From positions 288,001 to 352,000 of the forward strand of contig CAVTHK010000003.1 in the NCBI GenBank assembly GCA_963734495.1: DNA of 64,000 nucleotides. The letters run 5' to 3'. Shown one piece after another: positions 1 through 64,000 of the stretch. Position numbers and translations under genes: made by a program. This DNA comes from an uncultured Spirochaetota bacterium (GTDB lineage: Bacteria; Spirochaetota; Spirochaetia; SZUA-6; CAVTHK01). The notes beneath the pieces were generated by a model. It did not search any database. It saw only the letters and a program-made list of their open reading frames with translations, and was not told where the DNA came from. How positions within the stretch are numbered: position 1 is the stretch's first letter; each line of letters opens with the position of its first letter.

Positions 1-221
1 GTGAGGGTGATCAGGTCGTAGGGGGCGTAGTTGAGGAGGCCGCGGCGCGAGAGCGAGCGGAGCGCGGCGGTGACCGACGCCTTGATCACGCCGAGGCGCC
101 GGGCGATGTCGGTGACGCGGGCGGCGCCCTTTTCCTGCTGGATCAGCCAGGCGGCCTTGAGGTACATCTGCTGGCTCTCCGAGAGCTTCGCGGATCTGTC
201 GACGGCGGATCCCTGTTTCAC
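1..221 (-). CDS. DtxR/MntR-family metal-dependent transcriptional regulator (3' end runs off the window)
   Basis: Manual translation from GTG at 221: MKQGSAVDRSAKLSESQQMYLKAAWLIQQEKGAARVTDIARRLGVIKASVTAALRSLSRRGLLNYAPYDLITL. This matches the DtxR winged-HTH pattern; the gene is divergent from feoAB. Not in the ORF track. Confidence 0.88.
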   Translation of the reverse strand, partial: MKQGSAVDRSAKLSESQQMYLKAAWLIQQEKGAARVTDIARRLGVIKASVTAALRSLSRRGLLNYAPYDLITL

Positions 222-228
222 CGCGCCA

Positions 229-327
229 ATGATAGTCTCGTGCCGCCCCTTGAGTCAACGAGCCAAACAGTGTTTGATCAGTCTTGACAGTGTTAGCCTC
301 GGCAGATAATGTTTGCCAAGACAAACA
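229..327. promoter_or_regulatory. Divergent sigma70-like promoters and candidate DtxR-family operators
   Basis: Plus strand: TTGACA (284-289), 17 nt, TAATGT. Minus strand: TTGACT (258-253), 18 nt, TATCAT (234-229). Inverted repeat TGTTTG-N6-CAAACA at 310-327 with a degenerate copy TGTTAG-N6-CAGATA at 291-308. Confidence 0.55.
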
Positions 328-364
328 AAGCGGGCGGATCGGGCCGTCCGCGGGAGGGTGCGGG

Positions 365-616
365 GTGCGGTGCAGTGTGGGGGAGCTCCCGGTCGGCGCG
401 AGCGCCGTCGTGGTCGGGTACGGCGAGGCCCGCCCCGGCTACCGGGCGAGGCTTCTGTCCATGGGTCTCACGCGCGGGGCCCGGGTCCGGGTGGCCCGCC
501 TCGCGCCGCTCGGCGACCCCGTGCAGGTCCAGGTCCGCGGCGTCTCGCTCACGCTCCGGCGCGAGGAGGCGCGGGTGCTCATCCTCGAGACCGACGACGA
601 CGCCGCGGCCGGGTGA
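365..616 (+). CDS. feoA: Ferrous iron transport protein A
   Basis: RLLSMGLTRGARVRVARLAPLGDPVQVQVRGVSLTLRREEA is the FeoA signature; GGGAGG precedes GTG 365. Confidence 0.93.
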   Translation: MRCSVGELPVGASAVVVGYGEARPGYRARLLSMGLTRGARVRVARLAPLGDPVQVQVRGVSLTLRREEARVLILETDDDAAAG

Positions 617-630
617 GGGAGCAACGACCC

Positions 631-3024
631 ATGGAATCCTGCTGCGGGACGCGCTGTCCGGCGGCTCGCCGCTGCGCGCCGGCCCCGGCCGCACGGGCGG
701 TTGCCGCGCTGGCGGGCAATCCGAACTCGGGCAAGACGACGCTGTTCAACGCCCTCACCGGGAGCCATCAGCGGGTCGGGAACTGGCCGGGAGTGACGGT
801 CGAACGGAGGGAAGGCGCGCTTGCCGACGGCGGGCGCGAAGCCGTCCGCGTCGTCGATCTTCCCGGCATCTACTCGCTTGCTGCCGGGTCGGAAGACGAG
901 GTTGCCGCCCGGGACTTCCTCCTGAGCGGCGAGCCCGGCCTCGTGGTGAGCGTCGTCGATGCGACCAGCCTCTCTCGCGGCCTGTTCCTCACCATTGGTC
1001 TCCTCGAGATGAAGGTGCCCGTCCTCGTCGTGCTCACGATGATGGACCTGGCAAGGCGGCGAGGGATCGCGATCGACGCGGAGCATCTCGCGGGTCTCCT
1101 CGACTGCCCTGTCGTGGCCGTCGACGCCACCAGCGCGAAGGACGCCGGGCGGGTCGGGGGCGCCATCCGCGCGGCGCTGGATCTCCGGCGGATCTCATCG
1201 TTCCGCGTGAGCTACGCGCCCGCGATCGAGTCGTGCCTCGCGGAGCTCGGTCCGCTGCTCGCCGGTCTCGCCGCCGGGATCGGCGCGGACGAACGGTGGG
1301 TCGCGCTCGAGCTGATCGGGGGCGACGCGTGGATCGCGCGGCGCGCGGCCGAGGCTTCAGCCGTGACTGAAGAGCATGCGGGCGGCGTCCGCCGCGGCCT
1401 GCGCGCCTCGATCGGCGAGGAGCCGGACGTCGCGGTCGCGGACGCGCGGTTCGCCCTGGCGCGCTCGCTGTCGGGCCCGGCGTCGCGGGAGCCCGCCGCG
1501 CGGGGGACGGTGACCGAGAGGGTGGACCGCGTGCTGCTCAACCGCTTCCTCGCCCTCCCGATCTTTCTCGCGGCGATGTACCTGACGTTCTGGTTCACGA
1601 TGAGCGTCGGGGGCGCTTTCGTCGGTTTCTTCGACCGGATCGCGGGCACGCTCTTTGTCGACGGTCCCGCCGCGCTGCTCGCCGGCGCCGGGGCCCCCGG
1701 CTGGCTCATCGCCCTGGCCGCAGGAGGGCTCGGCGCAGGCCTGCGCGCCGTGGCGGCGTTCGTGCCGGTCCTCTTCGCCATGTTTCTTGCGCTCGCCGCG
1801 CTCGAGGAGTCCGGCTACATGGCGCGGGCCGCCTTCGTCATGGACCGCATCATGCGATGCGTCGGCCTTCCCGGGAGGGCGTTCGTGCCGATGATGGTGG
1901 GGTTCGGGTGCACGGTCCCTGCGATCATGAGCACCCGCACCCTCGAGACCCGGCGCGACCGGTTCATGACGATCTTCATGGCGCCGAGCATGTCCTGCGG
2001 CGCGAGGCTGCCGGTCTACGCGTTCTTCGCGGCTGCATTCTTTCCGGACGCTTCCGGAGCGGTGGTCTTCTCGCTCTACGCCGCCGGTGTCCTCGTGGCG
2101 CTGCTGACCGGTCTTCTGCTCAAATCGACGCTGTTCCGCGGCGCGGAGTCCTGCTTCGTCATGGAGCTGCCGCCGTATCACGTGCCGCGGGTGCGCGCTG
2201 CGGTCGCTCAGGCGTCGTTCAGGCTCAAGGGGTTCGTGATGAGGGCGGGCGCCGCAATCGCCCTGATCGCGACCGTTCTCGGGCTGGCGAACACCATCTC
2301 CGCGGGCGGACTCCCGGCGCGCGGCGGCCGCGGCGAGACGGTCCTGTCCGCGGCGGGCAAGGTCGTCGCCCCCGTCTTCGAGCCGATGGGCGTCCGCGGC
2401 GACAACTGGCCGGCCGCGGTGGCGCTGCTCACCGGCCTGTTTGCTAAGGAAGCGGTGGTGGGGACGCTGAGCTCCCTCTACGGCCAGGGCGGGGCGGTGG
2501 AGCGGGCGGCCTCCTTTGATCCGATCGCCCGTATCCGCGAGGCCCTGGCTTCGGTCCCTGTCGGGCTGGCGCAGGCCGCGGCGCGCCTGGTCGACCCGCT
2601 GGGGCTTCGGGCGGGCGGCGCTGCGCCCCGGGACGCCGGAACGTTCGCTCGCCTGCGCGAGCGCTTCAGCCCCGCGGCTGCATACGCGTACCTGCTGTTC
2701 GTGCTGCTGTATTTCCCCTGCGTGGCGTCCATGGGTGCGGCGCTGCGGGAGATGGGAGCGGGCCTGGCCCTGGCCCTTGCCGGCTACCTCACGGCAGTCG
2801 CGTGGTCAGTGGCGACGCTGTTCTATCAGCTTGCGGCGGGGCCGAGGCCGCTGCCCGTCGCGCTCGCGCTCGCGGTGGCAGCCGCCGTGGTGGGTGTCTT
2901 TGCTCTGGCGGGAAGGAGCGGCCGCGACGCCGCGGCCGCTCCGATGGATCTGCCTACAGCCGCGACCGGGCCGCGTAGTGCGTGTGCAGCAGGTGATGCG
3001 AGCGCTCCCCGAGCGGCTCTTTGA
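631..3024 (+). CDS. feoB: Ferrous iron transport protein B
   Basis: G1 GNPNSGKT, NWPGVTVE, DLPGIYSL; membrane domain with LEESGYMARAAF, GFGCTVPA, FVMELPPY and LLYFPCVA. Confidence 0.96.
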   Translation: MESCCGTRCPAARRCAPAPAARAVAALAGNPNSGKTTLFNALTGSHQRVGNWPGVTVERREGALADGGREAVRVVDLPGIYSLAAGSEDEVAARDFLLSGEPGLVVSVVDATSLSRGLFLTIGLLEMKVPVLVVLTMMDLARRRGIAIDAEHLAGLLDCPVVAVDATSAKDAGRVGGAIRAALDLRRISSFRVSYAPAIESCLAELGPLLAGLAAGIGADERWVALELIGGDAWIARRAAEASAVTEEHAGGVRRGLRASIGEEPDVAVADARFALARSLSGPASREPAARGTVTERVDRVLLNRFLALPIFLAAMYLTFWFTMSVGGAFVGFFDRIAGTLFVDGPAALLAGAGAPGWLIALAAGGLGAGLRAVAAFVPVLFAMFLALAALEESGYMARAAFVMDRIMRCVGLPGRAFVPMMVGFGCTVPAIMSTRTLETRRDRFMTIFMAPSMSCGARLPVYAFFAAAFFPDASGAVVFSLYAAGVLVALLTGLLLKSTLFRGAESCFVMELPPYHVPRVRAAVAQASFRLKGFVMRAGAAIALIATVLGLANTISAGGLPARGGRGETVLSAAGKVVAPVFEPMGVRGDNWPAAVALLTGLFAKEAVVGTLSSLYGQGGAVERAASFDPIARIREALASVPVGLAQAAARLVDPLGLRAGGAAPRDAGTFARLRERFSPAAAYAYLLFVLLYFPCVASMGAALREMGAGLALALAGYLTAVAWSVATLFYQLAAGPRPLPVALALAVAAAVVGVFALAGRSGRDAAAAPMDLPTAATGPRSACAAGDASAPRAAL

Positions 3025-4726
3025 GCCACGTCTCGTAGAGCTTCTGGATGTCGGGGTTGAGGTGGCTCTTGCGCAGCGTCTTGCCCTCGTCCTCGCGGTA
3101 GATCGCAGCGATGCGGGCCTTGCGCACCTCATCGGTGGTAAAGCGCGGCTGGCCGCCGCCGCCGATGCAGCCGCCGGGGCAGGTCATCACTTCGACAAAG
3201 TGGTACTGGCCGGCGCCGCTCTTGATCCTCTCCATCAGGATCCGGGCGTTTCCCAGGCCGTGGGCGACCGCGGTCCGCAGCTCGACCCCTTCGAGGAAGC
3301 GCCAGTCGGGAAGCGTCCCTTCGAGCCTGATCGCCGCCTCCTTGACCCCCTGCAGCCCCTCGAGCGGCGTGACGTGGAGGCCGCCGACCGGGATCTCGCG
3401 GCCGGTCACCAGCTCGTACGCGGTGCGCAGCGCCGCCTCCATGACTCCGCCGGTATTGGCAAAGATGTCGGCCGCGCCGGTGGAGAGGCCGAGCGGGGCG
3501 TCCATCTGGTCGTCGGGGAGCGAGACGAAATCGATGCCGGCCCCGTCGATCATCTGGGCGAGCTCGCGCGTCGTGAGCACGTAGTCGACGTCCTGCTGGC
3601 CGCTTGCGTTCATCTCGGGCCGCTGCGCCTCGAACTTCTTGGCCGTGCACGGCATGACCGAGACCACGACGATGTCCTCGGCCCGCCTGCCGATCTGCTC
3701 GGCGTAGAAGGTCTTGGCCAGGGCGCCGAACATCTGCTGCGGGCTCTTGCAGGTCGAGAGGTTCGGCAGGTACTCCGGGTAGAAGTGCTCGGTGTACTTG
3801 ATCCAGCCCGGCGAGCAGCTCGTGAACTGGGGGAGAGCCACCGGGCGCTTCTCGACGAGGGCTTTCTTGAGCCTCATCAGGAGCTCGGTGCCCTCCTCGA
3901 CGATCGTGAGGTCGGCCGTGAAGTTGGTGTCGAAGACCTTGGCGAAGCCGAGCCGCCGCAGGGCGGAGACCATCTTGCCGGTGACCAGCGTGCCGGGCGG
4001 GAGCCCGAAGCACTCCCCGAGGGCGGCGCGGATGGCGGGCGCGGTCTGCACGATGACCACCTTCTTCGGGTCCTCCAGGGCGCGGAAGACGCCGTCGGCG
4101 TGGCTGGACTCCACGATCGCGCCGACGGGGCAGACCGCCGCGCACTGCCCGCACTGCACGCAGGCGACGTCGGCGAGGTTCGCCGCAAAGGCGGGCGCCA
4201 CCTGGGTGCGGTAGCCGCGGTACTGCGGGAAGAGGGCGCCCACGCCCTGCACGTCGTTGCACGCGGTCACGCACCGGCGGCACTTGATGCACTTGCCGGA
4301 GTCGCGGGAAAGAGCCGGCGTGCTGCGGTCGAGCCGCACCGCGGCCTTCTCGCCCGTGTAGCGGATGTCGCGAATCCCGAGCTGGTGGGCGAGCGCCTTG
4401 AGCTCGCAGTCCTCGCTCCGGTCGCAGGTCTGGCAGTCGCCTTCGTGCTCCGACAGCAGCAGCTCGACCACCGTGCGGCGCGCGTTGCGGACGCGGCCCG
4501 TGTTGGTGCGCACCTTCATGCCGTCGGAGGCGGGGGTGGCGCAGGCGGCCGAGAGGGTCTTGGCCCCCTCGACCTCCACGACGCACACGCGGCAGGCTCC
4601 GAGGGGCGCGCGCCCCTCGAGGTGGCAGAGGGTGGGGATGTGGACCCCGGCATCCGTGGCAGCCTGGAGGATGGTCGCGCCGGGGGCGACTTTCGTTTCT
4701 CTGTCGTTGATCGTGACGCTAATCAT
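2954..4726 (-). CDS. hydA: [FeFe]-hydrogenase catalytic subunit (group A3, HydA/HndD type)
   Basis: N-terminal 2Fe-2S, His-ligated 4Fe-4S and 2x4Fe-4S motifs; H-cluster motifs FTSCSPGW, MPCTAKKFE and EVMTCPGGCIGGGGQP; C-terminal HLLHTHY. Confidence 0.96.
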   Translation of the reverse strand: MISVTINDRETKVAPGATILQAATDAGVHIPTLCHLEGRAPLGACRVCVVEVEGAKTLSAACATPASDGMKVRTNTGRVRNARRTVVELLLSEHEGDCQTCDRSEDCELKALAHQLGIRDIRYTGEKAAVRLDRSTPALSRDSGKCIKCRRCVTACNDVQGVGALFPQYRGYRTQVAPAFAANLADVACVQCGQCAAVCPVGAIVESSHADGVFRALEDPKKVVIVQTAPAIRAALGECFGLPPGTLVTGKMVSALRRLGFAKVFDTNFTADLTIVEEGTELLMRLKKALVEKRPVALPQFTSCSPGWIKYTEHFYPEYLPNLSTCKSPQQMFGALAKTFYAEQIGRRAEDIVVVSVMPCTAKKFEAQRPEMNASGQQDVDYVLTTRELAQMIDGAGIDFVSLPDDQMDAPLGLSTGAADIFANTGGVMEAALRTAYELVTGREIPVGGLHVTPLEGLQGVKEAAIRLEGTLPDWRFLEGVELRTAVAHGLGNARILMERIKSGAGQYHFVEVMTCPGGCIGGGGQPRFTTDEVRKARIAAIYREDEGKTLRKSHLNPDIQKLYETWLKEPLGERSHHLLHTHYAARSRL

Positions 4727-7700
4727 CGGCTGGCTCCTTGGGGTACTGCGGGGGCTGCGTGCGCCGAGGCGGCCGAGCGGCGCGGCCGCGGCGCACCTGC
4801 TCGAGGGTGAGCTCGGGCGGCGTGATCACCGTCTTCCCGAAGTCGCAGCGCAGGCACCGGCACGCCTGCTTGAGCGCCACGGCCTCGTTCCACGGGAGCT
4901 CGACCTCGTCGAAGTTGTGCCTTCGGCGCTCGACGGCGATCGAGGGCATCTTCTCCCTCGGCGTGGCCACCGGGTCGGCCTCGGGGTCGAAGAACGTGTC
5001 CTCCGTCCTCTCCGTGCGCCAGAAGGCGTTGTAGCCTCCGCTCAGGTACAGGTCCATGGCGACCGCGGCGCGTTCGCCCCCGGCGATCGCTTCGACGACC
5101 GACGACGGGCCGCTGGCCGCGTCGCCGCCGGCGAAGACCCAGTCCAGGGACGTCTGGCCGGTGACCGGATCGGCGGAGATGAAGCCGTCGTCGGTGAGCG
5201 CCACCGCCGCCCCGCCGAGGATCTGCCGCGCGTCCAGCCTCTGGCCGATCGCCGCGATCACCTGGTCGGCCTCGACCTCGAGCTCGGCCGCGCTCGCCTT
5301 GGCGCGCCTGCGGCCGCTCCTGTCGAATTCGCCGAGCGACATGGTGACGCAGCGCAGGCCCGTGATCTTCCTGCCGCGGTCGCGCAGGACCGCGACCGGC
5401 TGCGTGAGCGTCATCAGCTCCACGCCTTCCTGCAGCGCCTCGTCGATCTCTTCGGCATACGCCGGCATCTGCTCGCGGGTGCGGCGGTAGAGGACGGTGA
5501 CCTTTTCCGCCCCGAGGCGCAGCGCCGTGCGCGCAGCGTCGATGGCGGCGTTTCCGCCGCCGATGATCGCGACCTTGCGCCCGACTTCGCACGGAGCCGC
5601 GGATGTTGTACTGCTTGAGGAACGGGACGGCCTGGACGACGCCCGGGCCCTCGGCGCCTTCGATGTCGAGCTCGATGCCTTCGGGCGCACCCACCCCGAG
5701 GAAGACGCTCTCGTAGCCCCAGTTCTTGAGGTCGGCGAGGGTAAAGTCGGCGCCGAGCCTTCGGCCGGTCTCGATGTCGACGCCCATGCGCTCGATCATG
5801 CGGATCTCGCGGGCCATGGTCTCGCGGGGCAGGCGGTAGGCGGGGATCGTCTGGGTGAGCATCCCGCCGGGCGCGGATCTCCGCCTCGAAGACCTTGGGC
5901 TTGTAGCCCAGACGGGCGAGGAAGTAGGCGCATGCGAGGCCGCCGCGGCCCCGCGCCCACGATGGCGATCTTGCGCGCGGCGTTCGCCGCGTTCTCCCGC
6001 ACCTCGGGGAGCTGAATGGTCACCTCCTGGTCGACCATGAAGCGCTTGATCGCCGCGGACGGAGACCGGCGCGTCCAGCGACGTGCGGCGGCACTTGTCC
6101 TCGCAGGTGTGGAAACAGACGCGGCCGCAGACGGCGGCGAACGGGTTGCGCTCGCGGTGCAGCTTGAGCGCCTCGGCGTAGCGCTTCTCGGCAACCAGCG
6201 AGACGAAGCCCGGCACGTTGACCCCCGCGGGGCAGGCGCTCTGGCAGGGCGCGCGCACGAGCGAGGGGCAGACGCCCGCTTCGCAGTGGCGGTCCCGGAT
6301 GTGCTGCTCGTACTCGTGGCGGAAGTGCCGTATGGTGGAGAGCACCGGGTTGGGCGCGGTCTGGCCGAGGCCGCAGAGCGCCGTCTCCTTGATCTGCTGG
6401 CCGAGCTCGACCAGCCGGTCGATGTCCTCCATGTGCCCCTTGCCCGCGCAGATCCGCTCGAGGATCTCGAGCATCCGCTTGGTGCCCACGCGGCAGGGGA
6501 CGCACTTGCCGCACGACTCGTCCTGGACGAACTCCAGGAAGAAGCGCGCGACGTCGACCATGCACGTGTCGTCGTCCATGACGATGAGCCCGCCCGAGCC
6601 CATGATCGCACCGAGCTCGGTGAGGGTCTTGTAGTCGAGCGGGACGTTGAGGTGCTCCTTGGAGATGCAGCCGCCCGACGGACCCCCGACCTGGGCGGCT
6701 TTGAAGGTCTTGCTCCCCTTGATGCCGCCGCCCACGTCGTAGATGAGCTCGCCGAGAGGCGTGCCGATCGGGACCTCGACCAGCCCGGTGTTGTTGACCG
6801 CGCCGGCGAGGGCGAAGACCTTGGTGCCCTTGCTGTCCGCGCTGCCCATGGAAGCGTACCAGGCGGCGCCGTTGAGGATGATGGCGGGGACGTTGTTGTA
6901 GGTCTCTACGTTGTTCAGGACGGTCGGCCTGCCGCGCAGGCCCTTCTGCGCCGGGAACGGCGGGCGCGGCCGAGGCTCGCCGCGCTTGCCCTCGATCGAG
7001 GCCATGAGCGCGGTCTCCTCGCCGCAGACAAAGGCGCCGGAGCCCATGCGGATCGCGAGGTCGAAGGAGAAGCCGGTCCCGAGGATGTCCTCGCCGAGGA
7101 GCCCCCGCTCGCGCGCCTGCTTGAGCGCCGCGTCGAGCCGCTCGACCGCGAGCGGGTACTCGGCCCGCACGTAGATGTACCCGCGGCTCGCCCCGATCGC
7201 GAAGGCGCCGATGACCATGCCTTCGATGACGCTGTGGGGGTCGCCCTCGAGGACGCTGCGGTTCATGAACGCGCCAGGGTCGCCTTCGTCGGCGTTGCAG
7301 AGGATGTACTTCTGTCCGTCCTCGGAGGCCGCCTTGCGCGTGAAGTCCCACTTCATCCAGGTGGGGAAACCGGCGCCGCCCCGGCCGCGAAGGCCCGACC
7401 GCTTGATCTCGTCGATGACCGTTTCGGGGGTCATCTGGGAGAGCACCTTGGCGAGGGCCTGGTAGCCGTCGTTGCCGATGTAGTCCTCGATGTCGAGCGG
7501 GTCGATGCGGCCGCAGTTGCGCAGCACCACCTTGGTCTGCCTGCGGAAATACTCCAGGTCCCGCTCGGTGCGCAGCTGGGCGTCGCCGTCGATCATCGTT
7601 TCCAGGACCTCGGGCACCCTGTCCTCGGTGACCCCTTCGAACCAGGCGCCGCTGGGCTGGAAGACCATGACCGGTCCCTTGGCGCACGGCCCGAGGCAGC

Positions 7701-7974
7701 CGGTCTGCACGATGCGGGCCTTGGCGCCGCGCGCCTCGAGCTCCTTTTCGAGCGCGGCCTTGACCTTGAGCGCGCCCGAAGCGAGGCAGCCGCCGCCGGT
7801 GCAGAGCCGGATCTCCATCTCGGCGGCCCGCGCGTCGCGCGCCTCCTGGACTCTCTTGCGGACGGTGTCGAGCTCCTCGATCGAGCCGATCCTGGCGGGC
7901 CCGGCCGTCCGGCTGGTCGCCTGGCCGACCTTGACCTTCACCTTGGTTTCCTTTCCGCCTTCGCCGAACTTCAT
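4719..7974 (-). CDS. hydB: NuoF/HydB-like flavin subunit fused to a C-terminal GltD/NfnB-like FAD/NAD(P)H module (frameshifted near 6050, 5940, 5880, 5590)
   Basis: Thioredoxin-like 2Fe-2S (CTGGGC...CLGPC), [49 protein letters not shown]; then APCQSACPAG...CGRVCFHTCEDKC, IAIVGAGP, VAIIGGGNAAID...LYRR, VFAGGD and CLRCD. ATGA overlap with hydC. Confidence 0.88.
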
Positions 7975-8507
7975 GCCTTCTCCTCCCCCTGCTCGGCCTG
8001 GGTGAGCAGCTCGCGCACGCGCGCAGGCTTGACCCGCTGGTGGACCTCGTCGTTGACCATGACGGCGGGGGCGAGGCCGCACGCTCCGAAGCAGCGGCCG
8101 ATCTCGAGCGAGAACTGGCGGTCGGGCGTCGTCTGCCCGACCTCGATGTGCAGCGTGTCCTGAAGGGACTTCAGCACGTCCTTGCCGCCGCGCACGTAGC
8201 AGGCCGTGCCGAGGCAGACCCGCACGAGGTTCTTGCCGCGCGGAACGGTGGAGAAGTAGGAGTAGAAGGTCACCACCCCGGTGACTTCGCTGTAGGGCTT
8301 CTCGAGCCTGAGCGCGATGTGCTTGAGCACGCACGCGGGCAGGTACCCGAGCAGGTCCTGGGCCTTCTGGAGCACGGGGATCAGGGCGCTGTCCGGATCG
8401 GGGAACTCGTCGATGACGCGATCCAGGATCGCCAGCTGTTCGTCGGCGATCCGTTCCGCTTCCTGCGGCGAGGGATTCGCGACTCCGGGATGCACGGCCT
8501 GGCTCAT
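7971..8507 (-). CDS. hydC: NuoE/HydC-like 2Fe-2S subunit
   Basis: LIPVLQKAQ, VVTFYSYF, VCLGTACYVRG and RCFGACGLAP; AGGAGG before ATG 8507. Confidence 0.93.
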   Translation of the reverse strand: MSQAVHPGVANPSPQEAERIADEQLAILDRVIDEFPDPDSALIPVLQKAQDLLGYLPACVLKHIALRLEKPYSEVTGVVTFYSYFSTVPRGKNLVRVCLGTACYVRGGKDVLKSLQDTLHIEVGQTTPDRQFSLEIGRCFGACGLAPAVMVNDEVHQRVKPARVRELLTQAEQGEEKA

Positions 8508-8579
8508 GAACACCTCCTAAGGCTTCGCGGGGGGCCCCCAGATCGCCTGCCTCACGGCTACCGGGGCCCTTTTCCCCCG

Positions 8580-8930
8580 ACGCATATGGATTTAATGCTC
8601 CACATGCTCATTTATTAGCTGACCTTTACCGATTGAATGTCACAATACTCTATTTAAGAGTGTTATAGCGCGCACAAAAAGCCTTCTTGTCACATCAATG
8701 ATGCCACAGGCCTCTTTGTCGCGCAATCTATCACGTGTTATTGAGAGTGTCAAACATGTTCCATGTCGCGGGGCGCGATGTCCGCGCTCCCGTGGCGTGA
8801 AGAGGAATGATGCGATTCCATGCTGCGCGCTGCGGCCGGAGCGGAGCAATTCGGGGAGAGTCGGGACGCCAAGCGCTGCCGCGGCTGCCTCGGTTTTGCG
8901 ACTTGACGGCGCGCACGGTTGGGATACTCT
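8580..8930. promoter_or_regulatory. AT-rich divergent control region between the hyd and hox operons
   Basis: Minus strand: TTGACA (8753-8748), 17 nt, TAGATT (8730-8725). Plus strand: TTGACG (8903-8908), 16 nt, TACTCT (8925-8930). Palindromes at 8661-8676 and 8688-8708. Confidence 0.55.
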
Positions 8931-9059
8931 GGGGACACGACGTGCGTTCGTTGCTGACCGCGGGTGCGCGCAGTGGGATGGCAGCGTGGGCGACGGCACC
9001 TCACTGATCGACAACGGCGCGACCAGGCGATGAACGGCTGAGACGTCATAGGAGGTCGC

Positions 9060-10827
9060 ATGAGCCAGGTCTGGAGCATCGCCGAAGTGACGGCCCGCTA
9101 CGGGCGGGAGCGCGACAGGCTTCTGGACATCCTCCGTGAGGTTCAGGCCGAGCACGGGTTCGTCTCCGACGAGGCCGTGCGTGAGATCGCGCACGCCCTC
9201 GGCATCCACAAAGTCGAGGTGCACGACGCGGCGACGTTCTACAATTTCCTCTCGCGCAAGCCCAAAGGCCGCACGGTCATCCGCCTCGCCAAGGGCGTGG
9301 TGGAGCGGCAGCATGGCCTGGCCGAGGTGGCCGCCGCCTTCGAGCAGGCGGTGGGCGTGCGCTTCGGGGAGACCACCGCGGACGGCGCCATCAGCCTCGA
9401 GTACACGTCCTGCATCGGGATGAGCGACCAGCCGCCCTCGGCGCTCGTGGACGGCCAGGTCGTGGGAAGCATCCGGCCCGAAGAGGTCCCGGGCATGGTG
9501 GCGGAGCTCCGCGAGCACGGGCACCTCGCCCGCTCGCGCGTCGAAACCAACCTGGTGGTCGCAGGGGCGTGCATCTTCGCCCCCATGGAGCGGGGCCGCG
9601 CCATCCGCTCCGCGGTCAACATAACGCCCGACCAGGTGATCGCCGAGCTCAACCGCGCGAGACTGCGCGGGCGCGGCGGGGCCGGGTTCCCGACCGCGAT
9701 GAAGTGGGACTTCTGCCGCAAGGCGCACGGCCGCGCCCACTACATCGTCTGCAACGCCGACGAAGGCGAGCCGGGGACCTTCAAGGACCGCGTGATCTTC
9801 AGCCTGTCGCGCGACCTCGTGATCGAAGGGCATGACGGTCGCCGCCTACGCAATCGGCGCGAGCTTCGGCCTCCTGTACCTGCGCGGCGAGTACGCCTTT
9901 CTCCAGGAGCGCATCGAGGAGGTCCTCGCGCGGCGCAGGCACCAGGGTCTGCTGGGCAATCACATCTGCGGCAAGGAAGGCTTCGACTTCGACATCCGCG
10001 TCCAGATGGGCGCGGGCGCGTACGTCTGCGGCGAGGAGTCGTCGCTGCTGGAGTCCGCGGAGGGCAAGCGCGGCGCCCCGCGCGACCGCCCGCCGTTCCC
10101 CGTGACCAAGGGCTACCTGGGCCAGCCCACGGCCGTCAACAACGCCGAGACGCTCTGCTGCGCGGCGCGGGTGCTGGAAAAGGGGGCCGGCTGGTTCTCC
10201 GGGATCGGCACCAGGGACTCGACGGGCACCAAGCTCTTCAGCGTCTCCGGCGACTGCACGGCGCCCGGCGTCTACGAGCTGCAGTTCGGGCACGAGCGTC
10301 AACAAGCTGCTCGAGATGGTCGGCGCCGAGGACGTGCAGGCCGTGCAGGTCGGCGGGCCGTCGGGCGCCTGCGTCGCGCCCAAGGACTTCGGCCGCAGGC
10401 TCTGCTTCGAGGACCTGGCGACCGGCGGCTCCGTCATGGTGTTCGGCAAGGACCGGGACCTGCTGCAGGCCGTGCGCGACTTCACCGAGTTCTTCGTCGA
10501 GGAGTCGTGCGGCTGGTGCGCCCCCTGCCGCGCCGGCACGACGCTGCTGCTGCGCATGCTCGAGCGGATCCAGGAGGGGCGGGCCACCCGCGCGGACCTG
10601 CACCAGATGGAAGACCTCGCCGCCACGGTGCAGGCACTGCAGCCGCTGCGGCCTGGGGCAGACCGCGCCCAACCCGTTCGTGACGACGCTGCGCAACTTC
10701 CCGGAGCTGTACCAGGCGCGCCTCGCGCCCCGAGGAGTACGTGCCCGCGCTCCGCCTGGAGGAGGCGCTCGCGGCGGGCGAGCGCGCCGCGGGCCGGCGC
10801 GCCGCGACCAGGGAGGCCGGCGAATGA
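9060..10827 (+). CDS. hoxF: NAD-reducing [NiFe]-hydrogenase diaphorase large subunit, NuoE+NuoF fusion (frameshifted)
   Basis: NuoE-like N-terminus, then [38 protein letters not shown] and [12 protein letters not shown], spread over ORFs 9060, 9832 and 10316; GGAGG RBS. Confidence 0.9.
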
Positions 10828-11539
10828 ACACCAAGGTCACCTTCGTGCTGGACGGCCGCGACGTCGAGGCCAAGCCGGGCCAGACGATCCTGGAGGCGGC
10901 GGACGCCGCGGGCATCTACATCCCGCGGCTGTGCTACCACGAGGACCTGCGTGCCCGGCGGCCACTGCCGGATCTGCTCGGTCAAGGTCAACGGGAAGGT
11001 CACCAACGCGTGCACCATGCCCGTCATGGACGGGATGGTGGTCGAGAAGCGACACGCCGGAGCTGACCGCTCACCGCAAGCGGATCGTCGAGATGCTCTT
11101 CGTGGAGGGCAATCACTTCTGCCCCATCTGCGAGAAGAGCGGCAGCTGCGAGCTGCAGGCGCTGGCGTACCGGTTCGGGATGACGGCGCCGACCTACCCG
11201 TACCTGCCGCGGCTCCGCGGCGGTGGACGCGAGCGCACCCCGACGTGTTCATCGACCGCAACCGCTGCGTGCTGTGCGGCCGGTGCGTGCGCGCCTCGCG
11301 CGACCGCGACCACAAGGGCGCTGTTCGGCTTCGAGGGCCGGGGCGTCTGCGCATGCGGGTCGTCGTGGATTCGCTCGACGGCCTCGGCGGCACGGCCCTG
11401 GTGCGCGAGGACGCGGCCGCCGCCATCTGCCCGACGGGCAGCATCGTCGTGAAGCGCGTCGGCTACGCGACGCCGTACGGCAGGCGGCACGTACGACAAG
11501 GCGCCGATCGGCTCGGAGATCGAGAAGAAGGGGTCCTGA
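10824..11539 (+). CDS. hoxU: Diaphorase small Fe-S subunit (frameshifted)
   Basis: [66 protein letters not shown] and ICPTGSI. Confidence 0.9.
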
Positions 11540-11591
11540 GGCCGGCCGACGGCGCGACCGGCCCTGAGGCCGCACGAAAAGGGGGAACAGC

Positions 11592-12136
11592 ATGGCGGGC
11601 AAGCCCAAAGTCGCGACGTGTGCTCTGACGGGCTGCTTCGGGTGCCACATGTCGCTGCTGGACATCGACGAGCGCATCCTCGATCTGATCGAGCTCGTCG
11701 ATTTCGACAAGTCGCCGATCGACGACATCAAGGAGCTCACGGGTCCCGTCGACATCGGGATCATCGAGGGAGGCGTGTCCACCGAGGAGAACGTCGAGGT
11801 GCTGCGCTCGTTCCGCGAGCACTGCAAGGTGCTCGTGGCCATCGGCGAGTGCGCGCTCACGGGCGGCGTCCCGTCGATGCGCAACCTCGTGCCGCCTGCA
11901 GGAGTGCCTCGAGGAGGCGTACCTGAAGGGGCCGACGGTCGTCGACGGCCGGATCCCCGACGACCCGTCGCTTCCGCGTGATCCTCGACAGGGTCTATCC
12001 CTGCCACGAGGTGGTCAAGATCGACTACCTCCTTCCGGGCTGTCCTCCGTCGGCCGACGTGCTCTGGACGGCGCTCTCGGCCCTGCTCAAGGGCGAGGAG
12101 CCGAAGCTGAGCTACGAGCTGATCAAGTACGACTGA
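11592..12136 (+). CDS. hoxY: [NiFe]-hydrogenase small subunit (frameshifted)
   Basis: GCFGCHMSLLDIDER and IGECALTGGVPSMRN; downstream frame reads VVKIDYLLPGCPPSAD. Confidence 0.92.
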
Positions 12137-12150
12137 AGGGAGGCGCGCTC

Positions 12151-13633
12151 ATGAAGACCAACGGCAACGGCAAGCACAAGGGCACGGCGGGCGCGCAGGC
12201 CACCCGGAAGATCGTCATCAACCCCGTCACGCGCGTCGAGGGGCACGGCAAGGTCACCATCCATCTCGACGCGAAGGGCGGCATCGACCAGGCCCGGTTC
12301 CACGTCGTCGAGTTCCGCGGGTTCGAGCGCTTCGTGCGCGGCCGGCTGTACTGGGAGGTGCCGGTCATCGTCCAGCGGCTCTGCGGCATCTGCCCGGTGA
12401 GCCACCTCCTGGCCGCGGCCAAGGCGATGGACGTCATCGTCGGCGCCGACCGGCTCACGCCGACCGCGGAAAAGATGCGGCGGCTGATGCACTACGGCCA
12501 GATCTACCAGTCGCACGCCCTGCACTTCTTCCACCTCGCGTCGCCCGACCTCCTGTTCGGCTTCGACGCGCCGCCGGCGACGCGCAACGTGATCGGCGTC
12601 GCGCGCGAGCACCCCGAGATCGCGACGAAGGCCGTGCTGATGCGCAAGTTCGGCCAGGAGATCATCAAGGCCACCGCGGGAAAGAAGATCCACGGCAACG
12701 GCGCGATCCCCGGCGGGATCAACAAGAACCTCTCGATCGAGGAGCGGGACATGCTCGCCGGCGGCATCGACGACGATGCTCGCCTGGGCGGTCGAGGGGC
12801 TCGAGCTCTACAAGGGGCTGTACACGCAAGGACATCGACGCGGCTCGCCTCGTTCGGGAGCTTCGAGAGCAATTTCGTGAGCATCGTGCGCGACGACGGG
12901 GCCTCGACCTCTACGACGGTCTGCTGCGGGCCAAGGATCCCGACGGCAAGATCATCTTCGACAAGGTGCAAGGCCGCCGACTACCTGGACGTGATCGCCG
13001 AGGAGGTGCGCGGCTGGAGCTACATGAAGTTCCCGTTCATCCGGCCCCTCGGCAAGGAGAAGGGGTGGTACCGCGTCGGACCGCTGGCGCGCATGAACAA
13101 CTGCGACCGCATCGACACGCCGATCGCGGAGGCGGAGCGCAAGGAGTTCCTCGCGCTCGGAGGGAGGCCGCCCGGTCCACTCGACGATGGCCTACCACTG
13201 GGCGCGCCTGATCGAGCTGGTTCACTGCGCGGAGAAGATGAAGGAGCTGCTCGCGGACCCCGACCTCCAGGGGACGGACCTGGTGACGAGCGGCGAGCGG
13301 CGCGGCCGCGGGGTCGGCTGGATCGAGGCGCCGCGCGGCACGCTGTTCCATCACTACGAGGTCGACGATCACGACCAGGTGACGATGGCGAACCTGATCG
13401 TGTCGACGACCAACAACAACGAGCCCATGAACCAGGCGGTGCGCGCGGTCGCGCGAGACCACCTCGCCGGGAAGGCCGAGATCACCGAGGGCCTGCTGAA
13501 CGCGATCGAGGTCGCCATCCGGGCCTACGATCCGTGCCTGAGCTGCGCGACGCACGCGGTCGGCCGCATGCCGCTCGAGGTCGTGCTGCTCGGCTGCGAC
13601 GGGCGGGAGATCTCGCGCGGGAGCAAGGGGTGA
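12151..13633 (+). CDS. hoxH: Group 3d [NiFe]-hydrogenase large subunit (frameshifted)
   Basis: PVTRVEGHGK, L1 QRLCGICPVSH, EAPRGTLFHHY, and L2 AYDPCLSCATH followed by a cleavable C-terminal extension. Confidence 0.95.
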
Positions 13634-14192
13634 GCGGGAGGGCCGGCCGCTCGGTCCTGGTCGTCGGCGTCGGCAACCCCGGCCGGGGCGACGACGGGAT
13701 CGGGCCCGCCCTGGTCGAGCGCCTGGAGGCGCGACGCCGTGCCCGGGCTCGCGCTGGAGTCGGCCTTTCAGCTCTCGCTCGAGCACGCGGCCGCGGTCGG
13801 CGGAGCATCCGACGGTGCTGTTCGTCGACGCGGCCGTCGGCACCGCTGTCGGCCGCGCGGCCGTTCGCGCTGCTGCCGATCGCCCCGGGCGACGGCGCCG
13901 TCACCGGCATCAGCACGCACGCGATGGCGCCCGCGGACGTGCTGGCGGTCTCGCGGCTCGCGTTCGGCGCCGGCGCCGGACGCGTGGCTGCTCGCGGTGC
14001 GGGGCCGCGACTTTCGCGAACGCGAGGGGCTGAGCGCGCGCGGCCCGCCGCAACCTGGCGCGGGCCCTCGAGGCCGCCCGGGCGTTCATCGCCTCGGCGC
14101 TGGATCGCGGCGCGGACCTCCGGTGCCGGACGAAGCGACGAGACGACGGCCGGCGCAAGTCCGACAGGGTGCTGGGGAGGAGTGAAAGATGA
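13630..14192 (+). CDS. hoxW: Hydrogenase maturation endopeptidase (frameshifted; end approximate)
   Basis: VLVVGVGNPGRGDDGIG, AFQLSLEHA, LFVDAA and STHAMAP; GTGA overlap with hoxH. Confidence 0.82.
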
Positions 14193-14567
14193 CCGATCGG
14201 AAGACCATCCTGATCATCGACGATGACGCGGACATCCGGGCCTCCATCCGGATGGTGCTCGAGGCCGCGGGGTTCTCCGTAGGCGAGGCGGGAAGCGCCG
14301 ACGAAGGGCGCCAAGATCGCCCCGAGGATCTCGCCCGACGCCATCATCGTCGACCTGATGATGGAGAGCGTCGACTCGGGGGTGCAGCTCTCGCAGTCCC
14401 TCAAGGAAAGCGGCTACGCCGGCCCCATGTACCTGCTGAGCTCGGCGGGCGACTCCGTGCGCTTCAACCTGGACCCGCGCGAGCTCGGCCTGGCCGGCAT
14501 CTTCCAGAAGCCGATCCAGCACGACCTGCTCGTGCGCACCCTCAAGTCGAAGCTGCACGTCCCGTAG
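14189..14567 (+). CDS. Stand-alone response regulator receiver protein (one frameshift)
   Basis: ILIIDDD...PDAIIVDLMMES...LLSS...FQKP; no output domain. Confidence 0.85.
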
Positions 14568-14601
14568 GCCGGGCCCGCCGGGTCATCGCGCCCCGCTCGG
14601 C

Positions 14602-16107
14602 TCAGGCCTCGGCGCAGGGCAGCGTGACGACGAACGTGCTCCCGCGGTCCGGCGCCGAGTCCACCGAGATCGTGCCGTTGTACTCGTCGAGCACCCTCCG
14701 CACGGTGGCGAGGCCGAGGCCCGTCCCGGGGATGCCCTGCGTCTTCGGGCCGCGAGCCCTGTAGAAGTCCTGGAAGAGGTTGGACACCTCCTCCTGCGTC
14801 ATGCCGATGCCCGTGTCCTGCGAAGCGCGATCTCCCAGCCGCCGCCGAGCCGCTCCTGCCGCTGCGGACCGAGACCGTGAGGCTGCCGCCTTCGCGGTTG
14901 TACTTGATGCCGTTGGAGATCAGGTTCATGAAGATGCGGTCGAGGTCGCCGCGGTCGGCGACGCACGCGCGCCTCGTCGGGCGCCTCGAGGCTCAGGCGC
15001 GATCCCGCGCTTTTCCGCCTGCACGCGGAAGAACTCCAGCTGCTCGTCGAGGACCTGCCGCAGGTCGAGCCCCTGCGCCGACCGCTCGACCTTGCGCGCC
15101 TCGCGACTGCGCAGGAACTGCAGGTCCTTCACGAGGTCCAGCAGCGCTTCGGCGCGCGCCTTGCTCCGCGCCATGATCTCCTTGATCCGCTCGGGCTCCC
15201 GTCGAGCGTGCCCGCGAGCACGACGTCGATGTAGCTGACGATCGCGGCCAGCGGGCTGGTGAGCTCGTGCGCGACCATGGAGACGAAGCGGTTGCGGTCC
15301 TGCTCGGCTTCCCACTCGTCGGTGACGTCGCTGCAGCAGCAGGATCAGCCCCGCGGTCTCCCTCGCCGCGGATGTACGGCGCCGCGTTCAGCTCGAGCCT
15401 GCGGCCCCGGAGCTCGAGCCGCAGCCGCCGGAAGCGGCCGGCCGCCGGCCCGCGCGGCGAGCAGCGTCCTCGACGACGGCCGGTGACCGCGGCGTCGAGG
15501 CCGAGCTCCTCGAGGGCCAGGTCCTCGCGGTAGCGGACGCCGAGCAGCGAACTCGGCCCGCGGGTTCATCAGCACCGGCTTGCGGTTGATGTTGAGCACG
15601 ATCACCCCTTCGCGCATCGAGTTGATGAGCTGGCGCGAGAGGTTGCGCTCGCTGTTGAGCGCGGACAGGTAGGTCTCCCGCTCGCCGGATGAGCCGGCAC
15701 TGCCGCGCCCGCCCGCTCGACGACCTGCAGCAGCTCGTCGGGCGCCGAACGGCTTGACCAGGAAGTCGAAGGCGCCGTGGCGGGTGACCTCGACCGCGGC
15801 CTCGACGGTGGCCAGCGCCGAGACGATGACGACGACCGTCGCGGCCGCTCTCGTTGATGCGCCTCGGTCACCTCGAAGCCGTCGATCCCGGGCATCTTGA
15901 GGTCGACGAGGGCGACGTCGAAGGTCCCGCCCGGCGAGCCGCACCAGCGCCTCGCCGCCGTCCGCGGCCGCGACGACGGAGTGACCCTGGCGCTCGAGGA
16001 TGCGGCGCATGCCCTCGCGCATGCCCTCCTCGTCGTCGACGACCAGGATGCTGAGGGCGCCGCCTCGGAGGACGCTGTCGCGGGGTCGGTCCGACGACCG
16101 CGCTCAC
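14602..16107 (-). CDS. Hybrid histidine kinase REC-PAS-HisKA-HATPase (frameshifted)
   Basis: ILVVDDEEGMR...VDLKMPG...FDFLVKPF; INSMREGVIVLN...MNPRAE (PAS); MVAHELTSPL; NLISNGIKYN; DTGIGM; GTGLGL. Confidence 0.85.
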
Positions 16108-18230
16108 GGCGCGGACCTCTCCGCGCCGACGGCCGCGCCGGCGCCGGCGCCGGGTCCCGCAGCCCGATCTCGAAGCAGGCGCCGCCCTCGGGGCGATTGC
16201 CGCCGCGGATCCAGCCGCCGTGCATCTTGACGATCCCGTAGCAGACCGAGAGGCCCAGTCCCGTGCCCTTGCCGACCGGCTTGGTCGTGTAGAAAGGCGT
16301 GAACAGGTGCTCGAGGACGCCTCTCGGGGATGCCCGGCCCCGTGTCGGACACCGAGACGGTGAACTCCCCGTCGCCCTCCTGCGGTCTCGATCCGGATGC
16401 GTCCCGCCCCCGGGCATCGCCTCGATCGCGTTCTTGATGATGTTGTCGAAGACCTGCCGCAGCTGCGACGAGTCGACGCTGTGAGCCTTCATGCCGTCGT
16501 CGAGGTCGAGCTCGACGCGCACCCGTCCCGCGGGGTCGAGGGCGCGGGCACGGCCCGGGCCGCTTCGCGGACCAGCGCGTTGATGTCGGTCTGCTGACGG
16601 TCGATCTTCTTCTCGCGCGCGAAGTTCAGGATGCCCTGCACGATCGAGCGGGCGCGCTCGGACTCGCGGATGATGCGGTCCGCGTCCGCCGAGCCCCTGC
16701 CCGCTCGCCGCCTTCGGCGAGCTCCTCCCGCAGGAGGTGCGCGTACATGAGCACGACGCCGAGCGGGTTGTTGATCTCGTGGGCGATGCCCGCGGCCATC
16801 TGGCCCATGGAGGCGAGCTTCTCGGCCTGGATCAGGCGGCTCTGGTTCTCCTTGAGGTCCGTGATCGTCGTCCTCGAGCCGCGAGATGAGGTAGGGCAGG
16901 CACATCTCGACCTCGGCGATGCCGCGGTAGACGGCCACCGCCTTCTCCCGGCAGGAGTCGTAGCCGCAGGCGCGGCAGTTCAGCTCGTCCTCGGGGACGC
17001 ACCTTGCCGGTGCTGGCGAGGATCTTGCGGATGTCCTCCTCGGGCACCGGCGCCTCGCGGGTCTTGGATCTGCGCGAACGTCTTGGGGAGGTCGAGCGTC
17101 GAGGTAGCGGGTGTTGGCGGCCGCCCACTCCTCGATGTCGCTGATCAGCGGGACTGCGCTTCATGTAGTCGACGATGTACTTCTTGCGCTCGTAGAAGGT
17201 GAGGTCGTTGGGCATCGCGGGCCCGCCGATGCACCCTTCGCAGAACAGCAGGTCGAAGAGCCTGGTCACCACGGGCCGGCGCTTGCGCACGATCCGGCCG
17301 AGGACTGGAGCAGCTCCGTGACCCGGGCGCTTCCCTCGACGATCATCACCGGGCTCTCCAGCAGGTCGTCGTCGATGGCGGCCGCCTTGAGCAGCCCGCC
17401 GGTGACCGGGTAGATCTGGCCGAGGTTGGCGTGCGGCGGATCGAAATCGCGCGGCGCCGCGGCCTGCGGATCGACGCCGAGGTCCGCGAACAGCTCGATC
17501 AGCTCCTCGAAGGTGAGCACCTCGTCCACGAGGCCGAGTCCGCCGCGCCTCGTCCTTCTTCGCGACGCACGGCCCGATGAAGACGATCGGCGGGAGGCTC
17601 CGCGCCGGTCGGGCGTGAGGCGCTCGCGGATCACGCGCGGCCATCGCCTCCATCGGCGAAACGACGTCGCGCGAGGTGCGGCACGAGCTCGGGGCAGATC
17701 TTCTCCACGTACGAGACGACCGCGGGGCAGGGCGAGCTGATGACGAAGGCCGGCCGACCGGCGGCCGGTCTCATCGCGCACGAGCTGCCCGAATCGCCGG
17801 CGATACTCGTAGGAGACCAGGTCCGCGCCGAAAGCCACCTCGTAGCACGCGGCTGAACCCGCAGGCGGCGACCGCGCCGACGAGGCGCTCGGGCTTGACG
17901 TCGAGGAAGGCGGCGGGAAAGGAGGGCGCGATCATGGCGCAGCACGGCCTGCCCGGAGCGCAGGAGGCGCTCGACCTCGGCGACCGACGAGCGGATCTGC
18001 TTGGCGCCCTGGGAGCACATCGGGACGCAGTAGCCGCAGGAGATGCACTTGGAGGCGATGATCTCGGCCTGGCCGCCGTGCACCTCGATCGCCTTGGTCG
18101 GGCAGGTCCGCACGCAGGAGTAGCACTTCCTGCACTTTTCGGCAGCCGTCAGGACCGCGAGAGAATCACCGGCTGCCTGGCCGTAGCGAGCCCTGCCCGC
18201 GGGCCGCTGCGGTCCCGGAAGTGCCTCCAT
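16104..18230 (-). CDS. Sensory (group C-type) [FeFe]-hydrogenase domain fused to a histidine kinase (frameshifted)
   Basis: [23 protein letters not shown] ferredoxin; [28 protein letters not shown] and [12 protein letters not shown]; FeS domain [11 protein letters not shown]...[42 protein letters not shown]. Confidence 0.88.
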
Positions 18231-18302
18231 CAGGCCCATGATAGCATGCCCGGCTCCCTTGTCCACCGCACTGTCCGCCCTGCCCGTCGAACGGATGACC
18301 GG

Positions 18303-19021
18303 TCACCAGCGCCGCCGCCGTGCCGCCGGAGACGAAGACGTCGGCCCGCAGCGGAAGGCCGCGGTGGAACAGCCTGTGGAAGCCGTCCGGGATCCGCGCG
18401 AGCGCGCGGCCATTCGACGCGAGCGCCGCTGCCGCGGCCGAGGCGGGGATCCACTCGCCCGCGGGAAGCTCGAGCGCCACCTCCCGGCGCTCCGCCTCCG
18501 CTCAGGTCGGTGACGCGCAGGCCGCCCGAGAGGATGCTCTCCGCGAGTCGCGCCGTGTCCAGGTGCCACGGGTCTTCGAGGCGGAGGGCGTCGACGGCCT
18601 CCAGGAGGCGGCTCGTGTTCAGCTCCTCGAGGCGGTACCCGGCTGCGGAGAGGCTGAGGAGGCAGGCTGCCAGGGGCCCCCTCCGCCACGACAGCGCGAG
18701 CGGCGAGCTCTCGCCCTCGCAGATGCCCGCCCGCCGGCAGCAGCTCGACGCCCGCGTGCACCGGGAACGCGAGCACGGGCGTCGGCGCCGCCGCGGGAGC
18801 TCGACGGAGGCGTCCGCGGGCCACGACGGCAGGCGTTCGGCGCGCACGGGACCTCCCGGCTCGCTCCAGACGATCCGGCAGGCGAGGCCGGGGAACCGCG
18901 CCCGCCACGAGTCGGGAGGCTCGGGCAGCAGCAGCCGCTGGGGCCGCGGCGGCAGGTCGCATGCCAGGCATCCCGCGGCCAGCAGCGCGGCGCAGCCGGC
19001 CGCCCGCAGTCGTCGCCTCAT
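18303..19021 (-). CDS. Hypothetical lipoprotein (frameshifted; end approximate)
   Basis: MRRRLRAAGCAALLAAGCLAC has a basic N-terminus, hydrophobic stretch and lipobox-like Cys; no recognisable domain. Confidence 0.5.
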
Positions 19022-19068
19022 GCACGAGACAATGGGGCCGGCGCCCGCGGCGCGTGGCGTCCCCGGCC

Positions 19069-19601
19069 TCAGCCTGCCGATTCGCGAAGCTGCTCCCTCA
19101 GCCGCGCGCGGATGCGCTCGAGCACCGCGAGGGTGCGCGGGCTGCGGTAGTCGGGGTAGGTCCAGGGCAGGGGCCGGAAGCCGCCCTTCTCATACTTCAA
19201 TGTGAGCTCGGCATAGATGCCGTCGCGGAGGGGGATGCGGTGGGCGCTTTCCTTGGTCGTGGCCAGCGAGAAGCGGGCCAGCGTCAGCAGCCCCGGGTCG
19301 AGGTTGAAGGTGCGCCGGCCCGATTCCGCGAGCCCGGCCTCGAGCACGTTGGTCTCGAGCTTGATGGCCGCGAGCGAATCCGGGCTGACGAGCCGCTCGA
19401 AGGAGAGGAACCAGCGCGACAAAGGGCTTCCCATTTCCTGATCGTAGTAATCGGTAAAGGTGAAGGCGTCGGGCTCGCTTTCCACGTCGACCGGGCCGAA
19501 GAGGGCCTCGAGCCTCTCTGCGCCGAGCCGCGCCGCTCGGGGCGGCTCGCGATCACCGCGACGACGAGCTTGGCCGGGGGGAAAGGGCGGGGGATTCCCA
19601 T
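19069..19601 (-). CDS. DUF4416 family protein (one frameshift)
   Basis: TDYYDQEMG...IKLETNVLE...RTFNLDPG...LATTK...HRIPLRDGIYAELTL...LPWTYPDY. Confidence 0.85.
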
Positions 19602-19653
19602 GGCTGTTTGCGAGATTCCCTCCGGGCGGAGGATAGCCTATAATGGTGCGCTG

Positions 19654-21039
19654 ATGGAAGAAACGGGATCCTGGACGCAGCAGATGCAGACCGCGGTCGA
19701 AGGGCTTCGGGCCGAGCTGGAGTCGAGCGACCTGCCGAGGCTCCGCAAGGCGATCGCGGTCTACAAGACCACCTTCGACAACGTCTATCAGATGCTGGTG
19801 CGCAAGTCGCTGATCAAGGCGGACTTGTACGGCTACGACAGCGGTCCCAAGAAGCTGGAGGCTCCCGCCGACGAGCCCATCCTCGAATCCCAGAAGATAG
19901 AGCAGGCGGGCATGCGGCTGGCCGCCTACGGGGCCCAGATCAACCTGCTGGCAACGTCGCTGCAGCCGACGCTCGACTGGCTCGTCCTCTCCAGGCTGCC
20001 GGCGCTGGCCAACCTGGCGCAGTACATCCGGTGGGCGAACCTGACCCAGGGTTCCGACAGCCCGATCACGCAGGTCGTCGCCGAGTTCATCGATCGGATC
20101 AAGGCGCACAGCGACATGATGTCGGGCCGCGTCGCCGCGACGAACGTGGGCCAGCTGGGCCGGCTCTCCCGGGAGATGGTCCGGACGGTCGAAAGGGTGG
20201 CGGTCTATCAGCGCGAGGCCTACAAGTCGATGCTCCGCCGGGATGTGGCGCCGGCGGTCGGCGCCGAGGGGACCGAGGAGCAGAAGCTTGCGCGGGCCAG
20301 GAAGGTCTTCGCGACCGCGCTCAAGGGAAAGGCGTTCTACCCGGAGCTGTTGAAGGAAGTGCTCGCCGAGGATTCGCCGGCGGGAGGCGAGGCGCGCGCC
20401 GCGGCCCTGGCGCGCCTCTCGAGCCTGCTGCAGAACGAAGGGCCGACCCCCTCCTCCAACGACAGGGTCAGCCTCATGCAGGCGGTGCGCGCTCTGGCCG
20501 CGGCCGCTTCGCCGCTGGCCGACTGCGTCGTCAAGATCGCCGAGATCGACCAGGCGGCGCGGAAGGAACGGGAGCCGAAGGGGCTGCGGGCGCTCCTGAG
20601 GCGCCTCCGGCACGCGAAGCCCGAGACGCCCGCCTACCGGATCGAGTATCTCGACGGCGCGGTCATGCGCGCGGAGACGATCGCGATCGACGCCTTCCTC
20701 GACGAGGTGACCAGGCAGTCGCGGCTGCTGGCCGCCCTCACGAGGCGGGACGGCCCGACCGCGGACCGGTTGCGGCGCGCCGGCGACAGGAGCCTGACCG
20801 AGTTCCTCGACCGGCAGCTCGCGACGCTGCAGATCATGCACCGCCGGCTCGCGGGTCTCTCCGACCTGTTCCGCAAGCAGACGCCGGCGGCTCCCGCAGG
20901 CGCGTCGGACGCCCCGGTCAAGGGGATCAAGATCGAGCTCACGGTGCTGAGGAACTGCCTGATCCGATCGAACCGGCTCAGGCACGCCTACGCGGGGGCG
21001 CCGGAAGAACGCGACAAGGCGAAGAGCGCCGGCGCCTGA
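19654..21039 (+). CDS. Hypothetical alpha-helical protein, about 460 aa
   Basis: Intact ORF with host-like codon usage; TATAAT 9 nt upstream; no motif I recognise. Confidence 0.7.
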   Translation: MEETGSWTQQMQTAVEGLRAELESSDLPRLRKAIAVYKTTFDNVYQMLVRKSLIKADLYGYDSGPKKLEAPADEPILESQKIEQAGMRLAAYGAQINLLATSLQPTLDWLVLSRLPALANLAQYIRWANLTQGSDSPITQVVAEFIDRIKAHSDMMSGRVAATNVGQLGRLSREMVRTVERVAVYQREAYKSMLRRDVAPAVGAEGTEEQKLARARKVFATALKGKAFYPELLKEVLAEDSPAGGEARAAALARLSSLLQNEGPTPSSNDRVSLMQAVRALAAAASPLADCVVKIAEIDQAARKEREPKGLRALLRRLRHAKPETPAYRIEYLDGAVMRAETIAIDAFLDEVTRQSRLLAALTRRDGPTADRLRRAGDRSLTEFLDRQLATLQIMHRRLAGLSDLFRKQTPAAPAGASDAPVKGIKIELTVLRNCLIRSNRLRHAYAGAPEERDKAKSAGA

Positions 21040-21063
21040 CCGGGGCTGCCCGCCCGCCGGCCC

Positions 21064-22953
21064 CTATCCCCCGTACATCCCGAGGATCCGGAAGTCGTCG
21101 GTCTCGCCCTTCAGCAGCTCGACGGCCTCGTCGAAGGACTCGCGGGCGGCGGGCATCTCGACGTCGACGTAGAACATGTACTGCCACGGCTTGCCGAGGA
21201 TCGGCCGCGACTCGAGCTTCTTCATGTTGATGCCGCGCTCGGCGAGGACCGACAGCACGCGGTAGAGGCAGCCGGGCCTGTCGGCGGTGTCGAACACGAG
21301 CGAGGCCATCGTGACGGGGGCGCCGCGGCCGGCGCCTTCGCGGGCGATGACGAAGAAGCGGGTGTAGTTGCGCGCGTTGGTCTCGATGCCTTCCTTGAGG
21401 ATGCTCATCCCGTAGACCGCGGCCGCTTCGGCGCTGGCGATCGCCGCGTTCTCCGGCCGCGCCTCGCGCGCGATCATGGCGACGGAGCCCGCGGTGTCGT
21501 AGTAGGGCACCCTCTCCCAGGCGGCGTACCGGTCGAGGAAGCGCGCGCACTGCGCGAGCCCCTGCGGGTGCGAATAGACGCGGCGCACGTCATCGATGCG
21601 CGCGCCGGGAAGGCCGATCAGGTTGTGCACGATGCGGATCTTGCGCTCGCCGACGATCTGGATGTCGGGGTACTCGAGCAGCAGGTCGTAGTTCTCGTGG
21701 ATCGAGCCCGCGAGGGAGTTCTCGATCGGGATGACGCCGTAGCGCGCCTCGCCGCTCAGCACCGCCTCGAAGACGCCGCGGAACTGCGGGCAGGGCAGGG
21801 GCTCGACCGGATCCTGGAACTCCATCTGGATCGCCTTTTCGCTGAACGCCCCCCGCTCCCCCTGGAAGGCCACCCTGGTCCCGGCCGCGGCCGCCTCCGG
21901 CCGCGGCGCCGCGGGCGCGGCTTCCTCCCTCCGCGGCAGCCGCGAGAGCTCCTTGCCGAGCACGGGCGCCATGGCCTCGATGTCGCGCATGAGCTTCTCG
22001 AACTGCTCGGGGTAGATGCTCTGCGGGCCGTCGGAGAGGGCGTGGTCCGGGTCGGGGTGCACCTCGACCATCACCCCGTCGGCGCCCGCGGCGATCGAGG
22101 CGAGCGCCATCGGCGAGACCTTGTCCCGCAGGCCGGTGCCGTGGCTCGGGTCCACGAAGATGGGCAGGTGGCTGAGCTTCTTGACGACCGGGATGGCGCT
22201 GAGGTCCAGCGTGAAGCGCGTGGCCGTCTCGAACGTGCGGATTCCGCGCTCGCACAGGATGACGTGGTCCGCACCGGCCGCGAGCAGGTACTCGGCGGAC
22301 ATCAGCAGGTCTTCGATCGTCGCGGCCAGGCCCCTCTTGAGCATCACGGCCTTGCCGAGCGCGCCGACGGTCCGCAGCAGGTCGAAGTTCTGCATGTTCC
22401 GCGCGCCGATCTGGAAGATGTCGACATAGTCGCGCATGGGCTCGGCCTGGACCGGGGACATGATCTCCGAGATGACAGGCATGCCTGTGGCCTCGCCCGC
22501 CTCTTTGAGATAACGGAGCGCCTCCTCGCCGAGCCCCTGGAACGCGTAAGGCGACGTTCGGGGCTTGAACGCGCCGCCTCGGAGGATCACCGCCCCCGAC
22601 TCCCGCACCGCGTGCGCGGTTTCCAGGAGCTGCTGCCGGCTCTCGATGGAGCACGGACCCGCGATGGCGGTGATGCGCGACCCGCCGATCTTGACGGGCC
22701 CCACGGGGAAGATCGTGTCCTCCTTCTTGAACTCGCGCGACGCGAACTTGTACGGCTTGGTGATCGGGATGACGCTGGCGACGCCGGGAAGCAGCTCGAC
22801 CTCGCGGAGGTCCATCGCCACGACCCCGACCGCGCCGAAGATGGTCTTTTCCTCGCCGACGATCTCCTTGACCCGGAAGCCGCGCGACTCGAGCGTCTCG
22901 CGGATCGCCTGCTTTTCCGGGTCCGTGATGCCCTGCCTGAGGACGATGACCAT
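21064..22953 (-). CDS. aroF-pheA: Type I-beta DAHP synthase fused to prephenate dehydratase + ACT
   Basis: IAGPCSIES, GGAFKPRTSPYAFQG, IGARNMQNF, VDPSHGTG; then VAFQGERGAFSE, PIENSLAGSI, SHPQGLAQC, NYTRFF and LESRP. Confidence 0.93.
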   Translation of the reverse strand: MVIVLRQGITDPEKQAIRETLESRGFRVKEIVGEEKTIFGAVGVVAMDLREVELLPGVASVIPITKPYKFASREFKKEDTIFPVGPVKIGGSRITAIAGPCSIESRQQLLETAHAVRESGAVILRGGAFKPRTSPYAFQGLGEEALRYLKEAGEATGMPVISEIMSPVQAEPMRDYVDIFQIGARNMQNFDLLRTVGALGKAVMLKRGLAATIEDLLMSAEYLLAAGADHVILCERGIRTFETATRFTLDLSAIPVVKKLSHLPIFVDPSHGTGLRDKVSPMALASIAAGADGVMVEVHPDPDHALSDGPQSIYPEQFEKLMRDIEAMAPVLGKELSRLPRREEAAPAAPRPEAAAAGTRVAFQGERGAFSEKAIQMEFQDPVEPLPCPQFRGVFEAVLSGEARYGVIPIENSLAGSIHENYDLLLEYPDIQIVGERKIRIVHNLIGLPGARIDDVRRVYSHPQGLAQCARFLDRYAAWERVPYYDTAGSVAMIAREARPENAAIASAEAAAVYGMSILKEGIETNARNYTRFFVIAREGAGRGAPVTMASLVFDTADRPGCLYRVLSVLAERGINMKKLESRPILGKPWQYMFYVDVEMPAARESFDEAVELLKGETDDFRILGMYGG

Positions 22954-22958
22954 GGCGA

Positions 22959-22988
22959 AGCCTAGGCAGTCCGCTCCGCCGTTGTCAA
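22959..22988 (-). promoter_or_regulatory. Sigma70-like promoter of a probably leaderless transcript
   Basis: TTGACA, 18 nt, TAGGCT, then 5 nt to ATG 22953; no Shine-Dalgarno sequence. Confidence 0.6.
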
Positions 22989-23101
22989 CACCGCGCGGCG
23001 CCCGACGGCCGCGTCGCCCGCGTCGCCCGCGGGCGCGGCGCAGCACGGCGCAGCGCGGCGCGGTTTCCCCGCGGCGCGAATTGCTGGTATAATCCATAAC
23101 A

Positions 23102-24298
23102 ATGAAAAAGAAGGTATTCGCGCTGCTGGAGGGCTGCGAAGGCGTCGATCGTTATCTCAGCGCCCTCGAGGGCGACGTGTACAATGTCGAGCGCATCGGC
23201 GCGGACAGCGCCGGGGTCGGCGCCCTGTCCGAGAGGGTGCACGCCCACGCTGCCGCCGAGGCGGCTCCCTTCATTTTTGTCGTGGACAAGAAGAGGTTCC
23301 GGCACGAGGAGTCCAGCCGGGAGATCTCCCTGGCCATGGCGGCCCACGGGATCGCCGTGGAGCCCGTCTTTCTCGTGGTCGCCAGGAATTTCTCCGTGGA
23401 AGAGATGGGCCGCATCCTCCGCCGCGGCAACCTGTTCGTTCTCCCCCGCACGTCCGGGAGCGCCGCGCGCCCGACGGGCTTTGCGCGCTTCAACGCCGCG
23501 CTCGAGAAGGTCTTTGTCGATTTCGAGCTGCAGAGCCGCCTCGCGCGCTACGTGGCCGACGACCTCCAGAGCTTCGCCCACAACGAGCAGCTGCGCTCCA
23601 CCAAGGAGGAGATCGAGCGGGTCAACCAGGAGCTGGCGCTCCAGAACCGCGTCGACGAGCTGACCAAGCTGCTCAACCGCAGGGGCATCATCGAGAGCAT
23701 GAGGATCGCCAAGGGGCGGGCCGGCCGCGAGCGCTGGCGCCTTGCCGCGAAGGCGGAGCTGGTCGACCCGCAGCGCGGGGTTCCCGCCGGCGAGATCAAC
23801 GAATTCTTCGGCCACCTCTCGTGCATGATGATCGACGTCGATCACTTCAAGCACGTCAACGACAGCTACGGGCATGTGGTCGGAGACGAGGTGCTGCGGT
23901 CGATCGGCAAGCTGTTCCACAGGAAGGGCATCTTCCGCGCGGAGGACATCTGCGGCCGCTACGGCGGCGAGGAGTTCACCGTGATCCTGCCCGCCACCAG
24001 CGCCGTCAACGCGTTCGTGCCCGCGGAGAAGTTCCGGGCGGAGCTCGCGCGGCTCAACTTTTCCTCGGAGCGCGGCGAGAAGTTCCGCGTGACCGCGAGC
24101 ATCGGCATCGCGGAGCTCAGCGACTCCGAGGAGACGATCGACGAGATCGTCAGCAAGGCCGACGCGGCGCTCTATCGGGCCAAGGAGAGCGGCCGCAACA
24201 AGACGGTCATCTACGACGAGGACAGCTTTACGCACGACGACGTGTTCCGCGCGTCCGAAAGGCGCGTCGAAGACATCGAGGAGATCGGCGGCGACTGA
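23102..24298 (+). CDS. Diguanylate cyclase (GGDEF domain)
   Basis: DELTKLLNRRG, MIDVDHFKHVNDSYGHVVGD, I-site RAED, RYGGEEF and ADAALYRAKESGRN. Confidence 0.92.
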   Translation: MKKKVFALLEGCEGVDRYLSALEGDVYNVERIGADSAGVGALSERVHAHAAAEAAPFIFVVDKKRFRHEESSREISLAMAAHGIAVEPVFLVVARNFSVEEMGRILRRGNLFVLPRTSGSAARPTGFARFNAALEKVFVDFELQSRLARYVADDLQSFAHNEQLRSTKEEIERVNQELALQNRVDELTKLLNRRGIIESMRIAKGRAGRERWRLAAKAELVDPQRGVPAGEINEFFGHLSCMMIDVDHFKHVNDSYGHVVGDEVLRSIGKLFHRKGIFRAEDICGRYGGEEFTVILPATSAVNAFVPAEKFRAELARLNFSSERGEKFRVTASIGIAELSDSEETIDEIVSKADAALYRAKESGRNKTVIYDEDSFTHDDVFRASERRVEDIEEIGGD

Positions 24299-24347
24299 CC
24301 GGCAGCCGCAGGCGCTGCGGCGCCGCGGCAGCCGCGGGTGCCGGGGA

Positions 24348-25151
24348 CTACTCCCCGGCGAGGGCACGCTCCGCGTACGCCACGCCGCGGCGGAAAATCG
24401 CCATCCCCCCCGCTTCGGCCACCGGCTCCCGCGTCCAGCGGGGGTGGTTCTCCGGGTGCTGGAACGCTTCCGGGTGGGGCATGAGCCCGAAGACGCGGCC
24501 GCTCGCGTCGCACAGGCCGGCAATGTCCCTCACCGAGCCGTTGGGGTTGTCCGGATAGCTCGCGGGCGCCTGCGCCCCGGGCTGCCGCGGCAGGTAGGTC
24601 GCGGCGATGCGGCCGCCTCGCTCGAGCGCTTCCAGGACCCGCGCTTCGGGCGCGATCAGCTTGCCCTCGCCGTGACGTACGGGCAGCTCGGTCGGGGGGA
24701 TCCCTTCGGTCCAGACGCACGCGGAGCGCGGAAAGCCCAGCCTGACCCAGCGGTCCTCGAACTTGCCCGAGTCATTGGCCACGAGCGAGACCTCGGGCTT
24801 TCCCGCCGCCGAGAGGTCGGGCAGGAGCCCCGCTTTCACGAGCACCTGGAACCCGTTGCAGATGCCGATCACGAGGCGGCCGCCGCGGATAAAGCGCTCC
24901 AGCGCCGGGCCGACGCGGCGGCGCAGCAGGACGGCGAGGACGCGGCCCGACCCCAGATGGTCGCCGAACGAGAAGCCGCCCGGGAGCGCGAGGATGTGAC
25001 AGTCGTCCAGCCGGAATACCCCGTCGACGAGGTCGCTCACGTGCACGCCCGCCGGCTCGGCTCCCGCCGCGCGGAACGCGTCGAGCAGCTCCTCGTCCGC
25101 GTTGATGCCCAGCCCCTGCAGCACGCAGACCCGCACCCGCCGGCCGCTCAT
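24348..25151 (-). CDS. purQ: FGAM synthase glutaminase subunit
   Basis: PGGFSFGDHLG, GICNGFQVLVK, HGEGK, YPDNPNGS and GLMPHPE. Confidence 0.94.
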   Translation of the reverse strand: MSGRRVRVCVLQGLGINADEELLDAFRAAGAEPAGVHVSDLVDGVFRLDDCHILALPGGFSFGDHLGSGRVLAVLLRRRVGPALERFIRGGRLVIGICNGFQVLVKAGLLPDLSAAGKPEVSLVANDSGKFEDRWVRLGFPRSACVWTEGIPPTELPVRHGEGKLIAPEARVLEALERGGRIAATYLPRQPGAQAPASYPDNPNGSVRDIAGLCDASGRVFGLMPHPEAFQHPENHPRWTREPVAEAGGMAIFRRGVAYAERALAGE

Positions 25152-28101
25152 GGCTGCCTCCCGCTCCATGCGCCGCGGACCGCCTCGAGCGTCAGCTCGA
25201 GCAGCGGACGAGCGCCTCGGCTCACGCGAAGGAGCGGCTCACCCAGCACCGAGCCCGCGCGGGCCATCTCGGCGCCGCGCATGCGCCGCTCGAAGGCGGC
25301 GCGGCTTGCGGGACGCACCGAGACCAGGAAGCGCGAAGGCGTCTCGCAGAACAACAGCCGGTCCGCCTCGGCGGCCGCGGGGCCTGCCCCGGCCGGGACC
25401 GCATCGGCGTCCAGCTCCGCTCCGAGCCCGCCTCCGATCGCGGATTCGCACAGCGCCACCGCGAGCCCGCCGTCGGAGAGATCGTGGCAGGACGCGACCA
25501 GCCCCTCGGCGATGGCGCGGTGCAGCGCGCGGTAGCCGGCCATCGCCGCCGCGGGCTCGACGGCCGGGGCCTCGCCCAGGGGCGCGCCCACGAGCCGCTC
25601 GTAAGCCGTGCCGCCGAGCTCGCCGCGCGTCGCTCCCACGACGTAAAGCGCGTCGCCGGCGGACTTGAAGTCCGTCGTCACGGCGCGGCTCACGTCCTCG
25701 ATGATGCCGACGAGCGAGACCAGCAGCGTGGGCCGGACCGAGATCTTGCGGCCGCCGGCGAAGGCGTCGTTCTTCATCGAGTCCTTGCCCGAGATCAGCG
25801 GAAGGCCGTACGCCACGCACGCCTCGGCGAGCCCGCGGCACGCGCGGACGAGCTGCGCGAGCTTGTGCGGCCCGTCCGGGTTGGTCGGCGAAGCGATCGG
25901 GTCCGGCCAGCAGAAGTTGTCGAGCGCCGCTGCCTGATCCGGGTCGCCGCCGCAGCGCCACGTGCGCGCGCAGGGCCTCGTCGACCGCGCACATCGCCAT
26001 CCGCAGCGTGTCGTGGTCGCCGTAGCGCGGGCAGATCCCGTGCGTGACCGTGATGCCCCGGCGGCCGGCGCGCCCGAGCCGCAGCACCGCGCCGTCGGAC
26101 GGGCCGTCCTCGCGCGCGCCGCAGAAGGGCTTGATCACCGAGCGGGCCTGGACCTCGTGATCGTACTGGCGCACCAGGTCCTCTTTGCTCGCGACGTTCG
26201 GGTCCGCGAGGAGGGCGAGCAGGTCCGCGCGGAGGTCGCGGCCCGAGCGGTCCGCTTCGCCGCGAGGCTGCGGGTCCCAGACCGCCTCGAGGCGCATCCG
26301 GGGCAGACCCTCGGCGAGAAAGGCGCACGAAAGGCGCGCTACGAGGCGGCCGTCGTGGAAGACTTCGACCAGCCCGGAGTCCGTGAACTGCGCCGACGAC
26401 CGTGGCCTCGACGCCGCGCCGGCGGGCGAGCGCGAGCAGCTCGCCGGCCTTTTCCGGCGCGACGGCGAGGCTCATGCGCTCCTGCGACTCGGAGAGCAGG
26501 ATCTCCCACGGGGCGAGCCCCGCGTACTTGAGCGGGCACTTGTCGAGCTCGATGCGCACGCCGCCCGGCTCCATCGCCATCTCGCCGAGGGACGACGAGA
26601 GGCCGCCCGCGCCGTTGTCGGTGAGCCCGCGGTACAGGCCGCGGTCGCGGGCCTCCATCAGCAGGTCGGTCATCCGCTTCTGGATGATGGGGTCGCCGAT
26701 CTGCACCGCCGAGGTCGGCGAGGTTTCGTCGAGCGCGAGCGATGAGAACGTCGCCCCGTGGATCCCGTCCTTGCCGATGCGGCCGCCCACCATCACCGCG
26801 AGGTCGCCGGGCTCGACGTGCTTGACCCAGCCCTCCTCGCCGTTGAGGCGCGCCGGGAGGATCCCGCCGGTGCCGCAGAAGACCAGGGGCTTCCCGAGGT
26901 AGCTCTCGTCGAACAGGAACGCGCCCGCCACGACGGGGATGCCCGACTGGTTGCCGCCGTCGACGATCCCGTGATGGACGCCCTCCAGCACCCGCGCGGG
27001 GGGCAGCAGAGCCGCCGGGACCCGGTCCGCCGGAGTCGCCGGGTCGGCGAAGCAGAGGACGTTCGTGTTGAAGATCGGCCGCGCGCCCATGCCCGTGCCG
27101 AGGATGTCGCGGTTGACGCCCACGATGCCGGTGATCGCCCCGCCGTAGGGGTCGAGCGCCGACGGGGAGTTGTGCGTCTCGACCTTGAACGCCAGCAGCG
27201 TCTCCTCGTCGACCTGGATCACGCCCGAGTTGTCGTGGAACACGCTCTTCAGAAAGGGCTTCGCGATCCGCTCCGTGGTGCTGCGGATGTACGTGCGGAA
27301 CAGGGAGTCCACGTGCTCGACGCGGTCCCCCTCCCGGTAGGCGATCGAGGCCGCGAAGATCTTGTGCTTGCAGTGCTCGCTCCACGTCTGGGCGATCATC
27401 TCGAGCTCGACGTCGGTGGCCTCGGCACCGATCCCCGCGGCGGTCCGTTCGCCGCGCCCGGACGCGACGTAGCCGCGGATCGCCCGCATCTCCTCCGTGG
27501 TCAGGGCGAGCAGCCTCCGCCGCGAGAGCGCCGCGAGCTCCTCGTCGCCCATCGCGGCGACGTCGAAGCGCTCGACCCAGGCGGGGCTCGCCGGGACGAC
27601 GTGCGGGTAGAGCGCGGGCGGCCGCTCGCCGCGCTCCCACCGCGCCCGGTCGAGGGCGAGCGCGCTCTGGATCAGGGGGTTGTGGAGGGCGGCGGCGAGA
27701 GCGGCCGCGCCGGCCGCGTCGAAGCTGCCGCCGAACAGGTACTGGCGCGCGGTCTGCACGACGGTTCCCGCCGGCAGCGGATGCCCGAGCACCGTTTCCA
27801 TGGCCTCGCGGGCGGTCAGGGCCACCGTGTCGGTCACGCCCGGTCGCGGCGTCACCTCGATGAGGCACTGCCACCGCGCATGTCGCCCCGCGAGCGGCTC
27901 GTCGATCAGGCCCTCTTCGGCGACCGGATCCGTAAAGGTCTCCTCGACCTGCGCCCGCGTGAGAGCGCACCCGTCGACCAGGTAGACGTCGACGAGCGTG
28001 AGGTCCTCGAGAGGGAGCCCGAGGCCGCGGCGGAGCCGGCCGAGCAGCCGCGCCGCGCGGCCGTCGGTCACGCCGGCGCGAAACGTCACCTCGATCCGCA
28101 C
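25148..28101 (-). CDS. purL: FGAM synthase synthetase subunit with N-terminal PurS-like domain (frameshifted about 25930-26400)
   Basis: QTWSEHCKHKIF, KVETHNSPSALDPYGGA, TDNGAGGLSSS, SESQERM, QYDHEVQ, SGKDSMKN and HDLSDGG. Confidence 0.94.
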
Positions 28102-28261
28102 GAACGCGAGACTACACGCCGCGCCCCGGAGGGGCAAGGGGCCGGCGCACCGGACGCCGCGCGAGTCTACGGCGCCGCGGCAGTCCGTTGGCGGTCAGGG
28201 CGGTCGGCGGGGGGCACTGGACACGCCGGATCGACATTGGCTACTTTGCTCTTCCATCGAT

Positions 28262-28771
28262 ATGTCTGAGCCAAGCTGCTTCCGTGCCGGGAATGTGCAC
28301 TCGATTGCCGCCACGGACAAATACGGGGCGATCGCCGAGCTGATCCGCAACGCGGGCGCCCTCGCCGAGGTCGAGGACCTCGGTCAGTTCGAAGAGTGCG
28401 TCATCACGCGCGAAAGGATCGCGGGCACGGGTCTCGGACGGGGCGTGGCCGTGGCTCACGGCAAGACGCCGCTCGTGGACCGTGTCATCGTGACGCTCGG
28501 GGTGTCGAAGGCCGGCATCGACTTCGGGGCGCCTGACGGGCTGCCCGTGCACCTGCTGTTTCTCGTGGCGAGCCCCCCGGACAAAAGCTCTGAATACCTC
28601 ATGGCGCTCTCGGCGATCGCCAGGCTCTGCAAGCTGCAGGAAGTCAAGGAGCGGGTCCTCGGCGCGCCGATCGCCGATGCCGGCCGCTACCTGGCGGATG
28701 TCTTCGCGAGGACCCTGCACAGCCGCTGCGAGCGGCTGGCGGGGAGCCTCGCCCTGAGCAGCCTCTTCTAG
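28262..28771 (+). CDS. PTS IIA (fructose/nitrogen-type) domain protein
   Basis: RERIAGTGLGRGVAVAHGK with the phospho-acceptor His; GIDFGAPDGLPVHLLFL. Confidence 0.88.
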   Translation: MSEPSCFRAGNVHSIAATDKYGAIAELIRNAGALAEVEDLGQFEECVITRERIAGTGLGRGVAVAHGKTPLVDRVIVTLGVSKAGIDFGAPDGLPVHLLFLVASPPDKSSEYLMALSAIARLCKLQEVKERVLGAPIADAGRYLADVFARTLHSRCERLAGSLALSSLF

Positions 28772-28900
28772 GAGCCTGGTCGACGTGCGGCTGACCGCCG
28801 TTCCCGCCGCTTCCGCGGGTCTGGGCACGGCGGACCGTGCCCGATCTAGATCTTCCTGGACTATAGAATAGAAGAAGGCGCCCTCCCGGGAAGGCAGGAC

Positions 28901-29890
28901 ATGCGGATCGACGCTTATGCGCACACAGGGGTGCCCCGGTTCGGCTCCGCCGAGCAGGGTCGGACGTTTCTGGAGTCCGCGGGCATCGACAAGATCGTGT
29001 TCGTGCTCGGGCCGGAGGTGCCGGACCTCGCGCAGATCCCGCTCGCGCACGAGGCCCTCGGCGAGCGCGTGCGCACCTTCGGCATCCCCTTCGGCCGCGA
29101 CGAAGCCCAGGTCGAGGAGATCGCGCGCGCGCAGATCCAGGCGGGAGTCCTCGGCTTCCGCCTCGAGCCGCGCCAGGTGCTGGCCTACCCGCGCGTGCTC
29201 ACCCTCATCGGCGAATCCGCCCGCTGGATCTACGCCACCAATCCCGCGCACTCGGAGCCCGTCTGCAGCGCACTGTCCGAATGGCTGGAGAGCTACCCGG
29301 AGGGCTTCGTCGGCGCGCCTCACTTTCTCATGCCACGGGTGCCGGACGGCGCCCGGCGCCGGGCCGTGGAGCGGCTCGCATCCCACCCGCGGTTCTTTGC
29401 GATCTTCTCGCGCCACGGCGGCGTGGGCAGCGCGATGCCCTATCCCCACGAGGACCTGAGGGACTGGGTGCGCTTCGTCCTCGACCTCTGCGGAAACGGG
29501 CGGGTGCTCTGGGGAAGCGAGTTCCCCGTCTTCACGTGGCGCGGCGAACGCATCGAGGAATGCCTGGCCTGGTACTCCGCGCTCATGCCGGAGACGGCCG
29601 CCGACGCGGTCGAGGGGTTCCTCGGCGGCAACGCTCAGCGGATCATCTTTTCCCGGCCCGCGCCGCCGCGCTCCCGGCCGGCTGCGCCCCCGTGGGTCGA
29701 GCGCCAGTTCGACCGCAACCGGACCGTGCCGCTGTTTCCCCGCGGCCTGGCCCTCCCGATGCCGGTCTACCGCGTCTACCTCGACCGCTACCTGGCCCGC
29801 GTGGCACGGGAGCCGAAGCTGCTGCTCGAGGATGTGTTCCGGGAAGCGCTGACGGAAGCGGCGAAAGACTCAGAAGCGGCGAAAGACTAG
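28901..29890 (+). CDS. Amidohydrolase_2-family metal-dependent hydrolase
   Basis: N-terminal RIDAYAH and RVLWGSEFP...FLGGNAQRI, a TIM-barrel pattern with degenerate metal ligands. Confidence 0.7.
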   Translation: MRIDAYAHTGVPRFGSAEQGRTFLESAGIDKIVFVLGPEVPDLAQIPLAHEALGERVRTFGIPFGRDEAQVEEIARAQIQAGVLGFRLEPRQVLAYPRVLTLIGESARWIYATNPAHSEPVCSALSEWLESYPEGFVGAPHFLMPRVPDGARRRAVERLASHPRFFAIFSRHGGVGSAMPYPHEDLRDWVRFVLDLCGNGRVLWGSEFPVFTWRGERIEECLAWYSALMPETAADAVEGFLGGNAQRIIFSRPAPPRSRPAAPPWVERQFDRNRTVPLFPRGLALPMPVYRVYLDRYLARVAREPKLLLEDVFREALTEAAKDSEAAKD

Positions 29891-30486
29891 CGGTCGCGCC
29901 TGCGCGGGAGCTTCCGCTGCGGGGCCTTTCCCCTGGCCTGCCGCTCCCGCTTGGAGCGGCACCGGGCGATGGCGTCCTCGCACTCCTTTACGCCTTCGGG
30001 ATCGGTCTCCTGGCGGTAGGAGGTCTCATAGGCACGCTCCGCCTCCTCGTAGAGCCCGCTCACTTCCAGGGAATAGCCGAGCTCGTACCATGCCTCGGGG
30101 TAGGGGCCCTGAAAGACGTCCTCCACCAGGTTGCGGAGCTCCCGGGTGGCCTCTTCGATCTTTCCCTGGTTGCGCAGGGCGCAGGCCAGGTTGAAGCGCG
30201 CGTCGGTGAACGCGGGGGCCAGCTCCACGGCCCTGCGCAGGAGCGCCACGGCCTCGTCCACGCGGCGGCCGGGGAGCCGGAAGGCGTAGATCCAGCCGAG
30301 ATGATTCAGCGCCTCGAGATGCGACGGGTCCGCGGACAGAACGGTCTCGAGCAGGTCGGCGGCCTGCCGGAAGCGGCCATCGCTCGCAAGCTGGTCCGCC
30401 TCGGCGAACGAGTTCTCGAGGAACGTCCGCTGCTGCGCGTCGTTGCGGATCAGGCGGAAACTTTTGTCCTTGTCGTCCTCGTCCAT
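29887..30486 (-). CDS. Tetratricopeptide repeat protein
   Basis: TPR-like repeats: EALNHLGWIY, DARFNLACAL and EAWYELGYSL. Confidence 0.8.
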   Translation of the reverse strand: MDEDDKDKSFRLIRNDAQQRTFLENSFAEADQLASDGRFRQAADLLETVLSADPSHLEALNHLGWIYAFRLPGRRVDEAVALLRRAVELAPAFTDARFNLACALRNQGKIEEATRELRNLVEDVFQGPYPEAWYELGYSLEVSGLYEEAERAYETSYRQETDPEGVKECEDAIARCRSKRERQARGKAPQRKLPRRRDR

Positions 30487-30674
30487 TTCCTGCTTCCAGC
30501 GCTCAATGTGCCTCGACCGCGTGCTCCGCAGCAAGCCCCGCGGCCAGTGTAGCGTTTTGCGGCCGCCGACGCGAGCCCCGGGAGCGGCCCCGGGCGGCGC
30601 CAGGAGGCGCCCGACCGGGCGACGTCGCCTGATCTCGTTTGATCGCGGGCGCCTTCTTTCCATATAGTTGTCTG

Positions 30675-31406
30675 GTGAGACTGCTTCGGATCGTCAGGGC
30701 GGCGGCCCTTGCCGGCGCGGCTGCCGCAGCCGCCGCGGCTCTCGCCGCCTGCGTCCGGGCGCCGGCCGTGGCGCGGGCCGCCGCGCCCGCCCCGCGGCCC
30801 GGGCGCGAGGTCGGGGTGCCGCCTTCGCTGGCCGCCGGCAGCCTCCTCGTCTCGCGGGCGGGGCTGCAGGACCCCAGCTTCGCCCAGTCCGTCGTGCTCC
30901 TGGTCGAGGCGGGCGAGGACGGCGCCTGGGGGCTGATTCTGAACCGGCCGACGGAGCTCGCGCTCGGCCGTGCCTTCCCCGACGTCGAGGCTTTCCGCGG
31001 GCAGGGCGGCGTGCTGCACTTCGGCGGCCCGGTCGACGCCCAGGCGCGTGCTCGCGCTCGTGCGCACGCAGGCCGAGCCGGATGAGTCGCGCCCCGTGCT
31101 CAAGGGCGTTCGGCTGTGCTGGAGCATGGACGTCATCGGCGGGCTCGCGCGCAACGGAGTCTCCTTTCGCGTGTTCGCCGGCTACGCCGGCTGGGGCGCC
31201 GGGCAGCTCGACGCCGAGCTCGCGCGCGGCGACTGGCACGTGATGAGCGCGAACGAGGCGCTCGTCTTCGACCAGGACGGCGCCGGGCTCTGGGAGCTCC
31301 TCAACCGCAAGTCGTCCACGCTCGTCGTCGAAGCCCCCCGAGTACGGGGGCAAGTGCCGGGGCCGACGACGCGGCCGCCGGCCCTCGGACCGCCCCGGGG
31401 ACGTAG
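30675..31406 (+). CDS. YqgE/AlgH (DUF179) family protein with signal-like N-terminus (frameshifted; end approximate)
   Basis: LQDPSFAQSVVLL...GAWGLILNRP...FGGPV and FAGYAGWGAGQLDAELARGDW. Confidence 0.85.
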
Positions 31407-31408
31407 CG

Positions 31409-32619
31409 GTGACGTTCGTCGGCTTCGGGCTCGGCGCGATCCAGACCGGGCTCTTCCTCTACGAGGCGCGGCGCTCGGGCGCCTTTGACCGGCTGGTGGT
31501 GGCCGAGATCGACAAGCCGCTGGTGCGCGCGGTGCGCGCGAGCGGGAGCGTGTCGGTGAACGTGGCGTGGAGCGACGGCGTCGAGCGCGCCCGCATCGAG
31601 GGCGTGGAGCTGCTCGACCCGAACGAGGCCGCAGACCGCGCCGCGCTGGTCCGCGCGGCAGCCGAGGCGCACGAGCTGGCCACCGCCGTGCCGAGCGTGG
31701 CCGCCTATGGCCGCGGAGGCGAATCCTCGCCTGCCCGCGTGCTCGCTGAGGCGCTTGGCGCCGCCGCCGGCGGACAACGCGTCCTCTACGCGGCAGAGAA
31801 CCACAACCGCGCCGCGGAGATCCTGTCGTCCGCCGTCGGCCCGGCGGCGGCGATCGCCCGGGTTCCAGGCGCTGAACACCGTGATCGGCAAGATGAGCGG
31901 GGTGATCGCGGACCCCGCCGAGATCGAGGAGTCGCGCCTCGCGCCGCTCGCGCCCGGGATCGGCCGCGCGGCGCTCGTCGAGGAGTTCAACCGCATCCTC
32001 GTGAGCCGCGTGACGCTGGCGGGCTTCCGCCGCGGGCTCACGGTCTTCGAGGAGAAAGACGACCTGCTGCCGTTTGAAGAGGCGAAGCTCTTCGGCCACA
32101 ATGCCATCCACTGCCTGCTCGGGTTCCTCGCCCGGCGGCGCGGGTACTCCCTGATGAGCCAGGCGGCCGGCGACGGCGAGCTGATGGGGTTCGCGAGGGA
32201 AGCCTTCATTCTAGAATCCGGGGCCGGGCTTCTCGCGAAGCACCGCGGGGTAGGGCGACCCGCTCTTCGCGGAGGCGGGCTTCGAGGCGTACGCCGACGA
32301 CCTGCTCGCCCGCATGGGCAACCCGTGGCTGCGCGACACGGTCGAGCGCGTCTGCCGCGACCCGGAGCGGAAGCTGGGCTACGGGGACCGGCTGTTCGGC
32401 GCGATGCGCCTCGCGCTCGCTGCCGGCGTCCGGCCCGTGAGGATCGCGGCCGCGGCGAGGGCGGCGATCGAGCACCTCGCGCCCGGGCCGCTCGACGCGG
32501 CGGCGATCCGTGGTATCCTCGAGTCGATCTGGAGCCGCGGGCCGGCGGAGGCCGACGGCCTCGCGGAGGAGTGCGTCCGCCTCGTGGCCGAGGCGCGGCC
32601 GATGGGGCGCGGGAGGTGA
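31409..32619 (+). CDS. Mannitol-1-phosphate/altronate dehydrogenase-like protein (frameshifted)
   Basis: FVGFGLGAIQTG Rossmann start, AAENH, FEEAKLFGHNAIH and NPWLRDTVERVCRDPERKLG..DRL (MtlD-like C-terminus). Confidence 0.72.
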
Positions 32620-32623
32620 GGCG

Positions 32624-32932
32624 ATGATCGTGCGTGCGGTGCGGGTGTACGTAAAGCCGGAAGCGGTCGAGGCCTTCGAGCGCGCGACGGTCGAGAACCG
32701 CGCGGGGTCGATCAGGGAGCCGGGCGTGCTGCGCTTCGACGTGCTGAAGAGCGCGGAGCGGCCGGCCGAGTACCTCCTCTACGAGGTGTACGCCGACGAC
32801 CAGGCCACCGCGGACCACAAGGAGACCGCTCACTACAAGAAGTGGAACGAGACCGTGGCTCCCATGATGGAACGCAAGCGGGAGGGCGCCGCCTATGCTC
32901 CGGTGGCGCCGCTCGACCGCAAGTCCTGGTAG
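32624..32932 (+). CDS. ABM-superfamily protein, LsrG-like
   Basis: [12 protein letters not shown]...LYEVY...[18 protein letters not shown]. Confidence 0.82.
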
Positions 32933-32942
32933 AGGCCCGGGA

Positions 32943-33895
32943 GTGGCTCGCTACCTGGTCACCGGCGGCGCGGGCTTTATCGGGAGCCACGTCGCCGCCG
33001 CGCTCGCGAAGCAGCACGAGGTGATCGTGCTGGACAACTTTTCCTCGGGCAGCCGCGCGAACCTCGCGGGAGTCGCCGTCGCGCGTGGTCGAAGGCGACG
33101 TGCGCGAAGCGCGGTCCCTCGCAAAGGCCTGCGAGGGCGTCGAGGCGGTCTTCCACCTCGCGGCGCGGATCAGCGTGGCCGGCTCGATGGAGACGCCCGC
33201 CGACACCGTCGGAGTCAACACGGTCGGGCACTCTGGCGCTGATCGAGGCCGCGCGCCGCGCCGGGGCAAAGGCGATCGTGCTCTCCTCGTCGGCCGCGAT
33301 CTACGGCGACGACCCGAGGCTGCCCAAGCGCGAGCGCATGGTCCCCGATCCGCGCAGCCCGTACGCGGTGTCGAAGCTCGATGGAGAGTATTACCTGCGC
33401 ATCTTCGCGGCGCCTCACGGGATGCGCGCCGTGGCCCTGCGCTACTTCAACGTCTTCGGCCCGCGGCAGGATCCCAGATCGCAGTACGCGGCCGCCATTC
33501 CGGCGTTCATCAGCCGGGCCATCGCGGGCGAGCCGATCACCATCTTCGGCGACGGGAAGCAGACGCGCGACTTTGTCTTCGTCGAGGACGTCGCGCGGGC
33601 CAACCTCCTGGCCGCAGGCGTGCTCTCCGCCGCGGGCCGCGGCGCTCCGCCTTTTGCCGTCTACAACGTCGGCGGCGGCCGCTCGATCTCCATCCTCGAA
33701 CTGGCGCGCGTGATCATCCGCGCCACCGGCTCCTCCTCGCGGATCGTGCACGCGGACCCGCGGCCCGGCGACGTGCGCGCCTCGCGCGCCGACGTGTCGC
33801 TCATCCGCCGCGACCTCGGCTTCCGCGCCGAAGTCGCGCTGCCCGAAGGCCTTCGCCGCACCATCGAAGCTTTCCGGGCCCCCGTCCGCGCATGA
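32943..33895 (+). CDS. NAD-dependent nucleotide-sugar epimerase/dehydratase (frameshifted)
   Basis: [39 protein letters not shown] and GDGKQTRDF. Confidence 0.9.
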
Positions 33896-35046
33896 GCGGC
33901 GGCGGCGGCGGCGGCGTAGCGACGGGCGCGATGCGCGCGCCCGGCCGCGTCAACCTGATCGGCGAGCATGTCGACTACAACGGCTTCGCGGTGCTGCCGA
34001 TGGCGATCGATCGCGCGGTCTCGGCGGCGTGGCGGCCGCGGAGCGACGGCCGCGTCGTGCTGCGGAGCGCCGGGGAGTACCCCGCGCGCGAGTTCGCGCT
34101 CGAGCCGCGCATCCCTCCGGGTCCGCCTGGAGATTGGGGAAACTACGTGAAGGCTGCCGCGCAGGGGCTCATCGACGCCGGCTTTGCGCTGCGAGGTGCG
34201 GAGATGCTGATCTCCTCCACGCTGCCGCCGTCGGCGGGGCTCTCCTCGTCGTCCGCCCTCGTGGTGCTCGCCGCGCTCGTGCTCCTCGAGGCGGCGGGCC
34301 TCGCGATGCCGAAGCCCGCGCTGGCGGCGCTGCTCGCGGAAGCCGAGAAGTACGTCGGCACGCGGGGCGGGGGCATGGACCAGGCGGCGAGCCTCCTCGG
34401 CCGCGCGGGTCACGCGCTGCGCATCGACTTCCGCCCGCTGCGCGTCGCGCCGCTGCCGTTCTTTGCCGACTGCGTCGTCGTCGTGTCCAACAGCCTGGTG
34501 CGCGCCTCCAAGGCCGAGGCCGCGGGCTACAACTCGCGCGCGGCCGAGTGCCGGCAGGCCGCGGCTGCCGCGGCGCGGGCCCTCGGGCGCCCCGCGGACC
34601 CGCCGCCGCTGCTCGCGGACCTGCTCGCTCACGCGACGCGCGAGGAGATCCTCGCCGCCGTGCCGCCCGGGCTGCTGCGCCGGGCCCGCCACGTGCTCAC
34701 CGAGTCGGCGCGCGTGGACGCCGCGTGCGCCGCGCTCGCCGCGGGCGATGCGGCCGCTTTCGGCAGGCTCATGGACGAGTCGCACGCGAGCTGCCGGGAC
34801 GACTTCGACTTCAGCTGCCCCGCCCTCGAGCGGCTGGTCGCGCTCGGGCGCCGGGCCGGCGCGCTCGGCTCCCGCCTCACCGGCGCGGGCTTCGGCGGCT
34901 GCGCGGTGCACCTGGTGTCGCGGGAGCGCGCGCCGGCGCTGCTGGCCGCGCTCGCCGAAGGCTTCTACCGCGGCTTCGAGCCGGGCGCCCTCGGCGACGC
35001 GCTGTTCGTGGCCGAGCCCGCCGCAGGCGCGGGGCCGGCGGCCTGA
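33892..35046 (+). CDS. galK: Galactokinase
   Basis: APGRVNLIGEHVDY, PPSAGLSSSSA, GGMDQ and SRLTGAGFGGC. Confidence 0.9.
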   Translation: MSGGGGGGVATGAMRAPGRVNLIGEHVDYNGFAVLPMAIDRAVSAAWRPRSDGRVVLRSAGEYPAREFALEPRIPPGPPGDWGNYVKAAAQGLIDAGFALRGAEMLISSTLPPSAGLSSSSALVVLAALVLLEAAGLAMPKPALAALLAEAEKYVGTRGGGMDQAASLLGRAGHALRIDFRPLRVAPLPFFADCVVVVSNSLVRASKAEAAGYNSRAAECRQAAAAAARALGRPADPPPLLADLLAHATREEILAAVPPGLLRRARHVLTESARVDAACAALAAGDAAAFGRLMDESHASCRDDFDFSCPALERLVALGRRAGALGSRLTGAGFGGCAVHLVSRERAPALLAALAEGFYRGFEPGALGDALFVAEPAAGAGPAA

Positions 35047-35070
35047 GCCGCACGCCGCGGCCCGGCTCCT

Positions 35071-36246
35071 TCAGCGGCCCCAGCGGTCCGGCAGCTCGTG
35101 CAACGGAACCGCGTGCCCGTCGCGGGCGAGCGGGAAGGAGTGCGGCGCCCGGCAGATGACGGAGAGGCGGTCCACGCTTCCCCGCGGCAGCTCCGCGGCG
35201 ACCCGTCGCAGGGCGGCGAGATCGTCGCCCGACGGCAGCTCGGTCCACTTCGCGTCGGCCAGCTCGAACCGGCCCGCGCGGTGCCACAGGAAGTCAGCCT
35301 CGCGCGAGCGGTCGCGCCAGAAGTGCAGGTCCCATCCCCCGGTGGCGTTCGCCTGCAGCCGCCGGATCTCGCCGAAGGCGAGCGTCTCCCACAGCGGCCC
35401 CGCGAGCGGTGACGCGGCGAGATCCCGCGTCTCGCGGATGCCCACGAGGAACGAGCAGAGACCCGAGTCGCGCATGTACAGCTTCGGGGTCTTCACGAGC
35501 GATTTCGTGCGGTTGCTGAACCACGGCTCGAGCAGCACCGCCTGTGCGGAGGCTTCGAGCACGCCGAGCCACGCGCCCGCGGTCGATCCCGCGATCCCCA
35601 CGTCACGGGCGAGGTCGGTGCGGTTCAGCAGCTGCGCTGAGCGCAGCGCGCAGGCACGCACGAACCGCTCGAAATCCCGAAGGCTGCCCACCTGGAGCAG
35701 CTGCCGCAGGTCGCGCTCGAGGTAGGTGGCGACGTAGGAACGGAAGAACGCGGCGGCTTCGAGCTGCGGCTTTTCGTGCAGCTCGGGAAAGCCTCCCCTG
35801 GCGAGGAACTCCTCCACGGTCGTGTCGGGACGAGCGGCCTTGACTTCGCGCCACGACAGCGTCTCCAGCTCGACGATGTCCGCGCGGCCGGCGAGCGAGT
35901 CCGAGACGGCCTTCATGAGGGGGAGGCGTTGCGAGCCGGTCAGGATGAACTGCCCCGCGCGTCCCCGGTCGCGATCGACGACAGCCTTGAGGTGCCGAAA
36001 CAGGCCGGGGGCGTACTGGATCTCGTCGACGACGAGCGGCGGCTTGTGGCGCGCGAGGAACGCCGCGGGGTCGTGCTCCGCCTGCTCCGCCTCGCTCGGC
36101 AGGTCGAGCGTGACCAGCTCGTGGTTGGGAAACAGCCGGCGGACCAGGGATGTTTTCCCCGTCTGGCGCGCCCCGGTGAGCACCACGACCGGGCGCTCGG
36201 ACGCCCTGCGAGCCAGCAGCCGCTCGACGACCCTCGGAATCCACAT
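35071..36246 (-). CDS. AAA_14 + DUF4143 family ATPase
   Basis: GARQTGKTS, VVDEIQYAP, ILTGS, DSLAGR, GGFPE, TYLERD, KTPKLYMRDSG and FWRD...EAD..DAK. Confidence 0.9.
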   Translation of the reverse strand: MWIPRVVERLLARRASERPVVVLTGARQTGKTSLVRRLFPNHELVTLDLPSEAEQAEHDPAAFLARHKPPLVVDEIQYAPGLFRHLKAVVDRDRGRAGQFILTGSQRLPLMKAVSDSLAGRADIVELETLSWREVKAARPDTTVEEFLARGGFPELHEKPQLEAAAFFRSYVATYLERDLRQLLQVGSLRDFERFVRACALRSAQLLNRTDLARDVGIAGSTAGAWLGVLEASAQAVLLEPWFSNRTKSLVKTPKLYMRDSGLCSFLVGIRETRDLAASPLAGPLWETLAFGEIRRLQANATGGWDLHFWRDRSREADFLWHRAGRFELADAKWTELPSGDDLAALRRVAAELPRGSVDRLSVICRAPHSFPLARDGHAVPLHELPDRWGR

Positions 36247-36248
36247 CC

Positions 36249-36282
36249 TGCAAATTGTACGATCGAATCGAGCAATTTGCAA
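36249..36282 (-). promoter_or_regulatory. Promoter overlapped by a 9-bp perfect inverted repeat
   Basis: TTGCAA, 17 nt, TACAAT, 7 nt, ATG. TGCAAATTG (36249-36257) pairs with CAATTTGCA (36273-36281). Confidence 0.6.
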
Positions 36283-36516
36283 GACAGGCGATTGGGCCGG
36301 ACGACGGACGGCGGCAAGATCCAGGTGACCGCGGAGCTGCCCCGGTTCAGGCACAAGGACCTCGGCCACCCGCGGGCCGAGTCGACCCGCGATATGCGGG
36401 CCTCGTCCTGCGCCGACTCGATCATCGAGCACCGACCTGCCTGCGGCCACACGACGAGCGGCGCCGCCGCGCGCCCGGTCTACCTCGGTCTCCCGCCGGC
36501 GTCTCCCGCCGGCGTA

Positions 36517-36545
36517 TTGACGCCCCGTGCTCCTTCTCCTACATT
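36517..36545 (+). promoter_or_regulatory. Sigma70-like promoter for ileS
   Basis: TTGACG, 17 nt, TACATT. Confidence 0.5.
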
Positions 36546-36653
36546 ATTGTCGCCCAATTCCCGACACGACGAGCCGCCGCCTCCCCGGGACCGCGACGGG
36601 CAGCCGCCGGCGGCCGGACGGAGACGCGGCCGATGCGGGATGGGGAGGACGCT

Positions 36654-39600
36654 GTGTACAAGCCGGTCGATTCGCGCGTGAGCTTTCCGCAGATGGAGGA
36701 GCGGATCCTCGCGTTCTGGCGCGAAAACAACACCTTCAAGCGCTCGATCGAGAACCGGAGGGACGCGCAGGAGTTCATGTTCTACGACGGCCCGCCGTTC
36801 GCCACGGGCCTGCCGCACTTCGGCCACTTCTCGCCCGGCACCATCAAGGACATCTTTCCGCGCTACCAGACGATGAAGGGAAAGCGCGTCGAGCGGCGCT
36901 TCGGCTGGGACTGCCACGGGCTGCCCGTCGAGTACGAGATGGAGAAGCAGCTCGGCATCTCGGGCAAGACGCAGATCGAAGCATTCGGCGTCGCGAAGTT
37001 CAACGAGGCCTGCCGCAGCATCGTGCTGCGCTACACCGCCGAGTGGCGCAAGACCGTGGAGCGCATGGGCCGCTGGGTCGACTTCGGTCACGAGTACCGC
37101 ACGATGGACCCCGACTTCATGGAGACCGTCTGGTGGGTCTTCAAGGAGCTCTGGGACCGGGGCCTGATCTACCAGGGCTACTACATCCTGCCCTACGATC
37201 CGGTGCTCACGACGCCGCTCTCCAACTTCGAGGTGAACCTCGGCGGCTACCAGGAGGTCGACGACCCCGCGATCACGGTGCGCTTCCGCGTCACCGACTC
37301 GAAAGGCCGCTTCCCGCTCGCGGACGGCCCCACGTACATCCTCGCGTGGACGACCACGCCCTGGACTCTGCCCTCCAACCTCGGGCTCGCCCTCGGGCCC
37401 GACATCGAGTACGCGCGCGTCAAGGACGGCTCCGACTACTACATCCTCGCGCCCGAGCGCATCCGTCACTACTACAAGAATGAAGGCGACGTGCAGGTCG
37501 TCCAGCGCTTCAAGGGCAGCGACCTGAAAGGCATCGGGTACGAGCCGCTCTTTCCGTACTTCAAGGAGCTCGCGTCCAAGGGAGCGTTCCGCACTCACAA
37601 TGCCGCCTACGTCACCACCGAGGACGGCAGCGGCGTGGTGCACATAGCCCCCGGCTTCGGCGAGGAGGACTACGAGGTGCTCAAGGGAAGCGGCCTGCCC
37701 GTGGTCTGCCCGATCGACGCGGAGTGCCGCTTTACCGACGAGGTGCCCGAGTACAAGGGCGTGTTCGTCAAGGACGCCGACGCCGAGATCATCAAGCGCC
37801 TCCGCGCCGAAGGCAAGCTCGTGCGCCGCGAGACGTACCGGCACCAGTACCCCTTCTCCTACCGCTCGGACAGCCCCCTGATCTACCGCGCGGTCTCCTC
37901 GTGGTTCGTCAGCATCGAGAAGATCAAGGAGCGGTTGCTGCGCACGAACTCCGAGATCAAATGGGTGCCGGCGCACCTCAAGGAGGGGCGCTTCGGCAAG
38001 TGGCTCGAAGGCGCCCGCGACTGGGCCATCAGCCGCAACCGCTACTGGGGCAACCCGATCCCGATCTGGCAGAGCGACAAGGGCGACTACAGGGAGTGCA
38101 TCGGCAGCGTCGAGGAGCTGGAGAAGAAGAGCGGCGTGCGGGTCAAGGACCTGCACAAACACTTCGTCGACGACATCACGTGGCCGGCGCCGGACGGCGG
38201 CACGATGCGCCGCATCCCTGAGGTGCTCGATTGCTGGTTCGAGAGCGGCGCGATGCCTTACGCGCAGAGCCACTACCCGTTCGAGAACAAGGATCACTTC
38301 GACTCGATCTTCCCCGCGGACTTCATCTGCGAGAGCCTCGACCAGACCCGCGGGTGGTTCTACACCCTCCACGTGCTCGCGGCCGCGCTCTTCGAAAAGC
38401 CGGCGTTCCTCAACTGCGTCGTGGGCGGCATGGTGCTCGACGCCCAGGGCAAGAAGATGAGCAAGAGCAAGCGCAACTTCACGGACCCCGCCGAAGTCAT
38501 CGACCAGTACGGGGCGGACGCCCTGCGGCTCGCCCTTATGGATTCCGCCGTCGTGCGCGCCGAGGACTTCAAGTACTCTGACGACGCCGTGCGCGAGGTC
38601 CTGAAGAACGTGCTGATCCCGCTGTGGAATTCGTACTCGTTCTTCGTCACCTACGCCAACATCGACGGGGCGCAGCCGACCGGAGCGCCCGAGAATCCGG
38701 CGAACCCGCTCGACCGCTGGATCCTGTCGGAGATGGACCGCCTCGTCGGCGAGGTCGCGACGGCGCTGGACGCCTACGAGCTGCAGAAAGCGATCGACCC
38801 GATCGTCGCCTTTGTCGACCTGCTCAACAACTGGTACATCCGGCGCTCGCGCCGCCGCTTCTGGAAGAGCGAGAACGACGCCGACAAGGCCGAGGCCTAC
38901 GGCACGCTCTACGCCGTGCTCAAGCGCCTGGCGCAGCTCGCCGCGCCGGTGATTCCGTTCATCACCGAGGAGATCTACAGGAACCTGAGGCTTCCGAGCG
39001 AGCCCGAGAGCATCCACCTGTGCGACTACCCGGTGGCCACCGGCCGCCGGGACCTCGTGCTCGAGCGCCGCATGGCGCTGGCGCGCCGGGCGGTCTCCAT
39101 GGGCCGCGCCCTGCGGGTGATGCACAACGCCAAGGTGCGCCAGCCGCTGCCGGCGCTGCACCTCGTCACCCGCGACCCCGAGGAGCGGGCGATCCTCCGC
39201 GACCTGGAGGACATCGTGCGCGACGAGCTCAACGTCAAGCAGGTGGTCTTCCGCGAGAACGAGGAGGAGCTCGTCGAGTACAAGGCGAAGGCGAACTTCC
39301 CCGTGCTCGGCAAAGCAGCTCGGCAAGGACATGAAGGCCGCGGCCGAGCGCATCGCCGCGCTCTCCGGTCGCGACATCCAGGCGCTGCTCGCGGGATCGA
39401 CGATCAAGCTCGACCTCGCGGGCCGCGCCTTCGACCTCAACTCCGACGGCGTGATAGTCACCCGCGTCGAAAAGGAGGACCTCAAGGTCCTCAACGAAGG
39501 CTCCCTCACGGTGGCCCTCGACGTGCGCATCACCGAAGACCTCAAGCAGGAGGGCGCCGTGCGCGACCTCGTGCGCTCGGTGCAGAGCCTGCGCAAGGAG

Positions 39601-39801
39601 CGGGGCCTCAACGTGACCGACCGCATCCGGCTCTTCCTTCACGGCAGCGCAGTCGCGCGCGAGGCCGTCGAGAGCTACGAGGACTACCTCACCTCCGAGA
39701 CGCTGGCCGTCTCGTGGGAGTGGGCGAAAAAGCCCGGCTCCGTGGCCGCGGCCTGCGGCGACGAGAAGATCGATGTGGACCTGGAGAAGGTCGCGGGGTA
39801 G
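36654..39801 (+). CDS. ileS: Isoleucine--tRNA ligase, type 2 (frameshift near 39313)
   Basis: FYDGPPFATGLPHFGH, GWDCHGLP, WTTTPWTLPSN, DWAISRNRYWG and KMSKS; long C-terminus without a zinc finger. Confidence 0.96.
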
Positions 39802-40609
39802 GCTCGCCGCGGCGGCGGCTGCTGTCGCGCTCTCTTCGTGCGCGACGGTTCCGGCCGTCCGCGTGCCGCTCGAGCCGGCGCGCTTCGGCCTCTTTCCGGA
39901 GTCCGAGGTCTACTTCGCATTCGTGCTGACCCCGGAGGTACGCTCCGCGGCCGAGAGGCTGCTCCCGGAGGAGGCGCGTCCCGTGCTCAAGCGCGTGGAG
40001 CGCATCTACGGGGCGACGGCGCCGGGCGAGGTGTACGCCGCCGCCGAGGGGCGCTTCTCGCCGCGGTCCGCGCGGACCGGCTTTGCGCTGGCAGGCGGCT
40101 GGAAGCGCGTGGGCCGCGACCGGTGGCGCGCGGCCGACGGCTCGCTCGAGGCGGCCGCGCCGGGCGCCGGCCTGCTGCTCCTCGGCAGCGGCGACCTCGC
40201 CCCGGTCATCGAGCGCCTCGGGGCCGCGCCCCGGTTCGCGATGCCTCCCGAGGCGGCCGCCGCCCTCGCCGGCGCCGACTTCTACGGCTATATTCCCTCG
40301 GTGCCGGCGGCCATGGCGGGCGGCCTCCCGATTCGCAGCGCATGGGCGTCGTTTACGCCGGCGCAGGACGGCCGCTTCCGGGGCGCGCTCACGCTGCTGC
40401 TCGCCGGCGAGGGCGGCAGCCGCCTGACGGCGCTGGCCGCACGCGCCCTGCTCACGCAGCTGCTGCGCGACGCGCAGGTGCCCGACTACGCCGCCCGTCT
40501 CCGCGAGGTGACGGTGCGCGCCGACCCGGGCGTCGTGAGCGTCACGGGGCTCGTTCTGTCCGCCGACGAGATCGCGGCGGTGGTTCAGTCCTTCGGAGGG
40601 CGCGTCTGA
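39773..40609 (+). CDS. Hypothetical lipoprotein
   Basis: MWTWRRSRGRLAAAAAAVALSSC lipobox; overlaps ileS and hisH. Confidence 0.65.
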   Translation: MWTWRRSRGRLAAAAAAVALSSCATVPAVRVPLEPARFGLFPESEVYFAFVLTPEVRSAAERLLPEEARPVLKRVERIYGATAPGEVYAAAEGRFSPRSARTGFALAGGWKRVGRDRWRAADGSLEAAAPGAGLLLLGSGDLAPVIERLGAAPRFAMPPEAAAALAGADFYGYIPSVPAAMAGGLPIRSAWASFTPAQDGRFRGALTLLLAGEGGSRLTALAARALLTQLLRDAQVPDYAARLREVTVRADPGVVSVTGLVLSADEIAAVVQSFGGRV

Positions 40610-41231
40610 TGATCGGTGTCGTCGACTACGGAGCCGGCAATCTCCCGAGCGTGGAGCGCGCCCTGGCCCGCGTCGGCGCCGGGTTCTTCACGACGGCGCG
40701 GCCGGACGAGCTCGCCCGCGCCGACCGGCTGGTCTTTCCCGGCGTCGGGGAAGCGCGGGCGGCCATGGACGTGCTGGAGGCGCGCGGCCTCGACGAGGCG
40801 ATCGTCGCGTTCGCCCGCTCCGGGCGGCCGCTCCTCGGCATCTGCATCGGCGCGCAGGTGGTGCTCGACGCCTCCGAGGAGCGGAGCACGCGCTGCCTCG
40901 GGCTCGTCGCGGGCAGGGCCGTCCGCTTCCGCGCCGCATCCGGTCTCAAGGTGCCCCACATCGGCTGGAACCGGGTGCGGGTCGCGTCGCCGCATCCCGT
41001 CTTCGCCGGCATCCCGGACGGCGCCTTCTTCTATTTCGTGCACTCCTACTACCCCGAGCTGGCCGACGGCGACGGCGTCACGATCGGCGAGACGGACTAC
41101 GGAGTGAAGTTCACGTCGGCGTTCGCAAAGGGCAACATCGTCGCCGTGCAATTCCACCCGGAGAAGTCGGGACGCCACGGCCTGCAGCTTCTGGCCAACT
41201 TCGCGGGCAGGGAGGCCGGGAGCCGTGCTGA
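40609..41231 (+). CDS. hisH: Imidazole glycerol phosphate synthase glutaminase subunit (stop codon out of frame)
   Basis: [36 protein letters not shown] and QFHPEKSG. Confidence 0.92.
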
Positions 41232-41992
41232 CCAAGCGGATCATCGTCTGCCTCGACGTCCGCGACGGCAAGACCACCAAGGGCGTCCGCTTCCGGGACA
41301 ACGCCGACATCGGCGACCCGGTCGCGATGGCCGAGGACTACTACAGGCAGGGCGTCGACGAGCTCGTGTTCTACGACATCACCGCGAGCGCCGAGCGGCG
41401 CGGGATCATGATCGACGTCGTGCGGCGCGTGGCGGAGCGGATCTTCATCCCCTTCTCGGTCGGCGGAGGCCTCGGGTCGCTCGAGGACATGCGCGCGGCG
41501 CTGCTCGCCGGCGCGGAAAAGGTGAGCGTGAACTCGCAGGCGGTGAGGAAGCCGGCGATCATCGAGGAGGGCGCGAAGGCCTTCGGCAGCCAGTGCATCG
41601 TCCTCGGGATGGATGTCAAGGCCGACGCCGCGATGCCGAGCGGCTACCGCGTGCTCATAGACGGCGGCCGCGTGGCCACGGACCTCGACGCCCTCGCCTG
41701 GGCGCGCGAGGCCGAGCGCCTCGGCGCGGGCGAGATCGTGCTGAACTCCATCGATGCCGACGGCACGCGCGACGGGTACGAGCTTACGGTCACGCGGCTG
41801 CTTTCGGAGAACGTCGGGATCCCGGTGGTCGCGAGCGGGGGCGCGGGGAAGCCCGAGCACCTGCTCGACGTCTTCGAGCGGGGGAAAGCGGACGCGGCGC
41901 TCGTCGCCTCCATGGTGCACTACGGCGACTACACGGTGGGCGGGATCAAGCAGTTCCTGACGGAGCGGGGCGTGCCGATCCGTCTCGACTAG
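41225..41992 (+). CDS. hisF: Imidazole glycerol phosphate synthase cyclase subunit
   Basis: [35 protein letters not shown] and VASGGAG. Confidence 0.96.
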
Positions 41993-42036
41993 AGATTGCC
42001 GACGGGCACGCCCCGCCTATCCCCGAAGGGGTCAGG

Positions 42037-43705
42037 TCACTTCTTGTGCGTCGCGTCGTACGCCGCCTGGTAGATCTGCAGGTAGCGCTTGAGGTTCATC
42101 TGGTCGAGCGTCTTGAGGTAGTCGGCCCAGCCGCCGTTGATGTCCGCGTCGCCCGTGACGAAGCGCGCGATCATGGAGGTCACGTAGTTGCCGATCGACG
42201 TCTCCATGTCGCTCAGCTCCTCCGCCTGGTCCTTGGTGAAGAACAGCGGCGGGACGATCCCGGACAGCGCCATCTTGTAGGGCTCGTACTTCTCGACGGT
42301 GACGTCGTAGTACATCTTTTCCTTGTCGGGCAGCTTGAGGATGGCCTGGCCCGCGTACCAGTTCTCGTCCGTGCGGTAGTCCAGGCCGAACTGCGCCCAG
42401 TTCATGTTCTTCACCCTGCCGTAGGGAATGAGCAGCCGGTAGTACGCCTTGGCGCCGCCGCGTCCCTTGTCGCCCGGGCTGCGACCACGCCCACGCCTTG
42501 CCCTCGTCGCCGAAGTTGGAGTGCAGGGCCGACTCGAGCGTGTACTGCGCGTCCGCCCACCGCATGGTGGCCCCGGGGTACTTGTTCGCCCTGGTGATGG
42601 CGATCTCGCCCGATGCGGAACTTGCGGTACGGCAGCCACACCGCCTTGCGATAGCCCTTGGGGCCGATCAGCGGCGCGATCGGCTGGTAGTCGATCCACC
42701 GATTGCACGGGACCCTCGACGATGGTGAAGTTCGACGGCGAGTGGGCGGGATATGCGCCCATGATGGCAGTGTCGGGGTTCTCCGCGAGCTTGGTCGCCG
42801 TCTTCCGGTCCATCGTGAACGACTGCGGCGCGATCAGGCCCTGGCAGTAGAGCCGGCGCAGGTACAGCAGGCCCTCCTTCCACTCGGGCTTGTTGTAGAC
42901 CACGTCGATCTTGCCGTTCTCGACGATCATCCGCTTGCCGGTCTCGTTGCCCCCGTCGTCATAGATGAAGGAGTTCATCAGGAACACGTCGGCAAAGGAG
43001 CGGTAGTCGTTGGAGGCGGCCATGGGGATCTCGTCGGCCTTGCCGTTGCCGTTGGGGTCCTTGTCCTTGAACGCCTTGAGCATCGCTTCGAACTCGTCCG
43101 TGGTCGTCGGCTCCTTGAGCCCCAGCTTCTTGAGCCACGGCTGGTACACGTACATCTTCCAGTCGAGCGAGCAGTGGTAGCAGTCGTTGACGTACGGCAG
43201 GCTGTACATGTTGCCGTCCGGCGACGACGAGGGTCTCCTTGACCTCGGGCATCTCCTTGAGGATCGTCTTGACGTTGTCGCCGTACTTCTCGATGAGCGC
43301 GTTGAACGGCCTGAAGATCCCCTGGCTCCCGTAGACGATCTGCTGCGTGGGCGAGATGTCCAGGTTCATCAGGACGTCCGGCAGGTCGCCGCTCGCCAGC
43401 ACGAGGTTCATCTTCTGCTGGTAGTTGGCCGGATCGGCCAGCGACCACTCGAGGTGCACGCCCGTCTTGTCCTCGAGCCACTTGGTATAGGTGTTGGTCG
43501 CGAAGTCCTCGACCAGGGGATGGTTCTGCATCAGCACCTTGAGGGTCACCTTCTCCTTGACCACGGGAAAGGTCCCCACCGGGGTCACGTTGGCCGCGTC
43601 GTCGACCGCTGCCGCGGCCGTCTTCTCGGTCTGGCCGCCGGCGAACACGCCGGCAGCGACGAAGAGCGCGCAGGCTCCCATTGCGATGAGTCTCGAAAAG
43701 CGCAT
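42037..43705 (-). CDS. Carbohydrate ABC transporter substrate-binding protein, LplA-like (frameshifted)
   Basis: VFAGGQTE signal region, LASGDLPD, WLKKLGLKEPTT.DE...DPNGNGKADEIP and WADYLKTLDQMNL. Confidence 0.88.
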
Positions 43706-43789
43706 ATCGCGTCTCCTTTCAGCCGCTTCCGCGGCATTCCGCCCGTTGTGTCGCCGGCGGCCGCCCTGCCGCCGTCCTGCCCTCCTTCC

Positions 43790-44673
43790 CTATCCCTTGA
43801 TCGCGCCGATCATGACGCCGCGCACGAAGTATTTCTGCGCGAAGGGGTAGATGATCAGCACCGGCACGGTGGCCACGACGATCAGCGAGTACTTCAGCAG
43901 GTCCTCCAACCCCTGCCGCGCGACGAGGTCCTCCTCGCTCGTGATCAGGTTCGGATCGACCTGGTTCTGGATCAGGATGCTCCGCAGCACGAGCTGCAGC
44001 GGGAACAGGTGCTGGTCATGTCAGGTACAGCAGGGCGCTGAAGTACGAGTTCCACTGCCCGACGGCGTAGAACAGCGTGATGACGGCGAGGATCGGTCCC
44101 GACAGGGGAAGCACGATCCGCCTGAGGAACGTCATGTCGGAGGCGCCGTCGAGGCGCGCCGCCTCCAGGAGCTCCGGCGGGATGTTGGTCTGGAAAAAGG
44201 TGCGCGTGACCAGGACGTTAAAGACGCTCATCGCCGACGGGACGATCATCGCCCAGCGCGTGTTCAGCATGCCGAGGTTCCGCACGAGCAGGTACGTCGG
44301 GATCAGGCCGCCGGAGAACATCAGCGTGAAAAGAAAGGCGAACGTGATCCAGCCGCGGCCCACGAAGTCGGAGCGCGACAGCGGGTAGGCCGCCATCACC
44401 GTGAGGGAGACGCTGATGACCGTCCCGAGCACGGCGTAGGTAGAGAGAGTTGTAGAAGCCCCACCAGACCGCCTTGTACTCGAAGACCGCCTGGTAGCCG
44501 CGCAGGCTCGGGTCGACCGGCCACAGCCAGACCCGGCCGGTCACGACCGCGCGGGTCGAGCTGAAGGAGGCGCTCAGGATGTAGACGCACGGATAGAGGA
44601 CGGAGAGGAAGAAGAGAGCGAGGATGACGGTGTTGACCGCGTCGAATGCCGCGTCGCTCCGCGCCTGCCTCAT
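43790..44673 (-). CDS. Carbohydrate ABC permease, LplC-like (frameshifted)
   Basis: MFSGGLIPTY, ELLEAARLDGA, YAVGQWNSYF and YPFAQKYFVRGVMIGAIKG. Confidence 0.9.
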
Positions 44674-45596
44674 GCCCTCACCACATTCCCTGTCCCGTCC
44701 TGCGGGCCGACCTGGTTCACGCCCAGGAGGAGCACGAAGTTGATGACGTTGGTGAACAGTCCGATCGCGGAGGAGTAGGAGAAGTTCACGATCCTCGAGG
44801 CGATCCCCACCTTGTAGACGTAGGTGTTGATGATCTCCGAAGTCCTGATGTTCAGAGGGTTCTGCAGCAGGAAGACCTTCTCGAAGCCGATGTCCAGCAT
44901 GTGCGCCACCTGCAGGATCAGCAGCGTGATCGCCACCGGGATGAGCCCGGGCACGTCGATGTGGATCACGCGGCGCAGCTTCGAGGCACCGTCGACCACC
45001 GCGGCCTCGTGCAGCGCGGGATCGACCGCCGACAGCGCCGCGAGGTAAATGATGCAGCCGAAGCCCATGTTCTGCCACACGCCTGACCAGACGTAGATGG
45101 ACGGGAACAGGTTGGCCTTGCCCAGAAAGTCGATCGGCACGCCGGTGAAGCGCTGGATCGCCAGGTTGACGATGCCGATCCGGGGGTCGAGCACCTGGTA
45201 GATGATGCCCACCATCACGACCACGGAGATGAAGTGAGGAAAGTACGTAAGGAGCTGCACGCTCTTCTTGAAGCCCACGTGTCCGACGTAGTTGAGGCTG
45301 AGCGCGAGCAGGATCGGGAACGGGAAGCCGGCGAGCAGCTGGTACAGGCTCAGGCTCACCGTGTTTCGCATCACGGTCCAGAACTCGTACGAGTGGAAGA
45401 AGCGCACGAAGTAGCGGAAGCCGACCCAGCGGCTGCGCCAGATGCCTTCGGAGACCGAAAAGTCCCGGAACGCGATCTGGGCGCCGTACATCGGGACATA
45501 CTTGAAGATCAGGAGATAGGCGAAAGGCAACGCAATGAGAAGGTAGAGCTGCCAGACCCTGCGGATGGCCGCGAGACGGGCACGCCGCTCGATCAC
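44670..45596 (-). CDS. Carbohydrate ABC permease, LplB-like
   Basis: FKYVPMYG, PHFISVVV, LHEAAVVDGA and GFEKVFLLQN. Confidence 0.92.
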   Translation of the reverse strand: MIERRARLAAIRRVWQLYLLIALPFAYLLIFKYVPMYGAQIAFRDFSVSEGIWRSRWVGFRYFVRFFHSYEFWTVMRNTVSLSLYQLLAGFPFPILLALSLNYVGHVGFKKSVQLLTYFPHFISVVVMVGIIYQVLDPRIGIVNLAIQRFTGVPIDFLGKANLFPSIYVWSGVWQNMGFGCIIYLAALSAVDPALHEAAVVDGASKLRRVIHIDVPGLIPVAITLLILQVAHMLDIGFEKVFLLQNPLNIRTSEIINTYVYKVGIASRIVNFSYSSAIGLFTNVINFVLLLGVNQVGPQDGTGNVVRA

Positions 45597-45620
45597 GTTC
45601 CGCCTGCCCTCCAGGATGCA

Positions 45621-45649
45621 ACCCTAAGGGAGCCGCCTGCGGTTGTCAA
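45621..45649 (-). promoter_or_regulatory. Sigma70-like promoter of the sugar ABC operon
   Basis: TTGACA, 17 nt, TAGGGT, followed by GGAGG. Confidence 0.5.
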
Positions 45650-45673
45650 CTCCGCCCCCGCGGCGGCGGGCTG

Positions 45674-46966
45674 CTATGTCTTCGCCAGCGCGTCGTCCAG
45701 GGCTTCGATGATGTCGTCGATGTGCTCGAGCCCGACCGAGAGCCTGATCAGGTCGGGCGTGAGGCCGCCGGCGCGCTGCTGCTCCTCGCTGAGCTGCGAG
45801 TGCGACGTGCTCGCCGGGTGCAGGATCAGGCTCTTGGCGTCGCCGACGTTGGCGAGGTGCGAGAAGAGCTCGATGTTGTCGATCACCTTGACCGCCGCCT
45901 CGTAACCGCCCTTGACGCCGAAGACGACCATGCCGCCGAAGCCCTTCTTCAGGTACCTGCTCGCGACCTTGAAGGTCGGGTCCTCGGGGAGGCCGGGATA
46001 GCGGACCCACGCGACCTTGGGGTGCCTGGCGAGGTGCTTGGCCACGGCCAGCGCGTTGCTGCTGTGCCGCTCCATGCGCAGCGGGAGCGTCTCGATGCCC
46101 TGCAGGAAGATCCACGCGTTGTCGGGCGAGATGCAGGCGCCGAGGTTGCGCAGCGGCACCGTGCGCACCCGCAGGGCAAACGCGATGGGCGCCAGCGGCT
46201 GCGGCAGGTCGTGCGGCCCAGCGCAGGCCGTGGTAGTTCGGGTCGGGCTCGTTGAACAGGGCGAACTTCGGGTCCTTCCAGTCGAAGTTGCCCGCGTCCG
46301 TGACGATGCCCCCGATCGCCGACCCGTGGCCGCCCATCCACTTGGTGAGCGAGTTGACCACGATGTTGGCGCCGTGCTCGATGCTGCGCAGGAGGTAGGG
46401 GGTCGTGAAGGTCGCGTCCACGACCAGCGGCAGGTGGTGCCTGCGCGCCACTTCGGCCACCGCGGCGATGTCCGTGAAGTCGAGGACCGGGTTGCCGATG
46501 GTCTCGATGAAGATGAGGCGCGTCTTCGCGTTGATCGCCTTGTCGAACGCCTTGATGTCGTGGTGGTCGACAAAGCGCGTCGTGACTCCGAATTGCGGGA
46601 GGATCGCGTCGAACATCGTGTAGGTGCCGCCGTAGAGGTTGCTCGCCGAGACGATCTCGTCGCCCGGCCTTCGCGATCGTGGCGATCGCGTAGTGGATCG
46701 CGGCGGTGCCCGGAGGCGGTCGCGACCGAGGCGGCGCCTCCCTCGAGCTGCGTGACCCGCTGCTCGAGCACGTCGTGGGTCGGGTTCATCAGGCGCGTGT
46801 AGATGTTGCCGAGCTCCTTGAGCGCGAACAGGTTCGCCGCGTGCTCGGTGCTCTTGAACACATAGGAGCTGGTGCGGTGCACGGCGACGCCCCGCGAAAG
46901 AGTCGTGGGGTCGGGCACCTGGCCCGCGTGCAGCGACAGGGTCTCGAAGCGGTAGCTCTTGCTCAC
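45674..46966 (-). CDS. metY: O-acetylhomoserine/O-acetylserine sulfhydrylase (frameshifted)
   Basis: FETLSLHAGQ, GNIYTRLMNPT, NSLTKWMGGHG (PLP lysine) and HLANVGDAKSLILHPASTSHSQL. Confidence 0.92.
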   Translation of the reverse strand: MSKSYRFETLSLHAGQVPDPTTLSRGVAVHRTSSYVFKSTEHAANLFALKELGNIYTRLMNPTHDVLEQRVTQLEGGAASVATASGHRRDPLRDRHDREGRATRSSRRATSTAAPTRCSTRSSRNSESRRALSTTTTSRRSTRRSTRRRASSSSRPSATRSSTSRTSPRWPKWRAGTTCRWSWTRPSRPPTSCAASSTAPTSWSTRSPSGWAATGRRSGASSRTRATSTGRTRSSPCSTSPTRTTTACAGPHDLPQPLAPIAFALRVRTVPLRNLGACISPDNAWIFLQGIETLPLRMERHSSNALAVAKHLARHPKVAWVRYPGLPEDPTFKVASRYLKKGFGGMVVFGVKGGYEAAVKVIDNIELFSHLANVGDAKSLILHPASTSHSQLSEEQQRAGGLTPDLIRLSVGLEHIDDIIEALDDALAKT

Positions 46967-47075
46967 CGGACTCTCCTTGGTCGATGCGTCTTCGTCTCGG
47001 GTCCCACCGACCCGCGCCGGCTCTCTGCCGGCGCGATCCGTGCGCTCCGGCAGCAGCCCTTCACTTAAAATCAAG

Positions 47076-47128
47076 TATCCAGATATAGATTGTCAGGATA
47101 GTATCTGAGATGAGAATTAAAGTCAACT
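47076..47128 (-). promoter_or_regulatory. metY promoter with two palindromic, Rrf2 (IscR/CymR)-like sites
   Basis: TTGACT, 17 nt, TACTAT; palindrome TATCCAGA-N9-TCAGGATA (47076-47100) and a second site over the -35 element. Confidence 0.5.
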
Positions 47129-47161
47129 GATTCTGTTATCTTTTCCGCAGGGGGAGGCGGC

Positions 47162-47641
47162 ATGGATCGTTCCGTATCGGTGGGCGTGGGCGCCGTCATC
47201 GTGCGCGACGGGCGGGTCCTGCTGGTGCGCATGGGGTCCGGCGGGAACCGGGGCCAGTGGTCCGTGCCGGGCGGGTACCTGAACGCCGGCGAGTCGCTGG
47301 AGCAGACGGTGGCGCGCGAGGTGGCGGAGGAGACCGGGCTGGAGTTCCGGCCGGAGCGCCTGGTGGCCGTCCGCTGCGGCGTGCGGGACTCGGCCGAGCG
47401 CGAGGAGACCAACGTCTACATCGCGTTCGTGGGCACCTGCGGGGCGGGCGAGCCGCGCCCCGATGGAAAAGAGGTGAGCGACGCGGCCTTCCGGCCGTCC
47501 GCGGAAGTCGTCGAGGCCGCAGACGTGGCGTCGCTCACGCGCGAAGTCGTGCGCGCCGCCCTGGGCGGCGGCGGCCTCGCGCGGTCGGACAGGGCCCTCG
47601 TCTCCGGCAACCGGTATCGCTCCTACGACGTGTACGCGTGA
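47162..47641 (+). CDS. NUDIX hydrolase
   Basis: Nudix box GGYLNAGESLEQTVAREVAEETGL. Confidence 0.9.
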   Translation: MDRSVSVGVGAVIVRDGRVLLVRMGSGGNRGQWSVPGGYLNAGESLEQTVAREVAEETGLEFRPERLVAVRCGVRDSAEREETNVYIAFVGTCGAGEPRPDGKEVSDAAFRPSAEVVEAADVASLTREVVRAALGGGGLARSDRALVSGNRYRSYDVYA

Positions 47642-47744
47642 AATCGGGCCGGCCGGGCGGGGACCGAGGAGGCCGCGGGTGCCTTCACCTTGCCCTTCTC
47701 CAGGAACATGCGCTATATTCCGCATCAACTACGGGGACAATGCC

Positions 47745-48059
47745 ATGCCGACTTATGAGTACCACTGCCAGTCGTGTGGCCATCGGTTCGACGTTCTCCA
47801 GAAGATCACCGAAGAGCCGCTGACCAGGTGCCCCAAGTGCCACCGCGCCCGACTCAAGCGGCTGATCGGCGCCGGGCTCGGAGTCATCTTCAAGGGGAGC
47901 GGCTTCTACACGACGGACTACAAGCGCAGCGGCGCCAACGGATCCTCCTCCCGGAAGGGCGAAAGCAAGTCGGAGAGCAAGACCGACGGCAAGACCACGA
48001 AAGCTCGTCGGAGTCGAAGACCAAGGCGGAAACCAAAACCGGAAACCAAGACCGCCTGA
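47745..48059 (+). CDS. FmdB-family zinc-ribbon protein
   Basis: MPTYEYHCQSCGHRF...CPKC...FKGSGFYTTDY with a low-complexity tail. Confidence 0.9.
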   Translation: MPTYEYHCQSCGHRFDVLQKITEEPLTRCPKCHRARLKRLIGAGLGVIFKGSGFYTTDYKRSGANGSSSRKGESKSESKTDGKTTKARRSRRPRRKPKPETKTA

Positions 48060-48128
48060 CGCGGCGGCCCTCCCTCAGCCGCGCTCCCGTCCGAGTTCTG
48101 TTCAACACCCCGGCGATCCACTATACTC

Positions 48129-49157
48129 GTGCGCGTGCGGGACCTGCGGCTCGACACACAGGGGTTCGTCTCCGTCGTTTCCTTTCGCGACGCCTTCCGC
48201 CTGCCCAGGCCCGCGAACGCCGACCGCCTGCTCTACGTCTTCGACGAGAACACCGGCCGGCTCTTCGCGGGCGGCGAGCGCGCCGCGGCGGTGATCCCGG
48301 CGGGGGAGGCGGCCAAGACATGGGCCTCGGTCGGGAGCATCCTCGAGCGGGCGCTCGCGCTCGGGCTCACGCGGGCGAGCGCGATCGTCGGCGTGGGCGG
48401 CGGCGTCGTCTGCGACGTGGCCGCCTTTGCGTCCTCGATCTACATGCGGGGCTGCGGGCTCGTCCTCGCCCCGACGACCCTGCTCGCGATGGTCGACGCG
48501 GCGATCGGCGGGAAGACCGGCATCAACTTCGGCGGCTTCAAGAACATGGTGGGCACGTTCCGGCCCGCGGCCGAGGTCCACGTCTGCATCGGCGCCCTGT
48601 CGTCCCTGCCCGAACGCGAGTATCGTTCGGGCCTCGCGGAGGTCATCAAGACCGCGGCCCTCGGCGACGAGGAGCTTTTCGGGATGCTGGAGCGCGAGCG
48701 CGAGCGCATCCTCGCGCGCGATGCCGCGCTCCTCGCCGATGCGGTCCGCAGGTGCGCCGCCGTCAAGGTGGGGATCGTCCAGGAGGACCTCACGGAGCGC
48801 GGGCCCCGCGCATGGCTCAACCTGGGCCACACGTTCGGCCACGCCCTGGAGTCCGTGACCGCGATGGAGCGGTTCACCCACGGGGAGGCCGTGGCCTGGG
48901 GCATGGCGCGGGCCATGGATCTGGGGGTCCGCGTCGGGGTGACCCGGCCCGCCTGGGCCGGACGGCTCACCGCCCTGCTCGAGGCCTACGGCTTTCGCAC
49001 CCGCATCGAGCGAGTCGACGCGGGCGCGCTCCTCGAGGCCATGGGGCGGGACAAGAAGAAGCTCGGTGCGGGGCTCCGTTTCGTGCTGCAGGAGGATATC
49101 TGCCGCACGCGAGTCGAGGAGGCCGACCTGTCGCAGGTGAGCGCGGTGCTCGGCTGA
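48129..49157 (+). CDS. aroB: 3-dehydroquinate synthase
   Basis: GEAAKT, GGGVVCD, PTTLLAMVDAAIGGKTG, LNLGHTFGHALE, HGEAV and DKK. Confidence 0.94.
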   Translation: MRVRDLRLDTQGFVSVVSFRDAFRLPRPANADRLLYVFDENTGRLFAGGERAAAVIPAGEAAKTWASVGSILERALALGLTRASAIVGVGGGVVCDVAAFASSIYMRGCGLVLAPTTLLAMVDAAIGGKTGINFGGFKNMVGTFRPAAEVHVCIGALSSLPEREYRSGLAEVIKTAALGDEELFGMLERERERILARDAALLADAVRRCAAVKVGIVQEDLTERGPRAWLNLGHTFGHALESVTAMERFTHGEAVAWGMARAMDLGVRVGVTRPAWAGRLTALLEAYGFRTRIERVDAGALLEAMGRDKKKLGAGLRFVLQEDICRTRVEEADLSQVSAVLG

Positions 49158-49215
49158 GACGACTGGACGCCTGCGGGATCGCGGGCGCTTGGGCGCGGAG
49201 AGCGAGGGGTGTGCG

Positions 49216-49869
49216 ATGCGTATCAGCAAGGAGGTCTTCCGTCAGCACGTGCGCGGCTTCGGGCCGGGCGACGTCATCTTCCGCGAAGGCGAGCCCGGGA
49301 AGGAGATGTTCATCGTCGTCGACGGCAAGGTGGAGATCACCAAGTCGACCTCGGGGTCGGCCAGCAAGACGCTGATCACGGTGACGAGGGGCGACATGTT
49401 CGGCGAGATGGCCGTGATCGACAAGAAGGCCCGTGCCGCCACGGCCACCGCCATCGCGCCCACAAAGGTGCTCGTCCTGAACGAGGCCCTCTTCGACGCG
49501 ACGCTGGAAAAGAACCCGGATTTCGCCCGCAAGATCATCAAGCTGCTGTCGGAGCGCCTGCGGCGGACCAACCTGCTGCTGCAGGGCGCCCTCGGCACGA
49601 ACCGCCAGAACCTGGTAATGGACGCGCTGAACCAGTTCGCGGCGGAGCACGGCAGCAGCACCTTCCGCGGCATGCGGTTCAACGTGAACGCCTTCGCCGA
49701 CTGGGCCGCCCGCCACATCGGTCTCGACGAGGCGGACATCCGCCAGCACGTCGAGGCGCTGGTCAGGCACAAGGTGCTGCAGGTCTCGGCTCTCGGCAAG
49801 GACGAGCTGCTGATCAGCTCCAGGGCGGCATCAGCCGCCCGGGCCGGCTCCGTCCGGCGCCGCCCCTAG
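49216..49869 (+). CDS. Cyclic-nucleotide-binding (Crp/Fnr-like) domain protein
   Basis: IFREGEPGKEMFIVVDGKVEI...GDMFGEMAVID...RAATA. Confidence 0.85.
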   Translation: MRISKEVFRQHVRGFGPGDVIFREGEPGKEMFIVVDGKVEITKSTSGSASKTLITVTRGDMFGEMAVIDKKARAATATAIAPTKVLVLNEALFDATLEKNPDFARKIIKLLSERLRRTNLLLQGALGTNRQNLVMDALNQFAAEHGSSTFRGMRFNVNAFADWAARHIGLDEADIRQHVEALVRHKVLQVSALGKDELLISSRAASAARAGSVRRRP

Positions 49870-49938
49870 GGCCGCCGTCCGCGGGGCCGCGGCGCCGCGA
49901 GCGCCGGCGAGCCTGCGGCTCCCGCGCCGCGGCCGGCG

Positions 49939-52420
49939 CTACTCCTCCTCGATCAGCTTCGACAGCCTGCGGTAGGCCGCGTTGATGCACTCCGTGCGGC
50001 GGCTCTTCTCGCTGTCCGGGACCTCGTCCGCGAGCGCCTCGAGGCTCCCCAGGCTCTCCATGAGCGCGGTGTGGAAGCTCTTGTCCACCTCGAGCCAGTA
50101 GATGCCGGCCCGGTCGGTGTGCAGCGCCAGGAAGCCCAGCCTCCGCTGCTTCTTCTGCATCCGGCAGAGGCGCAGCAGGTTCTCGAGCTCCTCGCAGAGC
50201 TCGCCCGCGGCCCCGGTGACCGTGTAGTTGCGGTTCGACCACTTCTTGAGCACGCCGCGCTCCGCGTCGATCCGCACGGCGGCCGCCAGCAGCGAGTCGA
50301 GCGGCGCCCCCGGCATGATCTCCCAGCCGTCGTAGAGCAGCGTCCCCCGCATCTTGCGGTACTGGGGCAGCAGCGAGCGGTCGACCTCGTGGAGCACCGC
50401 CTTGAGCGCGCCCCATTCGAGGCTGACGAGCTTCTTCTTCCCCTTGACTCCCCTGATGGGGAACATGCCCGTGCCGATCCGCACGTTGTTCGTGAAGTCG
50501 CGGGTCGGGCCGGCGCCGGCCTTCTCGGCCACGGGGCGATGGAGCACGAGCCCCTCGTAGAGCAGGGGCGAGATGCGCTTGAGCCACTCCGGCCGCAGCT
50601 TGCTCACCGAGCGCGCGTACATCCGCGTCGTGCGCACGATCTCGCCCGCGACGATGTAGGGCGGCGTCTCCCCGAAGAGGACCGAGCCCGGGTGGATCAT
50701 GATGCGCCCCGTCGGTGAGCGTGCGGTAGACGCCGCGCTTGGCCTGGCCGCAGACGAACTGGATGAGGCCGCGCGAGACGGCGCAGAGGTAGTCGGAGAC
50801 GTCGCCGCCCGACAGGACCGGGACGCCCATGTCCGAGACGATCAGCTCGAGCTGCTCCTTGACGTTGGCGATCTCCGCCATGGCCTGGATGTCGAGGTAG
50901 GCGCGGTCGCAGAAGCTCTTGCGGTTGCGGCTGCGCTCGTAGCCCTGCAGGATCTTGAGGTAGGAGACGAAGTCGCCGTAGGCGTCGCGGAACGAGTGGT
51001 GCGCCCTGCGCGCCGCCATCTCCTCGCCGAGGGGCAGCAGGAAGGGGTTGTCGGCCGAAAGAAAGGCGGCGGCGGTGACGGCCTCGTCCACGACCTTCGG
51101 GTAGCTGCAGGATCGCCTCCACGATCATGCGCGCGTGCTTGGGCAGCAGGGGGAAGCGGCACATCATCTCGCCGACCTTCGTGAGGCTGCCGATCCGTCG
51201 TCGATGCGCGTCGAGGAGCTTGAGCGTCTGGATCGCGCTGAGGATGCCCTCGCGGTCGGGCGCGGCGAGGAACTCGAAGTTCTCGAAGTCCGTGATGCCG
51301 AGCTCCGCCATGCGCAGCACGACCTCCGAGAGGTCGGTGCGCAGGATCTCCTCGCGGGTGAACAGCTCCCGCAGCTCGTAGTCCGCCTGGCTGTAGAGGC
51401 GGTAGCAGACCCCCGGCGCCGTGCGGCCGGCGCGGCCCTTGCGCTGGTTGCACGAGGCCTTGGAGATCGGCACTTCGATCAGCGACGAGGTGAAGGTCCG
51501 CTGGTTGTAGAAGTTGAGCTTGGCCGACGCCCGGGTCGATCACGGTGCGCACGCCGTCGATGGTGACGCTGGTCTCGGCGATGTTCGTGGCGATGATCAC
51601 CTTGCGCTTGCCGGGGAAGTCGGCGAACACCCGCTCCTGCTCCTCGGCGGCGAGCCTCGAGTAGAGCGGCAGGATCTCGAAGTCCCGCGAGCCGGGCAGC
51701 GCCTGGACGCGGGCCGCGCAGTCCTTGATGGCCTTTTCGCCGGGCAGGAAGATCAGGATGTCGCCGGGCTCGCCCTTTCTGGCCGTCGCGTCGACGATGT
51801 CCTCGATCTTCTGCTGCATCTGGTCGTAGTCGCCCTCGACCTCCGGCGGGTCGTGGATCACCTCGACGGGGTAGGTGATCGCGTCGATCTTGACGACCGG
51901 GCACTCGTCGAAGTACTCGGAGAAGATCTCGGCGTTGATCGTCGCCGAGGAGACGATGACCTTGAAGGTCGGCCGCTCCCGCAGCACGCGCTTGAGCAGC
52001 CCGAGGATGAAGTCGATGTTGAGGCTGCGCTCGTGGGCCTCGTCGACCATGATCACGTCGTAGCGCGAGAGGTGGTAGTCGGCCTTCATCTCCTGGAGCA
52101 GGATGCCGTCGGTCATGATCTTGATGCGCGTGCGCTCGTCGGTGCGGTCCTCGAAGCGCATCTTGTAGCCGATGACGTCGGGGATCGTCGCGGCCGAGCT
52201 GGCGGGCGATGAACTGCGACACGGAGACCGCGGCGATGCGGCGCGGCTGCGTCACGCCGATCATGCCCTTTTCGGCGTAGCCGGCGTGGTAGAGGATCTG
52301 CGGCAGCTGCGTCGTCTTGCCGCTGCCCGTCGGGCTCTCGACGACGATCGCCTGGTGGCTCGCGAGGGCTTCGAGGATGCGCTCGCGCTGCTGGTGGACG
52401 GGAAGGTCGAGGGGGTTCAT
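49939..52420 (-). CDS. hrpA: HrpA-like DEAH-box RNA helicase (frameshifted)
   Basis: SPTGSGKTTQLPQ, TQPRRIAA, DEAHERS, SAT, ATNIAETSVTI, QRKGRAGR and IHPGSVLF. Confidence 0.92.
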
Positions 52421-52586
52421 GCCTGGGTGAGAGTGTAGGCCGAGCCTGCGCCGGCTGTCCACGGCGGCTCGGGCGGCGGCTTGGGCCGGGCGGCCTCCAC
52501 GTCGGTGTCGGGCGAGCTCGGGGGGCACCACGTTGTGCGCCGGGCGCGGCGAGTACAGTGCCGTACCGATCTACGAAACCTGTTCT

Positions 52587-52615
52587 TTGACTTCACGAAT
52601 CAGTCATGTTACTGT
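52587..52615 (+). promoter_or_regulatory. Promoter of the catabolic island with an internal inverted repeat
   Basis: TTGACT, 17 nt, TACTGT; TGACT-N9-AGTCA at 52588-52606. Confidence 0.45.
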
Positions 52616-52641
52616 ACCGCGGTCTGGTCAAGGAGGATGTC

Positions 52642-54363
52642 ATGAACCGAAAGGTCTGCTCGATCGTATTGTGCTTTGTTGTTCTCGCTGGCCTGGGTCA
52701 GCTTTACGCCAGCGGGCAACGCGCGAGCGCCCCGGAGACCGCGACGACGGGCAAAGCGGGCGAGCCTCGGTACGGCGGCACGTTCACTGGCTTCTGGCCG
52801 TACTATCAACAGGAAGACCCGCCGAACCCCGATATCATGGCCGGGTTCTGGCAGCCGACCCAGTGGCTCAACCCGATCCAGGAACGCCCGATCATCGGCG
52901 ATTTCGAGAAGTACGGCCCGAGGGGCACGGGCGAGTTCAAATTCCAGCTGAAGGCGTATATCCCGGAGAAGTTCTGGAAGCCCAACCTGATCGAGAGCTG
53001 GGAAGTCACACCGCAGAAGACGGTCTGGCACGTGCGGCCCGGCATCATGTGGCAGGCGAAAAAAGGCGTCATGGACGCGCGGGAGCTCGTCGCCCAGGAC
53101 TTCGTGGAGGACCTGCTGCGCTTCGCGCAGAGCCCGCGCGGCGGCGGCTTCAAGAAGATGTTCACGAAGATCTCCGCCGACGGCAAGTACACCGTCGTCA
53201 TCGAGACTCCGTCCTTCGACAGCCTCCTCATGTACTACGTCGGATATGAAGATGCCGCCCTGATCTCTCCGCCGGAGATGGTCAAGGCGGGCCCCGATAA
53301 ATGGGAGAACCAGGTCGGCACGGGGCCGTTCATGCTCAAAGAGTACGTGATCGGGTCTCACGTCACCTACGAAAAGAACCCGAACTACTGGGGGACGACG
53401 ACCATCAACGGCGTCAAGTACAAGCTCCCCTTCGTGGATCAAATCGTGTTTCCGATCGTCCCGGATCATTCCACGCAGATCGCGCTGCTGCGGACGGGGA
53501 AGCTGGACTATTACTCGTTCGTGCCGTCGCAGGACTGGCAGTCTCTGGACCAGACGGCCCAGGGAATCAAGTCGCTGCGTATCCCCGGATCGACGGGCTG
53601 GGGGATCAGCCTCAACACTTCGAAGCCGCCCTTTGACAAGGCGGACGTCCGGCGGGCACTGATGGTCGGCACCAATCTCAAGGCGTTCGCGGACCTCGAG
53701 CGGGCCGGCGAATTGCCGCTCCACTGGTGGCCCCAGTACTTCGGAAACCCCGAGGTCTACACGCCGCTCAAGGACCTGCCGGCGAGCAGCCAGCTGCTGT
53801 ACTCGAACGATCCGGCCAAGGCGAAGCAGATGATTGCCGATGCCGGCTACCCGAACGGCTTCAGCATGGAGTTCCTCATCTCGACGCGGCCGGCCGACCA
53901 GGACCGGGCGTCGCTGATCAAGGACATGTGGAGCAAGCTCGGCGTCCAGGTGTCGATCAAGACCGTTGAGTGGGCGCAGGCGCAGACGCTGACACGGGCC
54001 GGCAACTTCCAGGCCTGGCTCGTCGAAGGCGAGGTCGGCAACCCGGTGTCCGGGATCCAGCAGTCGATGACGGGCAACAACTTCAACTCCAGCCGCTGGT
54101 CCAACCCCAAGTTCGACGACCTGGCATCGAAGATGCTGGCGGAGACGGATGCCGTCAGGCGCGCTGCCCTGAGCAAGGAGGCTTCGCTGATCCTCCTCGA
54201 CCAGGTTCCGCGCATTCCGATCGAGCCCATTGCCGAAGGCTACTTCTGGTGGCCGTGGCTCAAGAACTACTATGACGAGACCAACGTGGAAGACCAGGAC
54301 ATCCTGCCGGTCATCACGCGGACGTGGATCGACCAGGACCTGAAGAAGCAGATGGGGCACTGA
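52642..54363 (+). CDS. ABC substrate-binding protein, family 5 (Dpp/Opp-like)
   Basis: Signal peptide, PRYGGT, VGTGPFML...YEKNPNYW, KPPFDKADVRRAL and AGYPNGF. Confidence 0.92.
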   Translation: MNRKVCSIVLCFVVLAGLGQLYASGQRASAPETATTGKAGEPRYGGTFTGFWPYYQQEDPPNPDIMAGFWQPTQWLNPIQERPIIGDFEKYGPRGTGEFKFQLKAYIPEKFWKPNLIESWEVTPQKTVWHVRPGIMWQAKKGVMDARELVAQDFVEDLLRFAQSPRGGGFKKMFTKISADGKYTVVIETPSFDSLLMYYVGYEDAALISPPEMVKAGPDKWENQVGTGPFMLKEYVIGSHVTYEKNPNYWGTTTINGVKYKLPFVDQIVFPIVPDHSTQIALLRTGKLDYYSFVPSQDWQSLDQTAQGIKSLRIPGSTGWGISLNTSKPPFDKADVRRALMVGTNLKAFADLERAGELPLHWWPQYFGNPEVYTPLKDLPASSQLLYSNDPAKAKQMIADAGYPNGFSMEFLISTRPADQDRASLIKDMWSKLGVQVSIKTVEWAQAQTLTRAGNFQAWLVEGEVGNPVSGIQQSMTGNNFNSSRWSNPKFDDLASKMLAETDAVRRAALSKEASLILLDQVPRIPIEPIAEGYFWWPWLKNYYDETNVEDQDILPVITRTWIDQDLKKQMGH

Positions 54364-54364
54364 G

Positions 54365-54452
54365 ACCCGCAAGGCCGAGCGCGGGTAGCGCGACTCTCGT
54401 CGACCGAGGGGTGCCGGCTTTCGCGGCACCCCTCGCGCGCTTTCGAGAGTCG
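54365..54452 (+). other. Intercistronic nested stem-loop
   Basis: CGACTCTCG (54391-54399) pairs with CGAGAGTCG (54444-54452), enclosing CGAGGGGTGCCG / CGGCACCCCTCG; no U-tract. Confidence 0.6.
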
Positions 54453-54477
54453 AATGACCGGACACAGGAGAGGCGGA

Positions 54478-54879
54478 ATGGCTCTGGGCAGAATTGACCA
54501 CATCGACCTCATCGTCGAGGATCTCACAACGGCCGAGGAATACTTCACGACGAAGCTGGGGTTCAAGCTCCTCCGACGCACCGACCACGCCGGCAAGTCG
54601 ATCGAGCTCCAGTCTCCGGCGGGGGATTTCTTTTTCGACCTGCATCAGGGGACCGAGGAGCTGTACAAGGAAGAGCGGGAGCAGCCCGGCGGCCGCTGTC
54701 ACTTCGGGCACGTTGCGTTCCGAGTCAGGGACATAGAGAAGGAGATGAAGGACCTCAAGGCGAAGGGCGTGAAGCTGACGCGGGAGGCTCCGTACGACCA
54801 CCCGATCACCGGCCGCCGAATCGTCGGCGTGTCGGACGCCGACGGACGTTTCTGGCTTCAGCTGACGGAAAACAAGTAA
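54478..54879 (+). CDS. VOC (glyoxalase-like) family protein, paralog 1
   Basis: RIDHIDLIVEDL...GHVAFRVRDI...DADGRFWLQL. Confidence 0.88.
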   Translation: MALGRIDHIDLIVEDLTTAEEYFTTKLGFKLLRRTDHAGKSIELQSPAGDFFFDLHQGTEELYKEEREQPGGRCHFGHVAFRVRDIEKEMKDLKAKGVKLTREAPYDHPITGRRIVGVSDADGRFWLQLTENK

Positions 54880-54949
54880 CGCGAGTCGCAGCACGACGGC
54901 AGACCGCGGCTTCCTGCCGCGGCCGCACCGCGTTCGGGAGGGCACGCCT

Positions 54950-56098
54950 GTGAAAATAGTCGACGTCAAGACGTACGTTGTGGGCAATCCGCCCCCCCAC
55001 CGCGGCGGCCTCAACTGGGTGTTCCTCAAGCTCACCACGGACAGCGGCATCCACGGGTTCGGGGAGGCGTACTGGGTCCCCTTTGATGCGCGGACCGTCG
55101 TTCGCATGATCGAGGACATCGGGGAGCGGTACGCGATCGGCGCGGACCCGTTCAAGATCGAAGCCCTGTGGCGCCTCATGTACCGCCACGGTCACCCCGA
55201 CGTGACCAGGATGGCGGTGATCAGCGCCTTCGAGATGGCGTGCTGGGACATCGTCGGCAAGGAGCTCGACCAGCCGATCTACAACCTCCTCGGCGGCAAG
55301 ATCAACGAGCGGCTGCGGTCGTACAGCTATATCTATCCGTCGCCCGAAGAGGCCGACCAGTACATCCTGCAGACGGACCCCGAGCGCGCGCCGGCGGTCG
55401 CGGCCGAATACGTCAAGCGTGGCTTTACGGCGGTCAAGTTCGATCCTGCGCTGCCCTTGCTGCCCTCCGACCCGAGGCAACTCTCGCTCGAAGCGCTCGA
55501 CAGGGCGGAGCGGGTCGTTGGGAACATACGGGAGGCCGTGGGAACGCGGTGCGATCTGCTGGTCGGCACCCACGCGCAGATGACCACCTCCAGCGCCATC
55601 CGGCTCGCGAAGCGGATAGAGAAGTACGACCCGCTGTGGATCGAGGAGCCGGTGCCCCTCGAAAACTGCGACGAGATGGCGCGCGTCGCGCGGTCCACGA
55701 GCATCCCCGTGGCCACGGGCGAGAGGCTGTCGACGAAGTTCGAGTTCCGCGAGCTGCTCGAAAAGCAGGCCGCGGCGATCCTCCAGCCGGCCCTCGGGCG
55801 CGTGGGCGGAATCCTCGAAGCGAAAAAGATCGCCGGGATGGCCGAGGCCTACTACGCGCACATGGCGCCGCACCTGTGGTGCGGCCCCGTCGAGCTCGCA
55901 GCGAGCATCCAGCTCGGCGCCTGCTGTCCGAACTTCCTCATCCTGGAGATCATCGACACGCTGGGCGGGTTCTACGCCGAGATCCTGAAGAAGCCGTTCC
56001 GCTGGGAAGATGGGTACGTGATCCCTCCCGAAGAGCCGGGTCTCGGCATCGAGCTGAGCGAAGAGGTGATGGCGCAACATCCCAGCTATGCGGATTGA
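54950..56098 (+). CDS. Mandelate racemase/galactonate dehydratase-like enolase-superfamily enzyme
   Basis: WVFLKLTTDSGIHGFGE, MACWDIVGK...YNLLGG, VKFDP, WIEEP, ATGERL and PGLGIEL. Confidence 0.9.
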   Translation: MKIVDVKTYVVGNPPPHRGGLNWVFLKLTTDSGIHGFGEAYWVPFDARTVVRMIEDIGERYAIGADPFKIEALWRLMYRHGHPDVTRMAVISAFEMACWDIVGKELDQPIYNLLGGKINERLRSYSYIYPSPEEADQYILQTDPERAPAVAAEYVKRGFTAVKFDPALPLLPSDPRQLSLEALDRAERVVGNIREAVGTRCDLLVGTHAQMTTSSAIRLAKRIEKYDPLWIEEPVPLENCDEMARVARSTSIPVATGERLSTKFEFRELLEKQAAAILQPALGRVGGILEAKKIAGMAEAYYAHMAPHLWCGPVELAASIQLGACCPNFLILEIIDTLGGFYAEILKKPFRWEDGYVIPPEEPGLGIELSEEVMAQHPSYAD

Positions 56099-56128
56099 TC
56101 CGGTGGTACGCCCGTCCGGCAGAACAAC

Positions 56129-57106
56129 ATGCGAGCCTACGTAATCAGACGGCTTCTCATCGCGATCCCCACGCTGCTGCTCGCGAGCGTTCTAGTCTTC
56201 TTCGTGATCCAGCTCCTCCCGGGCGACATCACGGACATCATACAGGCCTCGCCCAGCGTCGAGAAGATCGACATCACCTCGATCAGGCACAACTTCGGGC
56301 TGGACGTCCCGCCGATCGTCCAATACGCCCGCTGGCTGGGGATTCTGCCTGGTCCCGAAGGCAAGTACGCCGGCGTGCTCCAGGGGGACTTCGGCGTTTC
56401 GTGGTGGAGGCAGGTGCCGGTGACGAGGCTGCTCGCCGGTCGCTGGCCGGTGACGCTGGAGCTCGGGCTGCTGGCCCTCATCGTGGCGCAGTTGATCGCC
56501 CTCCCTACGGGCGTGCTTTCCGCGCTCCGGCAGGATACCTGGGCCGACTACGTGGCGCGGGGTACGGCGATCTTCTGCATCGCGGTGCCCAGCTTCTGGC
56601 TGGGCACCATGATCATCGTCTTCCCGTCGATCTGGTGGGGCTACACTCCTCCGATCGGGCTGGTGCGCTTCGCGAAGGACCCATTGCGCAACTTGCAGAT
56701 GTTCCTCGTCCCCGCGATCGTCACCGGCATGGAGCTCTCGGGGATCACCATGAGGCTGACCCGGACGATGATGCTAGAGGTGCTCAGGCAGGACTACATC
56801 CGCACCGCCTGGGCCAAGGGCCTCAGGCAGAGGGTCATCGTGAACCGGCACGCGCTCAAGAATGCCATCATCCCGGTTGTCACGATCGTCGGGATGCAGC
56901 TCCCCATCATGGTCGGGGGCACGGTCATCGTCGAGCAGATCTTCAGCCTGCCGGGAATGGGGCGGCTGATCATAGACGCTACGCTCCAGCGCGATGAGCC
57001 GCTGTTGCGCGCGGAGGTGCTGCTCATCGCCGTGGTCCTCGTCGGGATCAATCTCGTGGTCGATCTCTCCTATGCGTACCTGGATCCGCGGATTCGCGCA
57101 GGCTGA
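56129..57106 (+). CDS. Peptide/nickel-type ABC permease (DppB-like)
   Basis: YVIRRLL, GDFGVS and MLEVLRQDYIRTAWAKGL...HALKNA. Confidence 0.93.
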   Translation: MRAYVIRRLLIAIPTLLLASVLVFFVIQLLPGDITDIIQASPSVEKIDITSIRHNFGLDVPPIVQYARWLGILPGPEGKYAGVLQGDFGVSWWRQVPVTRLLAGRWPVTLELGLLALIVAQLIALPTGVLSALRQDTWADYVARGTAIFCIAVPSFWLGTMIIVFPSIWWGYTPPIGLVRFAKDPLRNLQMFLVPAIVTGMELSGITMRLTRTMMLEVLRQDYIRTAWAKGLRQRVIVNRHALKNAIIPVVTIVGMQLPIMVGGTVIVEQIFSLPGMGRLIIDATLQRDEPLLRAEVLLIAVVLVGINLVVDLSYAYLDPRIRAG

Positions 57107-57127
57107 CGGCGCGGCTGACGAGGTGGG

Positions 57128-58060
57128 GTGATGACGGACACCGCGCGGAAACGCGCCCGGGCAGGCAGACAACTGCGCGCGATCGCCGACTTCGCGAAGC
57201 GCCTCGTCCGCGAGAAGCCGCTGGGCGCGGTCGGCGCCGCGATCACGCTTGTTCTTCTGCTCGCGGGGATTTTTGCCGACTGGCTGGCGCCCTACGGGAT
57301 GAACGAGGCCCACGTCGGCAGCTTCCTGTCGCCGCCGTCCAAGACATTCCTGCTGGGCACCGACAACGTGGGGCGGGACATTCTCTCCCGCGTGATCTTC
57401 GGCGCCCGCGTTTCGGTGTTCGTGGGTCTGATCGCGTCCTCGGTCGCTACCGTGCTCTCTGTGATCATCGGCGTCGTAAGTGGCTACATGGGAGGGAAAG
57501 TCGACCTGCTCGTGCAGCGCGTCGTCGACACATGGATGTCTTTTCCTCAGCTGGTCCTCATGATGGTCATGATGGGGGTGATCGGGCCGGGCATCTGGCA
57601 GGTGAACGTGGTCCTCGGGATATCGTGGGGCATCGTCGGCTCCAGAATCCTCCGCAGCGCCGTCATCGCCGTCAAGGAGAACCAGTACGTGGCCGCGGCG
57701 CGGGCGGTCGGGATCTCGACGACGCGGATCCTCGTGCGGCACATCCTGCCCAACATCATGGCGCCGACGATCATCCTTTTCACGACCCGCGTTCCCAACG
57801 TAATCCTCACCGAAGCGAGCCTGAGCTTCCTTGGGTTCGGCATCCCTGCGCCGACCCCGACCTGGGGCGGGATGCTGAGCGGCAGCGGGCGGTCGTACAT
57901 GTACATGGCCCCATGGATGGTCGTCTGGCCGGGCCTGGCGCTGGCGACCGTGGTCTGGGGAGTGAACATGTTCGGCGACGCTGTGAGGGACCTGCTCGAC
58001 CCCAAGCTGAGGGGCGGAGCGGGAAGATTCGACGCCGGGGCTGCACGACCCGCGAAGTGA
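57128..58060 (+). CDS. Peptide/nickel-type ABC permease (DppC-like)
   Basis: LLGTDNVGRDILSRVIFGAR, YVAAARAVG...HILPN, EASLSFLGFG and GDAVRDLLDP. Confidence 0.93.
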   Translation: MMTDTARKRARAGRQLRAIADFAKRLVREKPLGAVGAAITLVLLLAGIFADWLAPYGMNEAHVGSFLSPPSKTFLLGTDNVGRDILSRVIFGARVSVFVGLIASSVATVLSVIIGVVSGYMGGKVDLLVQRVVDTWMSFPQLVLMMVMMGVIGPGIWQVNVVLGISWGIVGSRILRSAVIAVKENQYVAAARAVGISTTRILVRHILPNIMAPTIILFTTRVPNVILTEASLSFLGFGIPAPTPTWGGMLSGSGRSYMYMAPWMVVWPGLALATVVWGVNMFGDAVRDLLDPKLRGGAGRFDAGAARPAK

Positions 58061-58081
58061 TCCCGCGCAAAGGAGCGAGCA

Positions 58082-59146
58082 TTGGCTTCCAAGGACAGTC
58101 GAAGGGTCGAATACGACAAGCTCGTCGCCCACGCGGCAAAGGTGCTGCGGAGCCTTGGGGTGCCGGAGGGTGATGCCTGGACCACCGGCCGTCTCCTCAC
58201 GGCGGCGGACCTCCGAGGGGTCGACTCCCACGGCGTGGTGAGTCTCGTCCCGTTCTACGCCAAGGGCATCCGCGAGGGACGCATCAACCCGCGCGCGGAC
58301 ATCAAGGTAGTCACCAGGAGCGCGGCCGCCGCGGTCGTGGACGGCGACCGTGGGCTCGGCTTTGTCGTGGGCGACCGGGCCATGAGAGAGGCGATGGGCC
58401 TTGCCGAGGCCGCCGGGGTCGGGGCGGTCACCGTGAGGAACAGCACGCATTTCGGGGCCGCATTCGTGTATACGATGATCGCCCTCGAGCGCGACATGAT
58501 CGGGATCGCCATGACTAATCCCAACCCGGAGGTGATCCCGCCGGGCGCCGCAAAGCCCGGCGTAGGCACCAACCCGATCGCAGTGGCCGTCCCCGCCGGG
58601 CGGTATGCCCCGTTCGTCCTCGACATGGCGACTTCCGTGGTCGCTTCGGGGAAGCTGCGGAAGGCTCAGCTGGAAGGAAGAGGGATCCCCCCCGGCTGGG
58701 CGATCGACAAAGGCGGAGAGCCTATCACGGACCCGGCGAAGCGTTCGTCGGGCGAAGGCGGACTGCTGCCGCTCGGCGGCACGCCGGAGCTCGGCGCATG
58801 GAAAGGGTTCGGGCTCGGCGTCCTCGTGGAGATCCTGTGCGGCGTGCTGTCGGGCGCGTCCGCGAGCATCCTCCGCAACGTCCCGATCGCGTCGGATCAC
58901 TTCTTCGCCGCACTGAGGATCGGCAGCTTCCTCCCGGTAGAGAAATTCAAGGACTCCATGGACCGCATGATCGATTCGCTCAAGGCGCTGCCGAGGCTGC
59001 CGGGCGTCGATCGGGTGACGCTGGCGGGCGAGCTCGAGGCGGAGATCGCCCAGGACCGCAGGGCGAACGGCGTGCCTTTGCATCCGAAGACGCTGCGGGA
59101 GATCGAGGAGCTGTCGAAGGAGCTCGGGATCGATTGCGACCTGTAA
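58082..59146 (+). CDS. Ldh_2 (type-2 malate/L-lactate/sulfolactate dehydrogenase) family oxidoreductase
   Basis: DLRGVDSHG, VRNSTHFG, GTNPIA, LDMATS and LLPLGG...KGFGL; TTG start after AAGGAG. Confidence 0.9.
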   Translation: MASKDSRRVEYDKLVAHAAKVLRSLGVPEGDAWTTGRLLTAADLRGVDSHGVVSLVPFYAKGIREGRINPRADIKVVTRSAAAAVVDGDRGLGFVVGDRAMREAMGLAEAAGVGAVTVRNSTHFGAAFVYTMIALERDMIGIAMTNPNPEVIPPGAAKPGVGTNPIAVAVPAGRYAPFVLDMATSVVASGKLRKAQLEGRGIPPGWAIDKGGEPITDPAKRSSGEGGLLPLGGTPELGAWKGFGLGVLVEILCGVLSGASASILRNVPIASDHFFAALRIGSFLPVEKFKDSMDRMIDSLKALPRLPGVDRVTLAGELEAEIAQDRRANGVPLHPKTLREIEELSKELGIDCDL

Positions 59147-59193
59147 TCTGATCGGCAGCGCGCCGTTCATCCGGACCGATAGGGAGGTGAGAG

Positions 59194-59607
59194 ATGGCAC
59201 TCGGCAGACTCGACCACATCGACCTTCTCGTCGACGACCTGGAAAGAGCCGAACAGTTCTTTGTCGGGAAGATGGGATTCAGGCTTCGCAGGCGCACCGA
59301 GCACGCGGGCAAGTCGGTGGAGCTGACGTCGCCGGCCGGCGATTTCTTTCTTGACCTGCATCAAAAGACCCCGGAGCTGTACGACGCCTGGAAGAAAGGG
59401 GCGCTCGACGGCCCGGGCCCCGTGTGTTTCCAGCATATCGCGTTTCGCGCGAGCGACGTGGGCGCGGAGTTCGAGAGGCTCAAGAAGAGCGGCGTCGCGT
59501 TCTGGCAGGACAAGCCGTTCACGCATCCCGTGACGGGACGCAAGATCGCCGACGCGAAGGACGCCGACAACCGCTACTGGATCCAGCTTACCGAAGGCGA
59601 CGACTAG
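59194..59607 (+). CDS. VOC family protein, paralog 2
   Basis: RLDHIDLLVDDL...QHIAFRASDV; clearly similar to 54478-54879. Confidence 0.88.
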   Translation: MALGRLDHIDLLVDDLERAEQFFVGKMGFRLRRRTEHAGKSVELTSPAGDFFLDLHQKTPELYDAWKKGALDGPGPVCFQHIAFRASDVGAEFERLKKSGVAFWQDKPFTHPVTGRKIADAKDADNRYWIQLTEGDD

Positions 59608-59611
59608 CGCC

Positions 59612-59810
59612 CGCATGATCGCGATCCGCTTCGCGTCGAATCTGGCGGGCACCGACTGCGCGAAGAACTCACTCTGCGAGTCGTCGCGGCCGCAGGTGCA
59701 GAAGAAGTACTTGAAGCCGCGCTCGGTGAGGCGCACGGCGGTCACGCTGTAGCCGATGTTCACCTTTTTCGCGTTCTCGTAGACGTTGCTCGCGGGCTCG
59801 CAGAAGCGGC
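59612..59810 (-). pseudogene. Internal fragment of a LivK-like branched-chain amino-acid binding protein
   Basis: FCEPASNVYENAKKVNIGYSVTAVRLTERGFKYFFCTCGRDDSQSEFFA...KRIAIM resembles the LivJ/K ST...LT..G..YFFRT..RDD.Q segment; both ends are missing. Confidence 0.6.
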
Positions 59811-59925
59811 GGACCTGCGCGCCGACCCCGGGGTGCAGGCGGCGTACCTCGGCGGCCGCGCGCTCGAGCGCCGCCGCGCCGCCGGCCAGGCCGACGCCGG
59901 CGCTTGAGGGCCCCCGGCGCGGGCC

Positions 59926-61499
59926 CTACTTGCGCAGGTAGGCGAGCTTCGCGGGAAGCGGCAGGTTGTTCCCGAAGTCGTCTTCGCCGTAGCCGCTTTC
60001 GGCCAGCAGCTTGATGTCCTCGAGCACCCTGCGGTCCCCGTAGAAGGACACCGTCACGTCCATCTCCATGTCGATCTTGCCGATCGCCAGAAGCTGGGTG
60101 AGGGCCCGCGTCACGAACTCCGGCCGCGTCTCGTCCTCGCGCATCGAGACGTCCTCGAGCGTGAGGTTCCGCTCGTAGAGCACGATCTTGTTGCGCGTGA
60201 ACATCTCGTGCGCGACCTCGCGGACGAAAGCGGCCGGGTCCTCGTCCGGGCTGTCGTTCAGGTTGCAGCGGTAGACCTCGAGAGCGAGGAGCCTGCGCTT
60301 GACCGCGCTGATCTTCTCGTTGGCGCGGAACAGGTCGAGGGTGAACCCCGCGTTGTAGGTCTCCTTTTCCAGCTTCATCGCCACGTCGCTGCCGTAGTGG
60401 GCGACGATCTTGGCGACCATCGTCGAAGGCCGCACGTGGAAGCCCCGGTAGCGCGGCACCGGCACGGTGACGTGCCCCTGGATGGCGTAGCGGCGCAGCA
60501 TCTCGTGGCAGAGGCCGCGGGTCGTGAGCATGTAGCGGCTGGCGAACGCGAGGGAGTAGCTCATCAGCACGCCGAGGACCTCGGTGGGGTCGACGATCGG
60601 TCCGTCGGCCGCGGCGCCCGGGCCCGGGCTCTGCGGGTCGCCGCCAGGGCCCCTGCGCGACGCGAAGCTCAGGATGTGGCGCTCGCAGTAGTGGGCGAGG
60701 GCCGTCGCGGTCTCGAGCAGGTGATAGATGACCGAGACGTGGCCCCGCAGCACCGGGAGGTCGGCGTCGAGGCTCTCGACGTTGGTCTCGGAGATGTGGG
60801 TGTCGTACAGGGACTGCAGGTTGTGGAACCGCTGCTCGAGATCGCGCAGGCGCGCTTCGTTGATCGGTTCGGGGATCCAGTCCGCGTAGTGGTCCGGTTT
60901 CTCCTGCTGCGTGACGTGGATGAACTTGCCGTCCTCGGCGAGGTTCAGAAAGGCGGTGGCGACGCGCGTCGACGGTCTCCTCGGGCGAGGCGGCTTTCTC
61001 GCTGGTGCGGTCGGCCGGGAGATGACCCCGCGCGAGCGTCTCGACGTAGGCGTCCCCGGGGCCGCCCTCCTCGCGCAGCGTCAGGCCGAGGCCGCCGGCC
61101 GCGGCGATGAGCGCCTCGAGGCTGCGCCGCAGGATGCCGCAGACGACCTCGAGGGCCTGCGGTCGTGGCCGCCGGGAAGTCCCGCTCCACCGGCAGCAGC
61201 CGGTAGGCGGGCAGGAACAGCAGGATGTGCTGGAGCTGGTAGGCCACGCCCGAGAACAGCTTGATCGTCGCGGTCAGACGGCGCAGCGGGTACCAGCGCC
61301 TGTTGCGGCCCGCGCCGTACACGTCGAGGATCTCTTCGAGCTCGCTGGCGGCGCCCAGCATCCCGTGGAGCAGGGGGCGCGTGAAGCAGGCCGCCCCGCT
61401 CGTCGCTGCCGCACACCGCGGCGGCGCTGGCCGAGAAGCTCGCCGGTGCAGCCCCCGACCACCGCTCAGAAGACGTTCCTCGGGCAGGAGGGAATCCAT
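59926..61499 (-). CDS. Large protein with a C-terminal interrupted HPr-like domain (frameshifted)
   Basis: VTVPVPRYRGFHVRPSTMVAKIVAHYGSDVAM carries the HPr His15 motif, after about 330 aa of helical N-terminal domain. Confidence 0.75.
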
Positions 61500-61595
61500 G
61501 TTCGTCCGGGTCCAAGAGTAGCCGCGCCGGTGCGTTTCGGCAAGACGCACGGGGCCTGTGAGCGACGCCGGGGCGCACGGCCTACCGCGCCCGGC

Positions 61596-62639
61596 TCAGC
61601 CGATCCGACGGCCTTCCGCTCCCGGTCGGAGACGAAGCTCGCGTCGAGGTAGCGCTGCACCTTGAGGCCGTTGGCAAAGTCGCTCTCGTCGTCGCGGCGC
61701 GTCGCGGATCGCCTTGACGAAGCGCTGGTAGTTCGAAGGCGTGGGCTCGGCCTCGATGGTCTCCCACTCCCGGGCGGCGATCGTGTAGAGGTAGCAGGCG
61801 GTCTGGGAGCGGTCGAAGTCGACCTCGATCGTCCCCTTGTCGCCGTAGACCCTGATGAACTCGCGGTTGACGTATGCCGGAGCCCACCGCGTCGAGTGGA
61901 TGGTCCCGATCACGCCGGAGGCGAAGGTCACCGTCGCGACCATGCTGTCGTTCGCGTCGAGGACGTACTCGCCGATGCGGTTCCCGGGCACGCCCTTGTC
62001 GTAGGTCTCGAGCCGGCAGTACAGCTCGGCGATGTCGCCGCAGAGGAAGGCGGCCATGTCGTAGATGTGGCAGCCCAGGTCGCCGAGCACGCCCTGGCTG
62101 CCGTGGCGGGTGGAGAGGCGCCAGGTCAGGCGCGGGTTGTTCCGCCAGTCGCCCCAGTCGGATGCGGCGAGCCAGCTCTGCAGGTAGCTCGCCTCCATGT
62201 GCCGGATCGCGCCGATGCGCCCGAGCCGGATCAGGTCGCGCGCCTTCTGCAGGCCCGACGCGTTGCGCTTGGAGTAGTTGACCATCGCCGACGACGCCCG
62301 CCTTCTGCCAGGCCGCGACCATGCGCTCCGCGTCGGCGAGCGTCGAGGCCATGGGCTTCTCGCAGAGCACGGGCACGCCTGCGGCGAGCGCCTCGATCGC
62401 GGCCTCGGCGTGGGCCCTGTCGGGCGTGACGATGGACACGCCGTCGAGCTTCTCCTTTGCCAGCATCTCCCGGTAGTCGGCGTAGCGGCGCGGGATCTTC
62501 GTGCGCGTCGCAGAACGCGGACAGGTTCTCCGGCGGAGATGTCGCTGCCCGCGACCACGCTCACGCCCTTCATCTCCTGATAGGCCTTGACGTGGGTCTT
62601 CGCCATGGATCCGGTGCCGATGATGCCGAGCTTGAGCAC
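61596..62639 (-). CDS. Gfo/Idh/MocA oxidoreductase (frameshifted; end approximate)
   Basis: LKLGIIGTGSMA, VSIVTPDRAH, VLCEKPMA and GVLGDLGCHIYD. Confidence 0.9.
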   Translation of the reverse strand: MLKLGIIGTGSMAKTHVKAYQEMKGVSVVAGSDISAGEPVRVLRRARRSRAATPTTGRCWQRRSSTACPSSRPTGPTPRPRSRRSPQACPCSARSPWPRRSPTRSAWSRPGRRRASSAMVNYSKRNASGLQKARDLIRLGRIGAIRHMEASYLQSWLAASDWGDWRNNPRLTWRLSTRHGSQGVLGDLGCHIYDMAAFLCGDIAELYCRLETYDKGVPGNRIGEYVLDANDSMVATVTFASGVIGTIHSTRWAPAYVNREFIRVYGDKGTIEVDFDRSQTACYLYTIAAREWETIEAEPTPSNYQRFVKAIRDAPRRRERLCQRPQGAALPRRELRLRPGAEGRRIG

Positions 62640-62655
62640 GCTCCCTCCCGCGAGG

Positions 62656-62977
62656 CTAGGAGCCGCAGCAGCCGCCCTGCGGAGCGGAGTTGCCGCAGGC
62701 GCGCAGGAACCGCAGTCCGGCTGCCGCGCAGCCAGCTCCCGACCACGGCCGCCGCGCAGCCGACGCCCGCCTGCACGCTGATGGCGCCGGCGCTGCAGTT
62801 GCGCGCGCAGGCGCCGCACTCGATGCAGGCGTCGCGGTCCACGATGGCGACGCGCTTCGCTGCGCGCGCGAGCACCGCGCGCGGACAGACCTCGAGGCAG
62901 CGCAGGCAGCCGGTGCAGCGCTCCTCGTCCAGGGCGAGGGTCACGACGTTGCGCAGGTACCTCACGGCCGCGCTCAC
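62656..62977 (-). CDS. hgcB: Mercury methylation ferredoxin HgcB (tail frameshifted)
   Basis: RYLRNVVTL, CTGCLRCLEVCP, CIECGACARNC, GVGCAAA; terminal GGCCGS-stop in a shifted frame; GTGA overlap with hgcA. Confidence 0.93.
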
Positions 62978-64000
62978 AGGCTCACCCCCCAGGTGCGGAT
63001 CTTCTGCGCGATCACGAGCGCCGCAACGGCGAGCGCGGCCGCCGCGTACAGCGGCACCGCGACTCTCAGCTCGCGTTGAACGCCGGAGATATTGGTGAAG
63101 GTGGATGCGCCCGTAAAGGCGAGCGCGAGCGCCGAGGCGACCGCCGGCACGAGGACGAGCGCCGTCGCGGCGGCGAGGCGCGGTCTCGCGCAGCGCCGGC
63201 AGCGCGAGGAGCGCCGCGGCCGCGACCGCCAGGCCGACGAGGGCGCCCTTGACCGCGAAGGCGCGTCCCGGAACCAGCGGCAGCAGCAGCGGCGTGAGGA
63301 ACGAGCCGGACACGACGGCGAGCGCGCCGAGCAGCGGCCAGGGGCCAGCCCGTCACGAGCGCGCGCGCGAAGAGGATCCCCTGCGGCGCGAGCCCGAAGA
63401 CAACGAGGACGCCGAGGACGAAGAGGAGCAGCCTGGGCAGCGCCGGGACCAGCTCCATCGGGATCAGGGCCAGCCGGTCGGACGAGCGCGAAGCGCACCT
63501 CGCGCACCGACGCGGGAACGCGGCCGCCCGCGTCGAGCGCCTCGGGCAGGTCCGCCGCGCGCACCGGGCCGTAGCTCACGCGGAAGCCGGTGCCCGGCCT
63601 CCACCACGTGCGCGCTCACGCCGGGCGCGCCGAGCTGCGGCAGGATCACGCGGCGGTGGTCGACGAGGCCTTCGAGGCCGCGCCTCCCGGATGCGCGCTA
63701 TGAGCTCCGCGGTGCCGAACGTGCCCTTCCCCGCGGCGCACCAGACGTTGATGCCCTTCGTGTCGAGCACGAGGATCCACGCGTCCCGCCCGGCCAGCGA
63801 GCGTCCGCAGGTGGTCGAAGCTCAGCTTGTAGTTGGCGGTGACGAGCACCGGCGAATCGCGTCCCGCCGCGCCCAGGCGATAGAGGCCGGGCGCCACGGC
63901 GTAGCGCATCCGGAACCGGTTGCTCAGGCGGCAGAGAAGCCGGCCGCGCGTGTCTCCGGGCCGACCACTGGCTGTCGGCCTCGCGGACGCTGCTGCGGCC
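62974..64000 (-). CDS. hgcA: Mercury methylation corrinoid protein HgcA (5' end outside the window; frameshifted)
   Basis: PGLYRLG...SPVLVTANYKLSFD, cap helix LDTKGINVWCAAGKGTFGT, ILPQLGAPG, YGPVRAADLP; C-terminal transmembrane helices and FTGASTFTNISGVQRE. Confidence 0.95.

Follow-up and report, generated by a model that had tools for sequence, protein, structure and literature searches.

A candidate hydrogen-sensing module built on a hydrogenase-fused histidine kinase beside the hox operon of an uncultured Spirochaetota bacterium

The window analysed here is a stretch of 64,000 nt from an uncultured Spirochaetota bacterium (assembly GCA_963734495.1, 83% complete; contig CAVTHK010000003.1, positions 288,001-352,000, forward strand). 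Within it, two histidine kinase genes converge on the gene of a lone receiver, which closes the hoxFUYHW operon (Table 1). This arrangement, proposed in a first-pass annotation made from the sequence alone, was confirmed by Pfam matches of the fragments and by alignment to a 99%-complete genome of the same genus (G001), the source of the intact orthologues used as references throughout. The hox operon is oriented divergently from a hydABC group, which matched NF040763 with 869 bits (cut-off 765), and HoxW matched the maturation protease family TIGR00072 with 78.9 bits. Pfam scans of positions 1-35 kb of the window found no DNA-binding output, whose absence had been claimed earlier. A promoter scan of 11 kb returned two matches, against a mean of 0.5 in shuffled sequences, and a terminator scan gave four where 2.8 were expected, none of them between the convergent kinase and receiver genes.

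Table 1. Features of the locus (positions are those of the window)
Feature	Position	Strand	Description
hydA	2954-4726	-	HydABC-type [FeFe] hydrogenase; Fe_hyd_lg_C 318.7 bits
hydB fused to pyridine-nucleotide oxidoreductase module	4734-7974	-	part of HydABC-type hydrogenase
hydC	7977-8516	-	part of HydABC-type hydrogenase (whole group 2954..8516)
hoxF (E-F fused), hoxU, hoxY, hoxH, hoxW	9057..14140	+	NAD-linked [NiFe] Hox-type operon; tblastn and frameshift-aware alignment to G001, Pfam of G001 orthologues
Lone receiver	14189..14567	+	single-domain, ~125 aa; last gene, after hoxW
Second kinase (HK2)	14583..16107	-	NtrC-like REC + PAS + HisKA + HATPase_c
HydS-HK sensor-kinase	16104..18230	-	ferredoxin 2x[4Fe-4S] + H-domain + C-terminal Cx2Cx4Cx16C FeS + HisKA + HATPase_c; exact stop uncertain
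Sigma-70-like promoter match	18238..18265	-	TGGACA-16-TATCAT, TG ahead of -10; just upstream of sensor-kinase start; consensus match only

Among the stop-to-stop fragments from 18302 downwards, Pfam recognised Fer4 (E 6.6e-9) and three pieces of Fe_hyd_lg_C (E 1.8e-4, 2.1e-6 and 3.5e-5), and in the C-terminal part FeS (PF04060, 2.1e-10), HisKA (1.4e-8) and HATPase_c (1.9e-14). That this order of domains belongs to a single gene, in which a hydrogenase is fused to a kinase as first supposed, is borne out by the G001 orthologue, an intact reading frame of 699 aa with all domains (PF02906, Fe_hyd_lg_C, 135.1 bits); HisKA and HATPase_c share one reading frame with the H-domain also in three further relatives (G028, G038 and G022). 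All motifs named in the first-pass annotation were found in the window translations, and its claim that the proton-relay cysteine and both methionines are replaced was upheld by alignment to TmHydA (7p5h_A) and other HydA proteins: Cys299 gives way to Pro (TSCCP to SSPCP), Met353 to Gly (MPC to GPC) and Met497 to Leu (xMxC to LLFC). All four H-cluster cysteines are kept, in register with those of TmHydA, T. kivui HydA1 and the HydA of G038. Also kept are the APS motif and the Lys, to which the diiron site is bound in catalytic [FeFe] enzymes. In a family alignment of 15 diverse sequences (mean column identity 66%) all motifs are invariant, including the four cysteines and the C-terminal Cx2Cx4Cx16C pattern (NCRACGYxSCRxKAxAVxRGxAEVEMC).

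The kinase half of HydS-HK carries the H, N, G1 and G2 boxes of class I (HisKA) kinases, namely AHEINNPL (H-box), DNxxKNA, DTGPGI and GTGLGL. Its core is AtoS/ZraS-like; Foldseek matched this half to the ZraS and FixL-chimera kinases, the same ones that were found in sequence alignments to the PDB, and the N-terminal half to HydA of T. kivui, CbA5H and TmHydA. No PAS domain was matched by Pfam in HydS-HK, FeS ending at residue 445 and HisKA starting at 474 of the G001 orthologue, and in the AF2 model (pLDDT 70.9) residues 440-504 form one helix.

HK2 gave Pfam matches on the window fragments to Response_reg (2e-12), HisKA (1.6e-5) and HATPase_c (2.7e-17), and its PAS domain was seen in the G001 orthologue (PAS_8, 22.6 bits vs cut-off 21.8). 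The best natural PDB matches of its REC domain are the NtrC, NtrC1 and DctD receivers, and its kinase core, with the boxes AHELTSPL, DTGIGM and GTGLGL, is PhoR/PnpS-like. A GTGA at 16107-16104 overlaps the GTG start of HK2 with the TGA of HydS-HK; as assembled it has no continuous frame upstream or downstream, one further indel correction being needed on each side, and the homologous place in the intact G001 orthologue holds an ATGA stop/start overlap (MSA.. vs MST..). The HK2 stop lies at 14602-14604 as read and at 14583-14585 after frame correction. Response_reg of the lone receiver is split over two frames (14186-14564, +). The receiver has the DD pair, the phospho-accepting D (IIVDLMM), the S and the K-P; its orthologue in G001 has 127 aa (Response_reg, 62.8 bits), and the closest receivers are those of RssB and the OmpR family. 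The set of genes had been called a phosphorelay. Pfam scans of the three proteins and of the gene products around them, one of the scans at E up to 1, showed no Hpt family, so the term does not apply in its strict sense (His-Asp-His-Asp).

The reading frames of the region are badly broken, as the first-pass annotation had foreseen, the longest across it reaching no more than 409 aa; the corrected reading, guided by the G001 orthologue, keeps hydrogenase and kinase in one gene. Frameshift-aware alignment to the G001 orthologues covered 692 residues of HydS-HK (78.6% identity, 18 breaks), 493 of HK2 (74.0%, 15 breaks) and 125 of the lone receiver (84.0%, one break near 14306), with no stops in either kinase, and found 25 breaks in the hox operon. 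Altogether 65 breaks fall within 9828-19605 (50 of +1, eight of +2, five of -1 and two of -2), without bias to homopolymers (mean longest run 2.48 vs 2.55 at random places). A codon-model Viterbi analysis counted 2,096 events in the 5.38 Mb of the assembly, or 3.9 per 10 kb in a patchy distribution, against three in 81 kb of the relatives' loci and none in 19.8 kb of the same-genus locus.

Could these genes be a decaying cluster whose frameshifts are real? Every one of the nine from hoxF to the sensor-kinase is broken while the adjoining DAHP synthase gene has no break, and hypD, present in G001, is missing from the assembly as well. We nevertheless consider decay very improbable, since 58 of the breaks are insertions and only seven are deletions, in-frame stops and large deletions are absent, the genes retain 59-84% identity to their orthologues in G001 across the region, and other parts of the genome have patches of equal density (13-16 events per 5 kb). 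Moreover, independent contigs from four wetland/peat runs omit one base at 14304, 14819, 14828, 16868, 17607 and 17638, each at most 10 nt from a predicted insertion (six of the 12 listed, out of 50). These contigs are 88-99% alike to the window and thus derive from relatives, not necessarily from the same strain; seven sequencing runs held 5-9% of the sampled words each, and no contig of the four runs compared spans the stretch. Errors of assembly are the most likely cause of the many frameshifts.

The fused architecture was common to all 120 of the best of 6,990 database matches, and the sensor-kinase family comprises 589 confirmed loci in many phyla. For counts of the module 80 loci were kept, and the 71 with a full-length sensor-kinase served as the denominator. 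A REC-HisKA-HATPase protein is encoded within 2.5 kb of the sensor-kinase in 63 of these (59 of the 60 loci with room for it), an adjoining lone receiver in 51, and both in 49; 20 loci have no adjoining lone receiver. The module of sensor-kinase, lone receiver and REC-kinase is near-universal across loci, usually with the receiver 45-250 nt after the sensor-kinase and the REC-kinase third. Its usual position is just after hydABC, often ahead of hydE/F/G: HydA lies just upstream in 54 of 63 loci with room, and HydE/F/G homologues are present in 30/71. Synteny of the three genes, which the first-pass annotation had set as a check, holds in G001, the relatives and the database loci. Linkage to hox is uncommon and limited to a subclade of spirochaetes, in which the module appears to have moved beside the [NiFe] hox genes, with the receiver gene predicted to be co-transcribed with them. 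In the searchable literature we found no description of the three-gene module, and the accessible text of PMC3362086 and PMC4676874 contains nothing on it. Judged by sequence, the present locus is a real, assembly-damaged copy of this widespread candidate hydrogen-sensing module.

We think it probable that the three proteins of the locus form a functional signalling module, which takes its input through a histidine kinase with a fused [FeFe]-hydrogenase of the sensory type, and that the frameshifts reflect assembly and not decay. In the proposed mechanism, H2 would react slowly at an H-cluster devoid of a fast proton path, and the resulting change would pass via the C-terminal [4Fe-4S] domain, the last Cys of which opens one long predicted helix that runs, with no PAS between, straight into the DHp helix with the phospho-accepting His. 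The change would set the autophosphorylation rate of HydS-HK. The C-terminal cluster of TamHydS, a related enzyme of group D, is not reduced by H2 according to the available text of PMC13104023, a finding that speaks against a simple relay of electrons via this cluster. Phosphate from HydS-HK could reach the NtrC-like REC of HK2, the lone receiver or both, and the lone receiver would probably act by protein-protein contact. In the most probable wiring, HydS-HK would phosphorylate the REC of HK2, and HK2 the lone receiver; the order of sensor, REC-kinase and receiver is only hinted at by likeness at the family level. Since the module lies beside hox and its receiver gene is apparently co-transcribed with hox, it probably adjusts Hox, HydABC or both to the level of H2. 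Feedback through the receiver in the hox operon is speculation.

The wiring may also be other than linear. HydS-HK could pair with the lone receiver, leaving the REC-kinase to form a second branch or to act as a sink for phosphate, or the lone receiver could control HK2 allosterically, a mode for which the action of DivK on DivL/CckA sets a precedent. We regard such branching as a tangible possibility, somewhat short of probable: in most loci the lone receiver, and not the REC-kinase, directly follows the sensor-kinase, and gene adjacency usually marks cognate pairs, but more loci have the REC-kinase (63 of 71) than the lone receiver (51 of 71), and kinases with an AtoS/ZraS-like core usually pair with NtrC-type receivers, the type found in HK2.

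A separate problem is the maturation of the H-cluster. HydE, HydF and HydG gave no match above cut-off in the source assembly, either in family searches or in tblastn with a relative's proteins, and none in the 99%-complete G001. Given the incompleteness of the source assembly, which also lacks hypD, their absence there is by itself weak evidence; with neither genome yielding HydEFG, no known pathway would supply the diiron subcluster in this genus. Two relatives (G028 and G038) possess a hydG-hydF-hydE cluster. HydG was above cut-off in only four of the 25 genomes (the source and 24 relatives) with a Fe_hyd_lg_C match of more than 250 bits, and the P1 motif of the neighbouring HydA reads TSCSP in this genus vs TSCCP in relatives. 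The lack of HydEFG matches in the two genomes, the small number of genomes with HydG and the TSCSP motif would suit an iron-sulfur redox sensor rather than a sensor of H2: because HydEFG is missing in this genus, the H-domain would contain the [4Fe-4S] cubane only, and the kinase would report how far the ferredoxin/NAD(P)H pools are reduced via the N-terminal ferredoxin domain, tuning Hox and HydABC. We hold this to be unlikely, since the residues of the diiron site (APS, SPCP, GPCVAKK, FCEGC) are invariant in 15 diverse members including this genus, and in other phyla the module is immediately followed by hydE/G/F. In addition, active [FeFe] hydrogenases occur in organisms without HydEFG, for which an alternative pathway was proposed (PMC11216029, available text).

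A bolder conjecture, rather doubtful in our opinion, is that in this spirochaete genus HydS-HK and the adjoining HydA (TSCSP) work without the canonical HydEFG, either through an unknown bacterial pathway to the diiron site or with an H-domain turned into a cubane-only redox sensor and rewired to control the [NiFe] Hox. By either route, a sensor of [FeFe] type would govern a [NiFe] enzyme via a conserved cascade from kinase to REC-kinase to lone receiver.

For [FeFe] hydrogenases of groups C and D, both the sensing of H2 and the path by which a signal would be passed on are still questions for experiment, and neither of the two enzymes studied, TmHydS and TamHydS, has an enzymatic output that could be measured. 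In a kinase-fused member, autophosphorylation under H2 vs inert gas gives a direct readout, and the conserved neighbours of HydS-HK name two receiver domains as candidate partners. The three genes, placed between hydABC and hydEFG in many phyla, make up a concrete unit of regulation in fermentative H2 metabolism. With its link to hox, the present copy hints at cross-talk between two hydrogenase classes.

The sensor-kinase family itself is already known, being widespread and filed as HydDB group C1, 'Histidine kinase-linked (putative)' (Sondergaard et al. 2016, PMC5037454, available text). HydS-HK fits this group by its domains and residues, having an H-domain with four cysteines, the loss of Cys299, Met353 and Met497, FeS domains at both ends and the link to a kinase; the earlier placement in group C, with kinase-linked members only predicted, agrees with the HydDB table as far as it is accessible (PMC5037454). 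Loss of Cys299 and of Met353/Met497 marks putative sensory [FeFe]-hydrogenases, and PAS after the C-terminal cluster is a hallmark of the M2f subclass of group C (PMC8163306, available text); HydS-HK lacks such a PAS. HATPase_c has been described in C1 proteins from Hydrogenedentota, in which, by the accessible description, the P1-P3 cysteines are hardly detectable, whereas they are clear here (PMC11406978). We found no experimentally tested member of C1 in the searchable literature. Like the protein studied here, C1 enzymes as summarised in the accessible part of HydDB combine an H-domain with a histidine kinase, are proposed to sense H2 and are uncharacterised, and they often adjoin group A3 hydABC. 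The present locus differs in its position beside [NiFe] hox, an operon that here ends with the receiver gene, and in the PAS of HK2.

TamHydS (Thermoanaerobacter mathranii, group D, M2e) resembles HydS-HK in the lack of PAS, the change of Met497 to Leu, the C-terminal cluster and an adjoining gene for a kinase-like ATPase, but its Met353 is replaced by Ser instead of Gly, its kinase is unfused and an AraC regulator stands alongside (PMC8163306 and PMC13104023, available text). TmHydS (T. maritima, group C, M2f) shares, by its published description, the N-terminal 2x[4Fe-4S] and the C-terminal Cx2Cx4Cx16C (PMC8163306 and PMC13104023, as accessible), and likewise has Cys299 not conserved and Met353 changed to Gly, but it has PAS after the C-terminal cluster, no fused kinase and Ser for Met497 (PMC8163306, same text). 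In HydS-HK, unlike TmHydS, the C-terminal cluster runs directly into HisKA, with 28 residues between the Pfam matches, and Met497 is Leu. Another parallel is the H2-sensing hydrogenase and histidine kinase system with HoxA, also a kinase-coupled H2 sensor that controls hydrogenase genes. That system has an unrelated metal site and fold, it keeps sensor and kinase on different subunits, and its known output, HoxA, is a DNA-binding regulator, whereas no such output is encoded at the locus described here.

The three-gene module, composed of the sensor-kinase, a second kinase (HK2) and a lone receiver, runs throughout the sensor-kinase family, and this is the most useful result of our analysis. 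The fused architecture was common to the best 120 of 6,990 database matches (59-88% identity), the named ones among them being mostly Spirochaetia, and at least 589 loci were confirmed with one genome taken per species. The kept loci came from Spirochaetota, Planctomycetota, Bacteroidota, Myxococcota, Actinomycetota, Chloroflexota, Acidobacteriota, Thermodesulfobacteriota, Hydrogenedentota, Lentisphaerota, Melainabacteria and others. Neighbours were counted at the 71 of 80 kept loci which bear a full-length sensor-kinase, the remaining 9 being omitted. A REC-HisKA-HATPase gene was found within 2.5 kb at 63 of 71 loci (59 of 60 where room exists), in a short form devoid of PAS in 49 cases and PAS-bearing in 14. 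A lone receiver was adjacent at 51/71, and both genes occurred together at 49/71. At 54 of the 63 loci having 2 kb of room, HydA lay on the same strand and ended at most 1.1 kb upstream, and homologues of HydE, HydF or HydG were present at 30/71, often immediately downstream. hoxH lay in just one of the 71 loci (L024). These counts indicate that the module is typical of the family, with Hox linkage as an exception; in the synteny that the first-pass annotation suggested testing, the three genes are conserved, but hox accompanies them only exceptionally.

The Hox-linked arrangement is indeed unusual. In a quick tree, built without L023 (duplicate) and L051 (truncated), the Hox-linked copies of the same-genus genome G001, of contig C122 of the relative G022 and of L024 formed a cluster (SH-aLRT 84) nested in a spirochaete clade (SH-aLRT 100) whose remaining members follow hydABC. 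L023, a 5.2-kb contig identical to that of L020, bears the hoxH end, and G022 has a second, distant sensor-kinase copy adjoining HydA.

In many phyla, HydG-/HydE-type radical-SAM genes stand immediately after the REC-kinase (loci L026-L096, e.g. L067:13626-16117 and L092:13540-16082), and in Bacteroidales a Rex-like gene (Put_DNA-bind_N + CoA_binding) replaces them. The relative G028 has two genes divergent from hydCBA, one dCache-HAMP and the other GAF-SpoIIE (PP2C) (L018:14880-18037); a dCache-HAMP gene occupies the corresponding position in G038 (L019:1774-2970).

Features of the window. Domain orders of the two kinases and the receiver are from Pfam run on stop-to-stop fragments; breaks and identities refer to G001 proteins.
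Feature	Position	Strand	Domains or remarks	Frame breaks	Identity (%)
feoAB	377-2955	+	adjoins hydA		
HydA beside module	2954-4726	-			
HydB-like subunit	4734-7974	-	Complex1_51K, NADH_4Fe-4S, Fer4_20; runs on into Pyr_redox_2 module		
Lone receiver	14186-14564	+	divided between two frames	1	84.0
HK2	16107-~14583	-	Response_reg, HisKA, HATPase_c	15	74.0
Sensor-kinase	18230-16104	-	Fer4, three Fe_hyd_lg_C pieces, FeS (PF04060), HisKA, HATPase_c	18	78.6
Gene upstream of sensor-kinase	18289-19012	-	no Pfam family; lipoprotein-like signal at start (judged by eye)		59
GGDEF protein	23117-24295	+	5 kb past sensor; 230-aa N-terminus without assignment		
hoxF				4	81.8
hoxU				7	84.1
hoxY				2	81.3
hoxH				6	84.0
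hoxW				6	66.2
Unnamed gene				3	59.0
DUF4416 gene				3	69.3
Neighbouring DAHP synthase gene				0	86.5

The window has a G+C content of 66-73%, and between 14189 and 18302 every reading frame is soon closed. All motif strings quoted in the first-pass annotation were recovered from its translations. In G001, the genes are intact and arranged in the same way: hoxF, hoxU, hoxY, hoxH, hoxW and a 127-aa receiver on one strand, and convergent on them the two kinase genes, one of 500 aa (REC-PAS-HisKA-HATPase) and another of 699 aa which carries Fer4, Fe_hyd_lg_C, FeS, HisKA and HATPase together, as the proposed fusion requires. The two kinase genes of G001 share an ATGA overlap. The GTGA reported to couple their counterparts is present at 16107-16104, but as assembled it is not continuous with either neighbouring frame; the ATGA of G001 is homologous to it, which supports the overlap.

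Broken frames could reflect either gene decay or assembly error. Frameshift-aware alignment of G001 proteins to the window revealed 65 breaks between 9828 and 19605 (50 of +1, 8 of +2, 5 of -1 and 2 of -2) and no in-frame stops; the break sites do not lie at homopolymers. In the whole 5.38-Mb source genome, a codon-usage Viterbi model found 2,096 stop-free frame jumps (3.9 per 10 kb), mostly single-base insertions away from homopolymers and patchily distributed, with 13-16 per 5 kb in patches elsewhere; from relatives' loci totalling 81 kb the same model gave 3 jumps, and from the same-genus locus none. Contigs from four wetland or peat metagenomes, 88-99% alike to the window, omit one base at 14304, 14819, 14828, 16868, 17607 and 17638, each within 10 nt of a predicted insertion (six of the 12 rows listed, with 38 further rows besides). 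The strong insertion bias, lack of stops and patchiness across the genome favour assembly error over decay. Such jumps probably also depress the marker-based completeness figure of 83%.

Family searches and tblastn returned no HydE or HydG and only GTPase-domain matches for HydF in the source genome. This genome may simply be incomplete, as hypD is likewise unmatched there by the same searches, and the case for missing HydEFG therefore rests on G001 (99% complete), where the outcome was the same. In G001, hypD lies between hydABC and hox (C27:9991-11037), with one TGA inside the match. In a survey of the source genome, G001 and 39 other relatives, a hydG-hydF-hydE cluster is present in G028 and G038, and among the 25 genomes (the source and 24 relatives) with a catalytic-type HydA match (Fe_hyd_lg_C >250 bits) only 4 have HydG above the cut-off. 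Active [FeFe] hydrogenases without HydEFG are documented in some organisms (PMC11216029). A separate observation is that the P1 motif of HydA beside the module (L116, G001:C27) reads TSCSP in both genomes of the genus and TSCCP in relatives and in the second HydA of G001; serine appears to replace the cubane-binding cysteine.

The proposed cascade from sensor to HK2 to receiver gains a weak hint from family likeness. The kinase core of the sensor-kinase is nearest to AtoS and ZraS, and that of HK2 to PnpS and PhoR; the HK2 receiver resembles those of NtrC, NtrC1 and DctD, and the lone receiver an RssB-like protein, single-domain and OmpR-family receivers. This would be consistent with transfer from the sensor to the HK2 receiver, and then from HK2 to the lone receiver, but the gene order in the family (sensor, lone receiver, REC-kinase) fits other wirings equally. 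Pfam detected no Hpt domain and, in agreement with the noted lack of local DNA-binding output, no DNA-binding regulator in the part of the window from 1 to 35 kb. As the C-terminal cluster of TamHydS is reported not to be reduced by H2 (PMC13104023), a conformational relay seems more likely than a redox one.

The sensor-kinase is genuine, though damaged by the assembly, and belongs to a known, putative class: the HydDB entry for C1 reads 'Histidine kinase-linked (putative)' (PMC5037454), and HATPase_c was observed in C1 proteins in a 2024 study (PMC11406978). In the G001 orthologue, the FeS domain ends at residue 445 and HisKA begins at 474, and Pfam found no PAS in the interval. The AF2 model (pLDDT 70.9, pTM 0.53) has a single helix from residue 440, at the last cluster cysteine, to 504, beyond His483; its confidence is low over 442-473, as expected for a coiled coil modelled as a monomer. 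By Foldseek, one half of the model matched ZraS and FixL-chimera kinases, and the other half [FeFe] hydrogenases. The H-domain aligns with T. maritima HydA (7p5h_A, E 6e-28) and further catalytic enzymes. Where these and HydA of G038 have TSCCP, MPCxxKxxE and ExMxCxxGC, it has SSPCP, GPCVAKKDE and DLLFCEGC, which bears out the absence of the relay Cys and both Met; the four cluster cysteines, Lys and upstream APS are kept. The C-terminal motif is an exact Cx2Cx4Cx16C, described for groups C and D, and the sensor-kinase shares the change of Met353 to Gly with TmHydS and that of Met497 to Leu with TamHydS (PMC8163306).

Follow-up and report, generated by a model that had tools for sequence, protein, structure and literature searches.

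An hgcA-hgcB pair interrupted by single-base insertions in the assembly of an uncultured spirochaete

The DNA analysed here, called the window, is a stretch of 64,000 nucleotides (G000:C3:288001-352000), where G000 is the assembly studied and G001 that of a congener. To judge from its sequence, the end of the window carries a true hgcA-hgcB pair on the minus strand, the genes of mercury methylation. As assembled, the pair contains eight alignable reading-frame breaks, seven in hgcA and one in hgcB, each of which adds one base. We have considerable confidence that these breaks are errors of the assembly and not real changes in the genome. The features of the locus are as follows.

62974..64000, continuing past the window end, minus strand: hgcA, corrinoid-binding and transmembrane domains (NF040863 pieces and frameshift-aware alignment)
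63726..63749, minus strand: cap-helix motif NVWCAAGK with the cobalt-ligating Cys encoded by TGC, on the high-stringency list of PMC10087281
62977..63460, minus strand: five hydrophobic segments of HgcA (hydropathy scan, prediction only)
~63958, 63804-63801, 63680-63677, 63595-63592, 63483-63480, 63335-63332 and 63181-63178, minus strand: +1 breaks in hgcA (frameshift-aware alignment)
62656..62977, minus strand: hgcB, a 2x[4Fe-4S] ferredoxin (NF040864, 115.4 bits, cut-off 99)
~62701, minus strand: net +1 break in hgcB, separating the Cys-Cys tail from the ferredoxin core (best HgcB path)
61596..62639, minus strand: Gfo/Idh/MocA oxidoreductase (Pfam PF22725/PF02894), with about four frame changes
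59926..61500, minus strand: putative HPr-domain protein, same direction and downstream, with five +1 breaks

Identification of the hgcA-hgcB pair

Six pieces of hgcA match the NCBIfam HgcA profile (NF040863) in gene order, with E-values of 8e-19 to 1e-5, at profile positions 12-61, 61-102, 101-128, 130-166, 214-255 and 265-323. These matches, together with that of HgcB, far exceed what chance would produce. The initial annotation, made from the letters alone, had described an NVWCAAGK cap helix with its Cys intact, a transmembrane C-terminus and an overlapping HgcB with two CxxCxxCxxxC motifs, CIECGAC and a terminal Cys pair, and all of these were found in place. The cap-helix motif lies at 63749-63726 on the minus strand and agrees with the high-stringency HgcA rule N[V/I]WC[A/S][A/G/S]GK (PMC10087281). 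Five membrane helices are predicted by the hydropathy scan at residues 167-185, 208-226, 235-253, 258-276 and 296-314 of the read-through protein; together with the pieces matching profile positions 214-255 and 265-323, they lead us to predict that the C-terminal membrane domain is present.

The two genes overlap in the tetranucleotide GTGA, the hgcA stop TGA occupying 62976-62974 and the hgcB start GTG beginning at 62977. Within HgcB, a CxxCxxCxxxCP motif is encoded at 62917-62882, CIECGAC...C, which fits the HgcB motif C(M/I)ECGA, from 62827 and, in frame, an extra conserved Cys (GVGC, equivalent to Cys73) from 62767. The Cys-Cys tail follows at 62676-62659, ahead of a TAG stop at 62658-62656, in a frame differing from that of the ferredoxin core. 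We rejected another reading of the tail with two -1 shifts, which would restore P-x-C-G, as the profile alignment preferred a single +1 shift or none at all the penalties tried.

A read-through version of HgcA was built by placing an X at the breaks, giving 322 aa. Its 322 codons contain zero stops, and its identity to the nearest intact HgcA (L007) is 57.9%. For comparison, 92 canonical full-length relatives were kept out of 105 collected, leaving out fused, partial and motif-variant rows. On an HMM built from these 92 relatives the read-through scored 432 bits, while the relatives, themselves included in the model, scored at least 385. It retains 82 of the 84 columns conserved in at least 90% of the relatives, whose own median is 82.

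Two trees were calculated, a careful one on 29 of 65 rows and a quick one on all 65. In the careful tree the protein nests in a 22-row HgcA clade (92/100) that is separate from the 5 fused HgcAB and 2 CdhE rows, with L012 as its weakly supported sister (84/74). The quick tree is concordant and groups it with HgcA (SH-aLRT 100). In both trees its amino-acid composition was flagged as unusual. The initial annotation had considered a grouping with CdhE/AcsC-like paralogues, which was not seen, and had proposed a frameshift-aware profile check; the profile searches recovered the HgcA pieces in order and HgcB over its cut-off.

CdhE/AcsC (PDB 4djd, 2h9a; NF003195) is a distant homologue in the corrinoid domain (L007 against 4djd, E 1.8e-9); it lacks the cap-helix Cys and the membrane domain and forms a long separate branch in the tree. 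Profile scores and trees rule out this identity. PF03599 had no match in G000, but since it also misses the hgcA pieces its silence is weak evidence on CdhD/E, and a PDB search with the cap-helix piece returned chance-level matches only (best E 0.15). The fused HgcAB-like proteins (NF043039) share a homologous corrinoid domain and give weaker matches on the same pieces. They occupy one reading frame, whereas hgcA and hgcB are separate here; the stop/start overlap at 62977-62974, the higher score of every piece on NF040863 and the separation in the tree rule out a fused protein.

The 5' end of hgcA is irregular. The likely start is an ATG at 64021, 21 bases past the window end and behind a purine-rich stretch resembling a ribosome-binding site, and its frame meets an in-frame TGA at codon 3, preceded by an Ala codon. 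A Ser-Cys-Cys motif like that of many relatives is encoded at 64011-64003, one frame over. At least one further fault lies in the first 30 bases, where the frame is uncertain; to account for the 5' end one must assume either a start other than ATG or at least two further faults, of which one may be other than +1. In contrast to HgcA of the CU type, this N-terminus carries no CU selenocysteine extension and is probably Cys-Cys. We also observed a perfect inverted repeat of 9 bp around a 4-base loop (L001:4002-4019, corresponding to 64002-64019 of the extended window), which starts 2 bases after the UGA; such repeats are common in DNA of 70% GC.

Origin of the reading-frame breaks

Frameshift-aware alignment to a profile built from 8 close relatives placed six of the hgcA breaks, and the break near 63958 was added by a second alignment, to 20 N-termini. 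According to the initial annotation, standard ORF calling fragments hgcA and would miss it. This holds only in part. Full-length scoring does miss hgcA, the best piece as assembled reaching 69-73 bits against an NF040863 cut-off of 275, but a 64-aa ORF keeps the exact high-stringency motif, and hgcB is called and passes its cut-off.

Single-base insertions are found throughout the assembly. Using 284 G001 frames as queries, 134 of which passed the orthologue filter, we detected frame changes in G000 for 37 orthologues, including gyrA- and gyrB-like genes (names read from translations). Over 76 alignments (192,187 columns, 400 kb of G001), G000 differed by 139 net +1 against 12 net -1 indels. 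A codon HMM run on the whole of G000, which caught only 4 of the 7 breaks in hgcA, counted at least 1085 +1 and 500 -1 shifts, with a patchy distribution: the +1 events are overdispersed (mean 1.03 and variance 2.5 in 5-kb windows), and clusters as dense as that of hgcA also occur in pnp-, guaB- and glycogen-phosphorylase-like genes (names again read from translations). Most of the extra bases genome-wide (87 of 125) are not copies of a neighbouring base, which sets the pattern apart from the classic homopolymer error.

The genes around the pair are broken to a similar degree. The flanking genes contain 15 events in about 3.3 kb (4.6/kb) and hgcAB 8 in 1.33 kb (6.0/kb), a comparison in which the patch limits were set after viewing the data and two methods were mixed, so that its p-value of 0.5 is descriptive only. 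The pfkB gene and the HPr-like gene (519 aa) are intact in G001 and broken in G000. In addition, at three of the predicted breaks, 63801 (X3), 63484 (X2) and 63179 (X3), contigs of near relatives are one base shorter, where X2 is a wetland run and X3 a sediment run from two studies. These bridging contigs extend at least 31 bases on each side of the break; they come from relatives (88-94% identical, depth 2-4) and cover 3 of the 8 breaks. A further contig at 63801 reaches too little beyond the break on one side to be counted, and a contig from a peat run has a single gap whose position is not shown.

The principal alternative is a young pseudogene, in which at least some of the breaks are genuine and the strain is on the way to losing hgcAB, a loss that its congener may have completed. 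Neither gene is present at this site in G001, which is 99% complete, and loss does happen in the genus. The break density of hgcA falls in the top 1%, since only 21 of 3484 windows of 1.5 kb reach its 4 HMM-detected +1 events, and the irregular 5' end would also fit decay. Moreover, none of the sequencing runs searched for the G000 strain contains it (word share 0.05-0.07), and no RNA run is listed as containing it. Nevertheless we consider it improbable: the 322 codons are free of nonsense, the loss of conserved residues is within the norm of the relatives, and the +1 sense of all eight breaks has a chance of 0.004 under symmetric decay and of 0.05-0.5 under the assembly's own ratios. The likewise broken state in G000 of neighbours intact in G001, and the open frames of near relatives at 3 breaks, argue in the same direction.

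Much less probable still is that the cassette stems from another organism and was joined in by the assembler, the spirochaete not being its carrier. Contig C3 is indeed chimeric, with a low-GC block and a second rpoB, and the congener has no hgcAB at the site; however, the low-GC block ends 300 kb away, and the sequence on either side of hgcAB aligns in the same order with a single G001 contig, at 76-82% identity. The GC3 is 0.946 in both hgcA and hgcB and equals that of host genes. A contig of the sediment run (X3, record 18) spans the hgcB-gfo junction (62584-62891), the hgcA-pfkB junction being bridged by none of the listed pieces, and the nearest HgcA comes from the same order, with the weak sister support given above. 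As to the block itself, it occupies about 50 kb at the start of C3 (G000:C3:1-50000, outside the window), has a GC content of 0.41-0.45, a tRNA cluster of its own and, in 7 pieces, a second rpoB, and its sequence looks Bacteroidota-like; on C16 the host has an intact rpoB of 1171 aa.

Finally, the breaks could be real and read through by recoding, either programmed frameshifting or selenocysteine at the codon-3 UGA. Many HgcA proteins are described as selenoproteins with an N-terminal CU motif (10.1101/2022.07.06.499078), and six relatives in our set (L088, L089, L097, L109, L114 and L139) carry CU. A selenoprotein HgcA with a CU extension at codon 3 was rejected here: the UGA follows Ala and not Cys, with Ser-Cys-Cys one frame over, and in the 83%-complete G000 selA was not over its cut-off and tRNA-Sec was absent among 55 tRNAs. 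Recoding would further demand eight sites within 1.3 kb, and the three of them that were checked are missing in near relatives; we know of no precedent for this and give the explanation practically no credence. We therefore retain assembly error as the most likely origin of the breaks.

Genomic context and host

Upstream of hgcA, where the initial annotation had suggested looking for the gene start and any arsR-like gene, the likely ATG is adjoined by a divergent pfkB, and no ars genes stand beside hgcAB; the acr3 of G000 is on C11. Downstream, on the same strand, the Gfo oxidoreductase starts 17 bases after the hgcB stop, which suggests that hgcAB and Gfo share one transcript. A scan of 61300-64400 for promoter and terminator consensus sequences gave 0 sites of either kind. 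The protein at 59926-61500 has a feature match of 0.94 to a cluster named 'putative HPr domain-containing protein', which is a lead only, and gave no hit in either Pfam or NCBIfam.

In G001, about 130 bases separate the divergently oriented pfkB and Gfo genes, and hgcAB is absent from this gap, which is the site that the pair fills in G000. The G001 Gfo oxidoreductase (L023:3003-3515, G001:C88) lacks about 600 middle bases, window 61829-62429 having no counterpart, and is either a true deletion pseudogene or a misassembly. Behind pfkB, just past the window (L001:5100-8800), lies a molybdopterin-enzyme cluster, its large subunit identified by Pfam and its medium and small subunits by reading of ORFs. 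The syntenic contig of G001 lacks this cluster too, so that two gains or losses, hgcAB being the other, lie within 1 kb of each other.

We compared this arrangement with 95 other hgcA loci, with flanks of 1.5-3 kb. Among them acr3 was found in 13, arsR in 17 and gfo in 0, and the combination of a divergent pfkB upstream and Gfo downstream in none (0/95). Ten other pfkB loci of the same order (L173, L175-L183; flanks of about 1.5 kb) had neither gfo, the HPr-like gene nor hgcA beside pfkB and thus provide no outgroup; two genomes from the family do not suffice to distinguish gain from loss at the site. As hgcAB stands without an arsenic regulator, between a divergent pfkB promoter region and the Gfo and HPr-domain genes, one may speculate that methylation is switched by carbon supply and not by arsenic, and that it was gained or lost within one genus at this single site; we regard this proposal as doubtful.

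Three FlaA matches over cut-off in G000 identify the host as a spirochaete. An [FeFe]-hydrogenase large-subunit gene passes the Pfam cut-off at 3155-4063 of the window (G000:C3:291155-292063), and dsrA and COX1 were not found in G000 (83% complete) or G001. This combination fits fermentation without proving it, and the host is probably fermentative. On these grounds the description in the initial annotation of a probable fermentative spirochaete that is a potential mercury methylator is fair. The metK gene is intact in G000. While cobS was not found in G000, 6 B12-binding domains and 2 periplasmic binding proteins (a class including BtuF) were over their cut-offs, from which we infer that the host probably scavenges its cobalamin. 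A merB search gave no match anywhere, controls included, and therefore carries no information.

Proposed mechanism and relation to known systems

If the breaks are assembly errors, the living cell probably makes intact HgcAB, which would methylate mercury as the known enzyme does, and the host probably expresses the pair. The known HgcA has a five-helix membrane anchor and binds cobalamin through the cap-helix Cys (PMC11588087, PMC7305189). The enzyme needs Cys93 of HgcA, Cys73 of HgcB and one or more of the tail Cys residues, the tail being the proposed carrier of Hg (PMC7305189). The equivalents of Cys93 and Cys73 and the tail Cys are all present here. Taking the steps from the Pseudodesulfovibrio enzyme, HgcA would be anchored in the membrane by its five helices with cobalamin bound through the cap-helix Cys, the two [4Fe-4S] clusters of HgcB would reduce the cobalt, SAM would methylate the reduced cobalt, and the methyl group would pass to Hg(II), which the Cys-Cys tail of HgcB is proposed to deliver. 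Dechlorination of halomethanes by HgcAB is reported in a 2026 preprint (10.64898/2026.04.26.720869) and could be a benefit to a fermenter.

With the system of ND132 (Pseudodesulfovibrio mercurii; NF040863/NF040864) the pair shares the cap-helix Cys, five predicted helices and a separate overlapping hgcB whose product has two CxxCxxCxxxC motifs, the Cys73 equivalent and the terminal Cys pair. It differs in the 8 one-base breaks of the assembly, in its host, an uncultured spirochaete, and in the lack of the arsR that stands in front of hgcA in ND132 (10.1101/2022.10.17.512643). Closest are the same-order HgcA proteins L007, L016, L012 and L006 (genomes G059, G040, G044 and G006) together with L061, which are 53-58% identical over the full length, fall in the same part of the tree and have hgcB directly behind. 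In 3 of these 5 (L007, L016 and L012) acr3 is directly upstream, accompanied by arsR in L007 and L012, whereas pfkB and Gfo are found here instead.

Spirochaetes are named as hgcAB carriers in PMC10087281, PMC7536318 and PMC7438021, on evidence that is genomic in the portions of these papers available to us. PMC7438021 suggests fermentation for the spirochaete carriers and describes a patchy distribution shaped by transfer, and a linkage of hgcAB to ArsR/ars, including in Spirochaetes, is described in 10.1101/2022.10.17.512643. Of 61 genomes searched within the order, 30 score above the HgcA cut-off; G000 is not one of these. Thus spirochaete hgcAB is already published and common in this order, and the pair described here, though genuine, is ordinary; its lineage may already be listed in a reference database. 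Near relatives appeared as short contigs in runs from peat, wetland and sediment. Our literature search on hgcA with frameshift and Nanopore found no report.

In family f2 we also observed a clade of second HgcA-like copies whose cap helix is eroding (L163-L169, in genomes G052, G049, G055, G002, G046, G028 and G058, respectively). L168 and L169 keep the Cys and have lost the GK, L163 has a motif altered around the Cys, and L164-L167 have Ser in place of the Cys. Within the 2.8-3.2 kb fetched, none of the 7 has a C(M/I/L)ECG ferredoxin beside it, and in 6 of the 7 genomes a canonical-scoring hgcA is present as well. The clade is sister to L015 in both trees. L163 and L168 are still over the NF040863 cut-off (311 and 379 bits) and could therefore give false methylator calls.

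Assembly insertion errors can push hgcA under full-length annotation cut-offs, and inventories consequently need frameshift-aware or motif-based searches; other findings of a 'split gene' or 'frameshift' in G000 deserve the same suspicion. For the biology of the group, the pair adds one more spirochaete lineage to the potential methylmercury producers. Neither the additional lineage nor the effect of insertion errors will surprise specialists, and the pair would matter more if its carbon-metabolism context truly controls its expression.
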